Below are positions 1 to 64,000 of a stretch of DNA of 64,000 nucleotides, in pieces. The position numbers were made by a program, and so were the translations under genes. Below the pieces are notes generated by a model that saw only the letters and a program-made list of their open reading frames with translations, searched no databases and had not been told where the DNA came from. How positions within the stretch are numbered: the first letter of the stretch is position 1; every line of letters begins with the position of its first letter. The stretch comes from a virus. The stretch spans positions 28,501 through 92,500 of the IMG/VR virus record IMGVR_UViG_3300037486_000490, one strand, 5' to 3'.

Positions 1-415
1 CGGCTACCATACTCAGCGAAAGTCCTTTTACATCGAGTACCGATGCTGAAAGAGCAACACCTGCATAAGGTTGTTCGACGGTTGCCACACTTATCATAGC
101 TGCAAATGAGTAATCATTATAAGGTTTGTCACTCACAAGCTTGTAATGGGAATAGCTTAAGCCGAATCCTGCGCGTGATACGAACGTGCTTTCAAACTGC
201 AAGAACTCACCAAGCTCATTATAAGACGACTTCACCACTTGAGCCATTATCAGCATCTCAGGACGGAACAGGAACGAGCTTACTGCATCTTTGGATCCGC
301 TTACACTCTGGATACGTTCAACCGTTACCGGTTCAAGAAATCCTTTAAAGAGACCCTGGGCGTTAGCCATTGTCATAGACAACAGCAGAACTGCGAGAAA
401 TAGAAGTTTTTTCAT
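1..415 (-). CDS. Signal-peptide protein, probable outer-membrane beta-barrel (3' end runs off the window)
   Basis: Not in the ORF track. Manual translation from ATG 415: MKKLLFLAVLLLSMTMANA|QGLFKG...SRAGFGLSYSHYKL...YSFAAMISV...YAGVALSASVLDVKGLSLSMVA, open to position 1. Alternating hydrophobic strands. Confidence 0.6.
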   Translation of the reverse strand, partial: MKKLLFLAVLLLSMTMANAQGLFKGFLEPVTVERIQSVSGSKDAVSSFLFRPEMLIMAQVVKSSYNELGEFLQFESTFVSRAGFGLSYSHYKLVSDKPYNDYSFAAMISVATVEQPYAGVALSASVLDVKGLSLSMVA

Positions 416-416
416 G

Positions 417-776
417 TTACTTTCCTTTATTAATTATTTGTTTTTCACGGTACATCCTGGTGTTAATCTCCTTGGATTTAACTACATCGACTTTCTTGAA
501 CAGGAACTTCATTACCGTATTCACAAGCCAGGCTACCATAGATCCTTCTTTGATCTTGCCTGTCTGACCGAGCCATGTCTCAATAGGTATGAGAATTACC
601 AGAGCAACCATTGCCCAGTTGGCTTTCACAAGTCCCAGGAGAAACTGGAACATATCATTGAATGTCATGCCTTGATGCACAACCGTGCTGTCCACTGGTG
701 TGGAATCAACAACCTGTCCCGATACGACCATAGCCGTAATCAGGAGTACTGTCATAAGTAAAATACTCTTTTTCAT
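417..776 (-). CDS. Membrane protein with N-terminal signal peptide (holin-like or envelope protein)
   Basis: MKKSILLMTVLLITAMVVSG|Q, then hydrophobic segment WAMVALVILIPIETWLG and a basic C-terminus. Confidence 0.55.
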   Translation of the reverse strand: MKKSILLMTVLLITAMVVSGQVVDSTPVDSTVVHQGMTFNDMFQFLLGLVKANWAMVALVILIPIETWLGQTGKIKEGSMVAWLVNTVMKFLFKKVDVVKSKEINTRMYREKQIINKGK

Positions 777-973
777 GTTTAATTATTATTTAAGTGATTC
801 AAATACAATACTCTACAAAAATGTAGCTGCCAAAAGCTATGCAACCCAGAAGTCCAAGTTCTATGACTCTCATTGCAATGACGATTAATACTACTGCTGT
901 TCTCATGGATATTACTTTTTAGCAAGTTAATTCCATGAATATTCAACCGACACCAGACTGCCGGAAAGGGTTA

Positions 974-1009
974 TTATATCTATAACCCTTTTACAAGGAA
1001 AGGTTTATA
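974..1009. repeat. 36-bp palindromic element, copy 1 (direct repeat of 9246-9281)
   Basis: TTATATCTATAACCCTTTTACAAGGAAAGGTTTATA; 34/36 identical to copy 2; intergenic. Confidence 0.9.
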
Positions 1010-1017
1010 AGATGCGT

Positions 1018-1320
1018 TTAGGGAAGAGGCGGAAAAGTATTCGGTACCCAGGGCATCAGTTCTGCAACAAGTTGAACGAATATCCATCCGAGTATGCCTG
1101 CTGCGTTCCATGCCATATCCCAGGCACTGATAAATTCTTTATCATGATATTTATCCCATAATTCTTTACCCACAGCAACCAGCCCTGCAATTCCCATTGC
1201 AAGCAACCTGGGAATAAGTGTCTGCCAATATTCATTTCCGCCTATAGAAGGCGAGAGAAAATTGTACGTTACATCTGTTATGAAGTAACATGCCAGAAAA
1301 TGTAAGAGTGCTTCTATCAT
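1018..1320 (-). CDS. Small multi-TM membrane protein
   Basis: Hydrophobic segments with a GKELWD...ISAWDMAWNAAG motif seen in small phage/Bacteroidota membrane proteins. Confidence 0.6.
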   Translation of the reverse strand: MIEALLHFLACYFITDVTYNFLSPSIGGNEYWQTLIPRLLAMGIAGLVAVGKELWDKYHDKEFISAWDMAWNAAGILGWIFVQLVAELMPWVPNTFPPLP

Positions 1321-1330
1321 CTTTTATTAT

Positions 1331-2422
1331 TTAATTACCATCCCATCCAGCAATTCTTGCAAGCATCCACCACATAGCTTTACCAAGTCTTAATTCTCCA
1401 GCAGCAGAAATATGCCCTTCTATTTCTGGATCATTATTTGTATTTGTTATAGAAGGATAAGTATGTCCATCCCATGTTGTAGTAGTGGGTGTCCCGTTGT
1501 CATCATAACATAAAATATCAGCATAATCAAAAAGTATTACACTCTCTTGAGAATCAACCCAATCTCTAAGGTGTTCATACTTGAGATAAGCCTGGTACAT
1601 ATTTTCAGCGTTGAGATTTCCATTATAATTATCTACTGGTCCTGTTGTGAAAAATACTTTTGTAGGAATACTATTGGTAGTACAATAATCAACATATTCT
1701 TGTGTGACACTTATATATGTATCCATACTCACACCATTGCCTGTAATTGAAAAATCAGAAGCATCTAATCCCCATGCTCTGTCACCATTTGGACCACTAA
1801 CAGAAGAACCCCACCAATGAACTCCATAAATAGGATCAGCAGTTTCAGTAGCACCAGTTCCCATTGGATCCCAACACCATCCAAATCCAATAGCTGAAAC
1901 AGTCAGATTGTTTGCATAACAATAAGAGATACTTGCTTTTGTTCTTGTAATAGCAGTAGCATTGGTCCACCAATCTTCTTCACCATGCCAATATATCCAA
2001 CCTGTAGTATTATCATAATCGCCCCATCTTGCCCCACTTGCTCTTAGATGAGAAGTAGTATATGCTTCTGGGTTTGGATCTGTACCTACCCAGGGAATTC
2101 CATCAGTAACATTAACTGCAAACTTAGCATCCAATGCCTGTAATAAAATTAATCCATATCTTACTCCATAAGAATGCGATTCTCCTGCATTTACCATCCA
2201 CATTTTTTTTACCTCATTAATGTACACCTGTGGAATATCGTTATATAAATTTACTACAGTATGATCAGCTATTATCTTAGGAGACGTTGATTGTTGTTCA
2301 ACTGTATAATTAATAGGAGTAAATCCGCCATTATTAATAGGAATTCCATTATGGACTAACAGTGATTGTGCAGATATACCGAAGCTAACTAATAATAATA
2401 TTATTGTAATATTTTTCTTCAT
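1331..2422 (-). CDS. Secreted protein, possible SGNH-like alpha/beta hydrolase
   Basis: Signal peptide ...SFGISA|Q; GESHS near N-terminus, LFDYADI and GHISAAGELRLGKAMWWMLARIAGW at C-terminus. Confidence 0.5.
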   Translation of the reverse strand: MKKNITIILLLVSFGISAQSLLVHNGIPINNGGFTPINYTVEQQSTSPKIIADHTVVNLYNDIPQVYINEVKKMWMVNAGESHSYGVRYGLILLQALDAKFAVNVTDGIPWVGTDPNPEAYTTSHLRASGARWGDYDNTTGWIYWHGEEDWWTNATAITRTKASISYCYANNLTVSAIGFGWCWDPMGTGATETADPIYGVHWWGSSVSGPNGDRAWGLDASDFSITGNGVSMDTYISVTQEYVDYCTTNSIPTKVFFTTGPVDNYNGNLNAENMYQAYLKYEHLRDWVDSQESVILFDYADILCYDDNGTPTTTTWDGHTYPSITNTNNDPEIEGHISAAGELRLGKAMWWMLARIAGWDGN

Positions 2423-2424
2423 AG

Positions 2425-3960
2425 CTATTTTACTGGTATTCCTTGATATATTATAAGTTTACTTCCGTTTACTATTGGCAATACTATATTACTATCCCCA
2501 CTTTCATACCATCCAAGATCAGGAGCAGAGCCATTATAAATAATCCCAAGACTTGACATATTATCATCAGTTACACCTCCATCAATCAAATCTGATGTTG
2601 GATCAAGTTTTCCAAAATCAACATCAGGCAATGAACCATCTGTCTTTCTTGATGCTAAAAGTTCATTAACATCCAAACTTATAAAATCATCAGCTGTAAC
2701 AGTAAATGAAGGATTGTCTTGCCAAAAAGGACTGCTACCATAACTTTGGAAAGTATTATGGTCCAGCGTAAAAACCCAACTCATATTATCTTGAGCCCAA
2801 GGAATATTAAACCAAGGGTAATCAGAATCAAGATAAGATATATTATTTCTATAAATACACCATGAAGCTGCAAGTGGACTTTCAGTACAATTCTGTACAA
2901 GATATCCTATTTTATTATTATATGATATGTTATTATATGTCCAAGCTCTCGTCCATTCATCTCCTAAAGCATTATTAGGATCATAACTAAATCCCATATT
3001 ATTAGCAGATATATTATTATGTGTAATTCTTGAAATATAATCTGGTGTATGAGGAGGAGGATCACCTATCTTAAATCCATTACCCTCTGATGCTGATAAT
3101 GTTGGATCGCCATTATTAAATGCCCAACAGTTACGCATTACTGTAAGACATAATTGATCTAAATTAATACCATCATCAGCATTACCCCATGCTCTACATC
3201 CTTCTAATAATCCATAATTTGTAGTAAAATCATCATACTGTTGTAGAAAAAATCCATCTGCTCCATTACCAGCTTGTCTTAACCATGTCACACCAAGGTC
3301 AAGTGTATAGGTACTAAGACTATCAGCATTATCATAAGCATCACAATTTATCCACATACTTGTATCTACTATTGATAAATTATAATTGAATATGTTAAAT
3401 CCAGCACCACCATTATGATGTGAATGACATCTATCAAAGATTAAATTTGTGCAATCACTACTTGTCCATCCAGGAGTTTTATGACCATATTCTCCATAAT
3501 TTACCAAGTCTATACTTCTTTGGTCTTGTCTTACATTACATATAGTTAATCCAACAAACTTGACATAATTACAATTAGAAAATTCTAATCCATTATTATA
3601 TCCTTGAGGTGATGCAACTTGATATCTGCAATCAAGAACAGCGGAATCTCCTACAGCAAGTTCTGGCGGATACAGTGAAATAACCAATGGAGCTGCACGT
3701 GAAGATGTCATACCATCTAAATAAACATACGCTGATCTTGTGGTTTCATTTGCTGGTGTATATCTTCCTGCTCTAATATATAACGTATCACCAGCTGATA
3801 ACATTTCTACCCCATGCTTCCATGTTGCCCATGGTGTTGAAATACTTTGTGCTTGAGTTGTAGTTCTACTATCATTACCATTTGTTGCAACATAGTACGT
3901 AGTAGCTGATACATTTAATGATATTAAAATCAATAATAATATAATAAATCTTTTTATCAT
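2425..3960 (-). CDS. Secreted right-handed parallel beta-helix protein (pectate-lyase PL9-like depolymerase)
   Basis: Signal peptide; TTYYVATNGNDS...PWAT...AGDTLYIRAG; CRAWGNADDGINL, GNGFKIG; C-terminal SDLIDGG...GSAPDLGWYE. Confidence 0.8.
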   Translation of the reverse strand: MIKRFIILLLILISLNVSATTYYVATNGNDSRTTTQAQSISTPWATWKHGVEMLSAGDTLYIRAGRYTPANETTRSAYVYLDGMTSSRAAPLVISLYPPELAVGDSAVLDCRYQVASPQGYNNGLEFSNCNYVKFVGLTICNVRQDQRSIDLVNYGEYGHKTPGWTSSDCTNLIFDRCHSHHNGGAGFNIFNYNLSIVDTSMWINCDAYDNADSLSTYTLDLGVTWLRQAGNGADGFFLQQYDDFTTNYGLLEGCRAWGNADDGINLDQLCLTVMRNCWAFNNGDPTLSASEGNGFKIGDPPPHTPDYISRITHNNISANNMGFSYDPNNALGDEWTRAWTYNNISYNNKIGYLVQNCTESPLAASWCIYRNNISYLDSDYPWFNIPWAQDNMSWVFTLDHNTFQSYGSSPFWQDNPSFTVTADDFISLDVNELLASRKTDGSLPDVDFGKLDPTSDLIDGGVTDDNMSSLGIIYNGSAPDLGWYESGDSNIVLPIVNGSKLIIYQGIPVK

Positions 3961-4844
3961 GGGATTATTCCTTTACTATTTGAATCCATATATGCTTCAA
4001 AATTATCTACAATAGCATCTCTCATTGCAGTAGTGATATGTTCAGCAACAAAAGCAAGTGATACTTGTGCTACTGAATAAAATTCCCTTGTATAATTTTT
4101 TCTTGCCAATATGTTAAATTCCATTGTAGGTAGTCCAACGCTATTGGCTGTGGCAGGATCAGAAGTACTGGTTGTTTTATTTTTATATAAGATCACAGCA
4201 CTTGAACTTGTTCTTGTTGTTATCCATAATGCAGCGTGTGCATTACTTGTAGTTTCAGTATAACTTACTGTAACATCATTAAGAGAAAAAACAATCTCCC
4301 CAGACGAATAAGGTTGCAAACAAGTATTTTGAACGCCATCAGATACACCAAGATAACATCCTTCATTTGCTGGGTTTGCAGCCGTTCTGGAGTAGACGCC
4401 TATTGCTCCACTATTCTGAGTAAAATTAACTCCATCAGTGGATGGTACAAAATCAGTGCTAATATATTGAGATGTTCCATTACCAGTAAATCCTTCAAGT
4501 GTAGTAAATGATGCACTATAGTTTGTACAATCATGATCTCTCTCAACTGCATTTCTTAAAGATGACTCTGATGTCTCATTTGCAAGAATATACATTGCAT
4601 CAAATACATCAGATAGATTAGTAATACCTAAGTCACTTTTAAGATCGGTAAAGAATGTATTTAACTTATCGAGTTGTCCACTACTTAATTCAGTAGTAAG
4701 ACCATTAATATACGTTTCAAGATCAGAGTCATATCCTCCCCCTTGCTCTGTAGCAACAGGAACATGAAACGGATGTCTTGCAATCTGCCCCTGGACTGGC
4801 AGAAGTAGTAAAACAAGTAGCCATATTGAAAATAGTCTTCTCAT
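3957..4844 (-). CDS. Secreted protein with lectin/LamG-like fibre-tip domain
   Basis: Signal peptide ...LPVQG|Q; GFTGNGTSQYISTDFVPS resembles concanavalin-like phage fibre-tip domains. Confidence 0.55.
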   Translation of the reverse strand: MRRLFSIWLLVLLLLPVQGQIARHPFHVPVATEQGGGYDSDLETYINGLTTELSSGQLDKLNTFFTDLKSDLGITNLSDVFDAMYILANETSESSLRNAVERDHDCTNYSASFTTLEGFTGNGTSQYISTDFVPSTDGVNFTQNSGAIGVYSRTAANPANEGCYLGVSDGVQNTCLQPYSSGEIVFSLNDVTVSYTETTSNAHAALWITTRTSSSAVILYKNKTTSTSDPATANSVGLPTMEFNILARKNYTREFYSVAQVSLAFVAEHITTAMRDAIVDNFEAYMDSNSKGIIP

Positions 4845-6967
4845 TACCAGTTCCTTATTTTATAACCAGACATTGTTAAACTTAGCAAACTTGGTTTATT
4901 GCCAGCCGATACTGCTGAAATAGTACACCATACCCAGACATTAGGTGGTATTTCATTATTTGTAAAACTCGTATCTTCATCGCCAGTAGTAATACTGGTT
5001 ATAGTATAAGCCGCAGAATTGAGGTTTGTGGCAGAACCACTCTTAAATGTACCATGCCAACTGATCTGAACCCCGACTGTTTCTGTTCCAGACCCTTCAG
5101 CTAAAACTCCCCTTATAGAAGTGATATGAAGTGTATCAGCGCCAGCATTATAAAATGCTCCTGAGATAGCATTATTATTAAATACTACTGTATCTGCCGA
5201 TATTCCAGAGCCAAGTCCAAATATGAATATTGGAATGGTATCTATATTAAGTCTGGCATTAAGTGTAATTAAATCTTCAACATCCTCTTCTGTTACTGTT
5301 CCCGTTCCTCCATAGGTTCTTGCGTAAGATTGTGTAGCTAATGTATCTGTTGTACTAACTTTTTGAACTCCAGTGAAAGTTGGATTTGCAAGTGGAGCAT
5401 AAGTTGACGAAACCTCAGAACTAAGTATATAGTGAGTTAACATTGAGGTAGTATCAGATACGTTTACTTTGTTAGTTAAGCCGGTTGTTAGATCATAATT
5501 TGAAGCATAATGCCCTGGACCAGCCGTGCTATCGGCAAGCATAACTGCAATATCAGATATTTCTAATCCTGCTCCTATCCTTGCATCAAGACTATCATTA
5601 ATATTTTGTGTGGTGGAAAGAGTCCCGGATGTTGGCAGAGTTACAGTTGTAGATGCTATGGTTGTAAAGGTTAGTGCATCAGCACCCGAAAGCGTTAATG
5701 ATCCACTGGCAGGGGTGAAACCCGTCACTGTTGCAGCAGTCTCACTATCCAATAAATAATTACCCAACATAGAAGCCGTATCTGCCACCTCTATATAAAG
5801 AGGTCGTAAAACATTCAGACTATCAGCAATTTCATCCCTGACATCTCCTATTGTTACTGTACCAATACCGCCATAAGATCTTGCATAAGACTGGGTAGCA
5901 AGTGTATCAGTTGTACTATATTTAGGAAGAACACCCGTGAAAGTCGGAGATGTAAACATTGTTGCCTTACTTTCGTTGGTAACATTTCCTAAACTTACAT
6001 CAGACGATGTCAATGAGAGAGCAGTCTTGAAGTTTGCTGCACTTAAAGCATCTACGGTGTTATTTGCATTTACACGAAGAAAGGTTATTGCCGATGGATT
6101 TGTGAGAGTTAACAGGTTTGAACCAACTGTTGACTGAGCAACAAACCCCATGTTTCCATACTCGTCAATATTCAATAAATTCGTGGTTCCAGCAGAAGGT
6201 AGTGCAGCTATCGGAAGTCGATAACTCCGATTTGCAGTTGGAGCTCCTCCTTGTAGTGCTGTCCAAAATCCATTACTTCCATAAAAATAAAGTAGGCTTC
6301 CTCCATCAGATGTACCATCAAAATAAGGCGCAGCAGTACCATTACCCACAAGACCAGCTCTATCCCATACTGTTGAGTTATTGGTTATTGTAGTTCCCCA
6401 TGATGATCCGCTTGTTACAATAGGTATTCCTGAACCACTTGGATAAACCATTGAAGCTCCTTCTCCAACTTCCGTTAACAAAGCATACGTACTAAGCATT
6501 GTGGCTGTATCTGCTACGGCTACATATAAAGGTCGAAATACATTAAGACTGTCAGCAATCTCATCACGAACATCTCCAATAGCCACCCCTCCTGATCCAC
6601 CAACAAGTCTTGCATAAGCTCTTGTAGCAATAGTATCAGTTCCTATCCCCACAAGTTTGTTAAGCTCTGTATATGTGACCAGGGCTCCATCAAGGACATT
6701 TAATTCCTGACCGTTTGATGTTATCGTCACCGCATTGACCCTCCATGTAACAGGAAGTGATACCGTACCAGTGAATGTAGGTGATGCCAAAGGAGCTTTA
6801 GCTGTTTGTAAAATAGTTATTGAATCACTCGCTATCTCATCGTTAGCATTAATTATAGTTCTTGCCGTAGTCCATGTTCCTCCTGCGGGAATTGTGGTAA
6901 TAGTCTGTGCCATCAAACCTACTGAGAGTAAGACTACACCGAATATTATAAGTAATATTTTTTTCAT
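4844..6967 (-). CDS. Tail/head-fibre-like repeat protein carrying a signal peptide
   Basis: MKKILLIIFGVVLLSVGLMA|Q; fibre-shaft motifs APLASPTFTG, DVSLGNVTNESKATMFTSPTFTG, APLANPTFTG; internal duplications IGDVRDEIADSLNV x2 and TTDTLATQSYAR x2. Confidence 0.7.
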   Translation of the reverse strand: MKKILLIIFGVVLLSVGLMAQTITTIPAGGTWTTARTIINANDEIASDSITILQTAKAPLASPTFTGTVSLPVTWRVNAVTITSNGQELNVLDGALVTYTELNKLVGIGTDTIATRAYARLVGGSGGVAIGDVRDEIADSLNVFRPLYVAVADTATMLSTYALLTEVGEGASMVYPSGSGIPIVTSGSSWGTTITNNSTVWDRAGLVGNGTAAPYFDGTSDGGSLLYFYGSNGFWTALQGGAPTANRSYRLPIAALPSAGTTNLLNIDEYGNMGFVAQSTVGSNLLTLTNPSAITFLRVNANNTVDALSAANFKTALSLTSSDVSLGNVTNESKATMFTSPTFTGVLPKYSTTDTLATQSYARSYGGIGTVTIGDVRDEIADSLNVLRPLYIEVADTASMLGNYLLDSETAATVTGFTPASGSLTLSGADALTFTTIASTTVTLPTSGTLSTTQNINDSLDARIGAGLEISDIAVMLADSTAGPGHYASNYDLTTGLTNKVNVSDTTSMLTHYILSSEVSSTYAPLANPTFTGVQKVSTTDTLATQSYARTYGGTGTVTEEDVEDLITLNARLNIDTIPIFIFGLGSGISADTVVFNNNAISGAFYNAGADTLHITSIRGVLAEGSGTETVGVQISWHGTFKSGSATNLNSAAYTITSITTGDEDTSFTNNEIPPNVWVWCTISAVSAGNKPSLLSLTMSGYKIRNW

Positions 6968-7027
6968 CGTATTATTTCTTTATTATCGTTATTCGTATAG
7001 TGTGTTTTATATTACCTAATTTCACAA

Positions 7028-8182
7028 CTACCCATATACATTAGACCAATCATTATTATAAGCACACAATGCACCACTACTTAATGCTGCCCATGCTGCA
7101 GTATTTGTAACTTCAGGTATGGCATCTCCATTGCGATACTTAGTTTCACATAAATTATCTGCCAACCACTCCTGTGTACCTATACAAATAGTTCTATATA
7201 TTCTTCCATCATTCCCCACATATACTCCATATTGACCATGTGCTAGAGTAGTGCTATTTTTTACAAACCTAATTGGTAATCCACTTTTTAGTGTATGATA
7301 TTGTGAATCTTCTATAACAAAATCCTCAAATATTACATTAATTGCTGCATGATAAGGATGAGTAGTATTTATGAGTGTTGCTGACCAATAATCGTATTCT
7401 ATCTGGAAGGCATCAAATACCCCTTCCTTTGTCCTGTAACCAGCTCCAATAGCGTTAAACCCAAGTTCATTTGTTCCTTCATTAGTAGTCCAATAATCAA
7501 GTCCCATAGTCCTTAATTTAAAACATCCATTAGGGTTTATATAGTCTCTCTTAATTACTATATCATTATATGTTGGCACATGCCATCCATTAGATGCAAT
7601 ATTTCTTGCATCATTTACAACATACCAATTATAGAAAAGTCCATACAAAGGAGGATCAGTTTCAACAAACGTCCTATTATCCTTCATGTACCCGGACTCC
7701 ATCATTGTTTCACCCCAATATTGAACCCATAACTTAAAGAACTTATTTAAAACTACTTTATCTGATTCTGTGAGAACTTCACCGGTTTTAAGAATACCTA
7801 TTGCCGATACATCATAAGGTTCGAAATCGGCATATTTGATAAATGTCCTGGTTGTAGTACTAATAATAAGGTTGGCATGTGTCTTCTGCTGAAGCACTCC
7901 GGCACCATTGAACCACCAGTCATCTGTACCATCTGCTGCCAGATAGGTTGCATTATCAGGTACAGCAAAGGTTGCCTCAGTATCAGGAGGGATATATTTT
8001 GTACTCCAGTTCTTTCCTGTAACAGTTATGACAGAAGAATCAAGATCAGAAAGCAAATCATCCCCGTCATACTTGCCGGTCCATAGGAATAGGAACTTGG
8101 CTTTTAATGCCGCAGGCAAGCCATGACTCCTGTTATAGTTGGGAGTGACCAGATTGCAACGACCTAATCCATTAAATCCCAT
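7028..8182 (-). CDS. Fibre protein with circularly permuted Fib_succ_major (FISUMP) domain
   Basis: YGLFYNW...GWHVPT...TNELGF...GLPIRFVKN precedes DGRIYRTICIGTQEWLADNL...KYRNGD...CAYNND. Confidence 0.75.
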   Translation of the reverse strand: MGFNGLGRCNLVTPNYNRSHGLPAALKAKFLFLWTGKYDGDDLLSDLDSSVITVTGKNWSTKYIPPDTEATFAVPDNATYLAADGTDDWWFNGAGVLQQKTHANLIISTTTRTFIKYADFEPYDVSAIGILKTGEVLTESDKVVLNKFFKLWVQYWGETMMESGYMKDNRTFVETDPPLYGLFYNWYVVNDARNIASNGWHVPTYNDIVIKRDYINPNGCFKLRTMGLDYWTTNEGTNELGFNAIGAGYRTKEGVFDAFQIEYDYWSATLINTTHPYHAAINVIFEDFVIEDSQYHTLKSGLPIRFVKNSTTLAHGQYGVYVGNDGRIYRTICIGTQEWLADNLCETKYRNGDAIPEVTNTAAWAALSSGALCAYNNDWSNVYG

Positions 8183-8190
8183 AACTTTAG

Positions 8191-8502
8191 TTAAACTTCA
8201 AACACATTGAATACCGTACAAATATTTGCAATACCACCAAGTACCGCAACTTTATCTCCAATAACTACAGGAAGCCAAAGCTCCCCACCGGATGGTATAA
8301 AAATAGATGTAGCAAGTGCAGTAGGATTAACTCCTGTAAGCACACGGATATCTGCATCTGTTGCCACAATACGCACAAGGTTTCCTGCAATTGCAGCACT
8401 CTGAACAGATGCAGCTGTACCATTTACATCCTGTGATGCTGTAAGTCCCATTACGGGAATTGGATTACCATTGGCATCCATCAACATAACTGCCTTCGAC
8501 AT
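8191..8502 (-). CDS. Small beta-sandwich virion protein (head-spike base-like)
   Basis: VRIVATDADIRVLTGVNPTA...IFIPSGGELWL...GDKVAV resembles small spike-base jelly-roll proteins; no signal peptide. Confidence 0.45.
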   Translation of the reverse strand: MSKAVMLMDANGNPIPVMGLTASQDVNGTAASVQSAAIAGNLVRIVATDADIRVLTGVNPTALATSIFIPSGGELWLPVVIGDKVAVLGGIANICTVFNVFEV

Positions 8503-8522
8503 TGTAATTTATTTTAGTATTG

Positions 8523-9161
8523 TTAATAGGTAATGTAGGTGATGTAAACTCTCCACTCACCGTTGGTTGTGGTAGCCCAGTTTTGATCCGGATCAAATGA
8601 CAACCATACTTTTGTAGCAGCAGTGTAACTCATTACAACAGCCACTGGAAGGGCAGGGTTTATAACTCCTACCACCTCGTTCTGAGTATCACATGATGCA
8701 GCTACAATAAATTGTGCGCCTGCGGAAGCATTGCCGGCTGCTATGGTAATATCGGAAGCTCCAGCAGAGTTGACAAAGTCGTTTGAAGCAACGATCTGAA
8801 TGTCAAGAACTTTTGATCTTGCAGGTATAATTGCTCCCAAATCCAGGTTATATGCAGTATGATTGGCAGCTGCAACAGGAAGGTAAAAGTCATACCCTAC
8901 GGCATACCCTAAAAGTGCAATACCTTTCTGGATGGTATATATTCCAGCCATACTAACCCCATTCACTTCCGGAGTAACCGTAAGCAGATCAGGAGCTGCA
9001 AGTTGGGAATATACAGACTGAAAATTTTGATTGGTAACCCTCATAGCAGTACCAAGCCCATCACCGCCTGAGCCATTACGACCTTTACCGGGATTAAGAA
9101 GTACCTGACCATATCCTGAGAGTGAGAGGATGCAGAACAATAAAACAAGAAGTTTTTTCAT
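8523..9161 (-). CDS. Signal-peptide protein with fibre-anchor-like N-terminus and jelly-roll-like C-terminus
   Basis: MKKLLVLLFCILSLSGYG|QVLLNPGKGRNGSGGDGLGTAMRVTNQNF resembles the IELINVGLAADDGTGDLLRDAFIHVNN start of fibre 10692-12752. Confidence 0.6.
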   Translation of the reverse strand: MKKLLVLLFCILSLSGYGQVLLNPGKGRNGSGGDGLGTAMRVTNQNFQSVYSQLAAPDLLTVTPEVNGVSMAGIYTIQKGIALLGYAVGYDFYLPVAAANHTAYNLDLGAIIPARSKVLDIQIVASNDFVNSAGASDITIAAGNASAGAQFIVAASCDTQNEVVGVINPALPVAVVMSYTAATKVWLSFDPDQNWATTTNGEWRVYITYITY

Positions 9162-9245
9162 GATTTTATGATTTAAATGATATAATGTGCAACACTAAAT
9201 TAAGCCATGTCATTCTGGATAGTAAAAATATACGTACCAGAAACG

Positions 9246-9281
9246 TTATATCTATAACCCTTTTACCAGAAAAGGTTTATA
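9246..9281. repeat. 36-bp palindromic element, copy 2
   Basis: TTATATCTATAACCCTTTTACCAGAAAAGGTTTATA; arms TATAACCCTTTT/AAAAGGTTTATA with a 5-nt spacer. Confidence 0.9.
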
Positions 9282-9292
9282 GTGACGATTAG

Positions 9293-10300
9293 TTATAAAT
9301 CCGGGTCGGTCTTTGTCACATCTATACTATACACACCACCCCCATGAACCAGGGAACTGCTACAAGATATGTTTAAGTTAATCTGATCACCATCTTTTGA
9401 AGACGTACTAACCCAACTGGTAGAGCCATCTACATGCCAGATTCTTACCCATACATAAACATCGTAAGCACCAAGTCCGGTATCAATCCTGAATGTTATA
9501 TGCTGAGATGTTGCTGAGTCAGTCAAAACTGTTGATGCATAGTTGGAAAAAGTTAATCCTGAACTATCGTAATCATTAAAATAATAGGATATTGAGGAAG
9601 AACTTGCCTGCGTTACCTCTATTGTTCTTCCGAATGAGTTATCGCTTGTAAATACCCATACTGTATCAGTACGAGATGCTCCACTATTAATTGCGTTTGG
9701 TACCAGGCGTAGTTCATCACCATCAACATAGTCTCCGGTATTCACCTGAATACCGCCTCGATAAACGCTCGGAGTAATCCAACTTGGATAACTATCAATG
9801 ATCCATGCGGATGCACTCGTTGAAATTATTGATCCCATGTAGGTATATCCACTACTTGTAAACGCCATGCTTACAACTGAAGGGTTCAGATAATCAGCAA
9901 CTACAAATGACCCAGAATTAATATACACTACTCCATCTATAGTAGCATTGGGGAGTTTATATACTGTTCCCGGTTGACTCGTAGACCATGTAAGACATTG
10001 TGTGCTGCATATAATTAACTCATATTGAAAGGTTCCTATTCCAAACGGACAATCTACATACTGATTATCTTCAAACTGAACATCAATTATAACACTTATA
10101 GCTAATGATTCATCTTGCCTGTAGCTTAATGTCTCTGCACTTGTCTTATAAAACCATGTGCCTACACCACCAGGTCTTCTTAAACGTACCCCAAAGTAAT
10201 AAGAACCCAGACCCATATCCTCCGGTCTTACCCTATCCGCAGTACCTGCATATGCAAAGTACTTGAATACTACTTGGTAAGGTGTTGTTCGTGGTGCCAT
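9293..10300 (-). CDS. BACON (Ig-like) domain tail adhesin, C-terminal part
   Basis: SASAWIIDSYPSWITPS...NSGASRTDTVWVFT...TIEVTQ is a BACON-type signature. Confidence 0.7.
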   Translation of the reverse strand: MAPRTTPYQVVFKYFAYAGTADRVRPEDMGLGSYYFGVRLRRPGGVGTWFYKTSAETLSYRQDESLAISVIIDVQFEDNQYVDCPFGIGTFQYELIICSTQCLTWSTSQPGTVYKLPNATIDGVVYINSGSFVVADYLNPSVVSMAFTSSGYTYMGSIISTSASAWIIDSYPSWITPSVYRGGIQVNTGDYVDGDELRLVPNAINSGASRTDTVWVFTSDNSFGRTIEVTQASSSSISYYFNDYDSSGLTFSNYASTVLTDSATSQHITFRIDTGLGAYDVYVWVRIWHVDGSTSWVSTSSKDGDQINLNISCSSSLVHGGGVYSIDVTKTDPDL

Positions 10301-10302
10301 AA

Positions 10303-10689
10303 TTACGCTAAATATTCATTATCTACAGGATATAAAGTGGCAGGTATTGTACTTCCACCAGTACCTGAAAAAGTATAAATTGGCGGCTTTAACGTAGAGT
10401 CATGGTTATATCCTCTGAAATCTCCAAGTCTGTAATTACTAATAGGTTTAGTATATCCCCAAATAGTAGGAGAATATACACCACCTGCAAGTTCAGGTAG
10501 TGCAAAGCCACACATCCCATCCGATCCCTTCCAGAAAGTAGAAACCCCATCTGCACCTCTTGTAGGTTTAAATCTACTCCACATATTCACAAGAGTAGAA
10601 ATACACAACTCAGAGACCTGGTTGATATCCTCACCAAGAGTATTCTTAATGAGCGTAGTGGTTATATCTGTAGTTCCCAATGCTGCCAT
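10303..10689 (-). CDS. Tail-fibre adhesin N-terminal adaptor domain
   Basis: TDITTTLIKNTLGE...LC...VNMWSRFKP...YRLGDFRGYNH, a motif typical of Bacteroidota phage fibre adhesins. Confidence 0.65.
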   Translation of the reverse strand: MAALGTTDITTTLIKNTLGEDINQVSELCISTLVNMWSRFKPTRGADGVSTFWKGSDGMCGFALPELAGGVYSPTIWGYTKPISNYRLGDFRGYNHDSTLKPPIYTFSGTGGSTIPATLYPVDNEYLA

Positions 10690-10691
10690 AT

Positions 10692-12752
10692 CTACGGTGT
10701 TCCGAATGCTGCTATATCATTAGCAGCTGTTAATAATCCTGCGGAGCTTAAGCTTGCAATAATGGTAGTTCCATACTTAAATACAAGTTTTCCGCTTTCT
10801 TGCATTATGGTAAAGTTTGTCATATTAAGTTCAGCATGCGTATGTGCCAGTAAACTATACCTTAAATCTCCACGCGCATCTGTATGATATATTGTATGAT
10901 CGTCATCGAGCAATCCTGTCAATGAACCATGGTCAGTAAGTATCGGAGCAGTGCCTGATAACTGTGGATTGCCCCTGAGATCCTGAGCCTCAGCGTATGT
11001 TCCACTTGAAGAGGTAGCATCGACTATTACCTTGTATAATACCTTGAACTCCGGAGAGGGCAATGTTCCAAAAGACAATCCCGAGTATGTTGCTGCCCTT
11101 GCTGCAGCTAATGTGCCATATGCAGCCTGACCCATAAGTGAAATAATAGGTGACACCGTATCATTGGTTGCTACCAGGTAATACACCCCATATTCATTCG
11201 ATGCAAGCTCTGCCAGCGTTCCGGCATTATCATACTGGGGTCTTCCACCAGTTCCTGCTTTCCACCAACTATTTTGAAGTGAAGTCCATAACCAATTGAG
11301 ACTTACATCCCTGTAAACAACTGATACCTGGTATGGATTTGCTCCCGTAATGCTGTAAAAAAGATCCTCATCCGCATACTGTCCACCTAAAAGGTTAATG
11401 GATGTGTCAGCAAAAGCTGCTGTAAGCCCTGAGATATATGCTGTACCCCTTGTAAGATGCAGATAAGCATGCGTAGAAGAAGTCATGTTAGTCCCGTGAC
11501 GCTCGTCATATAACCGGTAATTCGCACCGTTCTTGTAAACAATGCATATAGGAACTGCGGTAAATATGCTCCAGGATACTTGCAGTCTTGTTAGTACTCC
11601 CGAACTATTATAGTACACATACCATATTCCATTAGCAGATGCAGAAAAATCTAACGTCTGCGTTGTCTTGGCATATGCTGTTCCCTTATACCATGCAGTA
11701 TGTACCCCTGTAATATTCAATACTCCTGCAACAACAGACAATGTAGGAGTGGGATACAATCCCGTAGGCTCCTCTATAGCATCAACAGGGTTATTTGTTA
11801 TATTATCCCAGTGAACCTGAGCAGATCCTGAGGTCTGTACCTCTGTTTTGGTGTATACGCTTGTTGCAGCTGCATAACCGGCGGATGCATGGTTGCCCCA
11901 TCCATAAGCGGTATTCCAGTTAGCTGAGTTATTTGTTATTGATGTTCCCCATCCAAGTCCTGTAGAAAGTCCAATCCCTGCCCCGGGATATACCATACTC
12001 ACAGAACCACCTCCAGCCGGTTGCCAGGTACCGTCCTCACGAAGAAACAACGTAGCGCCGGTACCGAGTATAATACCACCCATAACAGTCGGCGTGGCAA
12101 CAGGCATGCTTTCCCAGATAGTAGGAGGAAGCCATCCGGTAGAAGACCATGCCTGGATTTCATAATCACCGGCAAAAGACTTCTTGCATCTCAAATATTC
12201 ATTCGGGAGACCGGAATTCATAATCTCAAACCAGTCACTGACATCTGTTCCACCAGAAGTAGCAGGTATCCATGACCTGACGCCTGCCGTAGTAGAACTT
12301 AAGACATATCCACTCACAGCGGGGTTGCCAAGAACAGGCTCATATACTCCGGCATGCGTATGTGCAACAGGAGAATAGACTCCCGTATGAGTATGCGCCA
12401 GCAGAGAATAACGTGCATCCCCGCGTGTCTGGTTATAATATATCGTATGATCGTCCACCCCAAGATCAAGCAGATCTCCATGGGATACGATAGCACTATC
12501 GGTATCTATCACCAACTCCCAGTTGACAGCCTGGTATGCCCCGGTAGAGTCCGCGGTACAAACGTATAGTTTACCAGTAGTGAGGTAAAGGTCGTTAATG
12601 AAGTAAGGATGAGTGGGTTCTGAGTAAAATACCTGTGCCCTGGAATTCTGCAGGTCTACCAGGCTATTATTTACATGAATGAATGCATCACGGAGCAGAT
12701 CCCCTGTACCGTCATCAGCTGCAAGTCCAACATTTATAAGTTCTATAGCCAT
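10692..12752 (-). CDS. Tail fibre protein
   Basis: N-terminal INVG..DDGTGD.LRDAF anchor; HTH (His-x-His) motifs; repeated HGxLxxLxxDDHTIY..RGD.RYSLLAHTH; C-terminal DIAAF. Confidence 0.8.
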   Translation of the reverse strand: MAIELINVGLAADDGTGDLLRDAFIHVNNSLVDLQNSRAQVFYSEPTHPYFINDLYLTTGKLYVCTADSTGAYQAVNWELVIDTDSAIVSHGDLLDLGVDDHTIYYNQTRGDARYSLLAHTHTGVYSPVAHTHAGVYEPVLGNPAVSGYVLSSTTAGVRSWIPATSGGTDVSDWFEIMNSGLPNEYLRCKKSFAGDYEIQAWSSTGWLPPTIWESMPVATPTVMGGIILGTGATLFLREDGTWQPAGGGSVSMVYPGAGIGLSTGLGWGTSITNNSANWNTAYGWGNHASAGYAAATSVYTKTEVQTSGSAQVHWDNITNNPVDAIEEPTGLYPTPTLSVVAGVLNITGVHTAWYKGTAYAKTTQTLDFSASANGIWYVYYNSSGVLTRLQVSWSIFTAVPICIVYKNGANYRLYDERHGTNMTSSTHAYLHLTRGTAYISGLTAAFADTSINLLGGQYADEDLFYSITGANPYQVSVVYRDVSLNWLWTSLQNSWWKAGTGGRPQYDNAGTLAELASNEYGVYYLVATNDTVSPIISLMGQAAYGTLAAARAATYSGLSFGTLPSPEFKVLYKVIVDATSSSGTYAEAQDLRGNPQLSGTAPILTDHGSLTGLLDDDHTIYHTDARGDLRYSLLAHTHAELNMTNFTIMQESGKLVFKYGTTIIASLSSAGLLTAANDIAAFGTP

Positions 12753-13036
12753 CAGATCTGTATTGCATCAGAAGATATAAAAGTCATGTCTGCTGTTAGA
12801 GGAATGGTAACAGGTATTGTTGATCCCGGGGTGGTAAGACTGCTTGCGTCATAGTCCACTTCATAGACAAAACGAAGCAGATATTCCTCAAGCACATCCT
12901 GAAAGATATTCTCATGCTCAATACCCAAAGCCATAGCGGTTGCCATAAGCTGGCATTTATGACTTATTGAACTATCGAGGGCAACGATAAAATCGGTGAC
13001 ACTTGGATAGTCAAGGTAATTGAGCGAGAATGGCAT
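12752..13036 (-). CDS. Small virion protein (fibre-docking candidate)
   Basis: C-terminal TADMTFISSD motif; translationally coupled to the fibre gene. Confidence 0.45.
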   Translation of the reverse strand: MPFSLNYLDYPSVTDFIVALDSSISHKCQLMATAMALGIEHENIFQDVLEEYLLRFVYEVDYDASSLTTPGSTIPVTIPLTADMTFISSDAIQI

Positions 13037-13740
13037 TAGTGTCCGGGTTTAAAAATATAAATACCAGTATCAACAATGGACTTAAGCGCTATGGCTTTCT
13101 CGTTTGCATTCGAGAAATACCCGTAGTCAAAGTCATATCTTATACCATATTGGATAATCATAAGCTTAAGAACGCTGTCCTTAAGGATATCAACATCCTG
13201 TTTATAAGCAGTCTCATCTGCCTTCAATTCAAGATAGGCAGTTATCGATGTGGATAAATACTCATCAGATACCTTTGTAGTAAGTAACCTACAGGTATAG
13301 TTCACCGCTACGGCTCCCGGATTGGTATCCCCGTTAGTTACAATCTTGTAAACGCCGTCTGGGAACGTGACATAATCAAACGCCAGGGCAACACCATCGG
13401 CATCCGTATATGTGAACTTGGCTGCGTTTGCCGCCAGTTTGATATCATCCACCGACAGGTGCAGAAATTTGTCTGCAATATCCGTGTCATATCCCCACTT
13501 TACCATGTCTACCAATAGATTGGTAGCATAATATGCTGTAAGTTTTGTTGCTATTTCATCTATTCTTATATAGTACGGATCGATAAAGAACGTACTCTTA
13601 ATGGTAAGAATGGACAGATCCGGAAATGTAATTACAAAAGCATCGGGATCGGCTGTAAAATCAGTATACACCCCGGTTGATAGTATCTGAAGCACCAGGG
13701 CTTCGCCTTTACGTATTACAGTTTTTGCTATTACAGCCAT
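13036..13740 (-). CDS. Putative virion structural protein
   Basis: Position in the late operon; overlapping stop/start with the next gene. Confidence 0.45.
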   Translation of the reverse strand: MAVIAKTVIRKGEALVLQILSTGVYTDFTADPDAFVITFPDLSILTIKSTFFIDPYYIRIDEIATKLTAYYATNLLVDMVKWGYDTDIADKFLHLSVDDIKLAANAAKFTYTDADGVALAFDYVTFPDGVYKIVTNGDTNPGAVAVNYTCRLLTTKVSDEYLSTSITAYLELKADETAYKQDVDILKDSVLKLMIIQYGIRYDFDYGYFSNANEKAIALKSIVDTGIYIFKPGH

Positions 13741-13753
13741 GGCATAATAAGAT

Positions 13754-13784
13754 AAAAGAAAGGGGAGGTGAATTCTCCCCTTTC
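13754..13784 (-). terminator. Intrinsic terminator
   Basis: GAAAGGGGAG-GTGAATT-CTCCCCTTTC hairpin with a T-run on the minus strand. Confidence 0.75.
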
Positions 13785-13794
13785 AAGTGACTAA

Positions 13795-14709
13795 TTAAAT
13801 ACCCAGGTTAGTGGGGAAAGCGGCTTTCAGAAGATCGCCGAAAGAGTTTGTTGCACCGGCAGTCTCAACGATGTACAGTTTCAGCGGGTTATTAGCCTGC
13901 ATCTTGCTACCGTCAACGGGACTAAATGGATTAGCAATCTCAAGAATGTACTGGTCGAAGGTGGTCTGCGAAGGCTGCATTTTTGAAGGAGCAGTCTTGG
14001 GGAAGAGAACCTTGTTGTACACACCATACTGATAAGAATTGCACTCCTGTTCCAGAGCAGTGATCTTAGCGAGAGTTCCGGTTGACGGAATCATCTTGGT
14101 TGTAAGAACGGTTGTAAAGACAGATGCAAGATCATCAGTTGCAGTTGCAAGAGTATAATCCTTACTGAGTGTAAGTATCAGGGTAGTTGTACCTGTAGCA
14201 ACAACAAAACTGAAATCTTCGTCAGCATTGATCAGAGTCCTGAATGCATCCATGACCGTGGTGGTCGTGAAATCAGTACCAACATGAACAACCTGGAACG
14301 TCTTGCGAAGCATCGGCTGTGTACCGGTTGTAAGATCGATCAGTTTGATCGAATAGACATCACCTGTGTACTGAGTGGCAGGAAGGACTGGGGTGATCGT
14401 GGTAACCTGTGCGGTACCTGCGCTGTACGGTACGTAAGAGTACTTGGTGATCTGTGAAAGACTGAATGCCGGTGAGCAATAGAAGTTCAGATCAGTGGAT
14501 GATCTCCTTGTAACAAGTTTGAACTTAAGTGCTTCAAGGGAAGGATCAGTAGCGCCACCTACACCGATATACCCAGTCAAGTCAGTTGTAAAACCGTCAG
14601 TTGAGATCATGGAAGAAGTTGCAGGGACTATGCCCCACTCTGCTGCAGCAAGAGTGCTAAGAGCGCCCGCTGTGCCCCTGGTTATGCCAGGAAAATAACA
14701 TTGTTTCAT
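13795..14709 (-). CDS. Virion structural protein (auxiliary capsid protein candidate)
   Basis: Thr-rich beta protein followed by a terminator; position as in crAss-like head modules. Confidence 0.55.
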   Translation of the reverse strand: MKQCYFPGITRGTAGALSTLAAAEWGIVPATSSMISTDGFTTDLTGYIGVGGATDPSLEALKFKLVTRRSSTDLNFYCSPAFSLSQITKYSYVPYSAGTAQVTTITPVLPATQYTGDVYSIKLIDLTTGTQPMLRKTFQVVHVGTDFTTTTVMDAFRTLINADEDFSFVVATGTTTLILTLSKDYTLATATDDLASVFTTVLTTKMIPSTGTLAKITALEQECNSYQYGVYNKVLFPKTAPSKMQPSQTTFDQYILEIANPFSPVDGSKMQANNPLKLYIVETAGATNSFGDLLKAAFPTNLGI

Positions 14710-14730
14710 TTTTTTGTTTTTTAAAGGTTA

Positions 14731-15771
14731 TTATTCGTTTTTGAGTGATTCCTGATTAGAGCTTTGATACCTTTGACTTTCTATAACCTCTAAAATGCGG
14801 TTGACAACTGAATCTACTATCTCCAAATGTGTATGCTCAGGTAGTTCACAATTCAACAACGAAGTTATACTCACCGCCCTTGGTTTGCGAATGTACGTCA
14901 TGAATAGGTCTTTTAATATAAGCCTTTCACTGTGAAGCACCCTCAATGAGTTCTCACGGACAACTGCCAGAGGGGATCTTTCGGTGGATTTTGCAAATGG
15001 ATTTGTTTGATCCCTGAAGACATCTTCGTGCTCGCTTACCCTTACTGGAGAGTTATATACCGGGAAATTGAAAACGGGTAGGGCTCTTATTGACCATGCC
15101 GATCCATCATAGTACAGGATATTGTTCCTGGTAGGGGAAAGAGCAAAGTTTGTGTATGAACCGGTGGTATTGGCAATATAGAAATCGCCTCTTACAGGCG
15201 TGGGAGTTGCCGGGTTGGTAGTTGTAACAGCCATTCCCAGGTAACGCGTGGTGATCCCCTGCTCAATTGCAAGCGGTTTAGCATTCACTACCAGGTTTAT
15301 ACGCGAGGATACATGTATGAAATAGTCATACAGCGTTACAGTTCCTGTACCGGTACCAGCAGCAGAAGCGATGAACACCGTTCCTACCTCGTTATTGGGA
15401 GCGCCAATTGTCGTAAAAGTAGTATTACCTACGGATACTATCTGGTATAATGAACCGGCAGCAGCTGCTGTAACAAGTATGGGAGTAGCCGATCCGAGCA
15501 GATACCTGCGATAATCCGGATTGGTATTGTCTATTACGGGAAGAAGACTGACTTCCTTTACAATACTCTGCAAATCGGCAAGCCGCTTTGAAGTATCCTC
15601 AAACCCCCGGCGTTTCGGATTTGAATCCGGGTAAAGCCGCTGCTTGATGAATGTCTCCTGAGCCTCGTTGATGAACAGGTCGATCTCTTCGGGCTGGAAG
15701 TTCTCAAATACATAGGAGTTTAAGTTCTGAAGCTTCTGCTCTATGGCAGTATGCATATTTTGTATGGTCAT
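14731..15771 (-). CDS. Tail ring / head-tail connector protein with inserted modules
   Basis: MTIQNMH...FQPEEIDLFINEAQ...GFEDTSKRLADLQSIVK and YIRKP...CELPEHTHLEIVD are crAss-like ring-protein motifs. Confidence 0.7.
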   Translation of the reverse strand: MTIQNMHTAIEQKLQNLNSYVFENFQPEEIDLFINEAQETFIKQRLYPDSNPKRRGFEDTSKRLADLQSIVKEVSLLPVIDNTNPDYRRYLLGSATPILVTAAAAGSLYQIVSVGNTTFTTIGAPNNEVGTVFIASAAGTGTGTVTLYDYFIHVSSRINLVVNAKPLAIEQGITTRYLGMAVTTTNPATPTPVRGDFYIANTTGSYTNFALSPTRNNILYYDGSAWSIRALPVFNFPVYNSPVRVSEHEDVFRDQTNPFAKSTERSPLAVVRENSLRVLHSERLILKDLFMTYIRKPRAVSITSLLNCELPEHTHLEIVDSVVNRILEVIESQRYQSSNQESLKNE

Positions 15772-15782
15772 TGCCGCTTGTA

Positions 15783-16376
15783 TTAAATTATGCCTTCGAC
15801 TTTAAGGATCCCCAATATGTGCATATTTGCAACACGTTGCCGGAACCCGCTGGTCATCATCATCCTGCATTCCTCTTCATTATCGTAGAAGAAGTTCTCC
15901 GTGAGTATTGCCGGACAGATGGTATTTTTCAATATGGTGAAATTGGCTTCCTTATGTGGTTCATTCACCGATGTCCCCACCCTCATATGGCTCTCAGGAA
16001 ACTCCTTACAGGCTTCTGCAAAGAACACCTTGGCTACCCTGTCAGCTGCACTTATGGCAGAACTTACTGCGGTCCATACTTCCCAACCATGTCCTCCTCC
16101 CGCGTTAGCGTGAATGCTTACGAGAATAGAATTGAAATTGGTCTTCACCAGCGTATTCACGCGTTCAACCCTTTCCGAAAGGCTGATATCATTTTCCTCG
16201 GGTACCAGCACATGGAAACGTATGTCGTTTCTACAACTCAAGGTATATGCTATTCTGTCTACTATGTCACGATTGAACTCCCATTCAAAGAGCTGGGAAC
16301 CATCTGACCACACCGGAGAACGTTTTCCGGGAGTATTGTTCCCATGCCCGTTGTCCAATATCCATAGTCTGTTCAT
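15783..16376 (-). CDS. N-acetylmuramoyl-L-alanine amidase (Amidase_3), endolysin candidate
   Basis: ILDNGHG...GKRSP, E, VSIHANA, PAILTENFF zinc-amidase motifs. Confidence 0.9.
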   Translation of the reverse strand: MNRLWILDNGHGNNTPGKRSPVWSDGSQLFEWEFNRDIVDRIAYTLSCRNDIRFHVLVPEENDISLSERVERVNTLVKTNFNSILVSIHANAGGGHGWEVWTAVSSAISAADRVAKVFFAEACKEFPESHMRVGTSVNEPHKEANFTILKNTICPAILTENFFYDNEEECRMMMTSGFRQRVANMHILGILKVEGII

Positions 16377-16414
16377 CCTTATGTAAAAGTACCGGGTTGC
16401 CCCGGTACCCTTAT

Positions 16415-17224
16415 TTATGATTTGAACTCAGAAAGTCTTGCCTTCAAGACAGTCACAGTCTCGCTGTGAGTTTTATCCTTGAAGTACTCTATCGCTTCAT
16501 CGATTGTCCCGCCCAGGCGCTCGTCCCCGTTCAGGATCGATGTACCCACCCGGCGAAGTACGCTGTGACGTACGCAATTTTCAATGAACGCCTTGTGTTC
16601 AAGATTAGGATCCTTAAGGATTGCAATAAACTTAGCAGGGTTGTCAACGACGAATTTCTCCATCTGAAGTTCCCTGGTCTTCTCATCCATCTTGGAAGAG
16701 TCTATGCCGCAGACATTCATGACCATTGTCAACTTGTCCTCATTGGCACTGAGTTTGATGAACTCCTTATAAGCATCCTTCTTACCCTTGAGCTGTTCAA
16801 AGTCAGCTTCCAACTTGGCAGTGGCATCATGTATGAAAAACATGTACTTAACACTTCCGCTGCTTGCTTCGTCGGGAGCAACTTCGGGGTTCTTTGCACA
16901 AAACTTATACTTTAACCAGTCATTCAGATTTAATGGTTCACCTTCCTCGTCCAATCCTACCTCAAGTGATGTGCCTGCTGCAAGTACTTCTACTGTCAGA
17001 TTGGCAAAATATTCTTTAACCAGCTTGTGATAAGTAACGTCCGAGGCGGTTATTCCAAGAATCCGTGGCATGTACTTACGCTCTTCCTCGATGGTAAGCC
17101 CGCTGCCTATGTCTCCCGTGGGAGTGAAATATGAACCGATTTTTTTCTTGCTTTCTTCGTAAAGGTTTGCAGGGATGTTCGATGTATTCCTGCGACGTTT
17201 GATTGCTACAATCTTAGAACTCAT
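16415..17224 (-). CDS. Conserved crAss-like protein downstream of the major capsid gene
   Basis: Position directly after MCP; helical charged protein. Confidence 0.55.
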   Translation of the reverse strand: MSSKIVAIKRRRNTSNIPANLYEESKKKIGSYFTPTGDIGSGLTIEEERKYMPRILGITASDVTYHKLVKEYFANLTVEVLAAGTSLEVGLDEEGEPLNLNDWLKYKFCAKNPEVAPDEASSGSVKYMFFIHDATAKLEADFEQLKGKKDAYKEFIKLSANEDKLTMVMNVCGIDSSKMDEKTRELQMEKFVVDNPAKFIAILKDPNLEHKAFIENCVRHSVLRRVGTSILNGDERLGGTIDEAIEYFKDKTHSETVTVLKARLSEFKS

Positions 17225-17250
17225 ACTTTTATCTTATATAGTTAATAATG

Positions 17251-17293
17251 AAAAGGAAGAGAGGTCACAATCTGTGACCTCTTCTCCTCTTTT
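17251..17293 (-). terminator. Terminator after the major capsid gene
   Basis: AGAGGTCACA-ATC-TGTGACCTCT hairpin flanked by A/T runs. Confidence 0.75.
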
Positions 17294-17295
17294 AT

Positions 17296-18750
17296 TTACG
17301 ATGCAACACAACGCAGGTGAACGCAATTGGTAGCACGTTTGATCTGTATACCGCCGGTCTTCATGAAATGAACTGAAGCTCCGTCGATGTCATTTGCCCT
17401 GAGAGCGTTTCCGGAGAATCCCGGAGGAACTGTAGCACCCGCAACAGCCCATCTGAGCATATCGCGTCCGGTCTGTACAACCATCTGGATGTTAGGTTCG
17501 CCATCATAGACTGAATGATCAAGGAAGAACATCCTGTATGATTCCAGGGGTAAGCCTGTGCGTGGATGTTTCGCTGAGTTGAGTGCACGAGCACCCGTGT
17601 CAAGAAGCGGGAGATGTCTTACGGTGATCGTATGACCATCAATGTGCTTGTAGGAAGTGAAGAATCCGCCAAACGTCATCGAGTTTCCTGAACCGGTTAT
17701 GAATGAACTCGGGTCTGTGTTCTTGATGTATGAGCCAACGCTGATCTCAGATTTGATAGCATTGTCAAACTCTTCAAGCCCACCGAGTCCTGTGTACAGG
17801 ATGATGTTCATTGACTGTGCATCCGAAGCTCCGTAGAGTGCATCGCGAACGATGTTCTTCAGTTTGGATGTAGTCAGGACCGTGTAAGAATCTACGTTAG
17901 GAATCTGCTCCATAACGCCGGATCCCATTGGGATAGGTTTGCCGTTCTCATCGCGCAGGTTGATAACGCCATTGGCGTCCCTGTTATATTTCGAGAACCA
18001 CAGAAGGTATTCAGCTTCCTCTTTCCAGCGGAGTGAATGCTGATACTCTTCGAAGTCATACCACAGCTTGGTCATCTTGCCGTTGACATTGAATTCAACG
18101 TTGACAACTTTATTGGGCATGTTACCTTCATACCTGTAAGACTTACGGATCTGTGTGATCTGGTTGCGCAACCTCGAGGGTGCTACCCAGTTCGACTCGT
18201 TTCCGCGTGATCCGGAAGCAGCAACAGGAGCAAACAACTGAACGAACAACTTATTAAGCAGGTCGGTTGTGCTAACTGTAGCAGCAGGATCGGTGGTGAT
18301 CAGGTGGGTGGTATAAGTCCATGCACCACTTGCTGTTTCAAAACCATCGTCATCAATACGGAACTGTGTTCCATCGGGTGATTCGATGATGTACTGACGG
18401 TTGAACCACTTTTCAGTGAACGTCAGTTTAATAGGTGCAAAGCCTGCACCAAGGGTAACACCGGCAGTTGTGCCTGTGTTAACCGCAGTACACATAACAG
18501 CCTTGTTGAGTCTTCCCATCACGGGATAATCAAATTCGAACCCATTGATGTAACGGGTGTTTCCAAGACCTTCAGTTAAGAAAGACAGTGGAAATCTTTT
18601 GTCTTCACGCCCCGCGAGGTGTGTAAGAACCGGTGAGAGAACATCTGGCTGTGTAAGCAGCGCGTTAGCCAACGAGTTCTCGTCGGTCATCCCCTGCGGG
18701 TTCCAGATGTCTGCATATAACCGGAGTTTTGAAATGTTGTCAGCAGCCAT
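17296..18750 (-). CDS. Major capsid protein (crAss-like HK97 fold)
   Basis: 484 aa; MTDENSLANAL, RNQITQIRKSY, GFFTSYKHIDGHTITVRHLPLLD; portal-scaffold-MCP gene order. Confidence 0.85.
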   Translation of the reverse strand: MAADNISKLRLYADIWNPQGMTDENSLANALLTQPDVLSPVLTHLAGREDKRFPLSFLTEGLGNTRYINGFEFDYPVMGRLNKAVMCTAVNTGTTAGVTLGAGFAPIKLTFTEKWFNRQYIIESPDGTQFRIDDDGFETASGAWTYTTHLITTDPAATVSTTDLLNKLFVQLFAPVAASGSRGNESNWVAPSRLRNQITQIRKSYRYEGNMPNKVVNVEFNVNGKMTKLWYDFEEYQHSLRWKEEAEYLLWFSKYNRDANGVINLRDENGKPIPMGSGVMEQIPNVDSYTVLTTSKLKNIVRDALYGASDAQSMNIILYTGLGGLEEFDNAIKSEISVGSYIKNTDPSSFITGSGNSMTFGGFFTSYKHIDGHTITVRHLPLLDTGARALNSAKHPRTGLPLESYRMFFLDHSVYDGEPNIQMVVQTGRDMLRWAVAGATVPPGFSGNALRANDIDGASVHFMKTGGIQIKRATNCVHLRCVAS

Positions 18751-18851
18751 TTTTAATTGGTTTTAGTTAAGACAATTGATTTTATGTCCTTCATCCGAAG
18801 GGCGTACTTTGCTCCTGACATTACTGTAATATGCTTTATAATACTGCGGGT

Positions 18852-19886
18852 CTATAAAAGGTCTTTAAAACTTGGCAGCGTATCCGGCTTGCGTGCCGGT
18901 GCGGTGCCTGTACCACTCAGTTTTTTACTCGACGTACTTCCGGCAAGTCTTTCCCTAAGCTCTTTAGCCTGGAGAGTGTTGGCTTTTGCCATTACCAGTT
19001 TGCCAAGATCGAAGTTCTTGTAGAGAAGGTACTCAAGAGCTACTATGGATTCGGTATCCATTTTTTCCCTTGCGATCTCTCTTGCAGACCTTCCCTGCTT
19101 GTCCACCGGCTTCGCCATCCACTCAAAAAATTTCTTCTTTTCAGCTTCCGGAACCTGTATGCCCCTGATCACACCTGTTGTAATGGTGGTCTCGACATCG
19201 TTCCATAGCTTCCTTGTATCTTCCATCTCCTTGTCCTTGAGCTTCTGCGTGTCTGCGATCACTCTTTGATGCTCGGCTTCGGAGTATTTTGTAAGTTTTG
19301 TCTGTGCAGATTTTGCCTGCTTGAACAGAAGACCAGTGTTAGCGTAGTCATCTATCATCTCTGTAATCTCGGCTTCCTCAAACCCCTGTTTAACCAGGAA
19401 CTTGTTAACAACCGCCCTCTGTGTGGCTTCATCATCTTCCTTGAGAACGACCTTTTCTATCGTTCCTCCGGACACTGCCTCGAAGTATTTTGCCGGATCA
19501 CCACCGTTTATGCGATACCTGGCAAACTCTTCCACCTCGGGGAACTGTCCGAAGAACTCGAGCAGCTGTGCGCCCGCCATCTTCTCGGTGGCTTTTGTCA
19601 CAAAGGACTTCAAGCCGTCTTCATCATCGGGGTATTCCTCACCCTCTTCAAAAGTGTACCCAAGGCTCTCTGCAATGCTTGTGATTATCCTTGGTTCGTC
19701 TGCTTCAGTCTTTTCTTCCGGTGCAGCTTCAGGTTCTTTAACCTCTTCAGGTTCCGGCTTTGCCTGCTCTTTAACAGGAGCCTCTTCTTTCTTTTCTACT
19801 TCAGGAACTTGTTCCTGGACTTCTTCAACTGTTTCCGGAGTCTCACCGAGTAAATCCGTAAACTTCAGGTTTTTCAAATCTATCAT
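18852..19886 (-). CDS. Capsid scaffolding protein
   Basis: Acidic low-complexity N-terminus, helical; lies between portal and MCP; ATG at 19886 preferred. Confidence 0.7.
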   Translation of the reverse strand: MIDLKNLKFTDLLGETPETVEEVQEQVPEVEKKEEAPVKEQAKPEPEEVKEPEAAPEEKTEADEPRIITSIAESLGYTFEEGEEYPDDEDGLKSFVTKATEKMAGAQLLEFFGQFPEVEEFARYRINGGDPAKYFEAVSGGTIEKVVLKEDDEATQRAVVNKFLVKQGFEEAEITEMIDDYANTGLLFKQAKSAQTKLTKYSEAEHQRVIADTQKLKDKEMEDTRKLWNDVETTITTGVIRGIQVPEAEKKKFFEWMAKPVDKQGRSAREIAREKMDTESIVALEYLLYKNFDLGKLVMAKANTLQAKELRERLAGSTSSKKLSGTGTAPARKPDTLPSFKDLL

Positions 19887-19892
19887 ACTGTA

Positions 19893-19900
19893 CAAATTTA
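19893..19900 (-). promoter_or_regulatory. Bacteroidota -7 promoter element (TAAATTTG)
   Basis: Matches TAnnTTTG just upstream of the scaffold ATG; same 8-mer at 22321-22328 before the portal gene. Confidence 0.5.
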
Positions 19901-19951
19901 ATTTCTCACTTATGTATCCTAATTCACTATGCTATAGTGTTATTATATCAA

Positions 19952-22315
19952 CTATTTCTTCTTTGCAGCAGGCTTCTTGGCTGCTTTTGCCTTAATACGG
20001 TCAACCACGAGCTTCTTCTCAGCTACCCTTAGTTTATCTTTTTCAATGCGTTCCTTGGATGCCAGTTCACTCTGCCGCAACTCAATATCGGCTACCCGTG
20101 CAGCACGTTGCTCAGCCAGGGAAGAGTAATGCTTTTCACGGTCCAGGTCAAGCTTCTCCAGTTCTACTGAGTTGTCCTCAGGAGCTTCCACGCTCTCAAC
20201 AGCCATGGACTCTGCGTTGAGTTTGAGGAGCAGAAGTTTTTCATCGGCAAGTCTCTGGAGTTCGTTCTGTTCTGCAGTGAATGCCTGGTTGTCTTCACGC
20301 TCGTTTATCTTGTTCTGCAACTCCATGGCTTTCATCTCCTGTTCAGCCTGACTCATCTGCTGTTCCATTTGAGCAGCTGCCGTCTCAACCTCACCAAGTT
20401 TCATCTTGATCTTGGAGAAACTGTTGCTGTCCAATATTTCTGCAATAGTAGACGGGTTGGCTTTATTCTGTGCAAATTCAAGGGCAAGCGATTTAAGTGC
20501 CTGGAGTTTGTCCTGCTCTTCACCACTCTTCATCACAAATACACCAAAGTCAGAATTGCAGTACATCTCCGGATTTATCTGCAGATATGCCTGGCGGTAG
20601 TCACTGGCGATGTAGGTAGCTTTTTTACCATTAACCCATGCTATCTGGGAGATATCCAGCAGACCCTGCAGGTCACGTTGTTCGACGGTTTCGAACTTGC
20701 GGAACATATCCTCAGTCATGATGGCGCTCTGGTATACAGCCCTTTCAGTTGTACCCTGACCGTCGGATGCCATCACGTTGCCTTTCCTCTGGCGACTGAT
20801 GCCCAGCATCTCTTCCCATTCAGTCTTTACTGCTACAAGCAGTTCGAACTGAGCAGCTATGTATTGACCCAGCGACATATCCAGAACCTGGTAGTTGTTG
20901 AAGGTCACACGCTCCTTGTCCTTGCCTTCGGCAGTGGAATCGATAAATGCAAACCCGTTAGCATCGGCATGGTACATGAATTTCTCCTCGTCCCATCCGT
21001 GACGCTTGGGTATGGTATTGATCTCAATGAGCGCAATCTTGTCCTTGTTCTTTGCTATTGAGAGCTCAAGGCGATAATGGAAGATATTGTACAGGACCTG
21101 GTAGGGAATGCCTAATGAGACAATGCTCACCGGATCGGAGTTTCGGTTTGAATATACTCTTCCATTGTATGGGAGTTTGCAGATGGACGGATTGTTCATC
21201 CTGTTACGCTGCTCCACGATGGGTTTTATGCCCAGATAAATATCCTTGTCAATGCGGTATCCTTCATAGACCTCGTTGATCCAGAACCACTCCACCCATT
21301 CACCAGCATCGGTGTCAGGTTTGTAGATATCGGATACCCTTGTTTCTTCTTCCTGTCCTGTCTGTGGATCCTGGTAATGCAGGATGCCTTCTCTCTTGAA
21401 GGACTTCCACACACCATGATAAACATCTATTAGTTCGCCTGGGAGAGAATTCTGCCCAGCCCTGTTAAGGAAAAAACCATCGGTAGTCCCAGTGTAGAAC
21501 CCACTGCCGGGGCTCTCGAGGTAATCGATTTGCGAGGGTGTGAGCTCATCGTAGAACTTATCCACGATGTCATTGGCGGTCATTGACGATTTCCTCACGC
21601 ATGAGGGAAGATCCTCAATGAACCGTACGTTAGGTACATCCGGGTAGGACAGGTCCATCGGATTGACAATCTCGTAATACGGCTCCTCATGATCTATCGC
21701 CTTATAGGTACAGACTACTCCGGTGACCAGCCAGTCAAAGAATGCAGTCATCAGGTTGTCCGGTATCTCCAGGTAGGACATCATGTACTCCAGAGCTTCA
21801 CCGCCCATAACAGCACGCATGTCCCTGTAGTTCTGCTGGAACTCCTCCTGCACTTTGGCAGGATCCTGCGTCTCTTCGCTCGGATTGCCTGTTGGCAAGC
21901 CTGCTTCATTAAGCTGGTTGATAAACTGCTGCTTGAGGGTTCCCATAACAGCCTGCTGCATCTCTTCTTCTTTCTGGGTGACGGCATCCGCATTCTTTAC
22001 CACAACATGGTAATTCAGCGGACGCTTCGTCTTTTCACCCAGCAGCAGATCAATGATAGGACGTATGATATTGTAATTTCTTACCCTCGAAGGGAGTTTG
22101 TATGTTTTGTTGGTGTTTTTATAGGGGTCTGTAACGTACTTGTATTCAGACGGATCAAGTATTCCATTGTATGAGTCGTAGTATGTTTTGTATGCCGTGT
22201 AGTTGGCAGTGGTTACAAAAGCTGCCGCTATGACTGCATCCAGTGAATCAATACCCCAGTTCTTATCCTTGGAGCCCCTGGATAATTTCTGTTTTGGAAA
22301 ATTTGGAATACTCAT
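19952..22315 (-). CDS. Portal protein
   Basis: 787 aa; FPKQKL, NYNIIRPIIDLLLGE, CKLPYNG, LGISRQRKG, C-terminal coiled coil. Confidence 0.88.
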   Translation of the reverse strand: MSIPNFPKQKLSRGSKDKNWGIDSLDAVIAAAFVTTANYTAYKTYYDSYNGILDPSEYKYVTDPYKNTNKTYKLPSRVRNYNIIRPIIDLLLGEKTKRPLNYHVVVKNADAVTQKEEEMQQAVMGTLKQQFINQLNEAGLPTGNPSEETQDPAKVQEEFQQNYRDMRAVMGGEALEYMMSYLEIPDNLMTAFFDWLVTGVVCTYKAIDHEEPYYEIVNPMDLSYPDVPNVRFIEDLPSCVRKSSMTANDIVDKFYDELTPSQIDYLESPGSGFYTGTTDGFFLNRAGQNSLPGELIDVYHGVWKSFKREGILHYQDPQTGQEEETRVSDIYKPDTDAGEWVEWFWINEVYEGYRIDKDIYLGIKPIVEQRNRMNNPSICKLPYNGRVYSNRNSDPVSIVSLGIPYQVLYNIFHYRLELSIAKNKDKIALIEINTIPKRHGWDEEKFMYHADANGFAFIDSTAEGKDKERVTFNNYQVLDMSLGQYIAAQFELLVAVKTEWEEMLGISRQRKGNVMASDGQGTTERAVYQSAIMTEDMFRKFETVEQRDLQGLLDISQIAWVNGKKATYIASDYRQAYLQINPEMYCNSDFGVFVMKSGEEQDKLQALKSLALEFAQNKANPSTIAEILDSNSFSKIKMKLGEVETAAAQMEQQMSQAEQEMKAMELQNKINEREDNQAFTAEQNELQRLADEKLLLLKLNAESMAVESVEAPEDNSVELEKLDLDREKHYSSLAEQRAARVADIELRQSELASKERIEKDKLRVAEKKLVVDRIKAKAAKKPAAKKK

Positions 22316-22382
22316 AGGTACAAATTTATCGTTGACAAAGGGGGATCGGCTGTAAGTGCATATACCTTATATTATATACTAT

Positions 22383-24428
22383 TTAGAAGAAGCTTCTGTC
22401 CCAGAATGATCCTTCGGATGTCTCCTGGGCTTCGATCACCTGTTTTTTATACAAATCCTTCATATGGTACATTCCCACTATCATAGCGGAAACCCTGTCG
22501 AAGTTTCCTTCGCCGTAACGTATCAGTTCGTCCAGCAGCTGTAGGTCGTAGATATAATGCAGGTTCAACTTGTCCTTGCCATCATCGCCCTTTCCGCGGT
22601 GCATTATCAACCAGTCCCTGAGATAAATCTGTCCCTGACCCTTGCGCTCCTTGTTTGAGATGCTCATGCCGTAGGTACGTCCGAGCTTGCGAATGTTGAT
22701 GTTTTCCCGCTTGTCTATTATCTCCACCTCTTCCAGCAGCCAGCGCAGCTTATGCGTGCGCTTGGCATACTCCACCACGTTACCACGGTCATTTTCAAAT
22801 CCTATGCGTGCGTTGTAATACTCAGCCAGCATAAAGAGTACTTCGTTGTACTCGTCCTGCGACCCGGGTCTACCCACCCATGAGGCGACTATCATATCGT
22901 CAGGCTTGGATAGGGGGTTAATACGCTTTAAGACATACGCTGCACCGAGGGAGTTGCCACCGGAATCATCCTGTGCATAAGGGTCGCAGCATATAATGTA
23001 CATGTTATCGGGGATAACTCCGTCTGAGGAATAGAAGGGAGCCTGGTACACGGTCACGCATCCATGGATATTGTCTCCCTTTTCATGGGGGAACTTGGCT
23101 ACGGGACGAGCACTGTCCGAAGGTTTAAAGATCGTCTTGGCTTCAACACTCGTAGTAAGGAATCCGTTGACAGCCACGTTCTTATACAGCCCATGGGTAA
23201 AAATGTGGTTACGCCATTCAGAGATTGCCACCGTGGGGAATATATTCCCCGTTGTCCGAAGAAATGCTTCCCGAGGGGAGAAGGGACGTTCGGTAACATA
23301 CTTGTCAAGGATCGCCGGTGACTTGGCGGTAGTGCGTATATTCTCACGTTTTGCTTCTTCATATTCGCGCGCTGTCTGCCTATTGGAGTTTCCGTTGGAG
23401 TCTATGAACCCCTTTTTGTTTTGGTAATCAGGAAAGAAGAACCCGCAGTAAGTGCCGCGCGCATCATCGTCCCATATGTTCTCAACCGGGTAAAGGTTGT
23501 AAGGCTCGGGGTTATAGAACATCGACTCGAAGTCAATGGTACCACCTTCCATGTCACCACCAGTACCGTACAGCAGTATCTGACCGGTGATCAGCGCCCC
23601 ATCTTCTACAGCTGACTGGGTCGCCAGGTAAGAAGCCTTAAGGTTGTTGAATTTACCGCACTCCTCAAATAGGATGAGAGATGCATCCTTACCACGGGCG
23701 GCGTCCGGGTTATCAGCGAATGTGGTAGCGATTATCTGCGACCGGTAGCCTTTTTCGACATAGATCCCATTTATTTGTTCCAGATATGATGCCTTCACAT
23801 GCTCCATACGGTTGGTCACACCCCGGCGCTTTGTCCAGGCGGTATGCTCGTTCATGAAGTTCAGGTTGTCCACGATCATGCTCATGGTACCGTTGGGATA
23901 GAGGTACTTCTTATCGAATGCACCCACGAGCGTTATGGAGTCCCTGATAGTGTTGTACTTATTGGCTGCCTTGTCCGCATTCTTATAGGAATATCCTTTT
24001 CTTCGTGCCTTGCCGCAGATGACATGGTGACCACCATCTATCCACAGGGGTTTCTGATCCAGCAGTAATGCCTTAAGCTTTTCAGGGTCAATGCCCTTTT
24101 CCGCTATCTCGATGTGCCAGTAGTACTCATAATCTCCGTCCCAGAAGTCCGGGAAAGTCACGGTCTTTGTCTTGTACCGGGTCTTGCGCTTGGTAACTCC
24201 CGGAATCTCATCCACATCTTCGGTGAGTTTGATCTGCCCGAAGTTCAGGTAATGGTAATGATCGCCTGTAATCTGTTTTCCACCCGAGCTGTATCCATTA
24301 ATACACCGGCGCAGCTGCTCGTTCCAATATTCCATGTAACCCATGGAACTTGGAGGATCGTCGCAGTATCGCCCGTATTTGAGGAAAGTCTTGGCTTCCT
24401 CACGGAACATCTCGGTGTTAACCCACAT
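22383..24428 (-). CDS. terL: Terminase large subunit
   Basis: ITGDHYHYLNF, Walker A KARRKGYSY, LILFEECG, GTGGD, nuclease CDPY, FENDRG, NFDRVSA. Confidence 0.92.
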   Translation of the reverse strand: MWVNTEMFREEAKTFLKYGRYCDDPPSSMGYMEYWNEQLRRCINGYSSGGKQITGDHYHYLNFGQIKLTEDVDEIPGVTKRKTRYKTKTVTFPDFWDGDYEYYWHIEIAEKGIDPEKLKALLLDQKPLWIDGGHHVICGKARRKGYSYKNADKAANKYNTIRDSITLVGAFDKKYLYPNGTMSMIVDNLNFMNEHTAWTKRRGVTNRMEHVKASYLEQINGIYVEKGYRSQIIATTFADNPDAARGKDASLILFEECGKFNNLKASYLATQSAVEDGALITGQILLYGTGGDMEGGTIDFESMFYNPEPYNLYPVENIWDDDARGTYCGFFFPDYQNKKGFIDSNGNSNRQTAREYEEAKRENIRTTAKSPAILDKYVTERPFSPREAFLRTTGNIFPTVAISEWRNHIFTHGLYKNVAVNGFLTTSVEAKTIFKPSDSARPVAKFPHEKGDNIHGCVTVYQAPFYSSDGVIPDNMYIICCDPYAQDDSGGNSLGAAYVLKRINPLSKPDDMIVASWVGRPGSQDEYNEVLFMLAEYYNARIGFENDRGNVVEYAKRTHKLRWLLEEVEIIDKRENINIRKLGRTYGMSISNKERKGQGQIYLRDWLIMHRGKGDDGKDKLNLHYIYDLQLLDELIRYGEGNFDRVSAMIVGMYHMKDLYKKQVIEAQETSEGSFWDRSFF

Positions 24429-25390
24429 TACAGAGTGATAACTTGTCTTTTCTGTGATTCGGGCGTATAAAGGACCTCATGGAACGCATAACGCCCGTCT
24501 GCAAAAATATCCACATATCCGTACCCCCAATGAACTACTTTCGACATGCGCAGAGATCCATACTTGGTCATAGCCCCTTGCAGGGCAGGAAGCACCACCG
24601 CTGTCCGGAACCCGTCATCTATACGAATGAACGTATGGGTATGAGAACGGACTACTATGTCAGCGGTAGGGTTGTTCTCCAGCTGCGCCCAGAGGTCGCT
24701 CCAGAGAGCATCCTTAAGCAAAGGAGTTGCAGCTCCGTAAGGTGTTGAAGACCCTCCGGTATGATGCTTTACGTTGAAGATCACCCCGCCTATACTCAGC
24801 AGGTTCTCAGCATTAAGCATTGCACCAGTCTGCTGGGCAATGTTATACTCAAAAGCTTCCCCATCACCCGTATGATACGGAGTGCCATAGGTGATAACAT
24901 TGATCTTGGCTCCTACGGTGTCTATCACCTTAACAGCCATATCCACCTGGATATTCCGGTCAGTGGTAAGCAGTTCCGTACCTTTGCTCTTCTTACCGTC
25001 CCCGTCAATGAGATCGCCGTTGAAGATCGCATGTGTAAACGGTCTAAGACTATCGATGGATGCCGTAAAGAAGTCCCAGGACTCCCTTTCGAATTCTGCA
25101 AAGATCTTGTCTACTGCAGAATCCAGCGGAAGCTGGTACCCCTGTGGGGTGAGACCTGCCTTATGCCCGCAGTGAAAATCACCGGCAAGCAGTACCCTGT
25201 ACTTGGGTCGCTCCCTCAGTGCCTCCCTCATTGGCTCCTCGTTCAGAAGAACAAAGTTGAGCATGGTGGCTTCCCTGAGGGAAATGCCAAGCAGTTTAAT
25301 CAGTTCAGGATTACCTGCCTTAGGATGCATCCTTTTATAAGCGAATATTTTTGCCAATTCAATCGACGAGTATTTCCTTGGTATAGCCAT
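24428..25390 (-). CDS. Calcineurin-like metallophosphoesterase
   Basis: GDFHCGH, NGDLIDG, HH, SHTH; GTPYH in place of the usual GNH. Confidence 0.75.
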   Translation of the reverse strand: MAIPRKYSSIELAKIFAYKRMHPKAGNPELIKLLGISLREATMLNFVLLNEEPMREALRERPKYRVLLAGDFHCGHKAGLTPQGYQLPLDSAVDKIFAEFERESWDFFTASIDSLRPFTHAIFNGDLIDGDGKKSKGTELLTTDRNIQVDMAVKVIDTVGAKINVITYGTPYHTGDGEAFEYNIAQQTGAMLNAENLLSIGGVIFNVKHHTGGSSTPYGAATPLLKDALWSDLWAQLENNPTADIVVRSHTHTFIRIDDGFRTAVVLPALQGAMTKYGSLRMSKVVHWGYGYVDIFADGRYAFHEVLYTPESQKRQVITL

Positions 25391-25392
25391 AA

Positions 25393-25989
25393 TTAGTTTT
25401 CAAATGAATTAATATCACCACCGCCACGGATCTTGCGTCCGTTGCTCTGTTCCATTTTTACCTTTTCCTCAAGGTCCTCAAGCGTGCCTATTGCCTTTGG
25501 CAGCTTATCGGCAAGCACCAGGAGACTGGAAACAGACTGCACAATACTGTTAATCTCTTCTATATCGGATTCATCCTCACCTTCTGCAGGCGGAGTATTG
25601 AATGCAACCAGGCGATCCTCGATGCGCGAGCGCAGTGTTTCTATAACCTTGGTTGATGTCATCAGCGATTCGCGAATTGCGATAAGGGTACTGATGGAAG
25701 GGGTACGCTGTAGCTCGTCGTACTTGAGCTGAGCATCTATTACACCCTTGTCCGGTGTCCAGTCGGGGGACAGACCAAGCTCCCGCTTGACCCTCTGGAT
25801 GCGTTCGTCCTTGGGATAGATGATATACGGAGACTTGTAGTCAGTGACGAAGTAGATGAATGCAAGTTCCTGGAACGAGCGTTTCTTCTCCGGGGTCTTA
25901 TCTCTGCGAATAAGAGCAGCAAACTCCGGGATCACCTTGACCTCCGGAGCTATGACTATTTGGTGGTTTTCTTCTGAGAAGACTCCCAT
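25393..25989 (-). CDS. Conserved packaging-module protein (terminase small subunit candidate)
   Basis: ELAFIYF..DYKSPY, C-terminal IRGGG; near terL. Confidence 0.5.
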   Translation of the reverse strand: MGVFSEENHQIVIAPEVKVIPEFAALIRRDKTPEKKRSFQELAFIYFVTDYKSPYIIYPKDERIQRVKRELGLSPDWTPDKGVIDAQLKYDELQRTPSISTLIAIRESLMTSTKVIETLRSRIEDRLVAFNTPPAEGEDESDIEEINSIVQSVSSLLVLADKLPKAIGTLEDLEEKVKMEQSNGRKIRGGGDINSFEN

Positions 25990-26237
25990 GTCTGAGTTTG
26001 TTCATCCAGCCGACGATTAGCCATCGACTCATTAAGCTTCTTAAGCCTACCAGGTTTCACATGGAACTTCCCGAGGTACGGGAGACTGACGGTCTCAAAG
26101 CCGCTGTGTTCCATCATGTAAGTTGTATACTTGCTCTGGGTGCGCACGATGGACATTATCTCTTCCACAGGTGCACCTATCTCTTTACTGATCTCCCTGC
26201 ATATCTGCACTTCAAGATCACTCTTGGGGTATGCCAT
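25956..26237 (-). CDS. IHF/HU-like DNA-binding protein
   Basis: ISKEIG...ETVSLPYLGKFHVK; crAss-like phages carry IHF-like genes in this module. Confidence 0.7.
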   Translation of the reverse strand: MAYPKSDLEVQICREISKEIGAPVEEIMSIVRTQSKYTTYMMEHSGFETVSLPYLGKFHVKPGRLKKLNESMANRRLDEQTQTWESSQKKTTK

Positions 26238-26569
26238 CAGCGCTTAATGAACTTAAAGCAAAGACCATTGCGAAAGTTTTCGGGATCAAGCACCGGGTTA
26301 TAGGAGTAGAGCCCTATGCCGTTTACCAGGAGAACGCCCTTATCCTTGAACTTCTTAATGTAGTTGTTCAGAACTGCGACATTCTTCATTGCGCATTTTT
26401 TCACAACCGCTTCCTTGAACTCATGCGTACAAGGATCGGTAGTGGATGTCTGGAGAAACGCCTCCAGCACCTTAAGTTCTTTGTTTGAAAGTTTCAGAAG
26501 CCCGTTCAGGACTTCAAGGTAGGAGCTGATAAAAGTCTCCTCATGTACCTGGATGTTCAGTGTCTTCAT
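26237..26569 (-). CDS. Winged-helix DNA-binding protein
   Basis: LSNKELKVL...LNNYIKKFKDKGVLL...YSYNP. Confidence 0.55.
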   Translation of the reverse strand: MKTLNIQVHEETFISSYLEVLNGLLKLSNKELKVLEAFLQTSTTDPCTHEFKEAVVKKCAMKNVAVLNNYIKKFKDKGVLLVNGIGLYSYNPVLDPENFRNGLCFKFIKR

Positions 26570-26843
26570 TATGCTGTTTTACATTTTGTACTTTGCGTGC
26601 GAGTCGCTTCTTCAGAAGCCGTCTGATGCTTTTAAGAAGGAAGATGGTGTTCTGGTTCTCTGCCGAGTACCTTACCTTCTGCAGGTGGTAGAAGCGCTCG
26701 ATCATCATGTCGATCACTTCTTCGTTGGTAGTACCGTTGCTGTAGCCGCCGGCGGGTAGTTTCTCCGTAAATCTCAATTGTTGTGAACTGTCCCCGTTAA
26801 AGTTGAGTAGTTCGAACTCTGCACCCTCTTTAATTACTTTCAT
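26541..26843 (-). CDS. Tad1/Acb2-like anti-defence sponge candidate (divergent)
   Basis: LRF...NGTTNEEVIDMMIERFYHLQ...SAEN...I...L..R follows the Tad1 pattern; ATG at 26843. Confidence 0.55.
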   Translation of the reverse strand: MKVIKEGAEFELLNFNGDSSQQLRFTEKLPAGGYSNGTTNEEVIDMMIERFYHLQKVRYSAENQNTIFLLKSIRRLLKKRLARKVQNVKQHNEDTEHPGT

Positions 26844-26848
26844 AGTAA

Positions 26849-26915
26849 CAGAATAATATATCGTATATGCAACAAATATATTACTCAATGCAAATATAAT
26901 CAGAATAATGTTCTG
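26849..26915. promoter_or_regulatory. Late-operon promoter region with paired 15-bp operator-like boxes
   Basis: CAGAATAATATATCG (26849) and CAGAATAATGTTCTG (26901) flank two minus-strand TATATTTG elements (26873-26880, 26891-26898). Confidence 0.6.
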
Positions 26916-27022
26916 TTTAACCGCTGGTATATAGACTTTTTGTATTTAGTTATCAACTTCTTACGTCAAACGGAATATTATGTAACTTTGGGTAAACAAA
27001 ATGTCCCCCGAGAGGGGGTCAT

Positions 27023-27233
27023 CCGTACTTCTTCCGTACTCGTAATGTACTTTGTTCTCGTAACTTGTTGATAATCAATCTAAGCGGCGGTGCGGACGGG
27101 ACTCGAACCCGCGACCCTCGCAGCGATTTTGAAGGGTATAACCTTAAATTCTTCTCCAAAGTATCAGGGTATACCTTTATAAAGTTCCGAATAAAAGTTT
27201 TCCGAGTACGGATCAAGTACGGGAAGCCGTACT
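27023..27233. other. attP region with integrase arm-type repeats
   Basis: CCGTACT at 27023 and 27034; AGTACGG at 27205 and 27216; CCGTACT at 27227; these flank the tRNA fragment just upstream of int. Confidence 0.7.
27087..27117 (-). other. att core: 3' half of tRNA-Asp
   Basis: Minus strand GGGTCGCGGGTTCGAGTCCCGTCCGCACCGC is the T-arm plus acceptor 3' strand of a Bacteroidota-type tRNA-Asp; no 5' half present. Confidence 0.8.
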
Positions 27234-27252
27234 CCAATCTAAAATCTAAACC

Positions 27253-28449
27253 ATGCCCAGCATTAAAGTCAGAAAGTATGGAAACTCGGTTTACGTGATC
27301 TATGTTCATCGTAACCAAAAACTGAAAGTTTACACCGGGGTAAAGGTCGATGACCTGCATTGGAACCTGTCTGTCCCGAGGAAGAGCTGTCCCAACTACG
27401 ACAATGTGCTTGCCCAAATTAACCAGATGGAAACACGCCTTCTGAACGCTTCCATGAAGGTACGTACGATGGGTATAGACCCGACAGTTGACAGGGTGAG
27501 GATGGAGCTTAAAGCACAGGAGGTGGTAAAGGAAGCGGAGAAACCCTTCTGGGAAATATACAACACCTATCTCCTTACGCGCACCTTCAAACCTCCGACA
27601 CGCCAAAAGGTGGAGATCCATAAGAAGATGCTGCAGTTCTTCTGCACCTGGTCGGGCTATGAGTTCGATATAAAGACCTGGGACAAGCTCGCCTTTGGCA
27701 GGTTGATACAATACCTATTGTTCACACAGAAGATGGCAGACTCAACTATAGACCGGTTGGTAAGAGGTGTGAAAGCTTTTCTCCGGTTTGCTTATCCTAC
27801 GGTTGACCTGTCGTGGATGAAGTACAAACTCCTGAGTACTGAAGAGACCGTGGTGGCACTTTCGGATGGGGAGCTTAAGTATCTTATCGACGCTGACCTC
27901 GGCGGTTACCTGGAGAAGACCAGGGACCTATTCGTGTTCCTCGCCACTACCGGTATGCGCTTTTCAGATAGCCAGCTGTTCAATCCGACCTGGGTAACCG
28001 AGGAACAGATACTGGAATTCAACCAGCATAAGACCGGCGGGAAAGCTTATCCTCCCTTATACGAGGTATCCCGCAGGATCCTCTCCAAGTACAACGGTAT
28101 ACCTCCCCAGATCTCCAACCAGAAGTTCAATGATTACCTGAAAGTCCTGTTTGAGGAGCTTAAGTTCTCCAGATCCATTACCTCTAACATCGTCCGCAAT
28201 AAGGTTGTATTCACCTCAGTTGCCCCATTAAGTGAGGTAATCTCCTCACATACAGCGCGTCGTACATTTATTTCTCTCTGCCTGTCCCATGGAATACCGA
28301 TCCAGGATGTGATGAAAATGTCTGGTCACGCCGATTATAAGTCCATGAGACCCTATATCCGAGTCACCCGTCAGCACCTTCGTACAGTAGCCGATAGGTG
28401 GAATCCCGGGGCAACTGTAGAAGGATCAGGAAGTTCGGGAGGTTTGTAA
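27253..28449 (+). CDS. int: Tyrosine integrase (Bacteroidota type)
   Basis: RDLFVFLATTGMRFSD (R), KT, ISNQKFNDYLK, SSHTARRTF (HxxR), MSGH, PYI (Y). Confidence 0.93.
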   Translation: MPSIKVRKYGNSVYVIYVHRNQKLKVYTGVKVDDLHWNLSVPRKSCPNYDNVLAQINQMETRLLNASMKVRTMGIDPTVDRVRMELKAQEVVKEAEKPFWEIYNTYLLTRTFKPPTRQKVEIHKKMLQFFCTWSGYEFDIKTWDKLAFGRLIQYLLFTQKMADSTIDRLVRGVKAFLRFAYPTVDLSWMKYKLLSTEETVVALSDGELKYLIDADLGGYLEKTRDLFVFLATTGMRFSDSQLFNPTWVTEEQILEFNQHKTGGKAYPPLYEVSRRILSKYNGIPPQISNQKFNDYLKVLFEELKFSRSITSNIVRNKVVFTSVAPLSEVISSHTARRTFISLCLSHGIPIQDVMKMSGHADYKSMRPYIRVTRQHLRTVADRWNPGATVEGSGSSGGL

Positions 28450-28574
28450 AAGTTAATATCATTGTTAATAAATATAAGGTAAAATGCTTGTTATTCAAAT
28501 TTTTTTTTATGTCAATGTATATTAACTAATATATGAATATATCTATACCTTATGATGTACAAATGTACATGTCT

Positions 28575-29015
28575 CTAATCCTCCTCGTCCTCCTCAAAAT
28601 CTTCTTCATCATCATCATCGAAAGGTTCCTCAGGCTCACATCCGGGTATAGTATCCAGGCGGGACAAGTCTATATATCGGGGATTGGTAATCTGGAATCC
28701 GCCGGATATCTCATCGATTTTCATCATCGTTGAGAGTATGGTGATAGGGGAGAAGATGATTATGGGAAAGGTGAGCAGAGTACGGTTCTTATCTCTTATT
28801 ACGCTATAGATGGCATCTTCCTTAATGAATGGGGCTGGAAAGTAGGGTAAGGAAGAGGATACCCAGTCCAGGATAGAATCGTCAGGTCTGCCATTACGCA
28901 TCAGCTGATCCTTGATAGTCTTACCCATATTACGAGAAACCTGGATAGCTATCGTAAAGTTCTTACGATTGAGGATATCCTGCGCATTCGCCATCACAAT
29001 CTTACTTGCTCGCAT
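28575..29015 (-). CDS. Hypothetical protein with acidic tail
   Basis: ORF coupled to the upstream wHTH gene; ends DDDDEEDFEEDEED. Confidence 0.55.
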   Translation of the reverse strand: MRASKIVMANAQDILNRKNFTIAIQVSRNMGKTIKDQLMRNGRPDDSILDWVSSSLPYFPAPFIKEDAIYSVIRDKNRTLLTFPIIIFSPITILSTMMKIDEISGGFQITNPRYIDLSRLDTIPGCEPEEPFDDDDEEDFEEDEED

Positions 29016-29403
29016 CTGTTATAGAGAATTTACCAAAAGGTTTTTCCAAATAGTATTTCAACTTATACTCAAAGGCTTTCCGGTCCTTATTGACGTAATA
29101 CCGCTCAAGTATTATCGGGATATCCGCGATGCTATAGTCTAACCTTCCTACAAGGATTATAAGCCCCGCGCGCGTGAGGCGGTCAAGGGACTTGTCCAAC
29201 GTCCTTCTCCCCAGTCTCAACTCCCTCTCCAGCGCTCTCTTGCACAGGGAGATCCTGTTCTTTCTACTCCTTCCTACCAGCAGCAGCATCTTCTCAAATA
29301 CTGCTGCATCATCGAGCGTCCATTGAGATTGAACATGCTGAAGCTCACTGAAAGCTATAGACAAATTTAAGCTTTTATGCATAATATTATGTTGAATAAA
29401 CAA
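29002..29403 (-). CDS. Winged-helix protein (repressor candidate; start uncertain)
   Basis: KRALERELRLGRRTLDKSLDRLTRAGLI HTH pattern; divergent from 29492. Confidence 0.5.
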   Translation of the reverse strand: MFIQHNIMHKSLNLSIAFSELQHVQSQWTLDDAAVFEKMLLLVGRSRKNRISLCKRALERELRLGRRTLDKSLDRLTRAGLIILVGRLDYSIADIPIILERYYVNKDRKAFEYKLKYYLEKPFGKFSITDASK

Positions 29404-29441
29404 CCATTGTTGATAACTAACGCAATTTAAACAGAATAATA

Positions 29442-29473
29442 TTTGGTTTGTATAAACCTATCGTATATATTTG
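29442..29473 (+). promoter_or_regulatory. Bacteroidota sigma-A promoter
   Basis: TTTG (29442)-N20-TATATTTG (29466), the canonical -33/-7 arrangement. Confidence 0.7.
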
Positions 29474-29491
29474 CAACGTAAAAATTGATGA

Positions 29492-29740
29492 ATGGACATA
29501 CCAATTAAAGAAAAAAGAAACAGTCTCCTGGTGATAAGACTCACCGAGAGCGAAATGCAAATAGTACGAGCTTTTAAAAAGTCCAATCAGTTGATCAATA
29601 TATCTCATATTGTTCGTGAACATCTGCTTAAGGTAATTGCCGAGTGTACAAATGTACAACTTTCCGAAGAGAAATCCTCAACAGGAAATTCCAAGGACTG
29701 GATATGGATCAATCCTATCGAGGTAGTAGCCAATAAGTAG
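29492..29740 (+). CDS. Ribbon-helix-helix-like DNA-binding protein
   Basis: LLVIRLTESEMQIV...NISHIVREHL fits the RHH pattern. Confidence 0.6.
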   Translation: MDIPIKEKRNSLLVIRLTESEMQIVRAFKKSNQLINISHIVREHLLKVIAECTNVQLSEEKSSTGNSKDWIWINPIEVVANK

Positions 29741-29773
29741 AAGTACGGTTGCCATTCAGTTCTTTGACATGTG

Positions 29774-29871
29774 GGTATCGGTTGTCTCGCTCTTGAGTGA
29801 GCGAGGGGACCAGGAGGACAAACCGGTGCGAAGACCACCGCAGCGCAAATAGGGCGAAACCCTTCAATACC
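29774..29871 (+). ncRNA. Putative structured RNA (multibranch)
   Basis: Three hairpins (CTCGCTC/GAGCGAG, CGGTG/CACCG, AGGG/CCCT) closed by GGTAT/ATACC. Confidence 0.4.
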
Positions 29872-29903
29872 GAACGATGATGCTAATTAACGAAAATTTA
29901 TAC

Positions 29904-29934
29904 AAGAGAGGGGGTTAACTCCCCCCTCTTCTTT
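29904..29934 (+). terminator. Intrinsic terminator
   Basis: AAGAGAGGGGG...CCCCCCTCTT hairpin followed by CTTT. Confidence 0.6.
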
Positions 29935-29945
29935 AAAAGATTCTG

Positions 29946-30218
29946 ATGGTAAAAACCTTATTGACAATAGGCAACCGGGTCATGGTAACCTGGGGACAAC
30001 CCCACTTCGATTACCTGGAACCAAACAAACTTAAGGACCTTAAGCCGGAGCTGGTAGGGAAGGTTGGAACTATTCTGGACTTTCACCCTATGAAGGGGTA
30101 CAAGGTGCTGATAGACACTTCTCTTCCGATAGCAGGCAATAACCTCTTCTGGTTCAACGCGAACTGTATACGTCGACTCTCCTTCATAGAGAGCGTTATC
30201 GACTGGATAAAAAACTAA
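29946..30218 (+). CDS. Hypothetical protein (SH3/KOW-like)
   Basis: IGNRVMV...VGKVGTIL...YKVLID beta pattern. Confidence 0.5.
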   Translation: MVKTLLTIGNRVMVTWGQPHFDYLEPNKLKDLKPELVGKVGTILDFHPMKGYKVLIDTSLPIAGNNLFWFNANCIRRLSFIESVIDWIKN

Positions 30219-30227
30219 ATCAATACA

Positions 30228-30497
30228 ATGACTGAAGATGCATTTACAAAACCCCGGGTCATCATCTTCCCGGGGATCCCCGATAAGACCGGCGGATACC
30301 GAACCTTGAACAACAAGCCTCTTGCGCACAGGACGGCTTTTTATTGCAAGGTCATAAAAGGTGATGAGAACATGGGCGAAGTGTTCACTCCCGAAGAGAT
30401 AGACTATATCATTAAGGACTATGTAGTGAACAAGCTCAACAAGGAATTGGTGAGTAAATCTTTGAGGGATATTATCGTCCATATAAACAACTCATGA
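30228..30497 (+). CDS. Hypothetical protein
   Basis: ORF in operon orientation with an A-rich leader. Confidence 0.5.
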   Translation: MTEDAFTKPRVIIFPGIPDKTGGYRTLNNKPLAHRTAFYCKVIKGDENMGEVFTPEEIDYIIKDYVVNKLNKELVSKSLRDIIVHINNS

Positions 30498-30763
30498 GTA
30501 TCAAACATCTTATGAAAGATCTACTTCCTTCCGACCTTCCTTTTCCAAAAAAAGCTGACGACCTCATTGGGCGGGTTATTCCATGTCCCCACCCCAATTG
30601 TGGTACGATGCTGGATATAGGAAGCGGAGGAGTAGAACATTTTGGACATCGTCACATATTCAAGATGAGTCTGGAGGAGCTGTTTCAGATGACCTTATGG
30701 GGTAATAAGATAGATCGCCTGCTATGGTTTGGCAATAAAACACAATCTCATAATAACACTTAA
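30494..30763 (+). CDS. Hypothetical protein with CPHPNC motif
   Basis: ATGA overlap with the previous gene. Confidence 0.5.
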   Translation: MSIKHLMKDLLPSDLPFPKKADDLIGRVIPCPHPNCGTMLDIGSGGVEHFGHRHIFKMSLEELFQMTLWGNKIDRLLWFGNKTQSHNNT

Positions 30764-30822
30764 AGATGGCAAAGAAAACAAAAGGCAAGGGTAAAGGCAA
30801 AAGTTGCTGACCCTTTGGTAAA

Positions 30823-30896
30823 TGCGGGGTGGTAGTAGTGGTTAACTCGCGAGCCCCATAAGCTCGAGATCGTAGATTCGAATTCTACCCCCGCAA
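30823..30896 (+). tRNA. tRNA-Met(CAT), atypical
   Basis: TGCGGGG/CCCCGCA acceptor; CGAGC-CCCATAA-GCTCG anticodon arm; GTAGA-TTCGAAT-TCTAC T-arm; C at position 33. Confidence 0.8.
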
Positions 30897-30911
30897 CTAA
30901 GATAAATATGT

Positions 30912-31415
30912 ATGAGTAAACGAGCAGCAAAAATAGCAATAGAAAAAGGATTTTACATTGATGATGCTGGGGAGGTATGGATCAATGGACGTCCTAAAGT
31001 CACTTCCCTTCGTAAAGGGTATAAGCGATTTACTATTAGGGATGCAGAAAGCAGAATGATTCCAGTTTTAGTACATCAACTACAAGCACTCCAGACGTAC
31101 GGAGATGAGTACTTAAAACTTGGTGTTGTAGCCAGACATCTTGATAATAATCCTCTTAACAATTTTAAAGCAAATATTGCCATTGGCACTGCCCACGATA
31201 ATGCAATGGATAATCCAAAGGAGGATAGGATAGCCCGGGCAACTCATGCTGCGTCTTTTAATAGGGCATTCACTGATAGCATAGTTGCTGATATCAAACG
31301 GGATAGAATAGACGGTATGACCTACAGACAACTCATCTTGAAGTACAATACTTCAAAGGGTACGTTGTCTTTCCTGTTTAACTTTTCAAGTTACTACAAA
31401 CGAATAGAAGTATAA
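30912..31415 (+). CDS. HNH homing endonuclease
   Basis: VLVHQLQA...VARHLDNNPLNNFKANIAIGTAHDNAMD plus C-terminal HTH; sits between two tRNA-type genes. Confidence 0.85.
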   Translation: MSKRAAKIAIEKGFYIDDAGEVWINGRPKVTSLRKGYKRFTIRDAESRMIPVLVHQLQALQTYGDEYLKLGVVARHLDNNPLNNFKANIAIGTAHDNAMDNPKEDRIARATHAASFNRAFTDSIVADIKRDRIDGMTYRQLILKYNTSKGTLSFLFNFSSYYKRIEV

Positions 31416-31420
31416 TGGTG

Positions 31421-31488
31421 ACCCTCTTAGTTTAATGGTAGAATCCCGGTTTAGCTGGGAGATGCGAGTCCGACTCTCGCAGAGGGTT
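31421..31488 (+). ncRNA. tRNA-like RNA or pseudo-tRNA with a collapsed anticodon loop
   Basis: ACCCTCT/AGAGGGT acceptor; D-arm GTTT-AATGGTA-GAAT; CCGGT-TTA-GCTGG; T-arm GCGAG-TCCGACT-CTCGC. Confidence 0.6.
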
Positions 31489-31506
31489 CTAACTAAATCA
31501 ACAAAA

Positions 31507-32043
31507 ATGCAAATTTTACTTGACATGGATGGAGTCCTCTCGGACTTTACATCCGGCGCACTTGATGCGCTGAATAAGAAATACAACAAGCGCCATACAA
31601 TTGTCTCCTACGCTGCTGATTATGGCAAGTGGGACATAGCATCGCTATACGGTATAACGGACAAAGAGTTATGGTCAGTTATTAAACAGACCGAGGGGTT
31701 CTGGATGAGCTTAAAGCCACTTCCATGGTTCAGGGAGCTCTACGCTGCTCTTGCAGAGAGGGGAGAGGTGACCATACTCACTACCCCGTCCTGGGATCCT
31801 GATTGTGCTAAACAGAAGCTCCAGTGGTTGAAGATGTATCTGGGAGTGAACTCTGAGGCGGTGATGATGGGTGCTCGCAAGGAGCTACTGGCTGGTAATG
31901 GGTTACTGATAGATGACAGCGAGGCTAACTTCAAAAGGTTCATCATTGCCGGTGGTGATGCGGTGTTGGTACCGAGCAACTGGAACACGATAGAGATAAG
32001 TTTCCTTGATGTGTGGAACGAGATTGAAAGGGTGATGGGATGA
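31507..32043 (+). CDS. 5'(3')-deoxyribonucleotidase (HAD, NT5C family)
   Basis: LLDMDGVLSDF, FWMSLKP, ILTTP, KLQWL, LLIDDS. Confidence 0.88.
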   Translation: MQILLDMDGVLSDFTSGALDALNKKYNKRHTIVSYAADYGKWDIASLYGITDKELWSVIKQTEGFWMSLKPLPWFRELYAALAERGEVTILTTPSWDPDCAKQKLQWLKMYLGVNSEAVMMGARKELLAGNGLLIDDSEANFKRFIIAGGDAVLVPSNWNTIEISFLDVWNEIERVMG

Positions 32044-32330
32044 GCGCAGAATTATACAGACCTATAGAATTAACTTTTCCAGGGTATCGTGATCCTATTA
32101 CCGGATTGTGCTACACCTTGGATGGTAAGAGACAATTGACTCCTGGAACTAACAAGTACACTTTGTATTTTGGAGAAGGCATAGTGCTATCTCCGGAGGA
32201 GACGAGTTTCCTTGTTAAAAAGGTAACAAGACTTGAATCGCACTACAGAGCTATAAATCATGACGTTCAGAGACTCGCAACATTATTGCGGGATAATGAA
32301 TATAACGGTATGAGGGATATTTTGCTATGA
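32040..32330 (+). CDS. Hypothetical protein
   Basis: ATGA-coupled ORF. Confidence 0.55.
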   Translation: MSAELYRPIELTFPGYRDPITGLCYTLDGKRQLTPGTNKYTLYFGEGIVLSPEETSFLVKKVTRLESHYRAINHDVQRLATLLRDNEYNGMRDILL

Positions 32331-32572
32331 GCTGGTTCATTATTACTACCGACACTGGTACGATATATATGGGTGAGGAGAACATGAGATTGTTTGATAA
32401 GGCTTGTAAAGAGTATGTTGCTCAATTAAAACAAGAAGAGGAGATGAAGAACTATACAGGAGTGAAGCAGAAAGCAGAGTTGGAGAAGATGATAAGAGAG
32501 TACGGTCAGTCTGCCTGGTATAGAAGGTTATGGAGATATATTCAAATGAGTTTAAAAATACACAAGATATGA
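32327..32572 (+). CDS. Hypothetical protein
   Basis: ATGA-coupled ORF. Confidence 0.55.
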   Translation: MSWFIITTDTGTIYMGEENMRLFDKACKEYVAQLKQEEEMKNYTGVKQKAELEKMIREYGQSAWYRRLWRYIQMSLKIHKI

Positions 32573-32808
32573 GCACAGTAGAAGAATTAAAGCGGGAGTA
32601 TGTAGAAGATCTGATAAGTAGACCGCATACAGCGATAGAGTACAGGGTAGCTCTGGACGATCTGCTGCATAAGCTGCTCCCGAACTCTCAGGAGACTGAG
32701 GAGTTTGCACGGAAGAGATATCCTGCGGGAGCAAGTATGTATATGTTAGGCAAGCAGGTAGGTATTATGAGGGGAGCCTCATGGATACGGGAAAAGATAT
32801 TCGGTTAG
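32569..32808 (+). CDS. Hypothetical protein
   Basis: Start MSTVEEL overlaps the previous stop; followed by a terminator. Confidence 0.5.
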   Translation: MSTVEELKREYVEDLISRPHTAIEYRVALDDLLHKLLPNSQETEEFARKRYPAGASMYMLGKQVGIMRGASWIREKIFG

Positions 32809-32831
32809 TTTCATAGTTGTTGATTAGTTGG

Positions 32832-32861
32832 AAAGCGCCCTCAGAGATGGGGGCGTTTTTT
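32832..32861 (+). terminator. Intrinsic terminator
   Basis: AAGCGCCCTC...GGGGGCGTT followed by a T-run. Confidence 0.75.
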
Positions 32862-33137
32862 ATCTTCATTTGTCACGTTATTGATGACAGAAACGTGACA
32901 TTCATGATGCAGAATGTAGTTTACAAAGTGTTATACCCGAAGTGGTATAAGTGTGGGGGATTGTGGAAAATCTATACCCGATCGGGTGAGGTGGTGGAAA
33001 AAATTATCCGGAAAATTTTTAGTGGAAAAATTTGTAGTCGGGGAGTGTGTTGAGAGGGTACCTCCTTCCCGACTCCCCCCCTTTAGTTTGAGAGCGGATA
33101 CCCCGTCCTCATTCTAAACCACGCTAAAATTACGACC

Positions 33138-33416
33138 ATGTCAAAAATCTATTCAGTTATTCAGATTGAAGCTGCACGCAGCTTTGAAAACGGTTCAATG
33201 CAGAGAGCTATCCTTATGGATGCAGAAGGCAACACCACGCATAAGTACTATCCTGAAGGCACACGCACTGTAGGAGAGATAGTCATGCTGCAGGATAGCA
33301 CATACGAAGGAGCACCATGCTTAAAGCACGTTGCAGTCGTTGATGCCGCTCTGCTCACAGCTATGAAGGCTGCCAAGGGTAACCTGACCAAGACAGCAGC
33401 ACAGCTCGTCTTCTAA
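33138..33416 (+). CDS. Early hypothetical protein
   Basis: First ORF after the long non-coding region; followed by a strong hairpin at ~33422-33463. Confidence 0.65.
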   Translation: MSKIYSVIQIEAARSFENGSMQRAILMDAEGNTTHKYYPEGTRTVGEIVMLQDSTYEGAPCLKHVAVVDAALLTAMKAAKGNLTKTAAQLVF

Positions 33417-33827
33417 CATACAGCACACAAAGCAAGCGCTTCGCGCTTGCCTTGCTGTGTGCTACACCATACCACTAATCACATATGGAACGCTGGATCA
33501 TTTACCTCGGACTTTACATGACATGGGCAGATTATCTGCTCTGGGACAGAACTTAGCTGAGTGTTTGAGTAACGCTCTGTAACAAATGGGAGACACACCG
33601 CAACCGGGCGACGGATGGGTGTGACCGAGTGGTGCGCAGGTCTGGACAACCTGTGTTCTCCCATTTTATATTACCAGTCCAAACATCACATATTTATATC
33701 ACTCTAATACTATTTTATCCAATTATGTCAAAATAGTATCATTGATAACCGTACAGTCGGTACACCCTGGGTGAAGAGCTTGAGCCACTTATCAATGTTT
33801 CCTTTGCAACCAACTAAATCAACTAAT

Positions 33828-34049
33828 ATGATAAAGTTCTTAAAAATAACACTTGTAGTATTAATTGTAGCTCTGATACTGCTTACAATTAATATGCTGG
33901 TAACAATTCTCAATCCCAGCAATTACCAGCGTATAGAAGCAGCCAAGAAAGATGGACGCTGGGAGAAATTTGAAACATGTATTGAGTATCATCCAAGCGA
34001 CTACGTATGTGACAGCTGTTGGAATGCTATCATACTCCAAAAGAAATAA
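33828..34049 (+). CDS. Small membrane-anchored Cys-containing protein
   Basis: MIKFLKITLVVLIVALILL TM segment; CxxC near the C-terminus. Confidence 0.55.
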   Translation: MIKFLKITLVVLIVALILLTINMLVTILNPSNYQRIEAAKKDGRWEKFETCIEYHPSDYVCDSCWNAIILQKK

Positions 34050-34272
34050 TCATGGAAGAGATTAAGTCACAGTTAACCCACCTAACAGTAGGGGAGCTTG
34101 AAGAGCTTGTAAAGTTTATCAACAAAATGCTCATAGCTCGTATCTTCCAAAGACAATCGCCCTTGCATCAGCTCTAATGCGTCACGCGTAGTGATAGCCA
34201 CTGTCTGGTGTAGGGCATTTATACCAGGTCGATGGGCTCATAACCATTGTAATGACGAGATCCTGGTAACAT

Positions 34273-34406
34273 GTTGAGATGGCGAAATAGGGAACCGCTA
34301 ATAATGATGTATGTCAGACCCAGGACAAGGTGATAGCTTGAACTCATTATTAATTATCTGAAAGTCTTAAAGATAAATGCAGGTTCGAATCCTGCTCTCA
34401 ACACCA
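34273..34406 (+). ncRNA. Class II (Leu-like) tRNA-like RNA with an expanded anticodon domain
   Basis: GTTGAGA/TCTCAAC acceptor plus A-CCA; GCAGG-TTCGAAT-CCTGC; long variable arm; 9-bp stem TAATAATGA/TCATTATTA enclosing 36 nt. Confidence 0.75.
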
Positions 34407-34426
34407 ACTAACTAAACTAATATGCG

Positions 34427-34591
34427 ATGGAAAAAGAAGTAATCAAGCTTGTCACCATATCCCTGTGTGACAGCTGCACCAAGAGTGAAATATGTGCACT
34501 CACACCTGAACAGCAGGAATTAATACCAGTACGTACATGCTCATCACATGTAGCAATACCTGAAATTGATGATGATACTGTTAAATTATAA
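34427..34591 (+). CDS. Small Cys-rich protein (54 aa)
   Basis: MEKEVIKLVTISLCDSCTKSEICAL...RTC, manually translated. Confidence 0.45.
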   Translation: MEKEVIKLVTISLCDSCTKSEICALTPEQQELIPVRTCSSHVAIPEIDDDTVKL

Positions 34592-34932
34592 TTGCCATCC
34601 GACAGCCGGAACTGAAGTAAGTCGTATACTCGTATTCATCAAGAGTTTCACACTCGCTGGCAATTTACTTGGATTATTGCGAGTAATGCCTATGCTTCAA
34701 TAGCATACGGTATAGATCATAATCCTCTTTGACCACCTTGAGCTGGTGGTATATAAATAAGCTCCCAAATACGGAATGAATACCTGCCGAAATACGGATT
34801 TGTTCTGCTTATACCAGGGTAGCCTTGATATCAATGAACGGCGTTGACGTTGAAGCTTAATCTATCCCTGGTTATTTTATACCGATGCTTTAGCCATTGG
34901 TATTTTTGCTCATAGGTTAGGTTTAGGTTGGG

Positions 34933-34967
34933 GCATCGCATCTCCTTAGTGAGGTGCGATGCTTTTT
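34933..34967 (+). terminator. Intrinsic terminator
   Basis: GCATCGCATCTC...GAGGTGCGATGC followed by TTTTT. Confidence 0.8.
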
Positions 34968-34991
34968 GAAACTCATTAAACTCATATATAA

Positions 34992-35402
34992 ATGAAAAAA
35001 ATATTACTGATCGTAATGCTGGTTACGGTAACACTTGTTACAATAGCTCAACCCAAATATTTCATGGCAAATAATATCCGTGTATGGGATGGCGATACTA
35101 ATAAGGGTTACACCGAACTTCTACAGACTCTCGTCATCGAATTAGACGTAGCCAATTCCACAATTAAATTCCTTAATCAAAACTGGTATGAAGGCTATAG
35201 TGTACTCGGTACCCGGGACAGCTATGATATTACTGATGAAGAAGATGGTACTACCGGTCAGGTGTTTACCTATATAACTACAGATCTTCAATCATCAGTA
35301 TGTACCGTTGAATTTGTCTATTACTCAGACGACTCAATCTATATGTTCTGTGAAAAGATCAAAGAGTGCAGACGCTGGGCTTATAAACTAACAGAATTAT
35401 GA
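34992..35402 (+). CDS. Secreted beta-rich protein (paralog of 35872-36291)
   Basis: Signal peptide ...VTIA|Q. Confidence 0.65.
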   Translation: MKKILLIVMLVTVTLVTIAQPKYFMANNIRVWDGDTNKGYTELLQTLVIELDVANSTIKFLNQNWYEGYSVLGTRDSYDITDEEDGTTGQVFTYITTDLQSSVCTVEFVYYSDDSIYMFCEKIKECRRWAYKLTEL

Positions 35403-35674
35403 AAAAAGCATTTCTCCTATCCCTTCTAACAGTCTTATTCACATTCTCCTGTGATAAACCTGCCATTATCTGCTATCACTGTAGAATCTATGTAATAAAA
35501 GACTACTGTGATCATCAGGAAACCTATATCCTTGATGACGAGCTGAGATGTGAAGGCTGGACAGAAGCAGACATTAAAGCATATGAAGTTAAAACTACAT
35601 ATGTTTTAGAGGAGAAATGCTTTTATCTGACTCAAGTATGTAAATGTGTAAAAGAAAAAATAGAACTAATCTAA
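35399..35674 (+). CDS. Cys-rich lipoprotein
   Basis: MKKAFLLSLLTVLFTFS|C lipobox; several Cys pairs. Confidence 0.7.
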   Translation: MKKAFLLSLLTVLFTFSCDKPAIICYHCRIYVIKDYCDHQETYILDDELRCEGWTEADIKAYEVKTTYVLEEKCFYLTQVCKCVKEKIELI

Positions 35675-35680
35675 ATAACA

Positions 35681-35875
35681 ATGAAAAGAACAAGAAGCAA
35701 AAACTTTGCTGTGGATGTGCCATGCGGTAATGAGAAGAATATAGTTACTCGTACCTGGTTCTACACCCATAAAGTCGCACGTACCTATGCTGAGTATGTA
35801 AATGGCAGATTACGTGTGAAAATCACACAAATAACTCCGGATCACAAACCAGTGACTGAAACTGTCAGCGTATGA
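35681..35875 (+). CDS. Hypothetical protein
   Basis: Coupled to the next gene by ATGA. Confidence 0.5.
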   Translation: MKRTRSKNFAVDVPCGNEKNIVTRTWFYTHKVARTYAEYVNGRLRVKITQITPDHKPVTETVSV

Positions 35876-36291
35876 AAAAGCTGCTCATCACCCTTGTTAC
35901 ACTGCTACTTACTGTAGTAGCAGTTCAGTCACAGACTATTTCAATTTATAAATGTTACTCAGTTGCTTTTATATTTAATGATAATTCAACTCCTAAAACT
36001 GATAAAGTCAGTTTTTATATAGAAGTAAATTCATCTACTCAGACAGTTGTGTTTAAAGATGGAGAAAATACAAAGTTCTTTCTAACACAGTTTATTGGAA
36101 AACAAACAGATGTGGACTCAGACGGCGATATTTATGTTCAAAGAGAGTTTAAGGCTGTTGATCAAGATGGTGTTAAATGTACTTTCATCATAGCTGTATA
36201 CAGTTATCTTCTACCCAATGTTACTATGTTTATGGTAGACTATCCAGGCGCTGGAAGTATTGCATGGGGAACAAATCAAATAAACAACTAA
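35872..36291 (+). CDS. Secreted beta-rich protein
   Basis: Signal peptide ...AVQS|Q. Confidence 0.65.
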   Translation: MKKLLITLVTLLLTVVAVQSQTISIYKCYSVAFIFNDNSTPKTDKVSFYIEVNSSTQTVVFKDGENTKFFLTQFIGKQTDVDSDGDIYVQREFKAVDQDGVKCTFIIAVYSYLLPNVTMFMVDYPGAGSIAWGTNQINN

Positions 36292-36309
36292 TTAATAATA
36301 CCTGACTTC

Positions 36310-37119
36310 ATGACAAATTTACAAATCTTCAATTATCAAGGCAACAATGTAACATTCCATGATGAATCCGGAATAATTTACATTAATGCAACACAGATGG
36401 CAAAACCATTTGATAAAAGACCCAATGATTATCTCAACTTACAATCTACTAAAGACTTAGTAGAGGTTTTACACGATACCATTAAAAATGGTAACGATGA
36501 TACTCAAGTAGTTACACTGGTTATTACAGAAAAAGGCGGTATTGAAGCTGGCGGTGGTACCTGGTTGCATGAAGATTTGGCTATTGATTTTGCTCAATGG
36601 CTAAGCATATCCTTCCGAGTATGGGTTAATGCAAGGATTAAAGAACTGCTTCAAAAAGGATATGTCAAGCTTGATGGACTTTCAAAAAAGGCAATAGCTC
36701 AAATGGTAATTGAGCTGGAAGAAGAAAAAGAACGGCTTGAACTGGAGAATTCACAATATCAGGATGCATTTACTATTGCCTCTCCAAAGATCATATTTGC
36801 AGATGCAGTAACAAATTGCGATGGGACTATCTCTATTGGTGAATTAGCCAAATTGATAAAACAAAATAACAGAGCCATTGGAAGAAACAGACTTTTTGAT
36901 ATTCTACGAAGAGCTCATATTCTTGATAAGAAAAATATTCCATATCAGGATTTTATGAACAGAGAGTGGTTCATTCTCAGAGAGTCTATTGTACAAAGTG
37001 GTGAAAACTATTCATTTCCAAGACTTACTGTACGTGTAACCGGTAAAGGACAACAGGCTATTATAAGAATGTTCCTTGATAATGGAAAAGTAATTGACCC
37101 TTTAATTAAAGCAGCATGA
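36310..37119 (+). CDS. KilA-N / ANT antirepressor-like protein
   Basis: INATQMAKPFDKRP...GTWLHEDLAIDFAQWLS (KilA-N); PKIIFADAV...IGELAK...GRNRLF...VTGKGQ (ANT). Confidence 0.9.
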   Translation: MTNLQIFNYQGNNVTFHDESGIIYINATQMAKPFDKRPNDYLNLQSTKDLVEVLHDTIKNGNDDTQVVTLVITEKGGIEAGGGTWLHEDLAIDFAQWLSISFRVWVNARIKELLQKGYVKLDGLSKKAIAQMVIELEEEKERLELENSQYQDAFTIASPKIIFADAVTNCDGTISIGELAKLIKQNNRAIGRNRLFDILRRAHILDKKNIPYQDFMNREWFILRESIVQSGENYSFPRLTVRVTGKGQQAIIRMFLDNGKVIDPLIKAA

Positions 37120-38264
37120 CAACAACCTTATTAAAGATTGATAGCGCGGATAAGATCCGCGTTATCTTTTTAAGCACCGACGGCGGTGATATTGTTCGTG
37201 CAACAGGTATACTTTATGGTAATCTCATTAATACCAGGACACCTTGTACAGGTAAGAATATTGGTAAAGCCAATGAAACAAAACCCGATGAACAGGCTAT
37301 ACTGGAAATGAACTCCACCATTGTGGAAAAATGCAGTGAGGGGTATGTCAATGCTACCTCATGGGTTCTTGATACCATCAATGAAGCAGAGATGCGTGAG
37401 CGTATCAAAGCTCAAACAACTGATGCACCCCAGGCAATGCTTGCCAAGGTGTATGAAGAGAAATATGCAGACTTCAAGAATGGTGTACTATGCTCTCCCA
37501 AGCTCGATGGCATGCGTTGTATGGCAGTTGTACCCGAAAGTGGACCAATCATACTCTGGTCACGCGGGGGCAAGCAAATTGACACAATGGGACATATTAT
37601 CAAGGATCTTGAAATCATGCGTACTAATGGATTTTATGGTACTCTTGACGGTGAACTCTATTACCATGACAAGGGTGCTGAAAACTTCCAGGATATCATG
37701 AAAGCAATTAAAAAGTATCGTCCTGGTATATCTGAGAATGTACAATACTGGGTATATGACATAATATCAACCTCTGGTACAGCTGAGAACCGTGCATTGG
37801 CATACGGTATAGCAATTAGTGGATGTAACCTTAATTGTATTCATGTGGTACCACAGTTCCTGGTACATTCTAAGAAAATGGCAGATGAGTATCATGAAGA
37901 ATTCTTGTCTGAAGGTTACGAAGGAACTATGCTGAAGAATGCATCATCCCTTTACCAGCCTGATAAACGATCATCAGACCTGCTTAAGCTGAAAGATTTC
38001 CAGGATGCAGAATATGAAATTGCAGATATTGTTCCAATGGAACGTATGCCTGAATGTGGCAAAGTCATCTGTAGAAGAACGTATGGCGATGGTACATGGA
38101 AAGTCTTCACAGCTACACCCAAAATGTCATATGCAGATCGTAAAGAACTCCTTGATAACAAGGAGAAATATATTGGCAGAAAAGCTACAATACAGTATTT
38201 CAGCTTAACTGACGATGGACTACCAAGATTTCCAATTATGAAAGGAGTAAGAATAGACGTATGA
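37116..38264 (+). CDS. ATP-dependent DNA ligase
   Basis: SPKLDGMRC (KxDG), LDGELY, GYEGTMLK, LLKLKDFQDAEY, GLPRFP. Confidence 0.92.
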   Translation: MTTTLLKIDSADKIRVIFLSTDGGDIVRATGILYGNLINTRTPCTGKNIGKANETKPDEQAILEMNSTIVEKCSEGYVNATSWVLDTINEAEMRERIKAQTTDAPQAMLAKVYEEKYADFKNGVLCSPKLDGMRCMAVVPESGPIILWSRGGKQIDTMGHIIKDLEIMRTNGFYGTLDGELYYHDKGAENFQDIMKAIKKYRPGISENVQYWVYDIISTSGTAENRALAYGIAISGCNLNCIHVVPQFLVHSKKMADEYHEEFLSEGYEGTMLKNASSLYQPDKRSSDLLKLKDFQDAEYEIADIVPMERMPECGKVICRRTYGDGTWKVFTATPKMSYADRKELLDNKEKYIGRKATIQYFSLTDDGLPRFPIMKGVRIDV

Positions 38265-38551
38265 AAACAATTGTAATTACACTTTTTATCATAGCCATAG
38301 GCATAGTCATCTGGGAACAACTGCAGGAGATGATACGCAAGGAAAACAGAAAGCTGAAGTATACTGAATTGATGATATTCAAATACTATGTCAATAACTG
38401 CAGTCTTACTCAACAATCATTTGATATTATCCTGGACAGGCTTAAAAATGAGCGTGCATCAGATGAGATGAATGATCCAGATTACCTCAATGAGGTAAAT
38501 TCAATCGGGCTCCTATTTGAAGAGCGATTTAAATATACCCAGGCATTGTAA
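38261..38551 (+). CDS. Membrane-anchored hypothetical protein
   Basis: N-terminal TM segment. Confidence 0.5.
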   Translation: MKTIVITLFIIAIGIVIWEQLQEMIRKENRKLKYTELMIFKYYVNNCSLTQQSFDIILDRLKNERASDEMNDPDYLNEVNSIGLLFEERFKYTQAL

Positions 38552-38555
38552 CCTG

Positions 38556-38631
38556 GTCAAAGGGCAGCTCGCAGGTGAGAGCATCATACTGTACATATGA
38601 GGACGGTGGTTCGAATCCATCCCCTTTTGAC
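38556..38631 (+). tRNA. tRNA with GTA anticodon (Tyr-like), irregular acceptor stem
   Basis: GCTC/GAGC D-stem; TCATA-CTGTACA-TATGA; short variable loop; GGTGG-TTCGAAT-CCATC; acceptor GTCAAAGGG/CCCTTTTGAC has a bulge. Confidence 0.6.
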
Positions 38632-38654
38632 AAATATCTATAGTAATCAACTAA

Positions 38655-38936
38655 ATGTGCGATTTAAAAATGGTTGAAAAATCCCTGACCAAACTGGTCA
38701 GAACCATCAAGAGCTGTAAAACCGAAGATCAAATGGCTTCAGTGCAGAACATGATGGAAAGTTATCTGAATGGTCTCCGCTTTGAAGGTGTTGTAGATGT
38801 CTCCCGTGTGGAGTTATATCTTAAGGGCGCCTACAATATCCAGGAGATGTATCTCTGGGGTACAAATCCCCTACCCGGTGTATTACTGTTTCCGGAAATT
38901 AAAACAGAAGATATTTCTGTATTACCTCAATTGTAA
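38655..38936 (+). CDS. Hypothetical protein
   Basis: IKSCKTEDQM motif; ORF in operon orientation. Confidence 0.55.
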   Translation: MCDLKMVEKSLTKLVRTIKSCKTEDQMASVQNMMESYLNGLRFEGVVDVSRVELYLKGAYNIQEMYLWGTNPLPGVLLFPEIKTEDISVLPQL

Positions 38937-39005
38937 TACATAGAAGAAAGATTTAACAGAAGAAAATGCTGTATTGATTAATTTATTACTTAATTTTACG
39001 AACAC

Positions 39006-39518
39006 ATGGAAAACAATTTGATGAAAGTAATCGCCATAGGCGAGACATTACAGGACAAGAACGGCAATGATTACCGTATGGTCACACTTCAGAACCCAAC
39101 TCACAAGACAATTGTGGACGAGGAATCAGGTGAAGTTCTCACACTCCGTCAGCCGGCTCTGAAAGCCACCAAATCAGCGTACGATGAGAGCTATCTCGAT
39201 GGTACCAAGGAATGGCTTGCTGATGCCAAAGAAGGTGAAGTGGTTGAAGGCAGCGTTGAGAAACGCCCCGTTGATCAGTATGAATTCATCGGTCGTGAAG
39301 GTGAAGCCCGGGTCACAAACAGCTATACGCTGGCAGTATTCGGTAAGACCAGTGCATCGAACTGGGAAGAGATTGTTGCAGCTGCATTCAAGCGCAACGG
39401 TCATCCTCTTGCAGGCACGGTCAATGTTGAACCGGCAAAAGAAACTGCAAAGCGTGTTGACATAACCGCAGGAACAGCTGCAAAGACAACAGCTCCTAAA
39501 GCTGTTGTTGAGTTCTAA
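39006..39518 (+). CDS. Putative single-stranded DNA-binding protein
   Basis: Beta-rich, flexible tail ending in an acidic/aromatic EF; followed by a hairpin; upstream of polA. Confidence 0.5.
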   Translation: MENNLMKVIAIGETLQDKNGNDYRMVTLQNPTHKTIVDEESGEVLTLRQPALKATKSAYDESYLDGTKEWLADAKEGEVVEGSVEKRPVDQYEFIGREGEARVTNSYTLAVFGKTSASNWEEIVAAAFKRNGHPLAGTVNVEPAKETAKRVDITAGTAAKTTAPKAVVEF

Positions 39519-39579
39519 TAATACATGGTAGACCCGGGTAACATCGGGTTCTGCCATTAACTTTTAAAAATAACAGTAA

Positions 39580-39966
39580 ATGGAAAGAGTAAGTATAATA
39601 TCCGCAGTGTGGCGTTCAAAGAAAGGTAACATCGCTTTAAGCAACCGTGACAAGATGCCAAATGATTACCTGCAACGTGTGCTCAATTACAGCGAGCATC
39701 GTTACATGGATTACAACAACAAGGCAAATTCAATCTCTGTTGAGATTGAGAAGCTGGAACAGCAGCTCAAAGAAGCATTCGATAAAAGCGTAGTGTTTAA
39801 AGGGCTTGTAAAGGAAATACGGTCAGAGAGTACCAGGCGTGGTTTTAACATCGAATCTCTTGCCGATAAGAACCCTGACAAGTTTGAGATACTTCGCAAT
39901 GACTTCAAACTGGATGCGGCAGCTGCTGCCCAGCTTAACCTTTTTGAAACTGCAGCCGGAGTATGA
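39580..39966 (+). CDS. Coiled-coil hypothetical protein
   Basis: ISVEIEKLEQQLKEA; coupled to the polymerase gene. Confidence 0.55.
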   Translation: MERVSIISAVWRSKKGNIALSNRDKMPNDYLQRVLNYSEHRYMDYNNKANSISVEIEKLEQQLKEAFDKSVVFKGLVKEIRSESTRRGFNIESLADKNPDKFEILRNDFKLDAAAAAQLNLFETAAGV

Positions 39967-41852
39967 TATACTTCATCTCTAACCAGGCAAGATGGCAGAG
40001 CTCTTTTGCATCAGCTACTATAGAGGATGTGATAGAGTTCTGCCAGAAAGCTGGCGCCATTGCTGTGGATACCGAGACCACAGGTCTTAATTACATTGAT
40101 GGGCATATCATCATGCTTCAGATAGGCAATGAGACTGACCAGTTTGTCATTGATGCCAGGAACGTGGATATACTTCCTCTTAAGGAAGTGCTGGAGTCCA
40201 GGACCATTGTAAAATACCTGCAGAATGTAAAGTTTGACTATAAGTTCTTCCGCAGAGCCGGCATCACATTGGAAAATACTGTAGACACCATGCTCCAGGA
40301 ACAGATTATTGTTAATGGTAAACAGTTCGAAGGATTCAGTCTTGCTGTACTTGTGAGTAAATACATGGGCATACAGCTTGACAAATCTACCCGCATAGAA
40401 TTCAGTAACTGGGGAGATAAGGAATTTACAGATAAGCAAATTATATATGGTGCTGATGATGTCAAATATCTTATTTCTATATCTGATCTGCAAGAGTTTG
40501 AAGCAGAGCGGTATAATCTCGGATTGGTTTTAAAATTAGAGAATTCCGCTGCTTTAGCAGCCGCGGATATATCTTATAATGGTATGGCTATTGAGACAGA
40601 GAAATGGCTTGCCATAGCATCAACGGCAAAAGAAGAAGCAAGAGCCATTGAAATGGAACTTGATGCTATGGTGATATCTGATCCCGCACTTTTTGAGACA
40701 TGCCGTCTTGAAGCTATTCAGCAGGATCTATGGAGACCTATTGAAGAGCTGCGTAAGATAGGAGTGAATTGGTCATCACCTCTTCAGGTGGTAAAGCTTT
40801 TTCAAAGCTTTCTTCCATCCCTGGAGAATGTGAATTCTGACCAGATATCCCCATTCCGGTTTGAATACCCTGTTATAGACCGATATATTACTTACAAGGA
40901 ATATGACAAGCGTGCATCATCTTACGGTGAAGCGTTTCTTGAGAACATTGCATCTGATGGACGTATCCATACTGATTTCAAGCAGATTCTGGTAACAGGA
41001 CGCATGAGCTCATCCAATCCCAATATGCAGCAAATACCCGGTAGTAATCTATATCGTAACTGTTTCATACCAGGATATCCTGATTGGGTATTTGTAAGCG
41101 CTGATTATGCCTCACAGGAGCTGGCATTGATTGCTTTTGCAAGCAAAGATCCCGTATGGCTGAAAGCACTTGAGACCGGTCAGGACCTGCATAGCGTATG
41201 CGCTGAACTGGTATTTGGTGATGAATGGATGCAAGCTGCAGAAGTCAATTGTGCATACTATCTAAAGGGTGCAAAAGTCAAATGCGACTGCAAGCGTCAT
41301 AAAAAATTAAGACAATCTGTTAAAGAAATCAATTTTGGGCTTGCATATGGTATGACAGAAATGAAATTATCAAGCAAACTACGTATTGAACCTAAACAAG
41401 CAGCCAAACTCATCAACGATTACTTTAAAATCTTTCCTTCTATAAAGGAATACCTTGATGCATGTGGCAATTTTGGTAAGCAAAAAGGTTACATACGCAC
41501 TCTCTCTCCATGGGGCAGAATGAGATGGTTTGCCGATTGGCAACCTCGAGGAATGGAATGGGGATTACAGGGAAGTATAGAACGTGAATCAAAAAATACC
41601 CCTATACAAGGTGCAGGAGCCGATATGGTGAAGTATGCTCTTATACAGATACGAAACTATATCCGGGATAATAAAGTCCCTGTGAAGCTTGTAATGCAGG
41701 TTCATGACCAAATCGATACCATCTGTCCCAAGGATTACGCACCACAGTGGCGTGTAATACTTAAGGAGCTGATGGAGAAAGCAGCAATATTAACAATCCC
41801 TTCTGGCTTACTTAAAGCAGAAGTAAACATATCACTTGTATGGGAGAAATAG
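39963..41852 (+). CDS. polA: DNA polymerase family A with 3'-5' exonuclease
   Basis: VDTETTG, QNVKFD, YGADD; TGRMSSSNPNMQQIP, ADYASQEL, KEINFGLAYG, NTPIQG, QVHDQI. Confidence 0.95.
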   Translation: MIYFISNQARWQSSFASATIEDVIEFCQKAGAIAVDTETTGLNYIDGHIIMLQIGNETDQFVIDARNVDILPLKEVLESRTIVKYLQNVKFDYKFFRRAGITLENTVDTMLQEQIIVNGKQFEGFSLAVLVSKYMGIQLDKSTRIEFSNWGDKEFTDKQIIYGADDVKYLISISDLQEFEAERYNLGLVLKLENSAALAAADISYNGMAIETEKWLAIASTAKEEARAIEMELDAMVISDPALFETCRLEAIQQDLWRPIEELRKIGVNWSSPLQVVKLFQSFLPSLENVNSDQISPFRFEYPVIDRYITYKEYDKRASSYGEAFLENIASDGRIHTDFKQILVTGRMSSSNPNMQQIPGSNLYRNCFIPGYPDWVFVSADYASQELALIAFASKDPVWLKALETGQDLHSVCAELVFGDEWMQAAEVNCAYYLKGAKVKCDCKRHKKLRQSVKEINFGLAYGMTEMKLSSKLRIEPKQAAKLINDYFKIFPSIKEYLDACGNFGKQKGYIRTLSPWGRMRWFADWQPRGMEWGLQGSIERESKNTPIQGAGADMVKYALIQIRNYIRDNKVPVKLVMQVHDQIDTICPKDYAPQWRVILKELMEKAAILTIPSGLLKAEVNISLVWEK

Positions 41853-42055
41853 AATTTAAGGATAAACAACCCTGTAACTACTGGGGACACGGAGCTGGTA
41901 AATGTGTAGGACTGTCTATGAGAAAAGACGGACCTGTCATAGAGATCAGTCCAGTCAATTCCAGAGGTCATATTGGCAAAGTTGTCATCCAGGTACCAGT
42001 TAAGGAAATTGAAGCGATTATTGAAGAATTACGTGGATTAGCACAAAGATCATGA
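41840..42055 (+). CDS. Small protein, tandem paralog A
   Basis: F...C..WG...GLS...P.NSRG...IQVP..IIEEL. Confidence 0.6.
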   Translation: MGEIEFKDKQPCNYWGHGAGKCVGLSMRKDGPVIEISPVNSRGHIGKVVIQVPVKEIEAIIEELRGLAQRS

Positions 42056-42306
42056 GCATTATAAGATTTCCTAAAACCGATAAATGTCATACATGGGGCA
42101 GACATGGCATGTCCTATAGCACAGGTCTGAGCCTTGATCCTTCACCTGATAATGACATGAACCTCTTACTGCGCCCTTTTAACACCAAGGGCGATGTGTC
42201 ATATAGCTGCTCTATGCAGATACCAATAACAACAATACCCGAGCTGATAGAACAGCTTAAAGACATACATTATAACTATCGTAACAATGCAACCAAGAAC
42301 GTATAA
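42052..42306 (+). CDS. Small protein, tandem paralog B
   Basis: F...C..WG...GLS...PFNTKG...MQIP..LIEQL. Confidence 0.6.
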   Translation: MSIIRFPKTDKCHTWGRHGMSYSTGLSLDPSPDNDMNLLLRPFNTKGDVSYSCSMQIPITTIPELIEQLKDIHYNYRNNATKNV

Positions 42307-43156
42307 ATTCGTTGGAGAGGATGCTCTCCTCAATGTACCGGTGCCTCAGAGTACTGATACTTACATAGCCGTTTCAAATGAACTGGCTTTAACATCCGTG
42401 CGCGCTGGTATCCAGAACCTGGGACTCACCATCAAAGGTGAGGAATACAAACTGGGCAAGACCGGCAATGTGGCAACAGGCAGGATATTCATCGGTGACC
42501 CGGAGAGTGGACTGCAGCGTTGTATGGGATGGATAAACTCCTATGATCGCTCGAAGAGATTTGGTCTGGCATGTGGTGGCAATGTGACAATCTGTACCAA
42601 TGGGATGTTTACATCAGATCTGGTTATGCTACGTAAGCACACCGGGAGTATCAAAGAAGAGCTCAACGCTATGATAAGCAAAGCATTGAGGTATCTTGAA
42701 ATAAGCTTTCAGAATGCAGTTGATGCTAAAACATACTTCGAACATGTGAACCTCACCAGCAGTGCCGTAAATGAAATCATCGGACAGCTGTACCTGGAGA
42801 ACGAACTCATCAAGAACTACCAGCTGTCTATTATCAAGGACGGACTGGAGAAAGATACCAAGTTCAATATGCGTGATACACCCTCAATGTGGAATTTGTA
42901 CAACATCATTACAGAATCCTTTAAGAGGTCACATGTGTCCACATTCGTAACGGATCACATCGATCTCCACAAGTACATGATGGGCAAGGTAAAAGAATGG
43001 GAACTTACAGGTATGCCTATACCTCGTAGCCTGATAGAGGATGCTATAATAGTTCCAGCAGCAGCATTACCCATAGCTGCGCCAGCTGAAATATTTATAC
43101 CCGAACCTGTTTTAGAAACAGTAATGGAAGCTGATATTCCCGAATTGGAATTCTGA
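42287..43156 (+). CDS. DUF932-family protein
   Basis: INSYDRS...ICTNGM...RKHTG...SMWNLYNIITE. Confidence 0.75.
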   Translation: MQPRTYKFVGEDALLNVPVPQSTDTYIAVSNELALTSVRAGIQNLGLTIKGEEYKLGKTGNVATGRIFIGDPESGLQRCMGWINSYDRSKRFGLACGGNVTICTNGMFTSDLVMLRKHTGSIKEELNAMISKALRYLEISFQNAVDAKTYFEHVNLTSSAVNEIIGQLYLENELIKNYQLSIIKDGLEKDTKFNMRDTPSMWNLYNIITESFKRSHVSTFVTDHIDLHKYMMGKVKEWELTGMPIPRSLIEDAIIVPAAALPIAAPAEIFIPEPVLETVMEADIPELEF

Positions 43157-43383
43157 TGGAACAGATATATATAAAGCCAAGACCGGAGGAGCATAGTGCT
43201 CCTTCGGCTCCTGAGCCGGAGAAACTCTTTACTATCCCTGTAGCCAGGATATGTAATAAAACTTATATGATACCGGCACGCAGCAAACAGGAAGCGGAGA
43301 AGAAAGCCTATGACAAGGCTGTAAATGATGACTGGAGTAAAGACATTCCAGATTTTGAGGTGTATACATACATGACGACATGA
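43156..43383 (+). CDS. Hypothetical protein
   Basis: IPARSKQEAEKKA motif; coupled ORF. Confidence 0.55.
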   Translation: MEQIYIKPRPEEHSAPSAPEPEKLFTIPVARICNKTYMIPARSKQEAEKKAYDKAVNDDWSKDIPDFEVYTYMTT

Positions 43384-43655
43384 CAACAGAAAAGAAAACA
43401 GCAGAAGAAACACTAAAAGATGAGATAAGTGATTATTACTGGCATATTCTTGAAGATGAGATCACATTTCCCGATCATGAGAAGACCCTTAAATTACGAA
43501 TTATAGAAGCTATGGAAGCCTATTCCGCCCAGCAGGTAGCGGAGGCAACGAAAGACTGCTACCCGAAGAAATATACTCAATGGTTATTAGACGGTACAAG
43601 CATGAATCTTGATGAACTTTTTGATTACTGGACTAAAAACGTAAAGAAATGCTAA
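43380..43655 (+). CDS. Hypothetical protein
   Basis: KTAEETL...IIEAMEAYSAQ. Confidence 0.55.
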   Translation: MTTEKKTAEETLKDEISDYYWHILEDEITFPDHEKTLKLRIIEAMEAYSAQQVAEATKDCYPKKYTQWLLDGTSMNLDELFDYWTKNVKKC

Positions 43656-43829
43656 AAGATATTTGGGTTTACTACAAACTGACTAAGGATGGTTCTATTC
43701 ACATGATGGTAATAAGCTATCCTGCGACTAATTTGTGGATTGATGTAGATGCTGTTGAAAAAACAATAGCTATTGCATTAAAAAATGAGAATGTTTATAG
43801 TTGTTGGTGGTAATTAAATTAACAGGACA

Positions 43830-44282
43830 ATGAAACAGACACCCGAAGAACTCAAGAGAGAGTTCGCAGAGAAGCAGTTTCCTACTGTGGATTCATTTGC
43901 TGAAACAAGTATGTTTAATATTGCTCAAAGACATGCTCAAGATAATTGCCTTTCCGACCTCCACGCCCTTCTCGACAAGCTGAAAAACATAAAACGTGAG
44001 AAAACACCCGGCATTGATGACTTTGCTGACCGTGTTGATGAAATATTTGAGCAGGGCAATCCAACAAAGGCTCAGATATATGATGCCTACAATAAGGCTG
44101 TTGACAAACTGATGCCTACAGATGAAGCTGACAGATGGGATGCAGAAGAATATCTTAACACAAAGGATATTTGGAATCATCCAATGGTTTCGGACAGGAC
44201 AAATAAGAACGGTTATGAGGTTGCTGACTTAATGGCTGAGTTTACAAATCAGTGGTTTCGCAGCCGCATGAAAGGAAAGTGA
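43830..44282 (+). CDS. Hypothetical protein
   Basis: ORF in operon orientation. Confidence 0.55.
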   Translation: MKQTPEELKREFAEKQFPTVDSFAETSMFNIAQRHAQDNCLSDLHALLDKLKNIKREKTPGIDDFADRVDEIFEQGNPTKAQIYDAYNKAVDKLMPTDEADRWDAEEYLNTKDIWNHPMVSDRTNKNGYEVADLMAEFTNQWFRSRMKGK

Positions 44283-44357
44283 TTTTATGCACAAGGGGAT
44301 GAAAAACGACCTTTTTCTACATAAATAATTGAAATTATACAAAATAACATAGCAGAA

Positions 44358-44612
44358 ATGGCTGAAGAATCAACTGACTTTATCAAGTTCAAGGATATTA
44401 AGGGTGTACTTGTGCTTGTGGCGCTTGGGGATGGTACTCATCAGGTACTCACCAATCGAAAGACGGAACTTACCATATTAAAGATTATTGAGAACCTGAG
44501 TACCAACCTCAAGTTGAACTTGGTGGAAACACCTCTTGCAGGCATTGAAATAGATTTTCCGGATGATGTACAATCATTCCAGGATTATATTAAAAATCCA
44601 AAAAAGAGATGA
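44358..44612 (+). CDS. Hypothetical protein
   Basis: ORF in operon orientation. Confidence 0.55.
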   Translation: MAEESTDFIKFKDIKGVLVLVALGDGTHQVLTNRKTELTILKIIENLSTNLKLNLVETPLAGIEIDFPDDVQSFQDYIKNPKKR

Positions 44613-44803
44613 AAGCATATAAAAAATGGCATGATATAAGGTATTATATAGGTAAAGATACCACTGCCACACATGTTACATGGACTACTGATTCTAAGGA
44701 AGCTATCAGCTTTTCTACTTTCTGGCAAGCTGCCAGGTTCTTTTTTGATACCCTTGGATTTAGCATAAATGCTTCAAAGTACGATCCTTTATTGCTTGAG
44801 TAA
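44609..44803 (+). CDS. Hypothetical protein
   Basis: ATGA-coupled ORF. Confidence 0.5.
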   Translation: MKAYKKWHDIRYYIGKDTTATHVTWTTDSKEAISFSTFWQAARFFFDTLGFSINASKYDPLLLE

Positions 44804-44815
44804 AAATAAATAAAC

Positions 44816-45115
44816 TTGATAGTAATGACTGAAATTCAATACTGTGATGTACAATCACGAAAGCTCAAGGAGCAAATTTTCTCCTTTATGGAGGACAACC
44901 TCTTTGCTATTGTACGTGTGGAAGCAGAAATCGTAATTTATTACAATGGACTGAAAGTAAGTAAGAACAGGAACGTATACTCGATAAAAGACACTAACTG
45001 TTACAATGAGGTTGATAATTTGTTCATATTAAAAATGTTTCTAACACACCTTCAAAATGCAGTTAAATCAAAAGAAATTACAGAAGCAGCTGAGTATAAT
45101 AGAACTATGGCGTGA
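44816..45115 (+). CDS. Hypothetical protein
   Basis: ORF upstream of and overlapping the helicase gene. Confidence 0.45.
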   Translation: MIVMTEIQYCDVQSRKLKEQIFSFMEDNLFAIVRVEAEIVIYYNGLKVSKNRNVYSIKDTNCYNEVDNLFILKMFLTHLQNAVKSKEITEAAEYNRTMA

Positions 45116-46346
45116 CAACGGATACAAGGGTACTGTTGAAGCGGTGACCGGTTTTGGCAAGAGTTATATAGGGGTACTTATCATCCAGAGGATGAATAGG
45201 GTCAATCCCAGCCAGGGCACTATCATCGTAGTACCGACTTTGTACCTGCAAGAGCAGTGGATGACCCATATCCGGGAGCATCAGCTGATGAACACTCAGG
45301 TTCTCGTAATTAATACTGCAGTAAAGACGAACTACGCATGCGATCTTCTCATTCTCGATGAGATCCACAGATATGCAGCAGATGTGTTTGGTCTGGTGTT
45401 TGACCGGGTTAGCTACAAAGCTATCCTCGGTCTTACAGCGACCATCAAAAGAGCAGACTTAAGACATCCGATGCTCCTTTCACATGCGCCTATTATCTGT
45501 ACTGTACCCGTTCGTGAAGCTCTCAGGGAAAACTTCATAAGCCCGTTCCTGGTATATAACCTGGGACTGGAGATGAATAGGGAAGAGTTAGCCGTGTACG
45601 AATGCATTAATTCAAAGTACAACTATAACTTCTCATTCTTTGAGCAGAACTTCAATAGGGTACAACAGGCTCTCAAGCATCTCAGCGTGAGAATACCGAT
45701 TGCACAGGAGTTCGGTATTACCGAATCGCAAGTCCTCATCAAAGCGGTAAACTACATGCGTGCTATGCAGGAAAGACGCGCGTTTCTCTACAGTGCACCG
45801 GCAAAAGTTAGTGCAGCACTGGAGATACTCAAGGCTTTCCCTCTTCGTACCATCTGTTTTGCCGAAACTGTGGACTTTGCCGATGAGATGACCAAAAGCA
45901 TCAATGAGGCTGAAGGAGCCGTAATAGCTGTTTCCTACCACTCTGGTATGAGTGTGAAGAAACGCAGAGAAGTTATGGCAGAATTTAAAGACCCCAACAG
46001 TGCTGTAAGGATCATTTCTACCGCCCGTGCCCTTGACGAAGGGTTTGACATTGAAGGCATAGAGCTTGCCCTTATCACATCTGGTACTTCCACCGAGCGT
46101 CAATTCACTCAGCGCGTCGGCAGGAGCATCAGGTTTGTTCCGGATAAGATCGCCCTGATAGTCAATCTCTATATTAAGGACACGCAGGATGAGCGTTGGG
46201 CAAGACAGAGACAAACGTCTATGCCAAACGGTTATTGGATTACAACAATTGAAGAAATTACGTATGAAAAACCTGAGGGTAAACATAGCTTCGAAGGATC
46301 AAAGGTCCCTCGATTTAAACTTACCGGAAATCCCACCGCTGAGTAG
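45057..46346 (+). CDS. SF2 DEAD/DEAH-box helicase
   Basis: AVTGFGKS, LILDEIH, LGLTAT, LDEGFD, QRVGRSIR. Confidence 0.92.
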   Translation: MQLNQKKLQKQLSIIELWRDNGYKGTVEAVTGFGKSYIGVLIIQRMNRVNPSQGTIIVVPTLYLQEQWMTHIREHQLMNTQVLVINTAVKTNYACDLLILDEIHRYAADVFGLVFDRVSYKAILGLTATIKRADLRHPMLLSHAPIICTVPVREALRENFISPFLVYNLGLEMNREELAVYECINSKYNYNFSFFEQNFNRVQQALKHLSVRIPIAQEFGITESQVLIKAVNYMRAMQERRAFLYSAPAKVSAALEILKAFPLRTICFAETVDFADEMTKSINEAEGAVIAVSYHSGMSVKKRREVMAEFKDPNSAVRIISTARALDEGFDIEGIELALITSGTSTERQFTQRVGRSIRFVPDKIALIVNLYIKDTQDERWARQRQTSMPNGYWITTIEEITYEKPEGKHSFEGSKVPRFKLTGNPTAE

Positions 46347-46417
46347 CTTCAATAGAGGTTACTCAATGGTGGAAGTGGATTGTCTCGCTGCTGGAGTGGT
46401 AAACAAATATTTAAACC

Positions 46418-46984
46418 ATGGTAGTATTCGACACACCAAATCAATTAGTGGATTTCCTGGTCAAACACCGGATCTCCAGCGACCAGTTCCTGTTCATGTT
46501 CCTCATTTATCGTGAGGACTATGTTGCATTGTATAAGTATACGGAACAGGTCAAGGGGCTGCATCCGGAAGAAGTCCAGGACCTCGTCCGCAGAGGTTAT
46601 TTAAAAAGCGAAAACAACAATGCAGAATATTTTGCGGACGCGTTCATCGTCACTGATAAGTTTACGTCAGAGATATTCGAGGTAACGCGTGATGCTGCAT
46701 TGGAGTTTTGGGATACCTATCCACCACTCATCTATGTACAAGGAAGAAGATTTTCAACAAAGAATGAAGACAAAGAGAAGTTCCTGGATGAGTACACAGT
46801 AAAGATAGGATACAGTCTCAGGCTTCATCGAAAGGTGATGCATGCCCTTAAATACGGCATCGAGGTAGGTGCCGTCAACACTGGAATAGGCAAATGGTTC
46901 CGATCAAAACAATGGGAGGAGCTGGAAAAGGAAATGAACCAAAACATTGGTATAGGAGAGAAATATGGAGACAAGGAACTTTGA
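46418..46984 (+). CDS. Putative replication protein / helicase loader
   Basis: wHTH-like N-terminus, EFWDTYP motif; directly upstream of the DnaB-like gene. Confidence 0.5.
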   Translation: MVVFDTPNQLVDFLVKHRISSDQFLFMFLIYREDYVALYKYTEQVKGLHPEEVQDLVRRGYLKSENNNAEYFADAFIVTDKFTSEIFEVTRDAALEFWDTYPPLIYVQGRRFSTKNEDKEKFLDEYTVKIGYSLRLHRKVMHALKYGIEVGAVNTGIGKWFRSKQWEELEKEMNQNIGIGEKYGDKEL

Positions 46985-47951
46985 ATACTCGCTGCCATGC
47001 CGTCAGAGCCAGGGAGCGCTGAATGACGCACGATCAGCTATTGAAGAAGGGATGAACGGTGAACAGCTTTACCTTCATACCAGGTACCCTAAACTAAACA
47101 GATTGCTGCTTGGTGGTATCCGCTTCGATAACTTCGTGTTTATTGCAGGTCCCTCTGGCGGTGGTAAGAGTATGTTCCTTAACATCCTTCACAGGGACTT
47201 CCTGAACCCAGAGCTTAACAGCGGGTTCAAACATCCCTTTCGCATCCTTCATTTCAGCTTTGAAATGTCCGCGGGAGACGAGATGCTCAGGGCGGTATCC
47301 GGTATGATGAACACCAGTTACGGTAGCCTGCTTAGCGCAGAGACACCGCTGACTGATGAGATGTACCGGGAAGCTCTGTCATGCCTGGACAAACTCGTAA
47401 ATGACAAACTGTTCTATGTGGAGAAGGCTGGTACCCGGAATGAAATTCGTGAGACTATCTATAAGGTGCATGCCAGGTTCCCCAACGACAAGCTTGTCAT
47501 CACACTTGACCATAGCCTGCTTACAAAGTACCTGGACGAGGACAGTGAGGTGGAGCTTATGTCAGAGCTTGCCAAGATGTTCATAGAAGTAAGAAAGGAT
47601 CTGGGAGCGCTTATCATTATGCTGGGTCAGCTCAATGATAAAATTGAAGATCCGCGGAGAAGAGAACCGAACCAGGGCTCATTTCATTACCCTACCAAGA
47701 CCGATATCCATGGCTCGAAGCAGATATATCATGCAGCTGACGTTGTCATGGTGCTGCACCGACCGGAACTTCTCCAGATAGAGAACTACGGACCCAAGCG
47801 ATATCCGGCTCATAGCGCATTATTCCTGCATTGCCTAAAGCAACGCAAAGGTGATGTTGGCATAATAAGATTCACAAGTGACTTTGCACACGGCAACATT
47901 TATGAATATAACGATAACATTATGAGTGAAGTAAACATTTATGGAATTTAA
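46965..47951 (+). CDS. Replicative helicase (DnaB/SF4)
   Basis: IAGPSGGGKS, FSFEMS, TLDH, LGQLN, ADVVMVLHRP, KQRKG. Confidence 0.9.
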   Translation: METRNFEYSLPCRQSQGALNDARSAIEEGMNGEQLYLHTRYPKLNRLLLGGIRFDNFVFIAGPSGGGKSMFLNILHRDFLNPELNSGFKHPFRILHFSFEMSAGDEMLRAVSGMMNTSYGSLLSAETPLTDEMYREALSCLDKLVNDKLFYVEKAGTRNEIRETIYKVHARFPNDKLVITLDHSLLTKYLDEDSEVELMSELAKMFIEVRKDLGALIIMLGQLNDKIEDPRRREPNQGSFHYPTKTDIHGSKQIYHAADVVMVLHRPELLQIENYGPKRYPAHSALFLHCLKQRKGDVGIIRFTSDFAHGNIYEYNDNIMSEVNIYGI

Positions 47952-47966
47952 AAAAATGAAAACGTA

Positions 47967-48677
47967 ATGAAGTTACCAACACAGCCAAGCGGACCGCTGA
48001 GACGCGATCCAAAAGTCCTGATTATTTTCGGGCAAACCAAGGTGGGAAAGACTACCATGCTCTCAAAGTTACCGGCGAGCAAATACCTGGTAATAGATAC
48101 AGAGAAAGGTTCTGATTTCCTTACCGTCAACCGTCACCAGGTAAATAACCTGTCGGAACTCAAGCAGGTAATGGATGAACTTACCGCCAATATCTCCAAG
48201 TATCCATATGAGTACATCGTCATTGACACCATTGACAATGTTATAGAATGGTTTGAGAAATGGGTACTCATGAAAGAAGGCAAGGACACCCTGTCCGAGA
48301 TACCCTATGGTGGCGGTTACAGCCAAATAAGGGAAAGGGTCATGGGTGTTGTCGGTGCCTTTAAGGATTTGGACAAAAAGCTCATTCTCGTAGGTCATCG
48401 CAAGAAGACCAGTATCGAAAATGACGCCAAGGATGAGTTCTCTATCTCAACCCTGGACATCTCAGGCAAGCTGAAGAACTTCTTATGCGCGGATGCAGAT
48501 GCCATTGGCTATGTATACCGTGATGAAGAGTCCAAACTTGTCATCACCTTCAAACCAACAGATTTCCTGGAAGCCGGTGCTCGTCCGGAGCATCTCCGGG
48601 GAATGACTTTCCCCTTTGAATGGGAAAACATTTATGTGGACAGTATATCTTCCACACCAAAGGCGGCGGTAGTTTAA
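47967..48677 (+). CDS. AAA ATPase (Sak4/AAA_24-like recombinase)
   Basis: FGQTKVGKTT, IDTEKG, IVIDTID, LVGH, ADAIGY. Confidence 0.85.
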   Translation: MKLPTQPSGPLRRDPKVLIIFGQTKVGKTTMLSKLPASKYLVIDTEKGSDFLTVNRHQVNNLSELKQVMDELTANISKYPYEYIVIDTIDNVIEWFEKWVLMKEGKDTLSEIPYGGGYSQIRERVMGVVGAFKDLDKKLILVGHRKKTSIENDAKDEFSISTLDISGKLKNFLCADADAIGYVYRDEESKLVITFKPTDFLEAGARPEHLRGMTFPFEWENIYVDSISSTPKAAVV

Positions 48678-48810
48678 AGTATATACAGCTTTTTTATAAA
48701 ATTACGATTAAACAAAATAATATTCCGAATAAGAAGCTGTATCTTTATAATCTTCCACCTTTAACAAAAGAATATTTCGTTACTCATTTAAACTCACAAA
48801 AACATTTACT

Positions 48811-49437
48811 ATGTACGACATTAATGACAAGACAGAGAGCACATTTGTAAGCTTTACACCCGGTATTCAGGAGAACGTCCTGCTTGATGCAGTGAAATTC
48901 GAACCGGCTGATAAAGAAGGTCTAAAGGATAAAGTACTCCGGTTCGTATTTCGCGGTCCGGCAGGTGAAGTCCATACAGAGACCATCTTCCCCATCAACA
49001 AGGAGAATACCATCAAAGCAGCACAGAGCTGGAACCGTAACCCGAACGACGTTCTGAAGGAAGAGTCACTTGCCCTCACCGGCAAGGTCATGCACATCAT
49101 GACGACATTCATCCCCAAGGAACAGGCATTTCTCACAGCTTCAAGCTGGGAAGATTTCTGCGGTCAGGTCATCACCAAGCTTGGTGCTTCCTACAAGAAT
49201 GTTCCGGTACGCCTGAAAATTGTGCTGAACTCCAAGGATTACATGCAGCTTCCCAAGAAGGCAAAGGCGCCTTTCATCCAGAAGATGGCAGAAGCCAACA
49301 AGCTCGTTATCAATCCCAAGTACGACAACATCGTATATAAGATGAAAGCGGCTGTCATAGCTGATCCGTTTGCATCACCAACATCCAACTCTGAGCCGCT
49401 TACCATAGCTGCCAAGTCGGATCCGTTTGCATTTTAG
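48811..49437 (+). CDS. Putative SSB / recombination partner
   Basis: Follows the AAA ATPase; C-terminal DPFAF tail; terminator downstream. Confidence 0.5.
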   Translation: MYDINDKTESTFVSFTPGIQENVLLDAVKFEPADKEGLKDKVLRFVFRGPAGEVHTETIFPINKENTIKAAQSWNRNPNDVLKEESLALTGKVMHIMTTFIPKEQAFLTASSWEDFCGQVITKLGASYKNVPVRLKIVLNSKDYMQLPKKAKAPFIQKMAEANKLVINPKYDNIVYKMKAAVIADPFASPTSNSEPLTIAAKSDPFAF

Positions 49438-49446
49438 GTTATTAAC

Positions 49447-49475
49447 AGGAGAGGGAAATAAAACCCTCTCCTTTT
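49447..49475 (+). terminator. Intrinsic terminator
   Basis: AGGAGAGGG...CCCTCTCCT followed by TTT. Confidence 0.75.
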
Positions 49476-49487
49476 ATTCTTTGCTCT

Positions 49488-50498
49488 ATGTACACTATTC
49501 AACCCGAGGTCACCAAGACCTCTCTATTCCAATCAATACCACAAGAGCAGATTTTTGAAAAGTATCTCGGAATACCCGTTCAATTAGACGGACTGGTATG
49601 TTCGCCTATACGCAAAGACAAGACCCCCACATGCGGGTTCAAGTACTCACGCACGGGCGTTCTGTTCTTCCGGGATTTCAGCGGACACTTCTGGGGCAAT
49701 TGCATTGACCTGGTGATGTTCCTGTACAATGTGTCTTTCAAAGATGCATTGGATATCGTGGCAAAAGACTTCAATCTTATGCAAATAGAACTCGGAGAAC
49801 TGCCAAAGCTGGTATCCCGGTTCACACCTGAGGACATTAAAAAGGATAAAGCCACCTTCGAGATATCATGGAGAAAGTACAATAGATTAGATCTACTGTA
49901 TTGGAGCCGCTTCCATATAACAGAAAAGGATCTGTACAGTCTAAAAGTAGCACCGGTAGATGCCTTGTGGATCAATGGCAGTATTAATTACGGCTATATC
50001 TCATACGATCCTGCCTACGCAATAGTGCTGGCACCAGGACAGTATAAGATCTATTTCCCTTACAGCCAAACGCGCAGGTTCTTATGTAACACAAACCTTG
50101 TAATGGGATGGGAACAGCTGCCCACATCAGGTGAGCTTGTTATCATCACCAAGAGCTTCAAGGATATCCTGGTACTGAAGAAGTTCAACGTACCGGCAGT
50201 ATCATGGCAGGGAGAATCGATTATACCCGATGATGAAAGTATCCGGATGCTCCGGGCGAGATTTCATCGGGTCTATAGCCTGTACGATTTTGACCTCGCC
50301 GGCATACGCACTGCAAACAAGATGCGCAAGCGCTTTGGCATCCATCCCCTGTTCTTCACCAATGGCAGGTTCGGCTACCATGATTGCCATGCAAAGGATG
50401 CAGCAGAGTACATCGAGCAGCATGGGCTTGAAGGAGGTAAACAATTGTATGATAACTTTTTTAAAGTAATGATAGATGACCAAACAAATCCTTTTTGA
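49488..50498 (+). CDS. DNA primase (crAss-type DnaG, Toprim)
   Basis: CSPIRKDKTPTC, FRDF; IITKSFKD, YDFDLAG, KDAAEY. Confidence 0.88.
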   Translation: MYTIQPEVTKTSLFQSIPQEQIFEKYLGIPVQLDGLVCSPIRKDKTPTCGFKYSRTGVLFFRDFSGHFWGNCIDLVMFLYNVSFKDALDIVAKDFNLMQIELGELPKLVSRFTPEDIKKDKATFEISWRKYNRLDLLYWSRFHITEKDLYSLKVAPVDALWINGSINYGYISYDPAYAIVLAPGQYKIYFPYSQTRRFLCNTNLVMGWEQLPTSGELVIITKSFKDILVLKKFNVPAVSWQGESIIPDDESIRMLRARFHRVYSLYDFDLAGIRTANKMRKRFGIHPLFFTNGRFGYHDCHAKDAAEYIEQHGLEGGKQLYDNFFKVMIDDQTNPF

Positions 50499-51069
50499 AT
50501 TAAACATACCTGAGTATATCACCCACGTTCAGTTATCGCAGCACAGAAGAGTTAAGTACTATGCAAAAGGGGACAAAATTCCCGTAAAGCATGATAGCAA
50601 CATCTTCGACAAGCAGGGACGGCTACTGGGACCTAACGGAATACCAGTGGTGAAGAACCCGCGTGTGGCGGGTACTCCATCATGGAAGAAAATCAACGGA
50701 CAAGAATTCTACAAGGGAACCGGAAATCCCATCATGCGCTCGAAGGTAATAGGCGCCATGAAAGACTTCTTCCGTCCGTACTTCGATGACATATCCCCTA
50801 TAGCAGCAGACCAGATGCCAATTACGGTAGAGCTGGAGATCCATGACAACCCGGTAGACGAGTTTGACATAGACAACCTGGCGTGGGTGTATACTAAGGT
50901 AATCCTTGACGTCATGACCGAGAAGAAGATCGTGCCTGACGACAATGTGAATTTCATAGCAAAGAGCGGCGGGTGCCAGTTCGTACGCACCAAGCCAGGA
51001 GAACTCAGGCAGTTGATAGTATCAGTAAGCAAAAATGAATATGCAGAGAATCAAAAAGTAATATACTAA
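50476..51069 (+). CDS. RusA-like Holliday junction resolvase
   Basis: FDIDNL...KVILDVM...IVPDDN. Confidence 0.7.
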   Translation: MTKQILFELNIPEYITHVQLSQHRRVKYYAKGDKIPVKHDSNIFDKQGRLLGPNGIPVVKNPRVAGTPSWKKINGQEFYKGTGNPIMRSKVIGAMKDFFRPYFDDISPIAADQMPITVELEIHDNPVDEFDIDNLAWVYTKVILDVMTEKKIVPDDNVNFIAKSGGCQFVRTKPGELRQLIVSVSKNEYAENQKVIY

Positions 51070-51098
51070 CCGGTATTATACCAACAAGTACAATATAC

Positions 51099-53324
51099 AT
51101 GGAATTAAAGAATTTTACAGACGTCGGAGTGGACGTCACAGAGGTCGACGAATCTATTGACTTCTCCATCGACCAGGAGAGCCTGGGAGTGCTGTTCAAG
51201 GGATTTTCCGACGGACTGTACTCTAATAAGATAGGATCAATCGTAAGAGAAATTACATCAAACTGTTTCGATTCTCATATTGAAGCAGCCATTACCCGCC
51301 CGGTTACCATCGAAATGACTTCTCCAGACGGTTATACCGGTACTCCCGGGAGCATAAGCTTTATTGACTACGGAGTGGGACTTTCACCTGAGAGGATGAG
51401 AAACATCTATTCAAAATATTTCGCATCCACCAAACGTACAACCAACGACCAGATCGGTGGGTTCGGCATAGGTGCCAAAAGTCCCCTTTCATATATCGAC
51501 AGCTTCACAGCCATAACACGCTTTGAGGGAATAGAGTATGTGTATATCATTCACCGTGGCGTAAAAGTACCCCAGGTACAGCTCGTTGAGAAGAACCCGA
51601 CAGACAAGCATAACGGAACAGAGATTAAGATACCGATAAAGAACAAGAACGATTTTAATGATTTCCAGCGGGAAATACATAACCAACTCGCATTCTTTGA
51701 CAACATTAATTATATCAACTGCGGGATGGACAACAACTACAAGCTTTATCAAGGCAAGCATTTCATCGTACGCTGTGATAATAGTGTAAGTGATGATAGA
51801 TTGGAACCAAGCATATGCCTGGGGAAAGTGAAATATCCCATTGACTGGAACCAGGTTAAAAATCTCAACAGATATGAGTTTGATTCACCTATTGCCCTTC
51901 GGTTTGATATAGGAGAGCTTACGGTAACAATGAACCGAGAGAGTATAGAGTACACTGATAAAGTCAAAGCAGCAATAAATCAAAAGTTCATTGATGCAGC
52001 AGCTGAACTTCAAAAACTTTCGGATAGCACCACTGAGACTGTAGATGACTTTAGTGTTTATATGGAGCTGGTAAAGAATGATACTCCCGTACTGAAGCTT
52101 GACAAAGATGTATTTATAAATGTCAAAGGTTTTATTAAGCCCAGACCAGCTCAGTACAAGGAGTTTTTAAAGTTCCCCCCGAGCTTTACTTTTCCAAGGA
52201 ATAACCCATTCTTTCAGTATGAGGTACCAGGATTTATAGATTTTACCGGCACGATGAAAAGTCAGGAGAACTCAAGAAGAAGATACTCGTCGGTAAAAGG
52301 TATTAAGGAACTCATAGATAAGAAATACAAAATCTTTCGTGTTGCAGGAACTGCCGGTAAGCGTAAGAATCTGTATCTGCATTCAATACATGGGGATTTC
52401 TATGTAGTAAGAAAAGCAACGGATCCACCAGATATTGACAGGCTTTTGTTTTCAGTCGTAACTGACTCTGCAGTTGCAAAAGAAGTATGTGAGATATACT
52501 CACAAGTAGTATTGAAATACCTGCTTGCACATTCGGAAAGCTACGATAAAACTCCCGTGGACGATGCATGGTTAACAACCTATATCGCTGACCTGCGCAA
52601 CCATACAGAAGTAAGAGACAGGACTTTAATATTCTACCGTGAGTATGCAGGCGTTTCCAGATACGACAGGACGTTTGAATCGAACAAGATGAAGTATTCC
52701 GACTTTGTGAAAAGACTAAAGCATAACCAGGTCATCGTGTACGGAAATATCGAGGAAAGTGATAAGTTGGAGACTTTTGGGAAGATAATTGCAAGACAGA
52801 AAAACCTGTCAACCAAGGACTCAATCAATAAGAAGGCAATACGCATTCTAAAGATCTCTAAGGAAAACATAAAGATCGTAAGCCAGCTCCCGGGTGCAAT
52901 CAGCATCGACCAGGCGTTTGTGAGATTTCATAAGCATATCACAAGGTGTAAATTACGTGATGATCTCAGAGCTGTCTTCAAATCAGGAGGCGTCTATGAC
53001 CATGTAATAGAACCTTGCTTTCCCAGGATTAAGAAGATATGCCGGGAGATTGCAGAAGAGTCAGTTGAAAAGGTTTTCTCTGCCGTATCGGAGTATCCAA
53101 CAGAAGTAGTTGATAATATCATAGCTACCTCCGGACCTCATCCTTCACTTGCACATTTGTTTACAGAAGTGAAAAAAGTAGAAGCGTGGTATAATGCTAT
53201 GCCCTTACTTGATTTTATTGAAGGTCATGATATTTCCAGAGAAGACGAAGAAGATCAGAAACCCTTGTATGATGCCATTAAAAAGTATGCCAGACAAAAT
53301 GTTAAATCAATTTTAAACTATTAA
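51099..53324 (+). CDS. rIIA: rIIA-like protein with N-terminal GHKL ATPase
   Basis: LYSNKIGSIVREITSNCFDSH, DYGVGLS, STKR...IGGFGIGAKSP, NGTEIKI. Confidence 0.85.
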   Translation: MELKNFTDVGVDVTEVDESIDFSIDQESLGVLFKGFSDGLYSNKIGSIVREITSNCFDSHIEAAITRPVTIEMTSPDGYTGTPGSISFIDYGVGLSPERMRNIYSKYFASTKRTTNDQIGGFGIGAKSPLSYIDSFTAITRFEGIEYVYIIHRGVKVPQVQLVEKNPTDKHNGTEIKIPIKNKNDFNDFQREIHNQLAFFDNINYINCGMDNNYKLYQGKHFIVRCDNSVSDDRLEPSICLGKVKYPIDWNQVKNLNRYEFDSPIALRFDIGELTVTMNRESIEYTDKVKAAINQKFIDAAAELQKLSDSTTETVDDFSVYMELVKNDTPVLKLDKDVFINVKGFIKPRPAQYKEFLKFPPSFTFPRNNPFFQYEVPGFIDFTGTMKSQENSRRRYSSVKGIKELIDKKYKIFRVAGTAGKRKNLYLHSIHGDFYVVRKATDPPDIDRLLFSVVTDSAVAKEVCEIYSQVVLKYLLAHSESYDKTPVDDAWLTTYIADLRNHTEVRDRTLIFYREYAGVSRYDRTFESNKMKYSDFVKRLKHNQVIVYGNIEESDKLETFGKIIARQKNLSTKDSINKKAIRILKISKENIKIVSQLPGAISIDQAFVRFHKHITRCKLRDDLRAVFKSGGVYDHVIEPCFPRIKKICREIAEESVEKVFSAVSEYPTEVVDNIIATSGPHPSLAHLFTEVKKVEAWYNAMPLLDFIEGHDISREDEEDQKPLYDAIKKYARQNVKSILNY

Positions 53325-53326
53325 AT

Positions 53327-54733
53327 ATGAACAGAGTATTTGCTTTACGGAGCGGAACCAACGTCACGCTCAACATCAACGGCGCCTACAGCACTCTTGT
53401 ACTGGAAACAGAAGAAGAAGCTGAAGACGTTTTCAAGAAGGCTCTGGAAGCCAAGCTTGATGGCTCGGATGCAGCTGTACAGGCTCTCAGGGACTTTGCC
53501 GATCCTTCTTTCAGGATAGCCGACAGCGGCATTCTTGAGAAAGACCGTGTAGGTCGTTACTTCCTTAAAGGATATAAAGTACCGGTACCTGAAACTCTTG
53601 TGCAGAAGATCAAGGAGTATGCCAAGAACGGATACCCGCTTACAGCTCTGGAGAATTTCTGGAAGCTCTGTATGCTGAACCCGGACGACAGGGCTCGTGA
53701 AGACCTGTTTACGTTTGCCGATCAGTTCCATTTTCCTATAACAGACAGTGGTTACTTTATCGCTTACAAGTCTGTAGCCGGCATCAACATGAAGAACAAG
53801 AACTATGGTCTCTTTATTGCACAGCAGTTTGTCAATATGAAAGCTGCAATGCACGAGAACCCTGCAGATTTCTCGGTCATTCGTATCGGACGAGATCCTG
53901 AGGACTGGACATTTGAGGCAATGAAAACTGCTGAAATTGACCAATGGATCGTTGCTAAAGTAGAAGATGAAGACTTTTCTGTAGCTGATGATGCAGCTGG
54001 GTGGATGTATGAAAACCACAAGATTGAATGGCTTCCCCTTGCAGATCATTTGACCAGTGAGGAAGTAATTACACTTGCAAAGTCCAAAGGCTTTGTAGAA
54101 CAGGATCCTAAAGACATCTGGATGGAGACCAATTATTTCAACAACCTGGGAACGCTTGAGGAGCTGTTTCATAAGCTCAATGAGTTGTTTGAACAGGAAG
54201 AGATGTCATTCACCGACTGGCACACCAAGAAAATGACCATTAAACTCGGTCAGGTTGTTGAGATGGAGAGAAAAACATGTGACACTGATCCTCAGAACGC
54301 CTGTTCTTACGGTCTGCATGTAGGTGCACCGGCTTACGTTACCGATTTCAACAAACAAGATGATCAGTTCATCCTTGCAGTTCTCGTTAACCCGGCTCAT
54401 GTCATTGCAGTTCCTAAGGACCATTCGTTCCAGAAGATGCGGGTATGTGAGTATTATCCCTATGCTATCTGTGAAGTAACTGACAAAGGTTACCTCAAAG
54501 AACTGGAGACACCGTATTTCGAAGCTAACTACTGCGGATACGAGAAGAACCAGCTTGAAGCACAGCTCAGGGAAACACAAAAGGTTCTCAACGAACGCAT
54601 TGACCTCACACCTGAGGAAGAAGCATCCTTGCAAGCAATGAGTGAACTCATTGTGAATAGGCTGTTCCTTATCGGCGATGCAGTCATGGAACCGGCAGTT
54701 GCCGAATTACCTACTGCTACGGAAACATTTTAA
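53327..54733 (+). CDS. rIIB: rIIB-like protein
   Basis: NFWKLCMLNP, ITDSGYFIAYK, CDTDPQNACSYGLHVG, VNPAHVIAVP, KMRVCEYYP. Confidence 0.85.
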   Translation: MNRVFALRSGTNVTLNINGAYSTLVLETEEEAEDVFKKALEAKLDGSDAAVQALRDFADPSFRIADSGILEKDRVGRYFLKGYKVPVPETLVQKIKEYAKNGYPLTALENFWKLCMLNPDDRAREDLFTFADQFHFPITDSGYFIAYKSVAGINMKNKNYGLFIAQQFVNMKAAMHENPADFSVIRIGRDPEDWTFEAMKTAEIDQWIVAKVEDEDFSVADDAAGWMYENHKIEWLPLADHLTSEEVITLAKSKGFVEQDPKDIWMETNYFNNLGTLEELFHKLNELFEQEEMSFTDWHTKKMTIKLGQVVEMERKTCDTDPQNACSYGLHVGAPAYVTDFNKQDDQFILAVLVNPAHVIAVPKDHSFQKMRVCEYYPYAICEVTDKGYLKELETPYFEANYCGYEKNQLEAQLRETQKVLNERIDLTPEEEASLQAMSELIVNRLFLIGDAVMEPAVAELPTATETF

Positions 54734-54741
54734 TTAACAAT

Positions 54742-54768
54742 GGGAGAGGGATGATACCCTCTCCCTTT
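54742..54768 (+). terminator. Intrinsic terminator
   Basis: GGGAGAGGG...CCCTCTCCC followed by TTT. Confidence 0.7.
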
Positions 54769-54780
54769 AATTATTTCAGT

Positions 54781-55470
54781 ATGATAATAGGATTTAGCAG
54801 TCACCAGAGGAGCGGCAAGGACTCGGCAGGTAAAATGCTGACAGATCTTGCACAGAAAGACGGAATTGAGTTTACGAATAAGAAGTTTGCAGGATACCTG
54901 AAGACCATAACAGCAATGCTTACAGGAATACCTGAAGCGCTTCTTGAAGATGATGACATGAAGAGATCATTCCTTCCAGCCGAATGGGATGATGTAAATC
55001 TAATAAGGCTGGTAGGGAATGTTATAGATGCAAAGATGACCGTCCGTGAGTTCATGCAGAAGATCGGTACAGACGCCATCAGGAACAATCTTCATCCAAA
55101 TACATGGGTGAATGCACTCATGAAGGACTATGTTCCGAAGTTGTATTCAGAACCAGTTCCCAATGACAATGATTGGAACATGCGTATTGTACACCACTCT
55201 TCAAACTGGATCATCACCGATGTCAGGTTCCCAAACGAATTTGACGCTATACGTGCAAGAGGTGGCATACTTATACGTATAAACCGTGGTGGACCACCTC
55301 AAGACATCCACATGTCCGAGATAGCTCTTGACCTGGTGAAGAACTGGGACTATATCATTGATAATAACGGCACCTTGGAAGAATTACAAACAAAACTAAA
55401 ACACATATGGGACGAAATAAGAGACAACATGACGATTACGTCAGACAAAATATCTCAGTTGACCAGGTAA
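54781..55470 (+). CDS. Deoxynucleoside monophosphate kinase
   Basis: MIIGFSSHQRSGKDS, FAGYLK, REFMQKIGTD, ITDVRFPNE, HMSE, IDNNGT. Confidence 0.9.
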   Translation: MIIGFSSHQRSGKDSAGKMLTDLAQKDGIEFTNKKFAGYLKTITAMLTGIPEALLEDDDMKRSFLPAEWDDVNLIRLVGNVIDAKMTVREFMQKIGTDAIRNNLHPNTWVNALMKDYVPKLYSEPVPNDNDWNMRIVHHSSNWIITDVRFPNEFDAIRARGGILIRINRGGPPQDIHMSEIALDLVKNWDYIIDNNGTLEELQTKLKHIWDEIRDNMTITSDKISQLTR

Positions 55471-55811
55471 GAGCTATCTGTAAAGATTTTTTTAACGTGA
55501 ATACGATACTGTATGAAGGACGTAAACCTTATATGGTTCAGACCAAGCGGTTTACCATATATGCTCTGAAGTACTTCTTCCGGGAGCTTTCAGGAAATCA
55601 GCTGGCTATGTATGTGCATCTAAGGAATCATGCTACAATAATCTATCATGTACGAACAATAGATACCCAGCTGGAGATTGAGCAGCGACAGGTGAACAAA
55701 CCATTCACGATCACCTGGGAGAACCTTAAGGATCGTATCATCAGGGCTGCAAGGGAAAAAGAACTTGAGAGAGCAATTCACATTCAACACCAAGCACTTA
55801 TAATAGCATAA
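55407..55811 (+). CDS. DnaA C-terminal (domain IV)-like DNA-binding protein
   Basis: ISVDQVRAICKDFFNV...GRKPYMVQTKR...RNHATIIYHVRTI resembles the DnaA RDHTTV signature. Confidence 0.65.
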   Translation: MGRNKRQHDDYVRQNISVDQVRAICKDFFNVNTILYEGRKPYMVQTKRFTIYALKYFFRELSGNQLAMYVHLRNHATIIYHVRTIDTQLEIEQRQVNKPFTITWENLKDRIIRAAREKELERAIHIQHQALIIA

Positions 55812-55812
55812 T

Positions 55813-56820
55813 ATGGAAAACTACTATCTTAATCCGGCTATCAGCAACTCATCTTTGAGTTACATAGACCCGGAGACCGGTGGATGCCCGGAGAAATTTA
55901 AAGCATACATAGACGGCATACTTGATGATGAAAAGAGTCCGTCACTTGAGAAAGGCGACTTTATACATAAGTACATACTCACTCCTGATGAGTTCTCAGT
56001 GCTGACATGCGACATGCCCTCGCCGGCTATCCGCGATATCGTGAAGGGTGTATTTAGCATGGCTGCATTTAAGAAAAGTGCGGAAGAACAGGCAGTACTC
56101 GTTTTTGATCAGTACAAAGAGCAGATTATGGCTAAAATTGTTGAATGTGGATATCAAACTAACTGGAAAGACGCCACCAGGCTGAACAAAGTCATTGAGA
56201 TGGGTACTCCCTACTTCGATGCCCTGAAGGTAGCCGGTGACCGAACGATTATAGATGCTGAGCTGTACGAAACAGTGAAGAAATGCGCAGCCAGCGTAGA
56301 GCGTAATGATGCAGCCAAGCTCCTTCTGGTGAACTCACCCGGGCAGGATGTGTACAACGAGGAAGAAATATACTGGACAGAGGAATGGGGCGGGCTTAAG
56401 CTCAGCTTCAAAGCCAAGATAGACAGGCTCGTGGTGGATCACAAGGCAAAGACGTTCTCCATCGTGGACTTTAAGACAACGAGTAAATTCATTGTCAACT
56501 TCCCGGAGAGTGTTGAATATTACCATTACTACCGCCAACTTTCGTTCTATGACCATGCAGTGAAGATCTGGCTGGAAAAGAAAGGGTTTAGCAACTACCA
56601 GGCAGACGATCATTACCTGGTAGCAGTAGAGACCAAGGGATACAATTTATGCAGGGTTTATATCATTAGTGAACCGTATCTGCGTAAGGGTAGGGTGGAG
56701 ACAGCGAATCTGTTGAACAGGATCGTATATCACTTTTCTACAGCTGATTGGGTGAATCCTAAAGAAGAGCAGGAGACAGTAAATAAGACATATATTCTTT
56801 TGCCAAAAGAATACATTTAG
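55813..56820 (+). CDS. PD-(D/E)XK exonuclease (RecE/DUF3799-like)
   Basis: ISNSSL, GDFIH, KAKIDRL, IVDFKTT, YYRQLSFY. Confidence 0.85.
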   Translation: MENYYLNPAISNSSLSYIDPETGGCPEKFKAYIDGILDDEKSPSLEKGDFIHKYILTPDEFSVLTCDMPSPAIRDIVKGVFSMAAFKKSAEEQAVLVFDQYKEQIMAKIVECGYQTNWKDATRLNKVIEMGTPYFDALKVAGDRTIIDAELYETVKKCAASVERNDAAKLLLVNSPGQDVYNEEEIYWTEEWGGLKLSFKAKIDRLVVDHKAKTFSIVDFKTTSKFIVNFPESVEYYHYYRQLSFYDHAVKIWLEKKGFSNYQADDHYLVAVETKGYNLCRVYIISEPYLRKGRVETANLLNRIVYHFSTADWVNPKEEQETVNKTYILLPKEYI

Positions 56821-56918
56821 CAAGAGGTTTATAAATAAGCAAAATAAAATGTGGATTATACATTTATAATGTTATCTTCGCAGCATATTCTTTAGCTACT
56901 GTCTAATTAAATATATAA

Positions 56919-57086
56919 ATGCCTTATTATTCACCTGTTTGTCGTGCTTGTAACTATACAAGCAATGTGATTTTTCAATCACAGGGGAAGTGCGAACGAT
57001 GTGGAGAACCTCTTCCTATAATACCTTCAGTAAAAACTAATGGATCTCGAAAAAGTAAAACACCAGATAAGGAAAGAAGACTCTAA
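56919..57086 (+). CDS. Small zinc-ribbon protein (55 aa)
   Basis: MPYYSPVCRACNY...GKCERCGEPL, manually translated. Confidence 0.55.
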   Translation: MPYYSPVCRACNYTSNVIFQSQGKCERCGEPLPIIPSVKTNGSRKSKTPDKERRL

Positions 57087-58092
57087 GGGGAATTATATTC
57101 GCTTAGACCCTCAGACCTTAAACGTCCTGCTAAGGGATAACAGCACAAAAGAACGTAATATTGGATCTATCAAAGAGAACGACGGTAAACTTGTTTACCA
57201 TAAACACGAAGAAGAAACACAGATCCACCGTAAATCAAAATCTTGGTCGATCAACCGCAATGTACTGGAAGCAGTCGATGTGATTGAGTACGAAACAGAC
57301 CGGGGAATATACCGGATAAACTCTCAGAAAGCCCGTTCACTCGGGTTTTCTTATAAATGGGATAACAAGTCCTTTGTGGACAAGAAGTGTTATGTGCCCA
57401 TTAAACTCTGGGATACAGAGTGGAATAATCCTACTATCGGATCTCTTGTAAGCAGGTTCGGCTATGAATGGTTCTCTGAATTAGAGCTATTGCTGTACGA
57501 GGATTATGTTATCCAATTAGGTAACCATCTCGGTAAGAACTATGCTTCTTATCCCATGTATCCCGCAAAAGAGAACATCTTTGCACCCTTCAAGCTTACA
57601 TCCTATATGGATGTTAAGGTTGTCATGGTAGCCCCTTACGCTTTTCCCTTTAAAGGTTCTAACGGACTTGCCTTTGGGATCGAGGGAACCGGTTCTGTTC
57701 CTATGGTTACTACCCAGTTGCTTAAGGAAATAGAATGGGATATCTACCAGGGATGCCTGATGCTTTCTTTTGATACTACGATGCGATCATACGCCGATCA
57801 AGGCGTGTTACTCCTTAACTACATTGCAACTTCCAGCAGTATACGCCCAAGCGTAAACATAGGCTGGGAAAGATTTACCGGCGATGTTATATCGTTGTTG
57901 AACGAAAGAAAAGAAAATATAGTTTTCATGTTATACGGTGCTGCCGCTGAGCTGCAATCATTGGTCAGCAAGACCAAGCATATGGTAATAGCTAATGCCA
58001 TGCCATATACTCCGGAGTATGTACGTGATAACTATTTCAGTAAATGCAACAACTACTTGGTATCAAACAAAATCCAATCAGTCAATTGGTAA
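57040..58092 (+). CDS. Uracil-DNA glycosylase-fold protein with degenerate active site and extra N-terminal domain
   Basis: YPAKENIF, VKVV, NGLAF, QGVLLLN, GWERFT, FSKCNNYL, VNW are UDG family 1; GQDPY and HPSP motifs are missing. Confidence 0.75.
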   Translation: MDLEKVKHQIRKEDSKGNYIRLDPQTLNVLLRDNSTKERNIGSIKENDGKLVYHKHEEETQIHRKSKSWSINRNVLEAVDVIEYETDRGIYRINSQKARSLGFSYKWDNKSFVDKKCYVPIKLWDTEWNNPTIGSLVSRFGYEWFSELELLLYEDYVIQLGNHLGKNYASYPMYPAKENIFAPFKLTSYMDVKVVMVAPYAFPFKGSNGLAFGIEGTGSVPMVTTQLLKEIEWDIYQGCLMLSFDTTMRSYADQGVLLLNYIATSSSIRPSVNIGWERFTGDVISLLNERKENIVFMLYGAAAELQSLVSKTKHMVIANAMPYTPEYVRDNYFSKCNNYLVSNKIQSVNW

Positions 58093-58202
58093 TTATCTGA
58101 TATTATATTTTGTTTATTTATCAAATATTATGATTTTTGCTTGTATATACGAAATATAATGTATATTTGCAGAGCATAATACCTACTTATAAGTATAGAA
58201 AA

Positions 58203-58715
58203 ATGAAAAAACGCGACATCGATGCAAAAGACATCGAAATTCTAAACATCCTCAAAGAAGATGCCAATGTCACAAACAAGGATCTCGCGCAAAAGTTACA
58301 CCTTTCCGAGGGACCTACACTTGTTCGCGTGCAGAACCTTTTTAAGAAGGGTGTGATTAAACGGTACGTAGCCGAACCCAATTACGGATACTTCGGATAT
58401 ACCTATGAGGTTGCTACACTGGTTAGAATATTCAAAGAATTTTCTGGCGAGTTCGTCAACCGGGTACTGAAATATCCAAACGTAAGAAGATGCATTCGGA
58501 TAGAATCTTACCAGGATAGCTTGAAGCCACTAACTGCAACTGAGGACTTCATGATCGTTAGTTTAAACAAGAGCCCTGAGCAGTACAAGCAGATCACGGA
58601 TGAACTGGGCTTACCTATCAGGGGCAAGTCATTTGTGATACAATGGGACATTTTGATTGTTGAGAAGGAGTTTAAAAACAGTGGTATTGAGTTCACTAAA
58701 ACAGACATCAGATAG
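58203..58715 (+). CDS. Lrp/AsnC family transcriptional regulator
   Basis: IDAKDIEILNILKEDANVTNKDLAQKLHLSEGPTLVRVQNLFKKGVIKRY...FGY, then a RAM-like domain. Confidence 0.88.
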   Translation: MKKRDIDAKDIEILNILKEDANVTNKDLAQKLHLSEGPTLVRVQNLFKKGVIKRYVAEPNYGYFGYTYEVATLVRIFKEFSGEFVNRVLKYPNVRRCIRIESYQDSLKPLTATEDFMIVSLNKSPEQYKQITDELGLPIRGKSFVIQWDILIVEKEFKNSGIEFTKTDIR

Positions 58716-58732
58716 GAGTTTTAATAAAATGG

Positions 58733-58764
58733 AAAGGGTTGTCGTAACTGACAACCCTTTTTTT
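58733..58764. terminator. Terminator between convergent transcription units
   Basis: AAAGGGTTGTC...GACAACCCTTT followed by a T-run. Confidence 0.8.
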
Positions 58765-61700
58765 ATCTTACCTGACCGCCCAAAGTATATGGGTTCTTCT
58801 TGTTCTGCTCATAGAATTCGAAGAACATAGCGAGCTGCTTGATACCCGGCACAAACTGGGAGCTGTAGTAGCTCCATGGAGTTATGTCCCGGGAAGAGTT
58901 CTCCCCGAAGATCAGATCACGCATCTCATCAAATGTATTGGTGGTGGTTTTCATAGCCGTGCCGAGTATGCCGAGTGCCGGGAATGGTGAAGATGTCAGC
59001 CGGATGAACTCGGTTGGGTTGTACACGAATGCAAGTTCCGACAATGCCCTGCTGAGCGATTTGTTCATCGTTCTTCCAGCCCAGGTGTCATAGTACCATG
59101 GATTGTCATCGTCATCCCCCTTGGCGCCCATCAGCGCAAGTACGGACATCATGGCGAGAATTATCCTGATCTCATTGACCATCGCTTTAATCTGCGCCTG
59201 CTTAGCATCCAGGAATTCTTTATAGATCATCGCATTGGCTTCAGCGCTATGAGAGGAGATCCACTCCTTGAATGTTATCTTGGGATTGCCATTGAGGTTC
59301 TTCCATGTACGAAATGCAGCACGATACCAGGTATCCATCTTGTCCTGATTCTCGTCCTGTATACGCCACCTGTCGAAGTAATCCTTGGCACGCTTCTCGT
59401 TTACCCTCTTGATACCCATCTTGGTTGAAAGACCAAAGGTCCCTATATCAGCCAGGAGCTTGCCCATGTTCGGAAGTACGACCGAACCGAACCATTCGAC
59501 CCATGATGCTCCCTGTATATGTTCATACTCCGAAAAGTACGCTCTGAACCTGCCATAGTTGACAGCGTCCAGTGTCTTGGAGTAGCTAAGCTTGCCGAAG
59601 CGCTCCTCAAGCACTCCTGGTATCCATGTCTTGAACTGCATAGCCATTGACATCGCAAGGTTCACGTTGAACTGGGCTATGTCCTCATCGTTCATGGTAC
59701 CCTTGATATGATAGGCAACTTCCCTAACAGCATTACGGAACTGAATGTAACCATGCTCCTGTATATCTGCTTTGAACTTACCATCCTTGTCCATGCTGGT
59801 CAGCTCCAGTATACTCTGAGACCCCTTGGGAAGGTTCACCAGGCGAGCCAGGTTGCCTTCAGTATCCAATCCGTAGTTCTGCATCATCGACCATAGTACC
59901 ACATCATCCACAGACTCATCACTGAGCCTGATAGGAAAGAATGCAAAGCGTGAGGAGAATATCTTTGTAAGCTTTGAGCCTGCAAGCTCAAGTGCTTTTT
60001 TATAGGAACGATCCTCAGCGTATACATGGAAGAAGTCAGCCGCTCCACGCATCCTGCGGGTGTCCTTTGCCAGCATCTTAACGACATTGCCATACTGTTT
60101 CATATCAAAGTGCTGCCCCTTTTTTGCTTCAATGATCGCACTGATGTGACCCTGCGCACCCGCTGCAAAGCCCGGGAAAAACCCAAAGCCGAGCTTGTTG
60201 AGTGCCAGCCAGTTCTTGGCAGTAAGCAGAATTTTCTTGGTATTGCCTTTGTCCAGCACACCACCTTCTCCGTAACGTATCCCGTACATATGGAAGTCAG
60301 CCTGCTTTCCGAACACTGATGCAGCATCGGAAGCTGCTCCGACTTGTTTTGTAGCATATCCGCCGGCACGATGCAAAAGTTTTTTATCGGACGAATTCGT
60401 CTGGTACTCCTTAAAGCTGTCACTGCCTATGTACTCTTTCATCGCAAGAATGGTACCCTCGATCTCAGACATGTGCTGGTAGTTGTATGCAACTTTTGCC
60501 CATTGCACCATGACGTTAGTGAGGTCAAAGCTCTTCTCGCTTATCGCCTTAGTCCCATCCTCATTCTTAAGAGGATGGTAGAACAACACTGGAAGATGCC
60601 TGCGCATCTCTCCGGTATTAAGATCCTGTCCTTTCAGGTAAATATCATCTTCCCGGATCTTCAGGCTATCGATCATTTCCTTTATGGAGTTCCCCATTTG
60701 GGAAAATCCTCCGGCGATCAGCCTGTCCATAACATCCTTACGTATCCAAGGAATAAAGTTAGACGGAAGGTCTTCCCGGGAGAATCCCATCATCTTGGCA
60801 AACTGCTTATTGTACTCATTGTACATATCGTAATAATCCTTAAGCGGTTTATTACTCTCTATGTACTTGTATTCATCGGACTTATATTTGTTGATGGTTT
60901 CCTGTTTAAGATTCAGTTGCCACTGAGTATAAGGATTAAGCCATGCCTCCGGACTGTTGAGAAGATCATTCTTACGATCCCATTCCTTCATATCCCTGTC
61001 TATCATCGCCTGGTAGTCAGTTGCGCTCCTCTTCTTTACTACTTTACCGTCTATGATAAGGTCCTCGGCATTATGGTAGATGCGCTTCAGCCTTGACTCC
61101 TGAGCCTTGCGGTTCTTTGCAAAGCGTGCCCCGACCTTCTCACGGTCAACTTTGTAATGTGCTTTCATCCAACTGACGTCACGCGAAGCCAAAGCTTCCT
61201 TGCGCTCATCCCAGAATTTCTGTACCAACATCGGATGCATATTACCCGTGGACATGTTCACAAGCTTCATATACGCCTGCTTATGGGACAGTCCATTCTC
61301 TTTTGCCCATCTGAACAAGGCGCTTGTCTTATCCTCAAGATCTTCAGTAATCCTGCGCATATCCATATCACGGCGGTAATACGCCTGGTCGAACAACTCC
61401 TTGGATTTTTTAAACAACACATTCTCAATCTGGCTATGCCGGGTTGTAGTTTTGTCAAGAGTGTCAAGACTGATTTGTGGTTTAAGCTTACCATCCTCAG
61501 TAAGGTATTGCTCCTCTATTCCAGAGATAGCTTCTCTTTGTATCTCACTACGTATTGAATCGAATGCCTTATCAGCTTCTCCCTGAGCAAACAGTATTGC
61601 CTTATATCTCTCCTGGTACCCGGGTTCATCCTCTTTAAGCTCCTTGTTCAAGTCTGTGACCATCTCCCTATAGAGATTCAACTGTCCCTCATAGTCAATC

Positions 61701-62947
61701 ATCTCCTGTATCGTCATGTACTCAGGGTTGCGGCTACCGTCGGGCATGGTACGCTGTACAGCCATCTGGTTGCGGACTACCTCTGCAAGTTCATAAACGT
61801 TTGCAAGAAGCGAACTGATATCACGTTTGATCATCAGAGAGTTCAGCCCCCTGGTAATGGTGGTGATACGCTTGTACATCGCTTCACGCTCGTTACCCGG
61901 GGCGGTCTTCACCTGCTCACGGAGCCGCTCGACGATATTCATCTGTCCCTGTATCAGTTTATCCAGCCCGGGCACGCGCATACTTTCATTGATAGCAATT
62001 TGCTCAAGGAACTCTGATACCTCGGAGCCCATCTGCACGAGTGTTACCCGCTTATCAAATCTGCCATCCTCTTTACGAGCTGCCCTGTTCTGCTTAAGGT
62101 CATTCTGAACCATAATAGGTACAATGCGGCTCTCACGTATGCTCTTAACACCGTAGCGCTGGGTAAGTATCCTCTGGTATTCACCCAGCTGCATAGTAAA
62201 TCCTTCGTACTTGTGCATGGGGACCAAGTCATTGATCAGCCGTACGTTGTTATCCATCACTATCAGATCCTGAGCGTGAGCACGCATGGTCTTGTAATCA
62301 TATATGGAAGCAGTATTGTCCGAGAACAGGGCAACTATATCCATGGTTCCGCCTATGCTGCGCTCTGGATCCATCACAAGATGCTCCAGGTAAATCTTAA
62401 CCTTACCTTCGGTACCGCTGGCTTTATTAATCTTGTCCTGAGTATCCTTTATTTGAGTGATGACCTTCTGCACTCCCTTGCGAAGCATCTCAAAATCTTC
62501 AGCATTAATATGATACTCAGAGTCCCGGGCAAGGAACCTGATCTTATTCATCCAGGTCTCGCTTCCACCTTCAAGGATGCATAACGCAATCTGCTGGTTG
62601 ATGCTATGCACAAAAGTACCGGTATCACGCTTGATGACATTGTCCGGCAGGTTGGATATCCTGTCTGCTTCCGTGGCACCCTTCTGCCTGCGGAATGACC
62701 GGTTGGCTTCATCAGTCACACGGTTCTCCAGTATCTGTGCTCCTGTGGCTATGTCAACATAGACGTTCTGCTTTATACCCTTGACGTTTGTTACCTCACC
62801 GATCTGTATTCTCTTTGGTGTATCCTCCAGATACTCTGATGTGATACTTTGAGACTGATCAGGATAGATAGTATAGACAATCTGGTGATTATCAACCATA
62901 TTCCTGAACTCCTGGGGAGTGTACGATACTTGTTTGCAATTTGCCAT
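58763..62947 (-). CDS. Large virion cargo/ejection protein with N-terminal PD-(D/E)XK nuclease domain
   Basis: 1394 aa, helical; GTFVH...IGGTMDIVALFSDNTASIYDYKT...QLGEY; hydrophobic segments near the C-terminus. Confidence 0.7.
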   Translation of the reverse strand: MANCKQVSYTPQEFRNMVDNHQIVYTIYPDQSQSITSEYLEDTPKRIQIGEVTNVKGIKQNVYVDIATGAQILENRVTDEANRSFRRQKGATEADRISNLPDNVIKRDTGTFVHSINQQIALCILEGGSETWMNKIRFLARDSEYHINAEDFEMLRKGVQKVITQIKDTQDKINKASGTEGKVKIYLEHLVMDPERSIGGTMDIVALFSDNTASIYDYKTMRAHAQDLIVMDNNVRLINDLVPMHKYEGFTMQLGEYQRILTQRYGVKSIRESRIVPIMVQNDLKQNRAARKEDGRFDKRVTLVQMGSEVSEFLEQIAINESMRVPGLDKLIQGQMNIVERLREQVKTAPGNEREAMYKRITTITRGLNSLMIKRDISSLLANVYELAEVVRNQMAVQRTMPDGSRNPEYMTIQEMIDYEGQLNLYREMVTDLNKELKEDEPGYQERYKAILFAQGEADKAFDSIRSEIQREAISGIEEQYLTEDGKLKPQISLDTLDKTTTRHSQIENVLFKKSKELFDQAYYRRDMDMRRITEDLEDKTSALFRWAKENGLSHKQAYMKLVNMSTGNMHPMLVQKFWDERKEALASRDVSWMKAHYKVDREKVGARFAKNRKAQESRLKRIYHNAEDLIIDGKVVKKRSATDYQAMIDRDMKEWDRKNDLLNSPEAWLNPYTQWQLNLKQETINKYKSDEYKYIESNKPLKDYYDMYNEYNKQFAKMMGFSREDLPSNFIPWIRKDVMDRLIAGGFSQMGNSIKEMIDSLKIREDDIYLKGQDLNTGEMRRHLPVLFYHPLKNEDGTKAISEKSFDLTNVMVQWAKVAYNYQHMSEIEGTILAMKEYIGSDSFKEYQTNSSDKKLLHRAGGYATKQVGAASDAASVFGKQADFHMYGIRYGEGGVLDKGNTKKILLTAKNWLALNKLGFGFFPGFAAGAQGHISAIIEAKKGQHFDMKQYGNVVKMLAKDTRRMRGAADFFHVYAEDRSYKKALELAGSKLTKIFSSRFAFFPIRLSDESVDDVVLWSMMQNYGLDTEGNLARLVNLPKGSQSILELTSMDKDGKFKADIQEHGYIQFRNAVREVAYHIKGTMNDEDIAQFNVNLAMSMAMQFKTWIPGVLEERFGKLSYSKTLDAVNYGRFRAYFSEYEHIQGASWVEWFGSVVLPNMGKLLADIGTFGLSTKMGIKRVNEKRAKDYFDRWRIQDENQDKMDTWYRAAFRTWKNLNGNPKITFKEWISSHSAEANAMIYKEFLDAKQAQIKAMVNEIRIILAMMSVLALMGAKGDDDDNPWYYDTWAGRTMNKSLSRALSELAFVYNPTEFIRLTSSPFPALGILGTAMKTTTNTFDEMRDLIFGENSSRDITPWSYYSSQFVPGIKQLAMFFEFYEQNKKNPYTLGGQVR

Positions 62948-62948
62948 T

Positions 62949-64000
62949 TTAACAACTTATTTCTATTTGTCCTTCACCCATCATTCTTATAAATGCTGCA
63001 CGCTCTTCAGTGTTGAAATCTACGTACGCCGGGAAATACTTTTCAAAATTCTCTGTAAGATCCGCAATCGTTGCGTCCATTGAAGCTTTATTCTCCGCAG
63101 ATACCTTGTTTATCTCGTTGACTGTATCTCCTTGTATTCTTACACGATCTTTAATCTTCTCTTCACGCTTACTCGCTTCTTCCGCCCTATACTCCTGTTC
63201 CTGCCATGCATACATGTCTGACGGATCTCCTCCAGTATTACCATCTTCAGCCATAGCCAATAGTTGTTCACCACTTGGTCCTTCCCTATTATACCTCATC
63301 TGTTCAAACTCTTCTTCAGTAGGGTCTGGATCTGGTGGTCCATCCACCACATCAGCATCTCCCGCCTTTAATGCAGATAAAGCACGCTCGTTCAACTCTT
63401 CTATCCTTACAGCATCTAACCGCCATACGCCCTGCTTGTCTCGTGAATATCCATTTGCATTCATATACTCAGCAAGTGCTACTTCACCTATATTGTAACT
63501 TTTGGTAGCTTCGATATGTGCATGAGTATCCATTACTATCGCAGCTTCAGCTGCAATTGCCTTATTGATATTCTTATACACTCCCTGAAGAACTCCATTC
63601 TCAATTGGATTTACACGATTCATGCGTTTTCCATTAGAAGATACCCATACGATATCATTGGCAGCATACTTTCCAGTGTTTGCTATTCCATAGGACTCAT
63701 ACAACTTTTTATACCGGGCTGTACTTGAGTCAGGAGCGCCATCACCAATATACTGAGTTGCCATTCTGGATTTAACCTGCTCTTTAGGTAACCATTTTCT
63801 GGCAGAGTCTTTAATAACAGTTGCTAATTTAGCAGTGATTTGCTGTTGTATGAATTGCTCCTTAGGTTGAGTTACAGATGCTTTAGATGTAATAGGTGCT
63901 TCCTCTGCCCATATGTCTGACGGATCTCCACCAGTATAACCATCTTCCATCTCCGATAACATACGTTCACCATCACTTACAGGTTGGAAGATGGAAGATG
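62949..64000 (-). CDS. C-terminal part of a giant virion protein (5' end outside the window)
   Basis: Frame stays open to 64000; acidic linkers with a repeated EDGxTGGDPSD motif. Confidence 0.7.
   Translation of the reverse strand, partial: SSIFQPVSDGERMLSEMEDGYTGGDPSDIWAEEAPITSKASVTQPKEQFIQQQITAKLATVIKDSARKWLPKEQVKSRMATQYIGDGAPDSSTARYKKLYESYGIANTGKYAANDIVWVSSNGKRMNRVNPIENGVLQGVYKNINKAIAAEAAIVMDTHAHIEATKSYNIGEVALAEYMNANGYSRDKQGVWRLDAVRIEELNERALSALKAGDADVVDGPPDPDPTEEEFEQMRYNREGPSGEQLLAMAEDGNTGGDPSDMYAWQEQEYRAEEASKREEKIKDRVRIQGDTVNEINKVSAENKASMDATIADLTENFEKYFPAYVDFNTEERAAFIRMMGEGQIEISC

Follow-up and report, generated by a model that had tools for sequence, protein, structure and literature searches.

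Why should a tailed phage, whose particles are built in the cytoplasm, encode fibre-like, sugar-binding and sugar-cutting proteins that carry a host secretion signal? The question is raised by a block of genes at the left end of the window (the whole 64,000-nucleotide stretch of DNA analysed here), which comes from a crAss-like phage from sediment with a Bacteroidota host. The best reading of the block is that it represents the variable host-recognition region of this phage. Since proteins of all three kinds bear the signal, the maturation of this host-recognition equipment very probably takes place outside the cytoplasm. It is tentatively proposed that the block constitutes an accessory module for receptor binding and depolymerisation that is mobile, routed through Sec and loaded onto the particle at lysis.

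Signal peptides and the setting of the block

The ORF list of the window reproduces the coordinates of the original prediction, which had assigned classic signal peptides to seven of ten genes. The same count of Sec/SPI-type signals is reached by a rule-based test (not SignalP) that demands a positive n-region, at least nine hydrophobic residues and small residues at -3/-1, and Gln occupies the +1 position in six of the seven, the gene at 2425-3960 being the exception (Table 1). Signal peptides are concentrated in the block (9/13 genes versus 4/84 elsewhere on the 92.5-kb contig; Fisher p=3e-7), and the crAss001 fibres gp21-26 are negative in the same test. The expectation that the signals would be conserved was borne out: SPI or SPII (lipoprotein) signals are present in at least 96 of the best 120 homologues of the 707-aa fibre (443 homologues in total), and in all of the beta-helix homologues seen (at least 13), which also share a '...SA|TxYYV' start with the beta-helix itself. 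Among orthologous fibres that share a cassette position, some have an SPI and others a lipoprotein (SPII) signal, the lipoprotein variants displaying a Cys, a linker of ~30 aa and then the same anchor-like motif. There is no sign of true starts downstream of the hydrophobic segments, which are unlikely because the genes are tightly packed (overlaps of 1-4 nt or gaps of at most 10 nt). By all tests applied to the sequence the signal peptides are real, and export of the proteins that bear them is predicted with high confidence.

The block had been placed at the distal end of the late operon, a premise that proved wrong. The contig continues for 28.5 kb to the left of the window, and the block stretches 5.3 kb beyond that edge. 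This extension encodes two further signal-bearing proteins, a 574-aa fibre paralogue and a 920-aa double PL9 beta-helix, and includes a caspase-like gene that has no signal; next come genes of the ring, muzzle, cargo and RNAP types. The block lies on the strand of the late structural operon and is tightly packed within it, its G+C content is lower (33-41% versus 42-49%), and its two intergenic gaps contain no Bacteroidota -7 promoter consensus.

Table 1. Features of the block and of the neighbouring comparator fibre (SP, signal peptide; bars mark the predicted cut).
Feature	Position	Strand	Predicted cleavage	Basis
Putative small outer-membrane beta-barrel, first 138 aa of 162-aa SP protein	2..415 (<1-415); complete gene L001:1427-1915	-	ANA|Q	ESM Atlas neighbours
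119-aa protein: SP, two D-S-T motifs, one internal transmembrane segment, basic C-terminus	417..776	-	VSG|Q	sequence
36-bp direct repeat, left copy	974..1009	.		94% identical to 9246-9281
100-aa small membrane protein, ~3 hydrophobic segments, closes cassette	1018..1320	-		sequence
SGNH/GDSL-like protein, 363 aa, SP (probable carbohydrate esterase)	1331..2422	-	ISA|Q	AF2 model, pLDDT 88
PL9-like right-handed beta-helix, 511 aa, SP (polysaccharide lyase/depolymerase)	2425..3960	-	VSA|T	family profiles
ConA-like/LamG lectin-fold protein, 295 aa, SP	3957..4844	-	VQG|Q	AF2 model, pLDDT 86.9
707-aa fibre-like protein: SP, anchor-like N-terminal motif, repeated shaft motifs, 14 O-glycosylation motifs	4844..6967	-	LMA|Q	homologues, paralogue, shared module
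Signal-less 384-aa protein: ~174-aa 'FLFLWTG' N-domain + FISUMP domain	7028..8182	-		PF09603 5e-21
Signal-less 103-aa cassette partner	8191..8502	-		position shared with L005, G002
212-aa short fibre: SP, anchor-like motif, ~140-aa C-terminal knob	8523..9161	-	GYG|Q	SP; knob homologues
36-bp direct repeat, right copy	9246..9281	.		source sample's contigs break here
Conventional signal-less tail fibre, 686 aa (comparator, backbone gene)	10692..12752	-		no SP; 62% N-terminal identity to G001 fibre

Fibres, glycan-active proteins and their small partners

Of the two shaft repeats first described in the 707-aa fibre, P-T-F-T-G occurs three times and LGNVTN only once; TDTLATQSYAR (x2), IGDVRDEIADSLNV (x2) and DT[AT][ST]ML (x3) are also repeated. 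The protein has a paralogue at L003:17416-19140 (35% identity, E 2e-45) and a 53-aa module in common with the conventional fibre (51% identity, E 6e-7). The O-glycosylation motif D[ST][AILVMT] is found 14 times versus 4.3 expected (z 4.9) and, across 119 fibre homologues, 1614 times versus 442 expected (3.65-fold; scrambled-order controls 474-764). It stands at chance in the conventional fibre, with 3 observed versus 3.1 expected. In Bacteroidota this motif is used on non-cytoplasmic proteins only (PMC12871550).

Elsewhere the knob of the 212-aa short fibre is found alone without a signal peptide, and it also forms the end of two other fibres, one of 356 aa that lacks a signal and one of 271 aa that bears one; the short fibre also gives a weak 'Rz-like spanin' PHROG match (E 0.0017). 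The anchor motif held to be common to the short and the conventional fibre is not significant in a direct BLAST comparison (E 0.11), but the two are linked transitively through an 89-aa anchor-only protein of phage G002 (E 3e-6 and 5e-5, respectively). The distance between the anchor motif and the mature N-terminus is the same in signal-bearing as in signal-less fibres.

Of the labels first given to the glycan-active proteins, that of the beta-helix was confirmed by profile matches to PF22842 (1.8e-11), to a BT_4170-like C-terminal domain (4.7e-6, below cutoff) and to NCBIfam PelN (3.1e-29, a score well short of the equivalog cutoff), and those of the other two are supported by fold models. 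A ConA-like lectin fold for the 295-aa protein is supported by model matches in the PDB to the trypanosomal sialidase lectin domain (1.7e-9), the clostridial neurotoxin Hc jelly-roll and a GH43 CBM, and in BFVD to many phage fibre-end and stand-alone proteins (TM 0.72-0.76). Its homologues occur with or without signal peptides, some of them fused to siphovirus tail-tube proteins. The model of the 363-aa protein, probably a carbohydrate esterase, finds its best PDB folds in PatB, GDSL esterases, CE3 and the OafA SGNH domain (E 4e-5 to 1e-2, TM by target ~0.5). Ser82 and His83 are invariant, within a G-E-S-H-S block. Members of its family (763 representatives) often stand behind the same PL9-type beta-helix as a fusion, or carry T9SS-like, TAT or lipoprotein signals.

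The outer-membrane barrel proposed for the first ORF is probable only. Its nearest ESM Atlas clusters are viral proteins of 155-161 aa (0.96-0.97), the nearest named families (PagL, DUF6646 and DUF2715; 0.87-0.88, a lead only) are all outer-membrane beta-barrels, and the final residue is aromatic (...TVTF); Pfam and NCBIfam gave no match. In G001 (258 aa) and G002 (299 aa) the homologous part of the 119-aa protein is joined in frame to the barrel. The 100-aa membrane protein has a weak sub-threshold DUF2279 match (E 0.0014) and, by eye, a 107-aa look-alike in the corresponding place of the G002 cassette. A role as accessories of lysis or of the envelope is more likely for these three small proteins than one as parts of the fibres. 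The 'FLFLWTG' N-domain of the 384-aa protein exists as a stand-alone gene of 173-176 aa in L005, G002 (61% identity) and L025, in each case immediately upstream of the fibre gene, and is joined to a lectin domain in P0143 and P0128; it is probably a virion adaptor. Before the adaptor gene, L005 and G002 carry a 101-aa gene in the position of the 103-aa protein, which by eye starts like the L005 counterpart, has no BLAST match to that of G002 and has no family match in profile searches.

Mobility of the cassette and relation to known systems

The 36-bp direct repeats flank a cassette of 8.2 kb; they are confined to this genome among 26 loci, and the left copy forms a weak hairpin (z -1.4). The fibre/lectin/beta-helix cassette recurs in distant phages, G002 carrying it within its structural region, L025 in a version with no signals at all, and L024 with a signal-less lectin among signal-bearing neighbours. 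The predicted co-occurrence in relatives thus applies to distant phages but not to the closest relative, G001 (MCP 91%), whose lack of the cassette makes it accessory rather than core. Horizontal mobility, with a second, incomplete copy beyond the left edge of the window, is the best reading.

The nearest precedent is Cellulophaga phage phi18:3 (NC_021794), likewise of a Bacteroidota host, in which three consecutive genes (gp085, gp086 and gp087) encode signal peptides with Gln at +1 (contexts GYSQ|V, VSAQ|T and LNAQ|T) and are recorded in GenBank as virion, structural or tail proteins by MS/MS proteomics. Unlike the source phage, phi18:3 is a 71-kb podovirus of the Pachyviridae and not crAss-like. 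The O-glycosylation motif is not enriched in its three proteins (1 observed versus ~3 expected each), and a tblastn search of 50,697 phage records with the fibre and the beta-helix as queries returned essentially nothing, with no detectable similarity to the phi18:3 proteins. We found no paper discussing these signal peptides.

The crassvirus tailspike/fibre blocks, as in crAss001 gp21-gp26, resemble the block in that fibre, tailspike, lectin and depolymerase genes stand in a row in the structural region, followed by lysis genes; those proteins are cytoplasmic virion parts, none with a signal peptide. Lambda Lom is a small outer-membrane barrel expressed as a single gene from the prophage. The fibre proteins PblA/PblB of Streptococcus mitis phage SM1 have no signal peptides; lysis is their only way to the bacterial surface, where they then act as well. 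Like the block, PblA/PblB and lom/bor-type morons are surface-acting or envelope-directed proteins among tail/fibre genes, but neither lom nor PblA/B includes a multi-gene exported set of fibres and enzymes. By description, the MAT fibres of Bdellovibrio bacteriovorus are similar as well, being phage-tail-fibre-like trimers with a signal peptide, then a conserved domain for N-terminal anchoring, and exchangeable tips, displayed outside the cytoplasm (Caulton et al. 2024, PMC10769870). Their genes are chromosomal, in a predatory bacterium that carries the fibres on its own surface; they are not phage-encoded, not from Bacteroidota and not in a virion operon (PMC10769870). Prophages of Porphyromonas gingivalis encode Q-rule proteins of unknown function in which a predicted SPI cut exposes Gln, as in the block; they have been read as phage use of the host general secretion system to modify the host outer membrane (Matrishin et al. 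2023, PMC10367356). These five genes of siphovirus-like prophages were assigned neither to fibres, lectins or depolymerases nor to a cassette of the virion module (PMC10367356).

Export, virion loading and competing explanations

The apparatus would comprise three fibres (707, 574 and 212 aa), the ConA-like lectin, two PL9-type lyases and the SGNH-like esterase, all as Sec substrates. Strand, packing and the absent promoter consensus suggest that they would be made late with the virion genes. Sec export and cleavage by signal peptidase I would follow, most mature proteins exposing a Gln that a host cyclase would convert to pyroglutamate, as the conserved signals and the Q-rule suggest. After folding and trimerisation in the periplasm, the fibres would be O-glycosylated at D-S/T-hydrophobic motifs, in keeping with the motif enrichment. 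In the final and least certain step, breach of the inner membrane at lysis would bring the exported proteins to the cytoplasm-built virions; fibres would attach by the anchor-like motif of their mature N-terminus, with signal-less adaptor proteins as the probable docking site, and the lectin and enzymes would be fibre-borne or released free. Such loading is given slightly less than an even chance.

This proposal is preferred because the signals are clustered and conserved, SPI-to-lipoprotein switches included; because the glycosylation motif is enriched in the fibre family and at chance in the conventional fibre; because the modules are of virion type, as judged from the module shared with that fibre, the anchor spacing, the lectin/tail-tube fusions, the knob on signal-less fibres and the signal-less L025 cassette; and because a signal-less adaptor gene is kept beside the fibre, the two intergenic gaps lack the promoter consensus and phi18:3 offers a precedent. 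On the other hand, lipoprotein fibre variants would remain membrane-tethered, which fits an envelope role better than virion docking. The phage's own conventional fibre and the state of G001 imply that the cassette is dispensable for particle production, L024 mixes signal-less and signal-bearing members, and the phi18:3 proteins, without detectable similarity or motif enrichment, are perhaps co-purifying envelope material.

Rather unlikely, but foremost among the alternatives, is that the proteins are exported and never join the virion, forming an envelope or extracellular kit for clearing and binding glycans. Whether in the periplasm, at the surface or once released, the lyases, esterase, lectin and fibres would strip capsule or EPS from the infected cell and its neighbours, so that progeny are freed, re-adsorption to debris is prevented, superinfecting phages are excluded or receptors of nearby cells are exposed. 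The lipoprotein-anchored fibre variants, the secretion signals on SGNH-domain relatives, the accessory nature of a cassette that accompanies a conventional fibre, and the combination of PL9, SGNH and lectin, a typical secreted bacterial polysaccharide-degrading set, all agree with such a kit. It does not account for fibres that retain virion-type anchor and shaft modules beside a conserved adaptor gene, nor for signal-bearing phi18:3 proteins in virion preparations, and free enzymes would not need three trimeric fibres.

Lysogenic conversion by a probably temperate phage is improbable. A prophage-expressed surface structure of the lysogen for adhesion, glycan foraging or exclusion, comparable to the lom/bor morons, would suit the low G+C, the mobility and a barrel gene in the fibre region like lambda lom, but not the same-strand, tightly packed position inside the late structural operon, the missing promoter consensus, the lack of a T9SS C-terminal domain or surface-export signal, or the structural-region cassette of G002.

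It is very improbable that the hydrophobic N-termini are wrong starts, assembly helices or anchor helices of ordinary cytoplasmic fibres and tailspikes, even if each module has signal-less virion counterparts: the n-h-c architecture with Gln at +1 is canonical, more than 100 homologues conserve it with hydrophobic substitutions only or with lipoboxes replacing SPI sites at the same cassette position, internal Met codons are usually absent near the cleavage site of these tightly packed genes, a periplasm-only motif is enriched, and the crAss001 fibres test negative. Just as little speaks for captured polysaccharide-utilisation (auxiliary metabolic) genes serving host glycan foraging during infection, unrelated to host recognition: the PL9, SGNH and lectin relatives are mostly bacterial, but SusC/SusD-type and regulator genes are absent, the partner genes encode fibres whose anchor, shaft and knob modules are of phage type, the cassette is found again in structural regions of phages, and a pattern scan of 185,579 species genomes gave no relative.

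The system cannot be called undescribed in every respect, as the Q-rule proteins of P. gingivalis prophages and the phi18:3 virion proteins are on record; the novelty lies in the exported route to host recognition, which we found described in no paper. If the proposal is true, host-recognition proteins of this phage would be matured via the secretion pathway of its host.

A signal-bearing block inside the late operon

The 92.5-kb IMG/VR contig (CheckV completeness 66%), of which the window covers bases 28501-92500, represents a crAss-like phage, with PHROG matches to the crAss-type major head protein (3e-97), portal (9e-123) and large terminase (1e-137), and a major capsid protein (MCP) that is 33-34% identical to those of crAss002 and cr8_1, among others. 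The minus strand carries all late genes. These are all open under table 11, so that stop-codon recoding is not evident; ARAGORN detects a tRNA with anticodon TTA, which reads the UAA stop, at window 31421-31489 (+), overlapping the start of ORF 31435-32043. The signal-bearing genes had been placed at the distal end of the operon, but the operon runs on leftwards past the window (L003 and L004, the contig sequence on that side), where crAss001-like ring (gp43-like, 246 aa), muzzle (gp44-like, 1279 aa) and cargo genes are found, together with a giant ORF of the virion RNA-polymerase type (>3900 aa). The block itself has a G+C content of 33-41%, as against 42-49% for the backbone, and the promoter consensus TAnnTTTG is absent from both of its intergenic gaps.

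Position and properties of the block and of selected features
Feature	Location	Strand	Properties
Signal-bearing stretch (block)	contig 23151-37661 = window -5349 to 9161		14.5 kb; 13 genes, 9 signal-bearing
36-bp direct repeat	window 974-1009 and 9246-9281		94% identical; brackets the 8.2-kb cassette (8523-9161 to 1018-1320)
574-aa fibre	outside the window		signal ending VFG before Q; paralogue of 4844-6967 (35% identity, E 2e-45)
920-aa protein	outside the window		two beta-helix regions; signal-bearing; PF22842 3e-22
Caspase-like peptidase C14	L003:19137-19922	-	PF00656 3.9e-22; no signal peptide; inside the predicted exported block, between the two proteins above and the window

Signal peptides were called by a rule-based test (positive n-region, hydrophobic window of at least 9 residues, no acidic residue, small residues at -3/-1), which flagged 13 of the 97 contig ORFs. 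Nine of these belong to the block and four are small early-region proteins, and the clustering in the block is significant (Fisher p 3e-7). The nine block proteins, seven of them in the window, display the n-h-c organization of a Sec/signal peptidase I (SPI) signal with small -3/-1 residues, and the original prediction of seven signal-bearing window genes, six with Gln at +1, was reproduced exactly by the test. Gln at this position, an established rule for mature Bacteroidota SPI substrates (PMC5837995, PMC10653852), is present in 7/9 block proteins (6/7 in the window), the two beta-helix proteins having Thr or Ala. Unlike the block fibres, the crAss001 fibre/tailspike proteins gp21-26 carry no signals, and all of them scored negative when the same test was applied to them as a negative control. 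The block genes are packed with overlaps of 1-4 nt or gaps of at most 10 nt, so a downstream start would leave ~60 untranslated nt inside a packed operon. No T9SS C-terminal sorting domain (TIGR04183 / PF18962) was found in any block protein at E values up to 0.1. Three small signal-bearing early-region proteins at window 34992-36291 (+), one of them with the lipobox F-S-C, could be morons of the exclusion or lipoprotein type that have nothing to do with the block.

Fibres with and without signals

The 707-aa fibre (4844-6967) has 443 homologues at E <=1e-5 among 5.8 billion proteins. Its signal is conserved, as 96 of the best 120 of these 443 homologues pass a strict test, and most of the others among the best 120 are 5'-truncated or have an alternative start upstream of an evident signal. 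Two kinds of signal occur in the family, SPI signals (A/G/S then Q) and lipoprotein signals with a lipobox, such as L-S-G-C. In related loci (L005 and the distant complete phage G002), a fibre with a lipoprotein signal occupies the cassette position of the SPI form, and the replacement of one signal by the other is difficult to account for without selection for export itself. All beta-helix homologues seen (six from related loci, and seven or more retrieved with the SGNH protein) have a signal followed by '(A/T)xYYV'. In the SGNH-domain family 77/150 members pass the strict test, and some others appear by eye to have TAT, lipoprotein or T9SS-like signals. Lectin homologues vary, ~9/24 of them bearing signals. 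Across cassettes the signal state is also mixed: one related locus (L025) is wholly signal-less, its adaptor, lectin and fibre-end genes all being without signals, another (L024) has a signal-less lectin beside signal-bearing neighbours, and the others are wholly signal-bearing.

The signal-bearing and the conventional fibres share modules. A 53-residue module is common to the signal-bearing 707-aa fibre and the signal-less fibre 10692-12752 (51% identity, E 6e-7), and in several fibre homologues the motif N-D-G-T-G-E-x-L-R-x-A-F-x-K-V-N directly follows the predicted cleavage site. This classical fibre N-terminal motif lies at an equal distance from the mature N-terminus in these signal-bearing homologues and in signal-less fibres, which argues that the signal is an add-on placed before a complete fibre. 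An anchor motif had also been proposed to join 8523-9161 to 10692-12752; direct BLAST between them is not significant, but the two are linked via an 89-aa protein of G002. This signal-less gene (L019:14288-14557) encodes the fibre N-terminal anchor motif only, and the signal-bearing fibre L019:13024-14331 starts immediately after its stop. The same pair is found in locus L010, and the arrangement looks like the insertion of a signal between the anchor and the shaft.

The product of 8523-9161 (212 aa) is a short fibre composed of a signal, an anchor-like motif and a 140-aa knob. Elsewhere this knob stands alone, on a signal-less 356-aa fibre or on a signal-bearing 271-aa fibre; homology to modules of signal-less virion proteins extends to the knob and the lectin, which are found on signal-less fibres and tail-tube proteins. 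An Rz-like spanin identity for 8523-9161 was considered and rejected, the weak PHROG match (E 0.0017) covering the knob, which is a fibre tip in homologues. A search of related loci with the 212-aa protein found nothing. The neighbouring 7028-8182 is signal-less, and its first 174 residues form a stand-alone gene directly upstream of the fibre in L005, G002 and L025 and are fused to the lectin domain elsewhere; we infer that they are a virion-side adaptor. Sequence searches of the PDB with both fibres gave no match, and the 23 sequences of a fibre alignment proved too divergent to yield a searchable pattern.

Bacteroidota use the motif D-S/T-A/I/L/V/M/T for O-glycosylation on non-cytoplasmic proteins only (PMC12871550). 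The 707-aa fibre contains 14 such motifs against 4.3 expected (z 4.9), and the motif is part of its shaft repeats. Among 119 fibre homologues 1614 motifs were counted against 442 expected, with z >2 in 102 of them and 474-764 counts for order-scrambled control motifs; as the homologues are related these are not independent events, although the motif is nonetheless a conserved part of the repeat. For the signal-less fibre 10692-12752 and the remainder of the genome, counts do not exceed chance, and there are 0 motifs in the lectin, the SGNH protein, the barrel and the 212-aa protein. The enrichment of this putative glycosylation signal is confined to the fibres and does not reach the non-fibre proteins of the block.

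Partner proteins and mobility of the cassette

The assignment of 2425-3960 as a PL9-like beta-helix is supported by a PF22842 score of 44 bits against a cutoff of 25.2, and the 920-aa protein reaches 79.5 bits against the same curated cutoff. The NCBIfam PelN scores of the two beta-helix proteins (102 and 209 bits) fall short of the equivalog cutoff of 740, and both are family-level relatives only. The lectin-like nature of 3957-4844 agrees with its AF2 model (pLDDT 86.9), which predicts a ConA/LamG jelly-roll fold; the best PDB matches are lectin domains of trypanosomal sialidases (E 1.7e-9), and BFVD holds many LamG/ConA-like phage proteins matching at TM 0.72-0.76. Likewise, the model of the SGNH-like 1331-2422 (pLDDT 88) retrieves as top Foldseek PDB matches only SGNH proteins, namely PatB, GDSL esterases, CE3 and OafA, with E 4e-5 to 1e-2 and a TM of 0.5-0.55 by target and 0.31-0.37 by query, the latter low because of large insertions. 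In this family, Ser82 and His83 are invariant within a G-E-S-H-S block and His337 is nearly invariant (at least 90% of rows), while 1331-2422 has no Pfam match. In other proteins, among them a 755-aa protein of L024, the SGNH-like domain frequently follows the same beta-helix directly within one polypeptide, which suggests that the adjacent genes 1331-2422 and 2425-3960 are functionally coupled. By eye, the C-termini of 2425-3960 and L003:14651-17413, and those of many relatives (P0156, P0168, P0176, P0188), finish with short 'N-G-(S)-K-hydrophobic' strands, and the mature SGNH protein begins with a similar segment; such segments could serve as tags for docking within a branched complex.

Completed from L001, the first ORF encodes 162 aa, with signal peptide and terminal Phe present. 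In the Atlas its nearest neighbours are viral proteins (0.96-0.97) and the nearest named families (0.87-0.88) all belong to the outer-membrane-barrel clan; structural TM values are 0.44-0.56 and there is no profile match. The protein is probably a small outer-membrane barrel (PagL / OmpX-Lom-like). A homologue of the C14 peptidase (29% identity) lies in the unrelated L025, three genes from a homologue of this barrel. In the closest relative, G001 (L018:4579-5355), and in G002 (L019:2930-3829), the barrel and the homologue of the 119-aa protein (417-776) form one open frame with a second, internal signal-like segment ending A-S-A-Q; the present phage has separate genes for the two, and both carry a signal of their own. 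Directly after the block, L003:14060-14539 (-) encodes 159 aa that comprise a coiled coil and, at the N-terminus, a membrane segment. The protein is 63% identical in G001 and corresponds in position to crAss001 gp27 ('lysis regulatory protein'). This protein and the barrel could constitute a spanin-like pair with an outer-membrane barrel in place of the lipoprotein. The barrel, the 119-aa membrane protein and the TM/coiled-coil gene are placed like the crAss001 lysis genes after the fibres, and the three may belong to lysis rather than to the fibres.

Gene context read from IMG/VR loci reveals an ordered set formed by a ~101-aa protein, the adaptor, a signal-bearing fibre, a signal-bearing lectin, a signal-bearing beta-helix and, in some cases, a small membrane protein. 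The expected co-occurrence in relatives is seen in part: the set recurs in L005, L006/L008 and G002, a complete 99.9-kb phage whose MCP is only 24-26% identical, but is missing from the closest relative. In G001, which is 92.2 kb long and 100% complete (MCP 91%, backbone proteins 63-79%), other genes lacking signals occupy the block position, the only signal-bearing protein there being the homologue of 417-776 plus barrel. This distribution, the G+C content and the 36-bp repeat indicate that the block is an accessory, horizontally exchanged module in a hypervariable fibre region. None of the related loci carries the repeat, and its hairpin is weak (z -1.4); it may be a scar left by recombination when the cassette was inserted. 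Among the sequencing runs, the full stretch is present only in the probable source sample, and no RNA dataset is listed as containing it. In that sample contigs break at the right repeat copy and none joins across the cassette. Word depth in the source run is 8.4 for the contig over window 1856-9282 and 12.7 and 14.8 for the flanking contigs; part of the phage population may carry something else there. A pattern scan of genome contigs from 185,579 species genomes found no chromosomal or prophage copy of the cassette, and a second scan yielded only a 1.3-kb mis-binned fragment. Among GenBank phages, tblastn gave one 29-residue match for the fibre and none for the beta-helix.

Destination of the proteins predicted to be exported

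The textbook view is that tailed-phage assembly is wholly cytoplasmic. The original observation holds, and its interpretation as an exported appendage system is partly supported. The block is best read as a phage receptor-binding and depolymerase module routed via Sec, and, judging from the signals, its proteins are very probably exported. Several observations count in favor of their loading onto virions at lysis: the fibre modules, the anchor motif, the conserved signal-less adaptor gene, and the placement in the late operon with no promoter consensus in the gaps. To these are added gp085-087 of the Cellulophaga phage phi18:3, which have signal peptides with Gln at +1 and are annotated as virion/tail proteins from MS/MS, although, unlike the block fibres, they are not enriched in the O-glycosylation motif. 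On the other hand, lipoprotein variants of the fibre would be membrane-tethered, the cassette is dispensable, and its enzymes are similar to the glycan-degrading proteins that bacteria secrete, all of which count for proteins acting in the envelope or extracellularly without virion attachment. Taking both sets of points into account, loading is given just short of an even chance, and a purely envelope or extracellular role is rated somewhat less likely.

If loading does take place, the host Sec system would export the receptor-binding fibres and their enzymes, which would be capped by pyroglutamate and would receive the host's own glycan by O-glycosylation in the periplasm. Finished fibre-less particles would gain them only once the inner membrane opens at lysis, and the virion would leave the cell wearing host-made sugars, with a cassette able to move between unrelated phages. 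That tailed phages of Bacteroidota possess such a second, extracytoplasmic assembly line is proposed here tentatively, with somewhat less than an even chance of being correct.

For crAss-like and other Bacteroidota phages, a literature search found no account of fibres, lectins or depolymerases that carry signal peptides. P. gingivalis prophages have been reported to encode five Q-rule proteins without an assigned function (Matrishin et al. 2023, PMC10367356), and the Bdellovibrio MAT fibres are exported and phage-like, but belong to a bacterium (PMC10769870). With nine predicted exported proteins, two cassettes and clear module exchange with signal-less virion proteins, the present case is unusually rich. 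A conserved and widespread set of fibre, lectin and depolymerase genes bearing the host's signals for export and glycosylation suggests one or other of two outcomes. The first is periplasmic maturation of virion parts, in which host-type glycans and pyroglutamate caps could affect stability and host range, as well as immune or lectin recognition. The second is a previously unrecognised class of phage-exported, envelope-remodelling appendages. Phage phi18:3 offers a cultured system for a direct test of the idea. Either outcome alters the annotation, expression and engineering of receptor-binding proteins of Bacteroidota phages, including crAss-like phages, and the modifications would be missing from fibres produced recombinantly in the cytoplasm of E. 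coli.

Follow-up and report, generated by a model that had tools for sequence, protein, structure and literature searches.

The 64,000-nt stretch analysed here (the window) belongs to a 92,500-bp record of a temperate, distant crAss-like phage (G000) from sediment. Two copies of a 36-bp direct repeat lie in it among genes that are all on the minus strand, so the gap between stop codon and repeat is counted in gene sense: the right copy (R, 9246–9281) lies 11 nt past the stop codon (9293–9295) of gene 9293–10300, and the left copy (L, 974–1009) lies 8 nt past the stop codon (1018–1020) of gene 1018–1320. Upstream of R is Module A (9293–12752), consisting of a gene for a 686-aa fibre followed by genes of 128 and 335 aa. 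The "cassette" (Module B, 1012–9154) comprises eight genes (212, 103, 384, 707, 295, 511, 363 and 100 aa), of which the 384-aa product is a Fib_succ_major protein and the 511-aa product a Pel9A-like beta-helix. Directly behind L is the gene of a 35-aa hydrophobic peptide (799–906). As a sequence-only reading of this DNA had stated, the two copies are 34/36 identical, are both intergenic and just past a stop codon, and differ only in or beside the spacer of their palindrome (positions 22 and 25 of 36). A 29-nt core pattern searched with up to 3 mismatches matched twice versus 0.00 expected from 100 shuffles, the whole record contains exactly two copies, and an nhmmer profile found no weaker ones in it.

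The same reading had given each copy 12-bp arms around a 5-nt spacer and a third half-site to its left. The main hairpin of R (9252–9282) has arms of 13 nt (9252–9264 and 9270–9282, 92% complementary) around a 5-nt loop, with one conserved internal mismatch (C.T, midway along the stem) that all copies share. L has in addition lost its innermost pair, so that its arms are in effect 11 nt long and the gap between them 7 nt. The third half-site exists at L, where 965–974 pairs at 10/10 positions with 982–991 to form an alternative hairpin (965–991), the predicted minimum-energy fold on both strands, but at R the corresponding 9241–9250 is a degenerate remnant only.

We found only one relative that carries the repeat, G001, at ~70% nucleotide identity. 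Both elements occur in it, in unchanged order, 2.8 kb apart versus 8.3 kb here, and in place of the 8.1 kb of Module B it holds 2.7 kb of unrelated genes (121 and 747 aa), so that cassette content is completely different in the one relative available for comparison. Cassette GC is 0.377 versus 0.434 for the genome in this phage, and 0.414 versus 0.456 in G001. Because the G001 genes behind the right copy encode no signal peptide, the element is not specific to exported proteins. In Module A, the N-terminal ~300 aa of the 686-aa fibre are conserved in G001 and the C-terminus varies, and the 128-aa and 335-aa genes have no BLASTP similarity to their G001 counterparts. A homologue of the 35-aa peptide (49% identity) is found at the same place in G001, and a scan with this peptide returned no other.

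Wider searches led back to the same genome. Degenerate hairpin patterns matched only G001 in the viral contig collection and nothing in metagenome contigs, and megablast of positions 1–12000 against the phage collection gave no match. The only match in genome contigs, in a Caloramator MAG, has a different loop and no phage context and was taken as chance, as were matches of a 19-nt core pattern in 8 other viral contigs, all without a partner arm and apparently coding. Among distant relatives reached via the neighbouring 304-aa protein (10 proteins; 5 + 4 loci), most loci covering only 1–8 kb downstream, neither the repeat nor an analogous direct repeat was found. A titles-level literature search for modular tail-fibre or intergenic recombination found no such repeats described in crAss-like phages.

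Each hairpin is part of a larger unit that fills the stop-to-start span in 4/4 cases across both phages. In gene sense, the module stop codon is followed after 8–37 nt by the AT-rich hairpin, then by ~48 nt, a TTAAYTT(R)G box, 16–33 nt and the next start codon, placing the ATG ~68–85 nt after the hairpin. The R unit (9155–9281) runs from the hairpin through the leader to the first two codons of gene 8523–9161; over 129 aligned columns it shares 76% identity with G001; the L unit core (956–1011) is 82% identical over 57. The box of the R unit, TTAATTTAG (9195–9203, minus strand), lies 33 nt ahead of the ATG in both phages and is a candidate promoter element of -7-like type or a leader element; that of the L unit, TTAACTTG (923–930, minus strand), lies 16 nt ahead of the ATG of the 35-aa gene, within an inverted repeat (903–917/924–938) that also spans this ATG. 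The box resembles the Bacteroidetes -7 element. Neither a conserved sigma-70 promoter pair nor a clear Bacteroidetes-type promoter was found in the units, and the box was rejected as a genome-wide promoter motif (4 matches in this phage and 11 in G001, mostly coding). A middle/late promoter motif of crAss-like phages has been published (10.1101/2020.03.07.982082).

Within the variable region (G000 23022–40374 versus G001 68558–75950), BLASTN aligned nothing but the two units, and the R unit is the sole aligned DNA for kilobases around. On the upstream side of each hairpin homology is lost abruptly at the hairpin edge; in the R unit it also ends where the start codon of the following gene lies. 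Within the units, the 38-column hairpin core is 87–92% identical in 6/6 pairwise comparisons, paralogs being as alike as orthologs; outside the core the units are 65–72% (orthologs) and 52–57% (paralogs) identical. For the two phages as a whole, 4-fold (neutral) sites in 44 ortholog pairs are 41% identical (1721/4184) and 14 orthologous intergenic regions are 52–77% identical; at p = 0.41, the probability of at least 34 matches in 36 is 1.6e-11. Across the four sequences, 9/12 pairs of the main helix are invariant and the mismatch is conserved, with 0 compensatory changes and two stem substitutions that break pairing on the sense strand, and loop length and sequence vary on stems that are kept. 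Seven more conserved bases lie outside the main helix and have no structural role in the R copies. These comparisons show that it is the primary sequence of the hairpin core that is under selection. The second half of the sequence-only reading, a shared operator or RNA element, appears compatible with conservation of this kind. Such punctuation can be subject to strong primary-sequence selection, which suggests a specific factor, not simply a terminator.

If the repeat were simply a terminator or attenuator hairpin in duplicate, read by no specific factor and uninvolved in exchange, this would agree with the position of the hairpins just past stop codons. It would also agree with the one compensatory change that G001 shows in the left alternative helix, which is terminator-like, a level reached by 122/500 shuffles of these only four sequences. 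However, a terminator scan did not call the repeat, which has an AU-rich stem with a mismatch and no T-run on either strand, whereas clear terminators of this phage are GC-rich with T-runs, and terminators compared between the two genomes drift in sequence through compensatory substitution or replacement. The excess of core identity over neutral sites in all pairs and the seven bases without a structural role in the R copies likewise argue against this explanation, which we consider quite unlikely.

An element that acts in cis at the RNA level only, the cassette differences at its borders being incidental, seems to us rather unlikely. In the transcript its hairpin and leader might serve as a processing site, a 3′/5′-end stabiliser, a signal for antitermination or an operator of translation that a phage protein recognises. 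The distance of 8–37 nt from the stop codons, the box-to-ATG spacing fixed at 33 nt in both R units and the inverted repeat over the ATG of the 35-aa gene would suit such a role, varying loops on kept stems are hairpin-like, and recognition could depend on the conserved internal mismatch. Yet the main helix is without compensatory changes, its two stem substitutions disrupt sense-strand pairing, and the predicted sense-strand fold of the L copies favours a different hairpin from that of the R copies. Folding predictions gave weakly stable structures (-9.3 to -16.8 kcal/mol, z -0.2 to -3.0), Rfam had no match to the element at E<=5 (over positions 1–13000 there were just two chance-level matches, both away from it), and an RNA role alone does not account for the exact match between the unit edges and the limits of homology. 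The boxB hairpins of lambda nutL and nutR, in which the loop is the conserved, recognised part, are similar in that one phage has two near-identical small hairpins whose differences are confined to the loop and its vicinity; here, in contrast, loops vary, stems are conserved and sense-strand pairing is weaker.

The first half of the sequence-only reading had proposed recombination sites that could excise or swap the cassette. The swap is supported because cassette content differs in G001 and because contigs of the source run break inside R with a drop in depth, but the spacers, the att core of the integrase and the missing deletion joint speak against dedicated sites. The source-run contig over the cassette (1856–9282) has a depth of 8.42 and ends inside the R hairpin, compared with depths of 14.8 (9260 onward) and 12.7 (1–1367) for the flanking contigs. 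L and R have no 31-mer in common, which excludes a repeat artefact as the cause of the break, and GC bias could be a partial cause of the depth drop. On its left, the low-depth contig ends at ~1856–1885, inside gene 1331–2422, and not at L. Searching with a 36-mer of the right flank for an alternative haplotype found nothing. Junctions deleting 1010–9281, which excision would leave, were seen in none of the three sequencing runs, in contigs that can miss rare forms; X2 and X3 contributed short fragments of the window only, too short to inform on junctions.

Under a site-specific explanation, the repeats would be lox-, dif- or attC-like sites at which a recombinase excises the cassette (L × R) or exchanges it between genomes (L × L plus R × R). 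Tyrosine-recombinase core sites have inverted arms of 11–13 nt around a spacer of 6–8 nt, and the 11-nt inverted arms around a 7–8-nt spacer seen here (or 12-nt arms around 5) fit this pattern, as do the sequence conservation of the arms, the unlike cassettes of the two phages and the contig break inside R. The partner spacers, however, differ (TACAAGG versus TACCAGA here, 2 differences in 7), so that this explanation would call for exchange between genomes resembling recombinase-mediated cassette exchange (RMCE), and in G001 the two spacers differ in length (8 nt versus 7 nt) as well as in sequence. Only one recombinase family match (Pfam or PHROGs) was found among 106 ORF translations, a part of the gene set; it is a tyrosine integrase 18 kb off, whose att core (27087–27120) is the 3′ end of a tRNA-Asp and unrelated to the repeat. 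Nor does the source-run assembly agree: it branches at 9259/9260, not at 9245/9246 as an L × R hybrid would, and the population variant does not have its left boundary at L. We therefore regard such sites as very improbable.

A related proposal, that the hairpins are heterospecific sites of a dedicated system in which a phage or host factor recombines L × L and R × R between co-infecting genomes and the differing spacers block L × R excision, is in our view equally far-fetched; if true, it would mean integron-like or RMCE-like swapping of multi-gene receptor-binding and accessory modules in crAss-like phages. Heterospecific lox pairs are used for cassette exchange, and the repeats share with loxP, FRT and dif the inverted arms around a spacer and the two direct-orientation sites differing only in the spacer, but no cognate recombinase was found here, spacer length varies and no recombination products were seen. 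Integron attC sites carry R''/L''...L'/R' boxes and a GTTRRRY core with an integron integrase nearby; they were rejected, as the arm ends carry no GTTRRRY, no integrase lies beside the cassette and the cassettes are multi-gene. The sequence-only reading had also pointed to a looser motif near attP. Two such motifs do exist (27133–27145 and 27166–27178; 13 and 46 nt from the att core), but with a likeness of ~8 nt, no significant nhmmer similarity and single half-sites outside the repeats at chance level (4 versus ~3.5 expected), a link to the repeat is not supported. Dedicated site-specific recombination is thus unlikely, and the observations favour homologous recombination at a conserved regulatory unit as the route of exchange.

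We give about an even chance to the interpretation that the repeat is a sequence-specific regulatory punctuation unit that doubles as a homology island for module exchange, and we infer both its regulatory and its recombination role. A phage or host factor would recognise the hairpin by its sequence, either in duplex DNA or in a folded strand or RNA. The hairpin would insulate the upstream module or attenuate it, and the leader would serve to restart or tune expression in the next. Since the two units are the only conserved DNA in the hypervariable accessory tail region, they may also act as portable homology, at which general recombination would swap whole gene modules between related phages. 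Either a host system could carry this out or the Sak4-like ATPase and PD-(D/E)XK nuclease of the phage itself; the phage encodes AAA_24 and PD-(D/E)XK proteins, the former of which we take to be Sak4-type. As only two genomes carry the element, the coincidence of units with module boundaries draws on one comparison and one population signal. Tail-fibre and accessory modules decide which bacteria can be attacked, and such exchange sites would help to explain how host range evolves in crAss-like phages, which are abundant and hard to culture.

This interpretation resembles the promoter-early stem-loops (PeSLs) of T4-type phages (Arbiol et al. 2010, PMC2839356; Comeau et al. 2014, PMC4122927). 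Both are repeated composite intergenic motifs that bridge one gene's stop codon and the start codon of the next with a stem-loop inside (here predicted and weak), both occupy the most plastic genome region and coincide with the ends of gene replacements between related phages (here one phage pair), and homologous recombination at the conserved motif is proposed for both. PeSLs differ in having ~50 copies versus exactly 2 per genome here, in lying among early genes rather than on the late/structural side, as in this temperate crAss-like phage, in carrying a strong sigma-70-like promoter, whereas no sigma-70 consensus was found here, and in the exchange of single ORFans rather than multi-gene modules of 2.7–8.1 kb. 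Their stems often contain polyG/polyC tracts and were shown to terminate, whereas the stems here are AU-rich and sequence-conserved with a fixed mismatch, and no mini-circles were seen here. The locus would thus be a modest new example of a known way of phage gene shuffling, and a compact, testable one outside the T4 family, of a short conserved hairpin unit at module borders. In the modular theory of Susskind and Botstein, boundary or linker sequences of lambdoid phages were reportedly proposed as crossover points. Those linkers are likewise short conserved intergenic sequences beside otherwise unrelated modules, but the sequence here is a hairpin-forming palindrome, under strong purifying selection, with an attached leader.

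The left (L, 974-1009) and right (R, 9246-9281) copies of the repeat lie on the minus strand, as do all genes around them, and the sequence-only reading is confirmed in its observation that they are identical at 34 of 36 positions and stand just past stop codons, beginning 8 or 11 nt after the stop in the gene sense. A search with a 29-nt core allowing at most three mismatches returned two matches versus 0.00 expected from 100 shuffles. The copy number in the whole 92,500-bp virus record is exactly two, and a profile built from four units (a unit being a hairpin with its downstream leader, two in this phage and two in its relative G001) found no weaker copies. The inverted arms reported earlier were recovered as a main inverted repeat with 12-13-nt arms and a 5-nt loop, with one internal C.T mismatch that is kept in all four copies (4/4). 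The third half-site proposed beside each copy is present on the left, where 965-974 allows a perfect 10-bp alternative helix, while the corresponding site on the right is degenerate.

The record is a phage, with a terminase, portal and major head protein that match PHROGs 6681, 6547 and 11589, respectively; within the phage collection, the head protein is closest to those of crAss-like phages (33-34% identity). The sequence of the record originates from sediment metagenomes. A minus-strand structural operon of ~44 kb spans the repeat region. Among the relatives found, only G001 (IMGVR_UViG_3300002220_000740; 92,245 bp) carries the element. G001 is an integrated prophage, with a 41-bp direct repeat at its ends (125-165 and 92049-92089) that corresponds to the 3' end of tRNA-Asp, and 124 and 156 nt of host DNA outside. 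An attP core matching this repeat (27087-27120) adjoins the integrase in the window, and since G001 is a bounded prophage and the window carries this core, we infer a temperate crAss-like phage. Our record has a CheckV value of 66%; it aligns collinearly with G001 over the full length of the latter and is probably near complete.

Aligned blocks of the two genomes are 64-84% identical in nucleotides, and the 44 ortholog pairs are 69% identical at the amino-acid level. Between positions 23022 and 40374 of our record (window -5478 to 11874), compared with 68558-75950 of G001, nucleotide homology is absent outside two islands, 956-1011 and 9155-9281, each consisting of a repeat and the leader downstream of it. 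The order and orientation of the units are equal in both phages, with a layout of module A, unit R, module B (the cassette between R and L), unit L, and then a peptide gene and module C, and the spacing between units is 8.3 kb here versus 2.8 kb in G001. The upstream edge of each hairpin forms a sharp limit to the homology, as does the next start codon in the case of R.

Comparing cassette content between relatives had been proposed earlier as a check, and the genes between the units proved to be unrelated in the two phages. The cassette here holds eight genes, including those of a Fib_succ_major protein, a Pel9A-like beta-helix protein and a 707-aa fibre-like protein; that of G001 holds genes of 121 and 747 aa whose products do not have signal-peptide-like N-termini. 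Upstream of R, a fibre gene is conserved between the phages over its N-terminal ~300 residues and differs in its C-terminus, and no BLASTP similarity between the phages was found for the two genes that follow it. Directly behind the L unit, both phages carry a gene for a very hydrophobic 35-aa peptide (799-906, and 7016-7123 of the G001 locus piece L003; 49% identity), beyond which the genes are partly related. ORF lists that use an upstream TTG start (779-946) overlook this gene. An inverted repeat at 903-938 (15-nt arms, 80% complementary, 6 nt apart) spans the TTAACTTG box as well as the peptide gene's ATG, and could mask this start codon. The proteases in analogous places of module C are unrelated, a caspase-domain protein (Peptidase_C14; 12637-13422 of locus piece L008, window -863 to -78) here versus a papain-family protein (Peptidase_C1; L003 6189-7154) in G001. 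Signal-peptide-like N-termini are present in most proteins encoded in the cassette and to its left (1-9161; 212, 707, 295, 511, 363, 119 and 162 aa), an uncommon feature for a tail module, and a 920-aa Pel9A-like beta-helix protein is encoded further left in our record.

At 4-fold degenerate sites of conserved codons the two phages are identical at 1721 of 4184 positions (41%), and 14 orthologous intergenic regions are 52-77% identical. All six pairwise comparisons of the hairpin core (38 columns) gave 87-92% identity, with paralogs as alike as orthologs, and the probability of at least 34 of 36 matches at the neutral rate is 1.6e-11. Given these identities, the core is held either by selection on primary sequence or by repeated exchange. 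Over the whole unit (~110 nt), orthologs (65% for L-L, 72% for R-R) are more alike than paralogs (52-57%), and the two-copy state is therefore older than the split of the phages.

We also considered whether the repeat is an ordinary, duplicated terminator. Obvious terminators of this phage are GC-rich hairpins with T-runs (for example 13741-13794, 17225-17295, 49438-49487 and 58716-58762), which either show compensatory substitutions between the two phages or have given way to another hairpin. The stem of the repeat is AU-rich and mismatched, a T-run is absent on either strand, and the terminator scan did not call it; this reading is unlikely. In the main helix, 9 of 12 pairs are invariant, none is changed on both sides, and the two substitutions that occur break sense-strand pairing. 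The alternative left helix has one compensatory pair among the four sequences, which is not significant (122 of 500 shuffles). Folding predictions gave weak structures (-9.3 to -16.8 kcal/mol, z -0.2 to -3.0) that are not the same in L and R copies, and conservation extends to seven bases beyond the main helix. Because of these terminator-unlike features, the invariant helix, the weak and differing folds and the conserved bases outside the helix, the comparison suggests that the repeat is recognised by sequence, as DNA or RNA.

The sequence-only reading had proposed recombination sites or a shared operator or RNA element, and this interpretation is partly supported: the differing cassette content agrees with the swap that it allows for, and a dedicated recombination site is unlikely. 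The architecture of 11-nt arms and a 7-8-nt spacer is similar to that of tyrosine-recombinase core sites. Unlike spacers would block strand exchange between partner sites by such enzymes, and the L and R spacers are unlike in sequence here, and in both sequence and length in G001. The only recombinase found among 106 ORF translations compared with Pfam or PHROGs is the tyrosine integrase (27253-28449), whose own site is unrelated to the repeat; the motif previously noted in the attP region exists, but its likeness to the repeat is not significant. No joint deleting 1010-9281 was seen in the contigs of three out of three runs, contigs being able to miss rare forms. As far as can be told, the repeat is not a dedicated recombination site.

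In the run that is probably the source of the assembly, a contig covering 1856-9282 at depth 8.42 ends inside the right hairpin, and the adjoining contigs start from 9260 (depth 14.8) or cover 1-1367 (depth 12.7), with depth being one figure per contig to which GC bias may contribute (cassette GC 0.377 vs 0.434). The longest run of bases common to L and R is 21, so that a repeat collapse at k=31 does not account for this break. The break points to a second haplotype that would match this one exactly from 9260 rightward and carry other sequence to the left, the alternative path itself not being seen among the contigs. An L x R hybrid would be expected to branch at 9245/9246, unlike the observed break. 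The left end of the low-depth segment (~1856-1885) falls inside the gene at 1331-2422, the 3' part of which (~1338-1538) is matched by many other contigs from all three runs, and the left junction is therefore placed in coding homology and not at L. This pattern of depth and junctions fits general recombination at any conserved stretch. The segment at 1338-1538 has a summed depth of 27 versus ~12 beside it, with several joints that skip 96-176 nt, and resembles a domain-coding stretch that is widely shared and undergoes recombination.

We propose that the unit may act as a regulatory punctuation mark, in which a factor-recognised hairpin directly behind one module would be followed by a leader whose conserved TTAAYTT(R)G box stands 16-33 nt ahead of the start codon of the following module, and that it could double as a crossover point for module exchange. 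The AAA_24 and PD-(D/E)XK proteins encoded by the phage could support short-homology recombination. Among its DNA-binding proteins is an AsnC-type wHTH protein (58137-58715). The closest described system is the promoter-early stem-loop (PeSL) of T4-type phages, for which published accounts describe stem-loop/promoter composites in stop-to-start codon gaps of hyperplastic regions, with genes inserted, deleted or replaced there between related phages (PMC2839356; PMC4122927). The two share position, composition, the link to plasticity and the proposed mechanism, while PeSLs number dozens and the present unit occurs in two copies. The present unit also differs in lying on the late side of the genome, in having no recognisable sigma-70 promoter, in a stem that is sequence-conserved and mismatched, and in the large size of the modules exchanged. 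A literature search, judged from its listing, gave no account of comparable repeats in crAss-like phages.

Elsewhere in the structural operon, two intergenic gaps contain the word ACGCCCTTCGGAT, 18751-18851, which has a near-copy in G001, and 15596-15648 of the whole record, which is poorly conserved there. Outside the window, positions 1-11805 of the record hold a minus-strand reading frame that is uninterrupted for at least 3935 codons and continues past the record start, and an open ORF at the other end (window 62949-63998) may continue it; both would fit a gene for a giant virion protein that the linearisation point has cut in two. ARAGORN called a tRNA with a TTA anticodon (a 'stop' suppressor) at 31421-31489, near a tRNA-Met (30823-30897), and it overlaps the start of an NT5C-like ORF (31435-32043), so that either the call may be false or the ORF start wrong. 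A tRNA-Tyr lies at 38557-38631.
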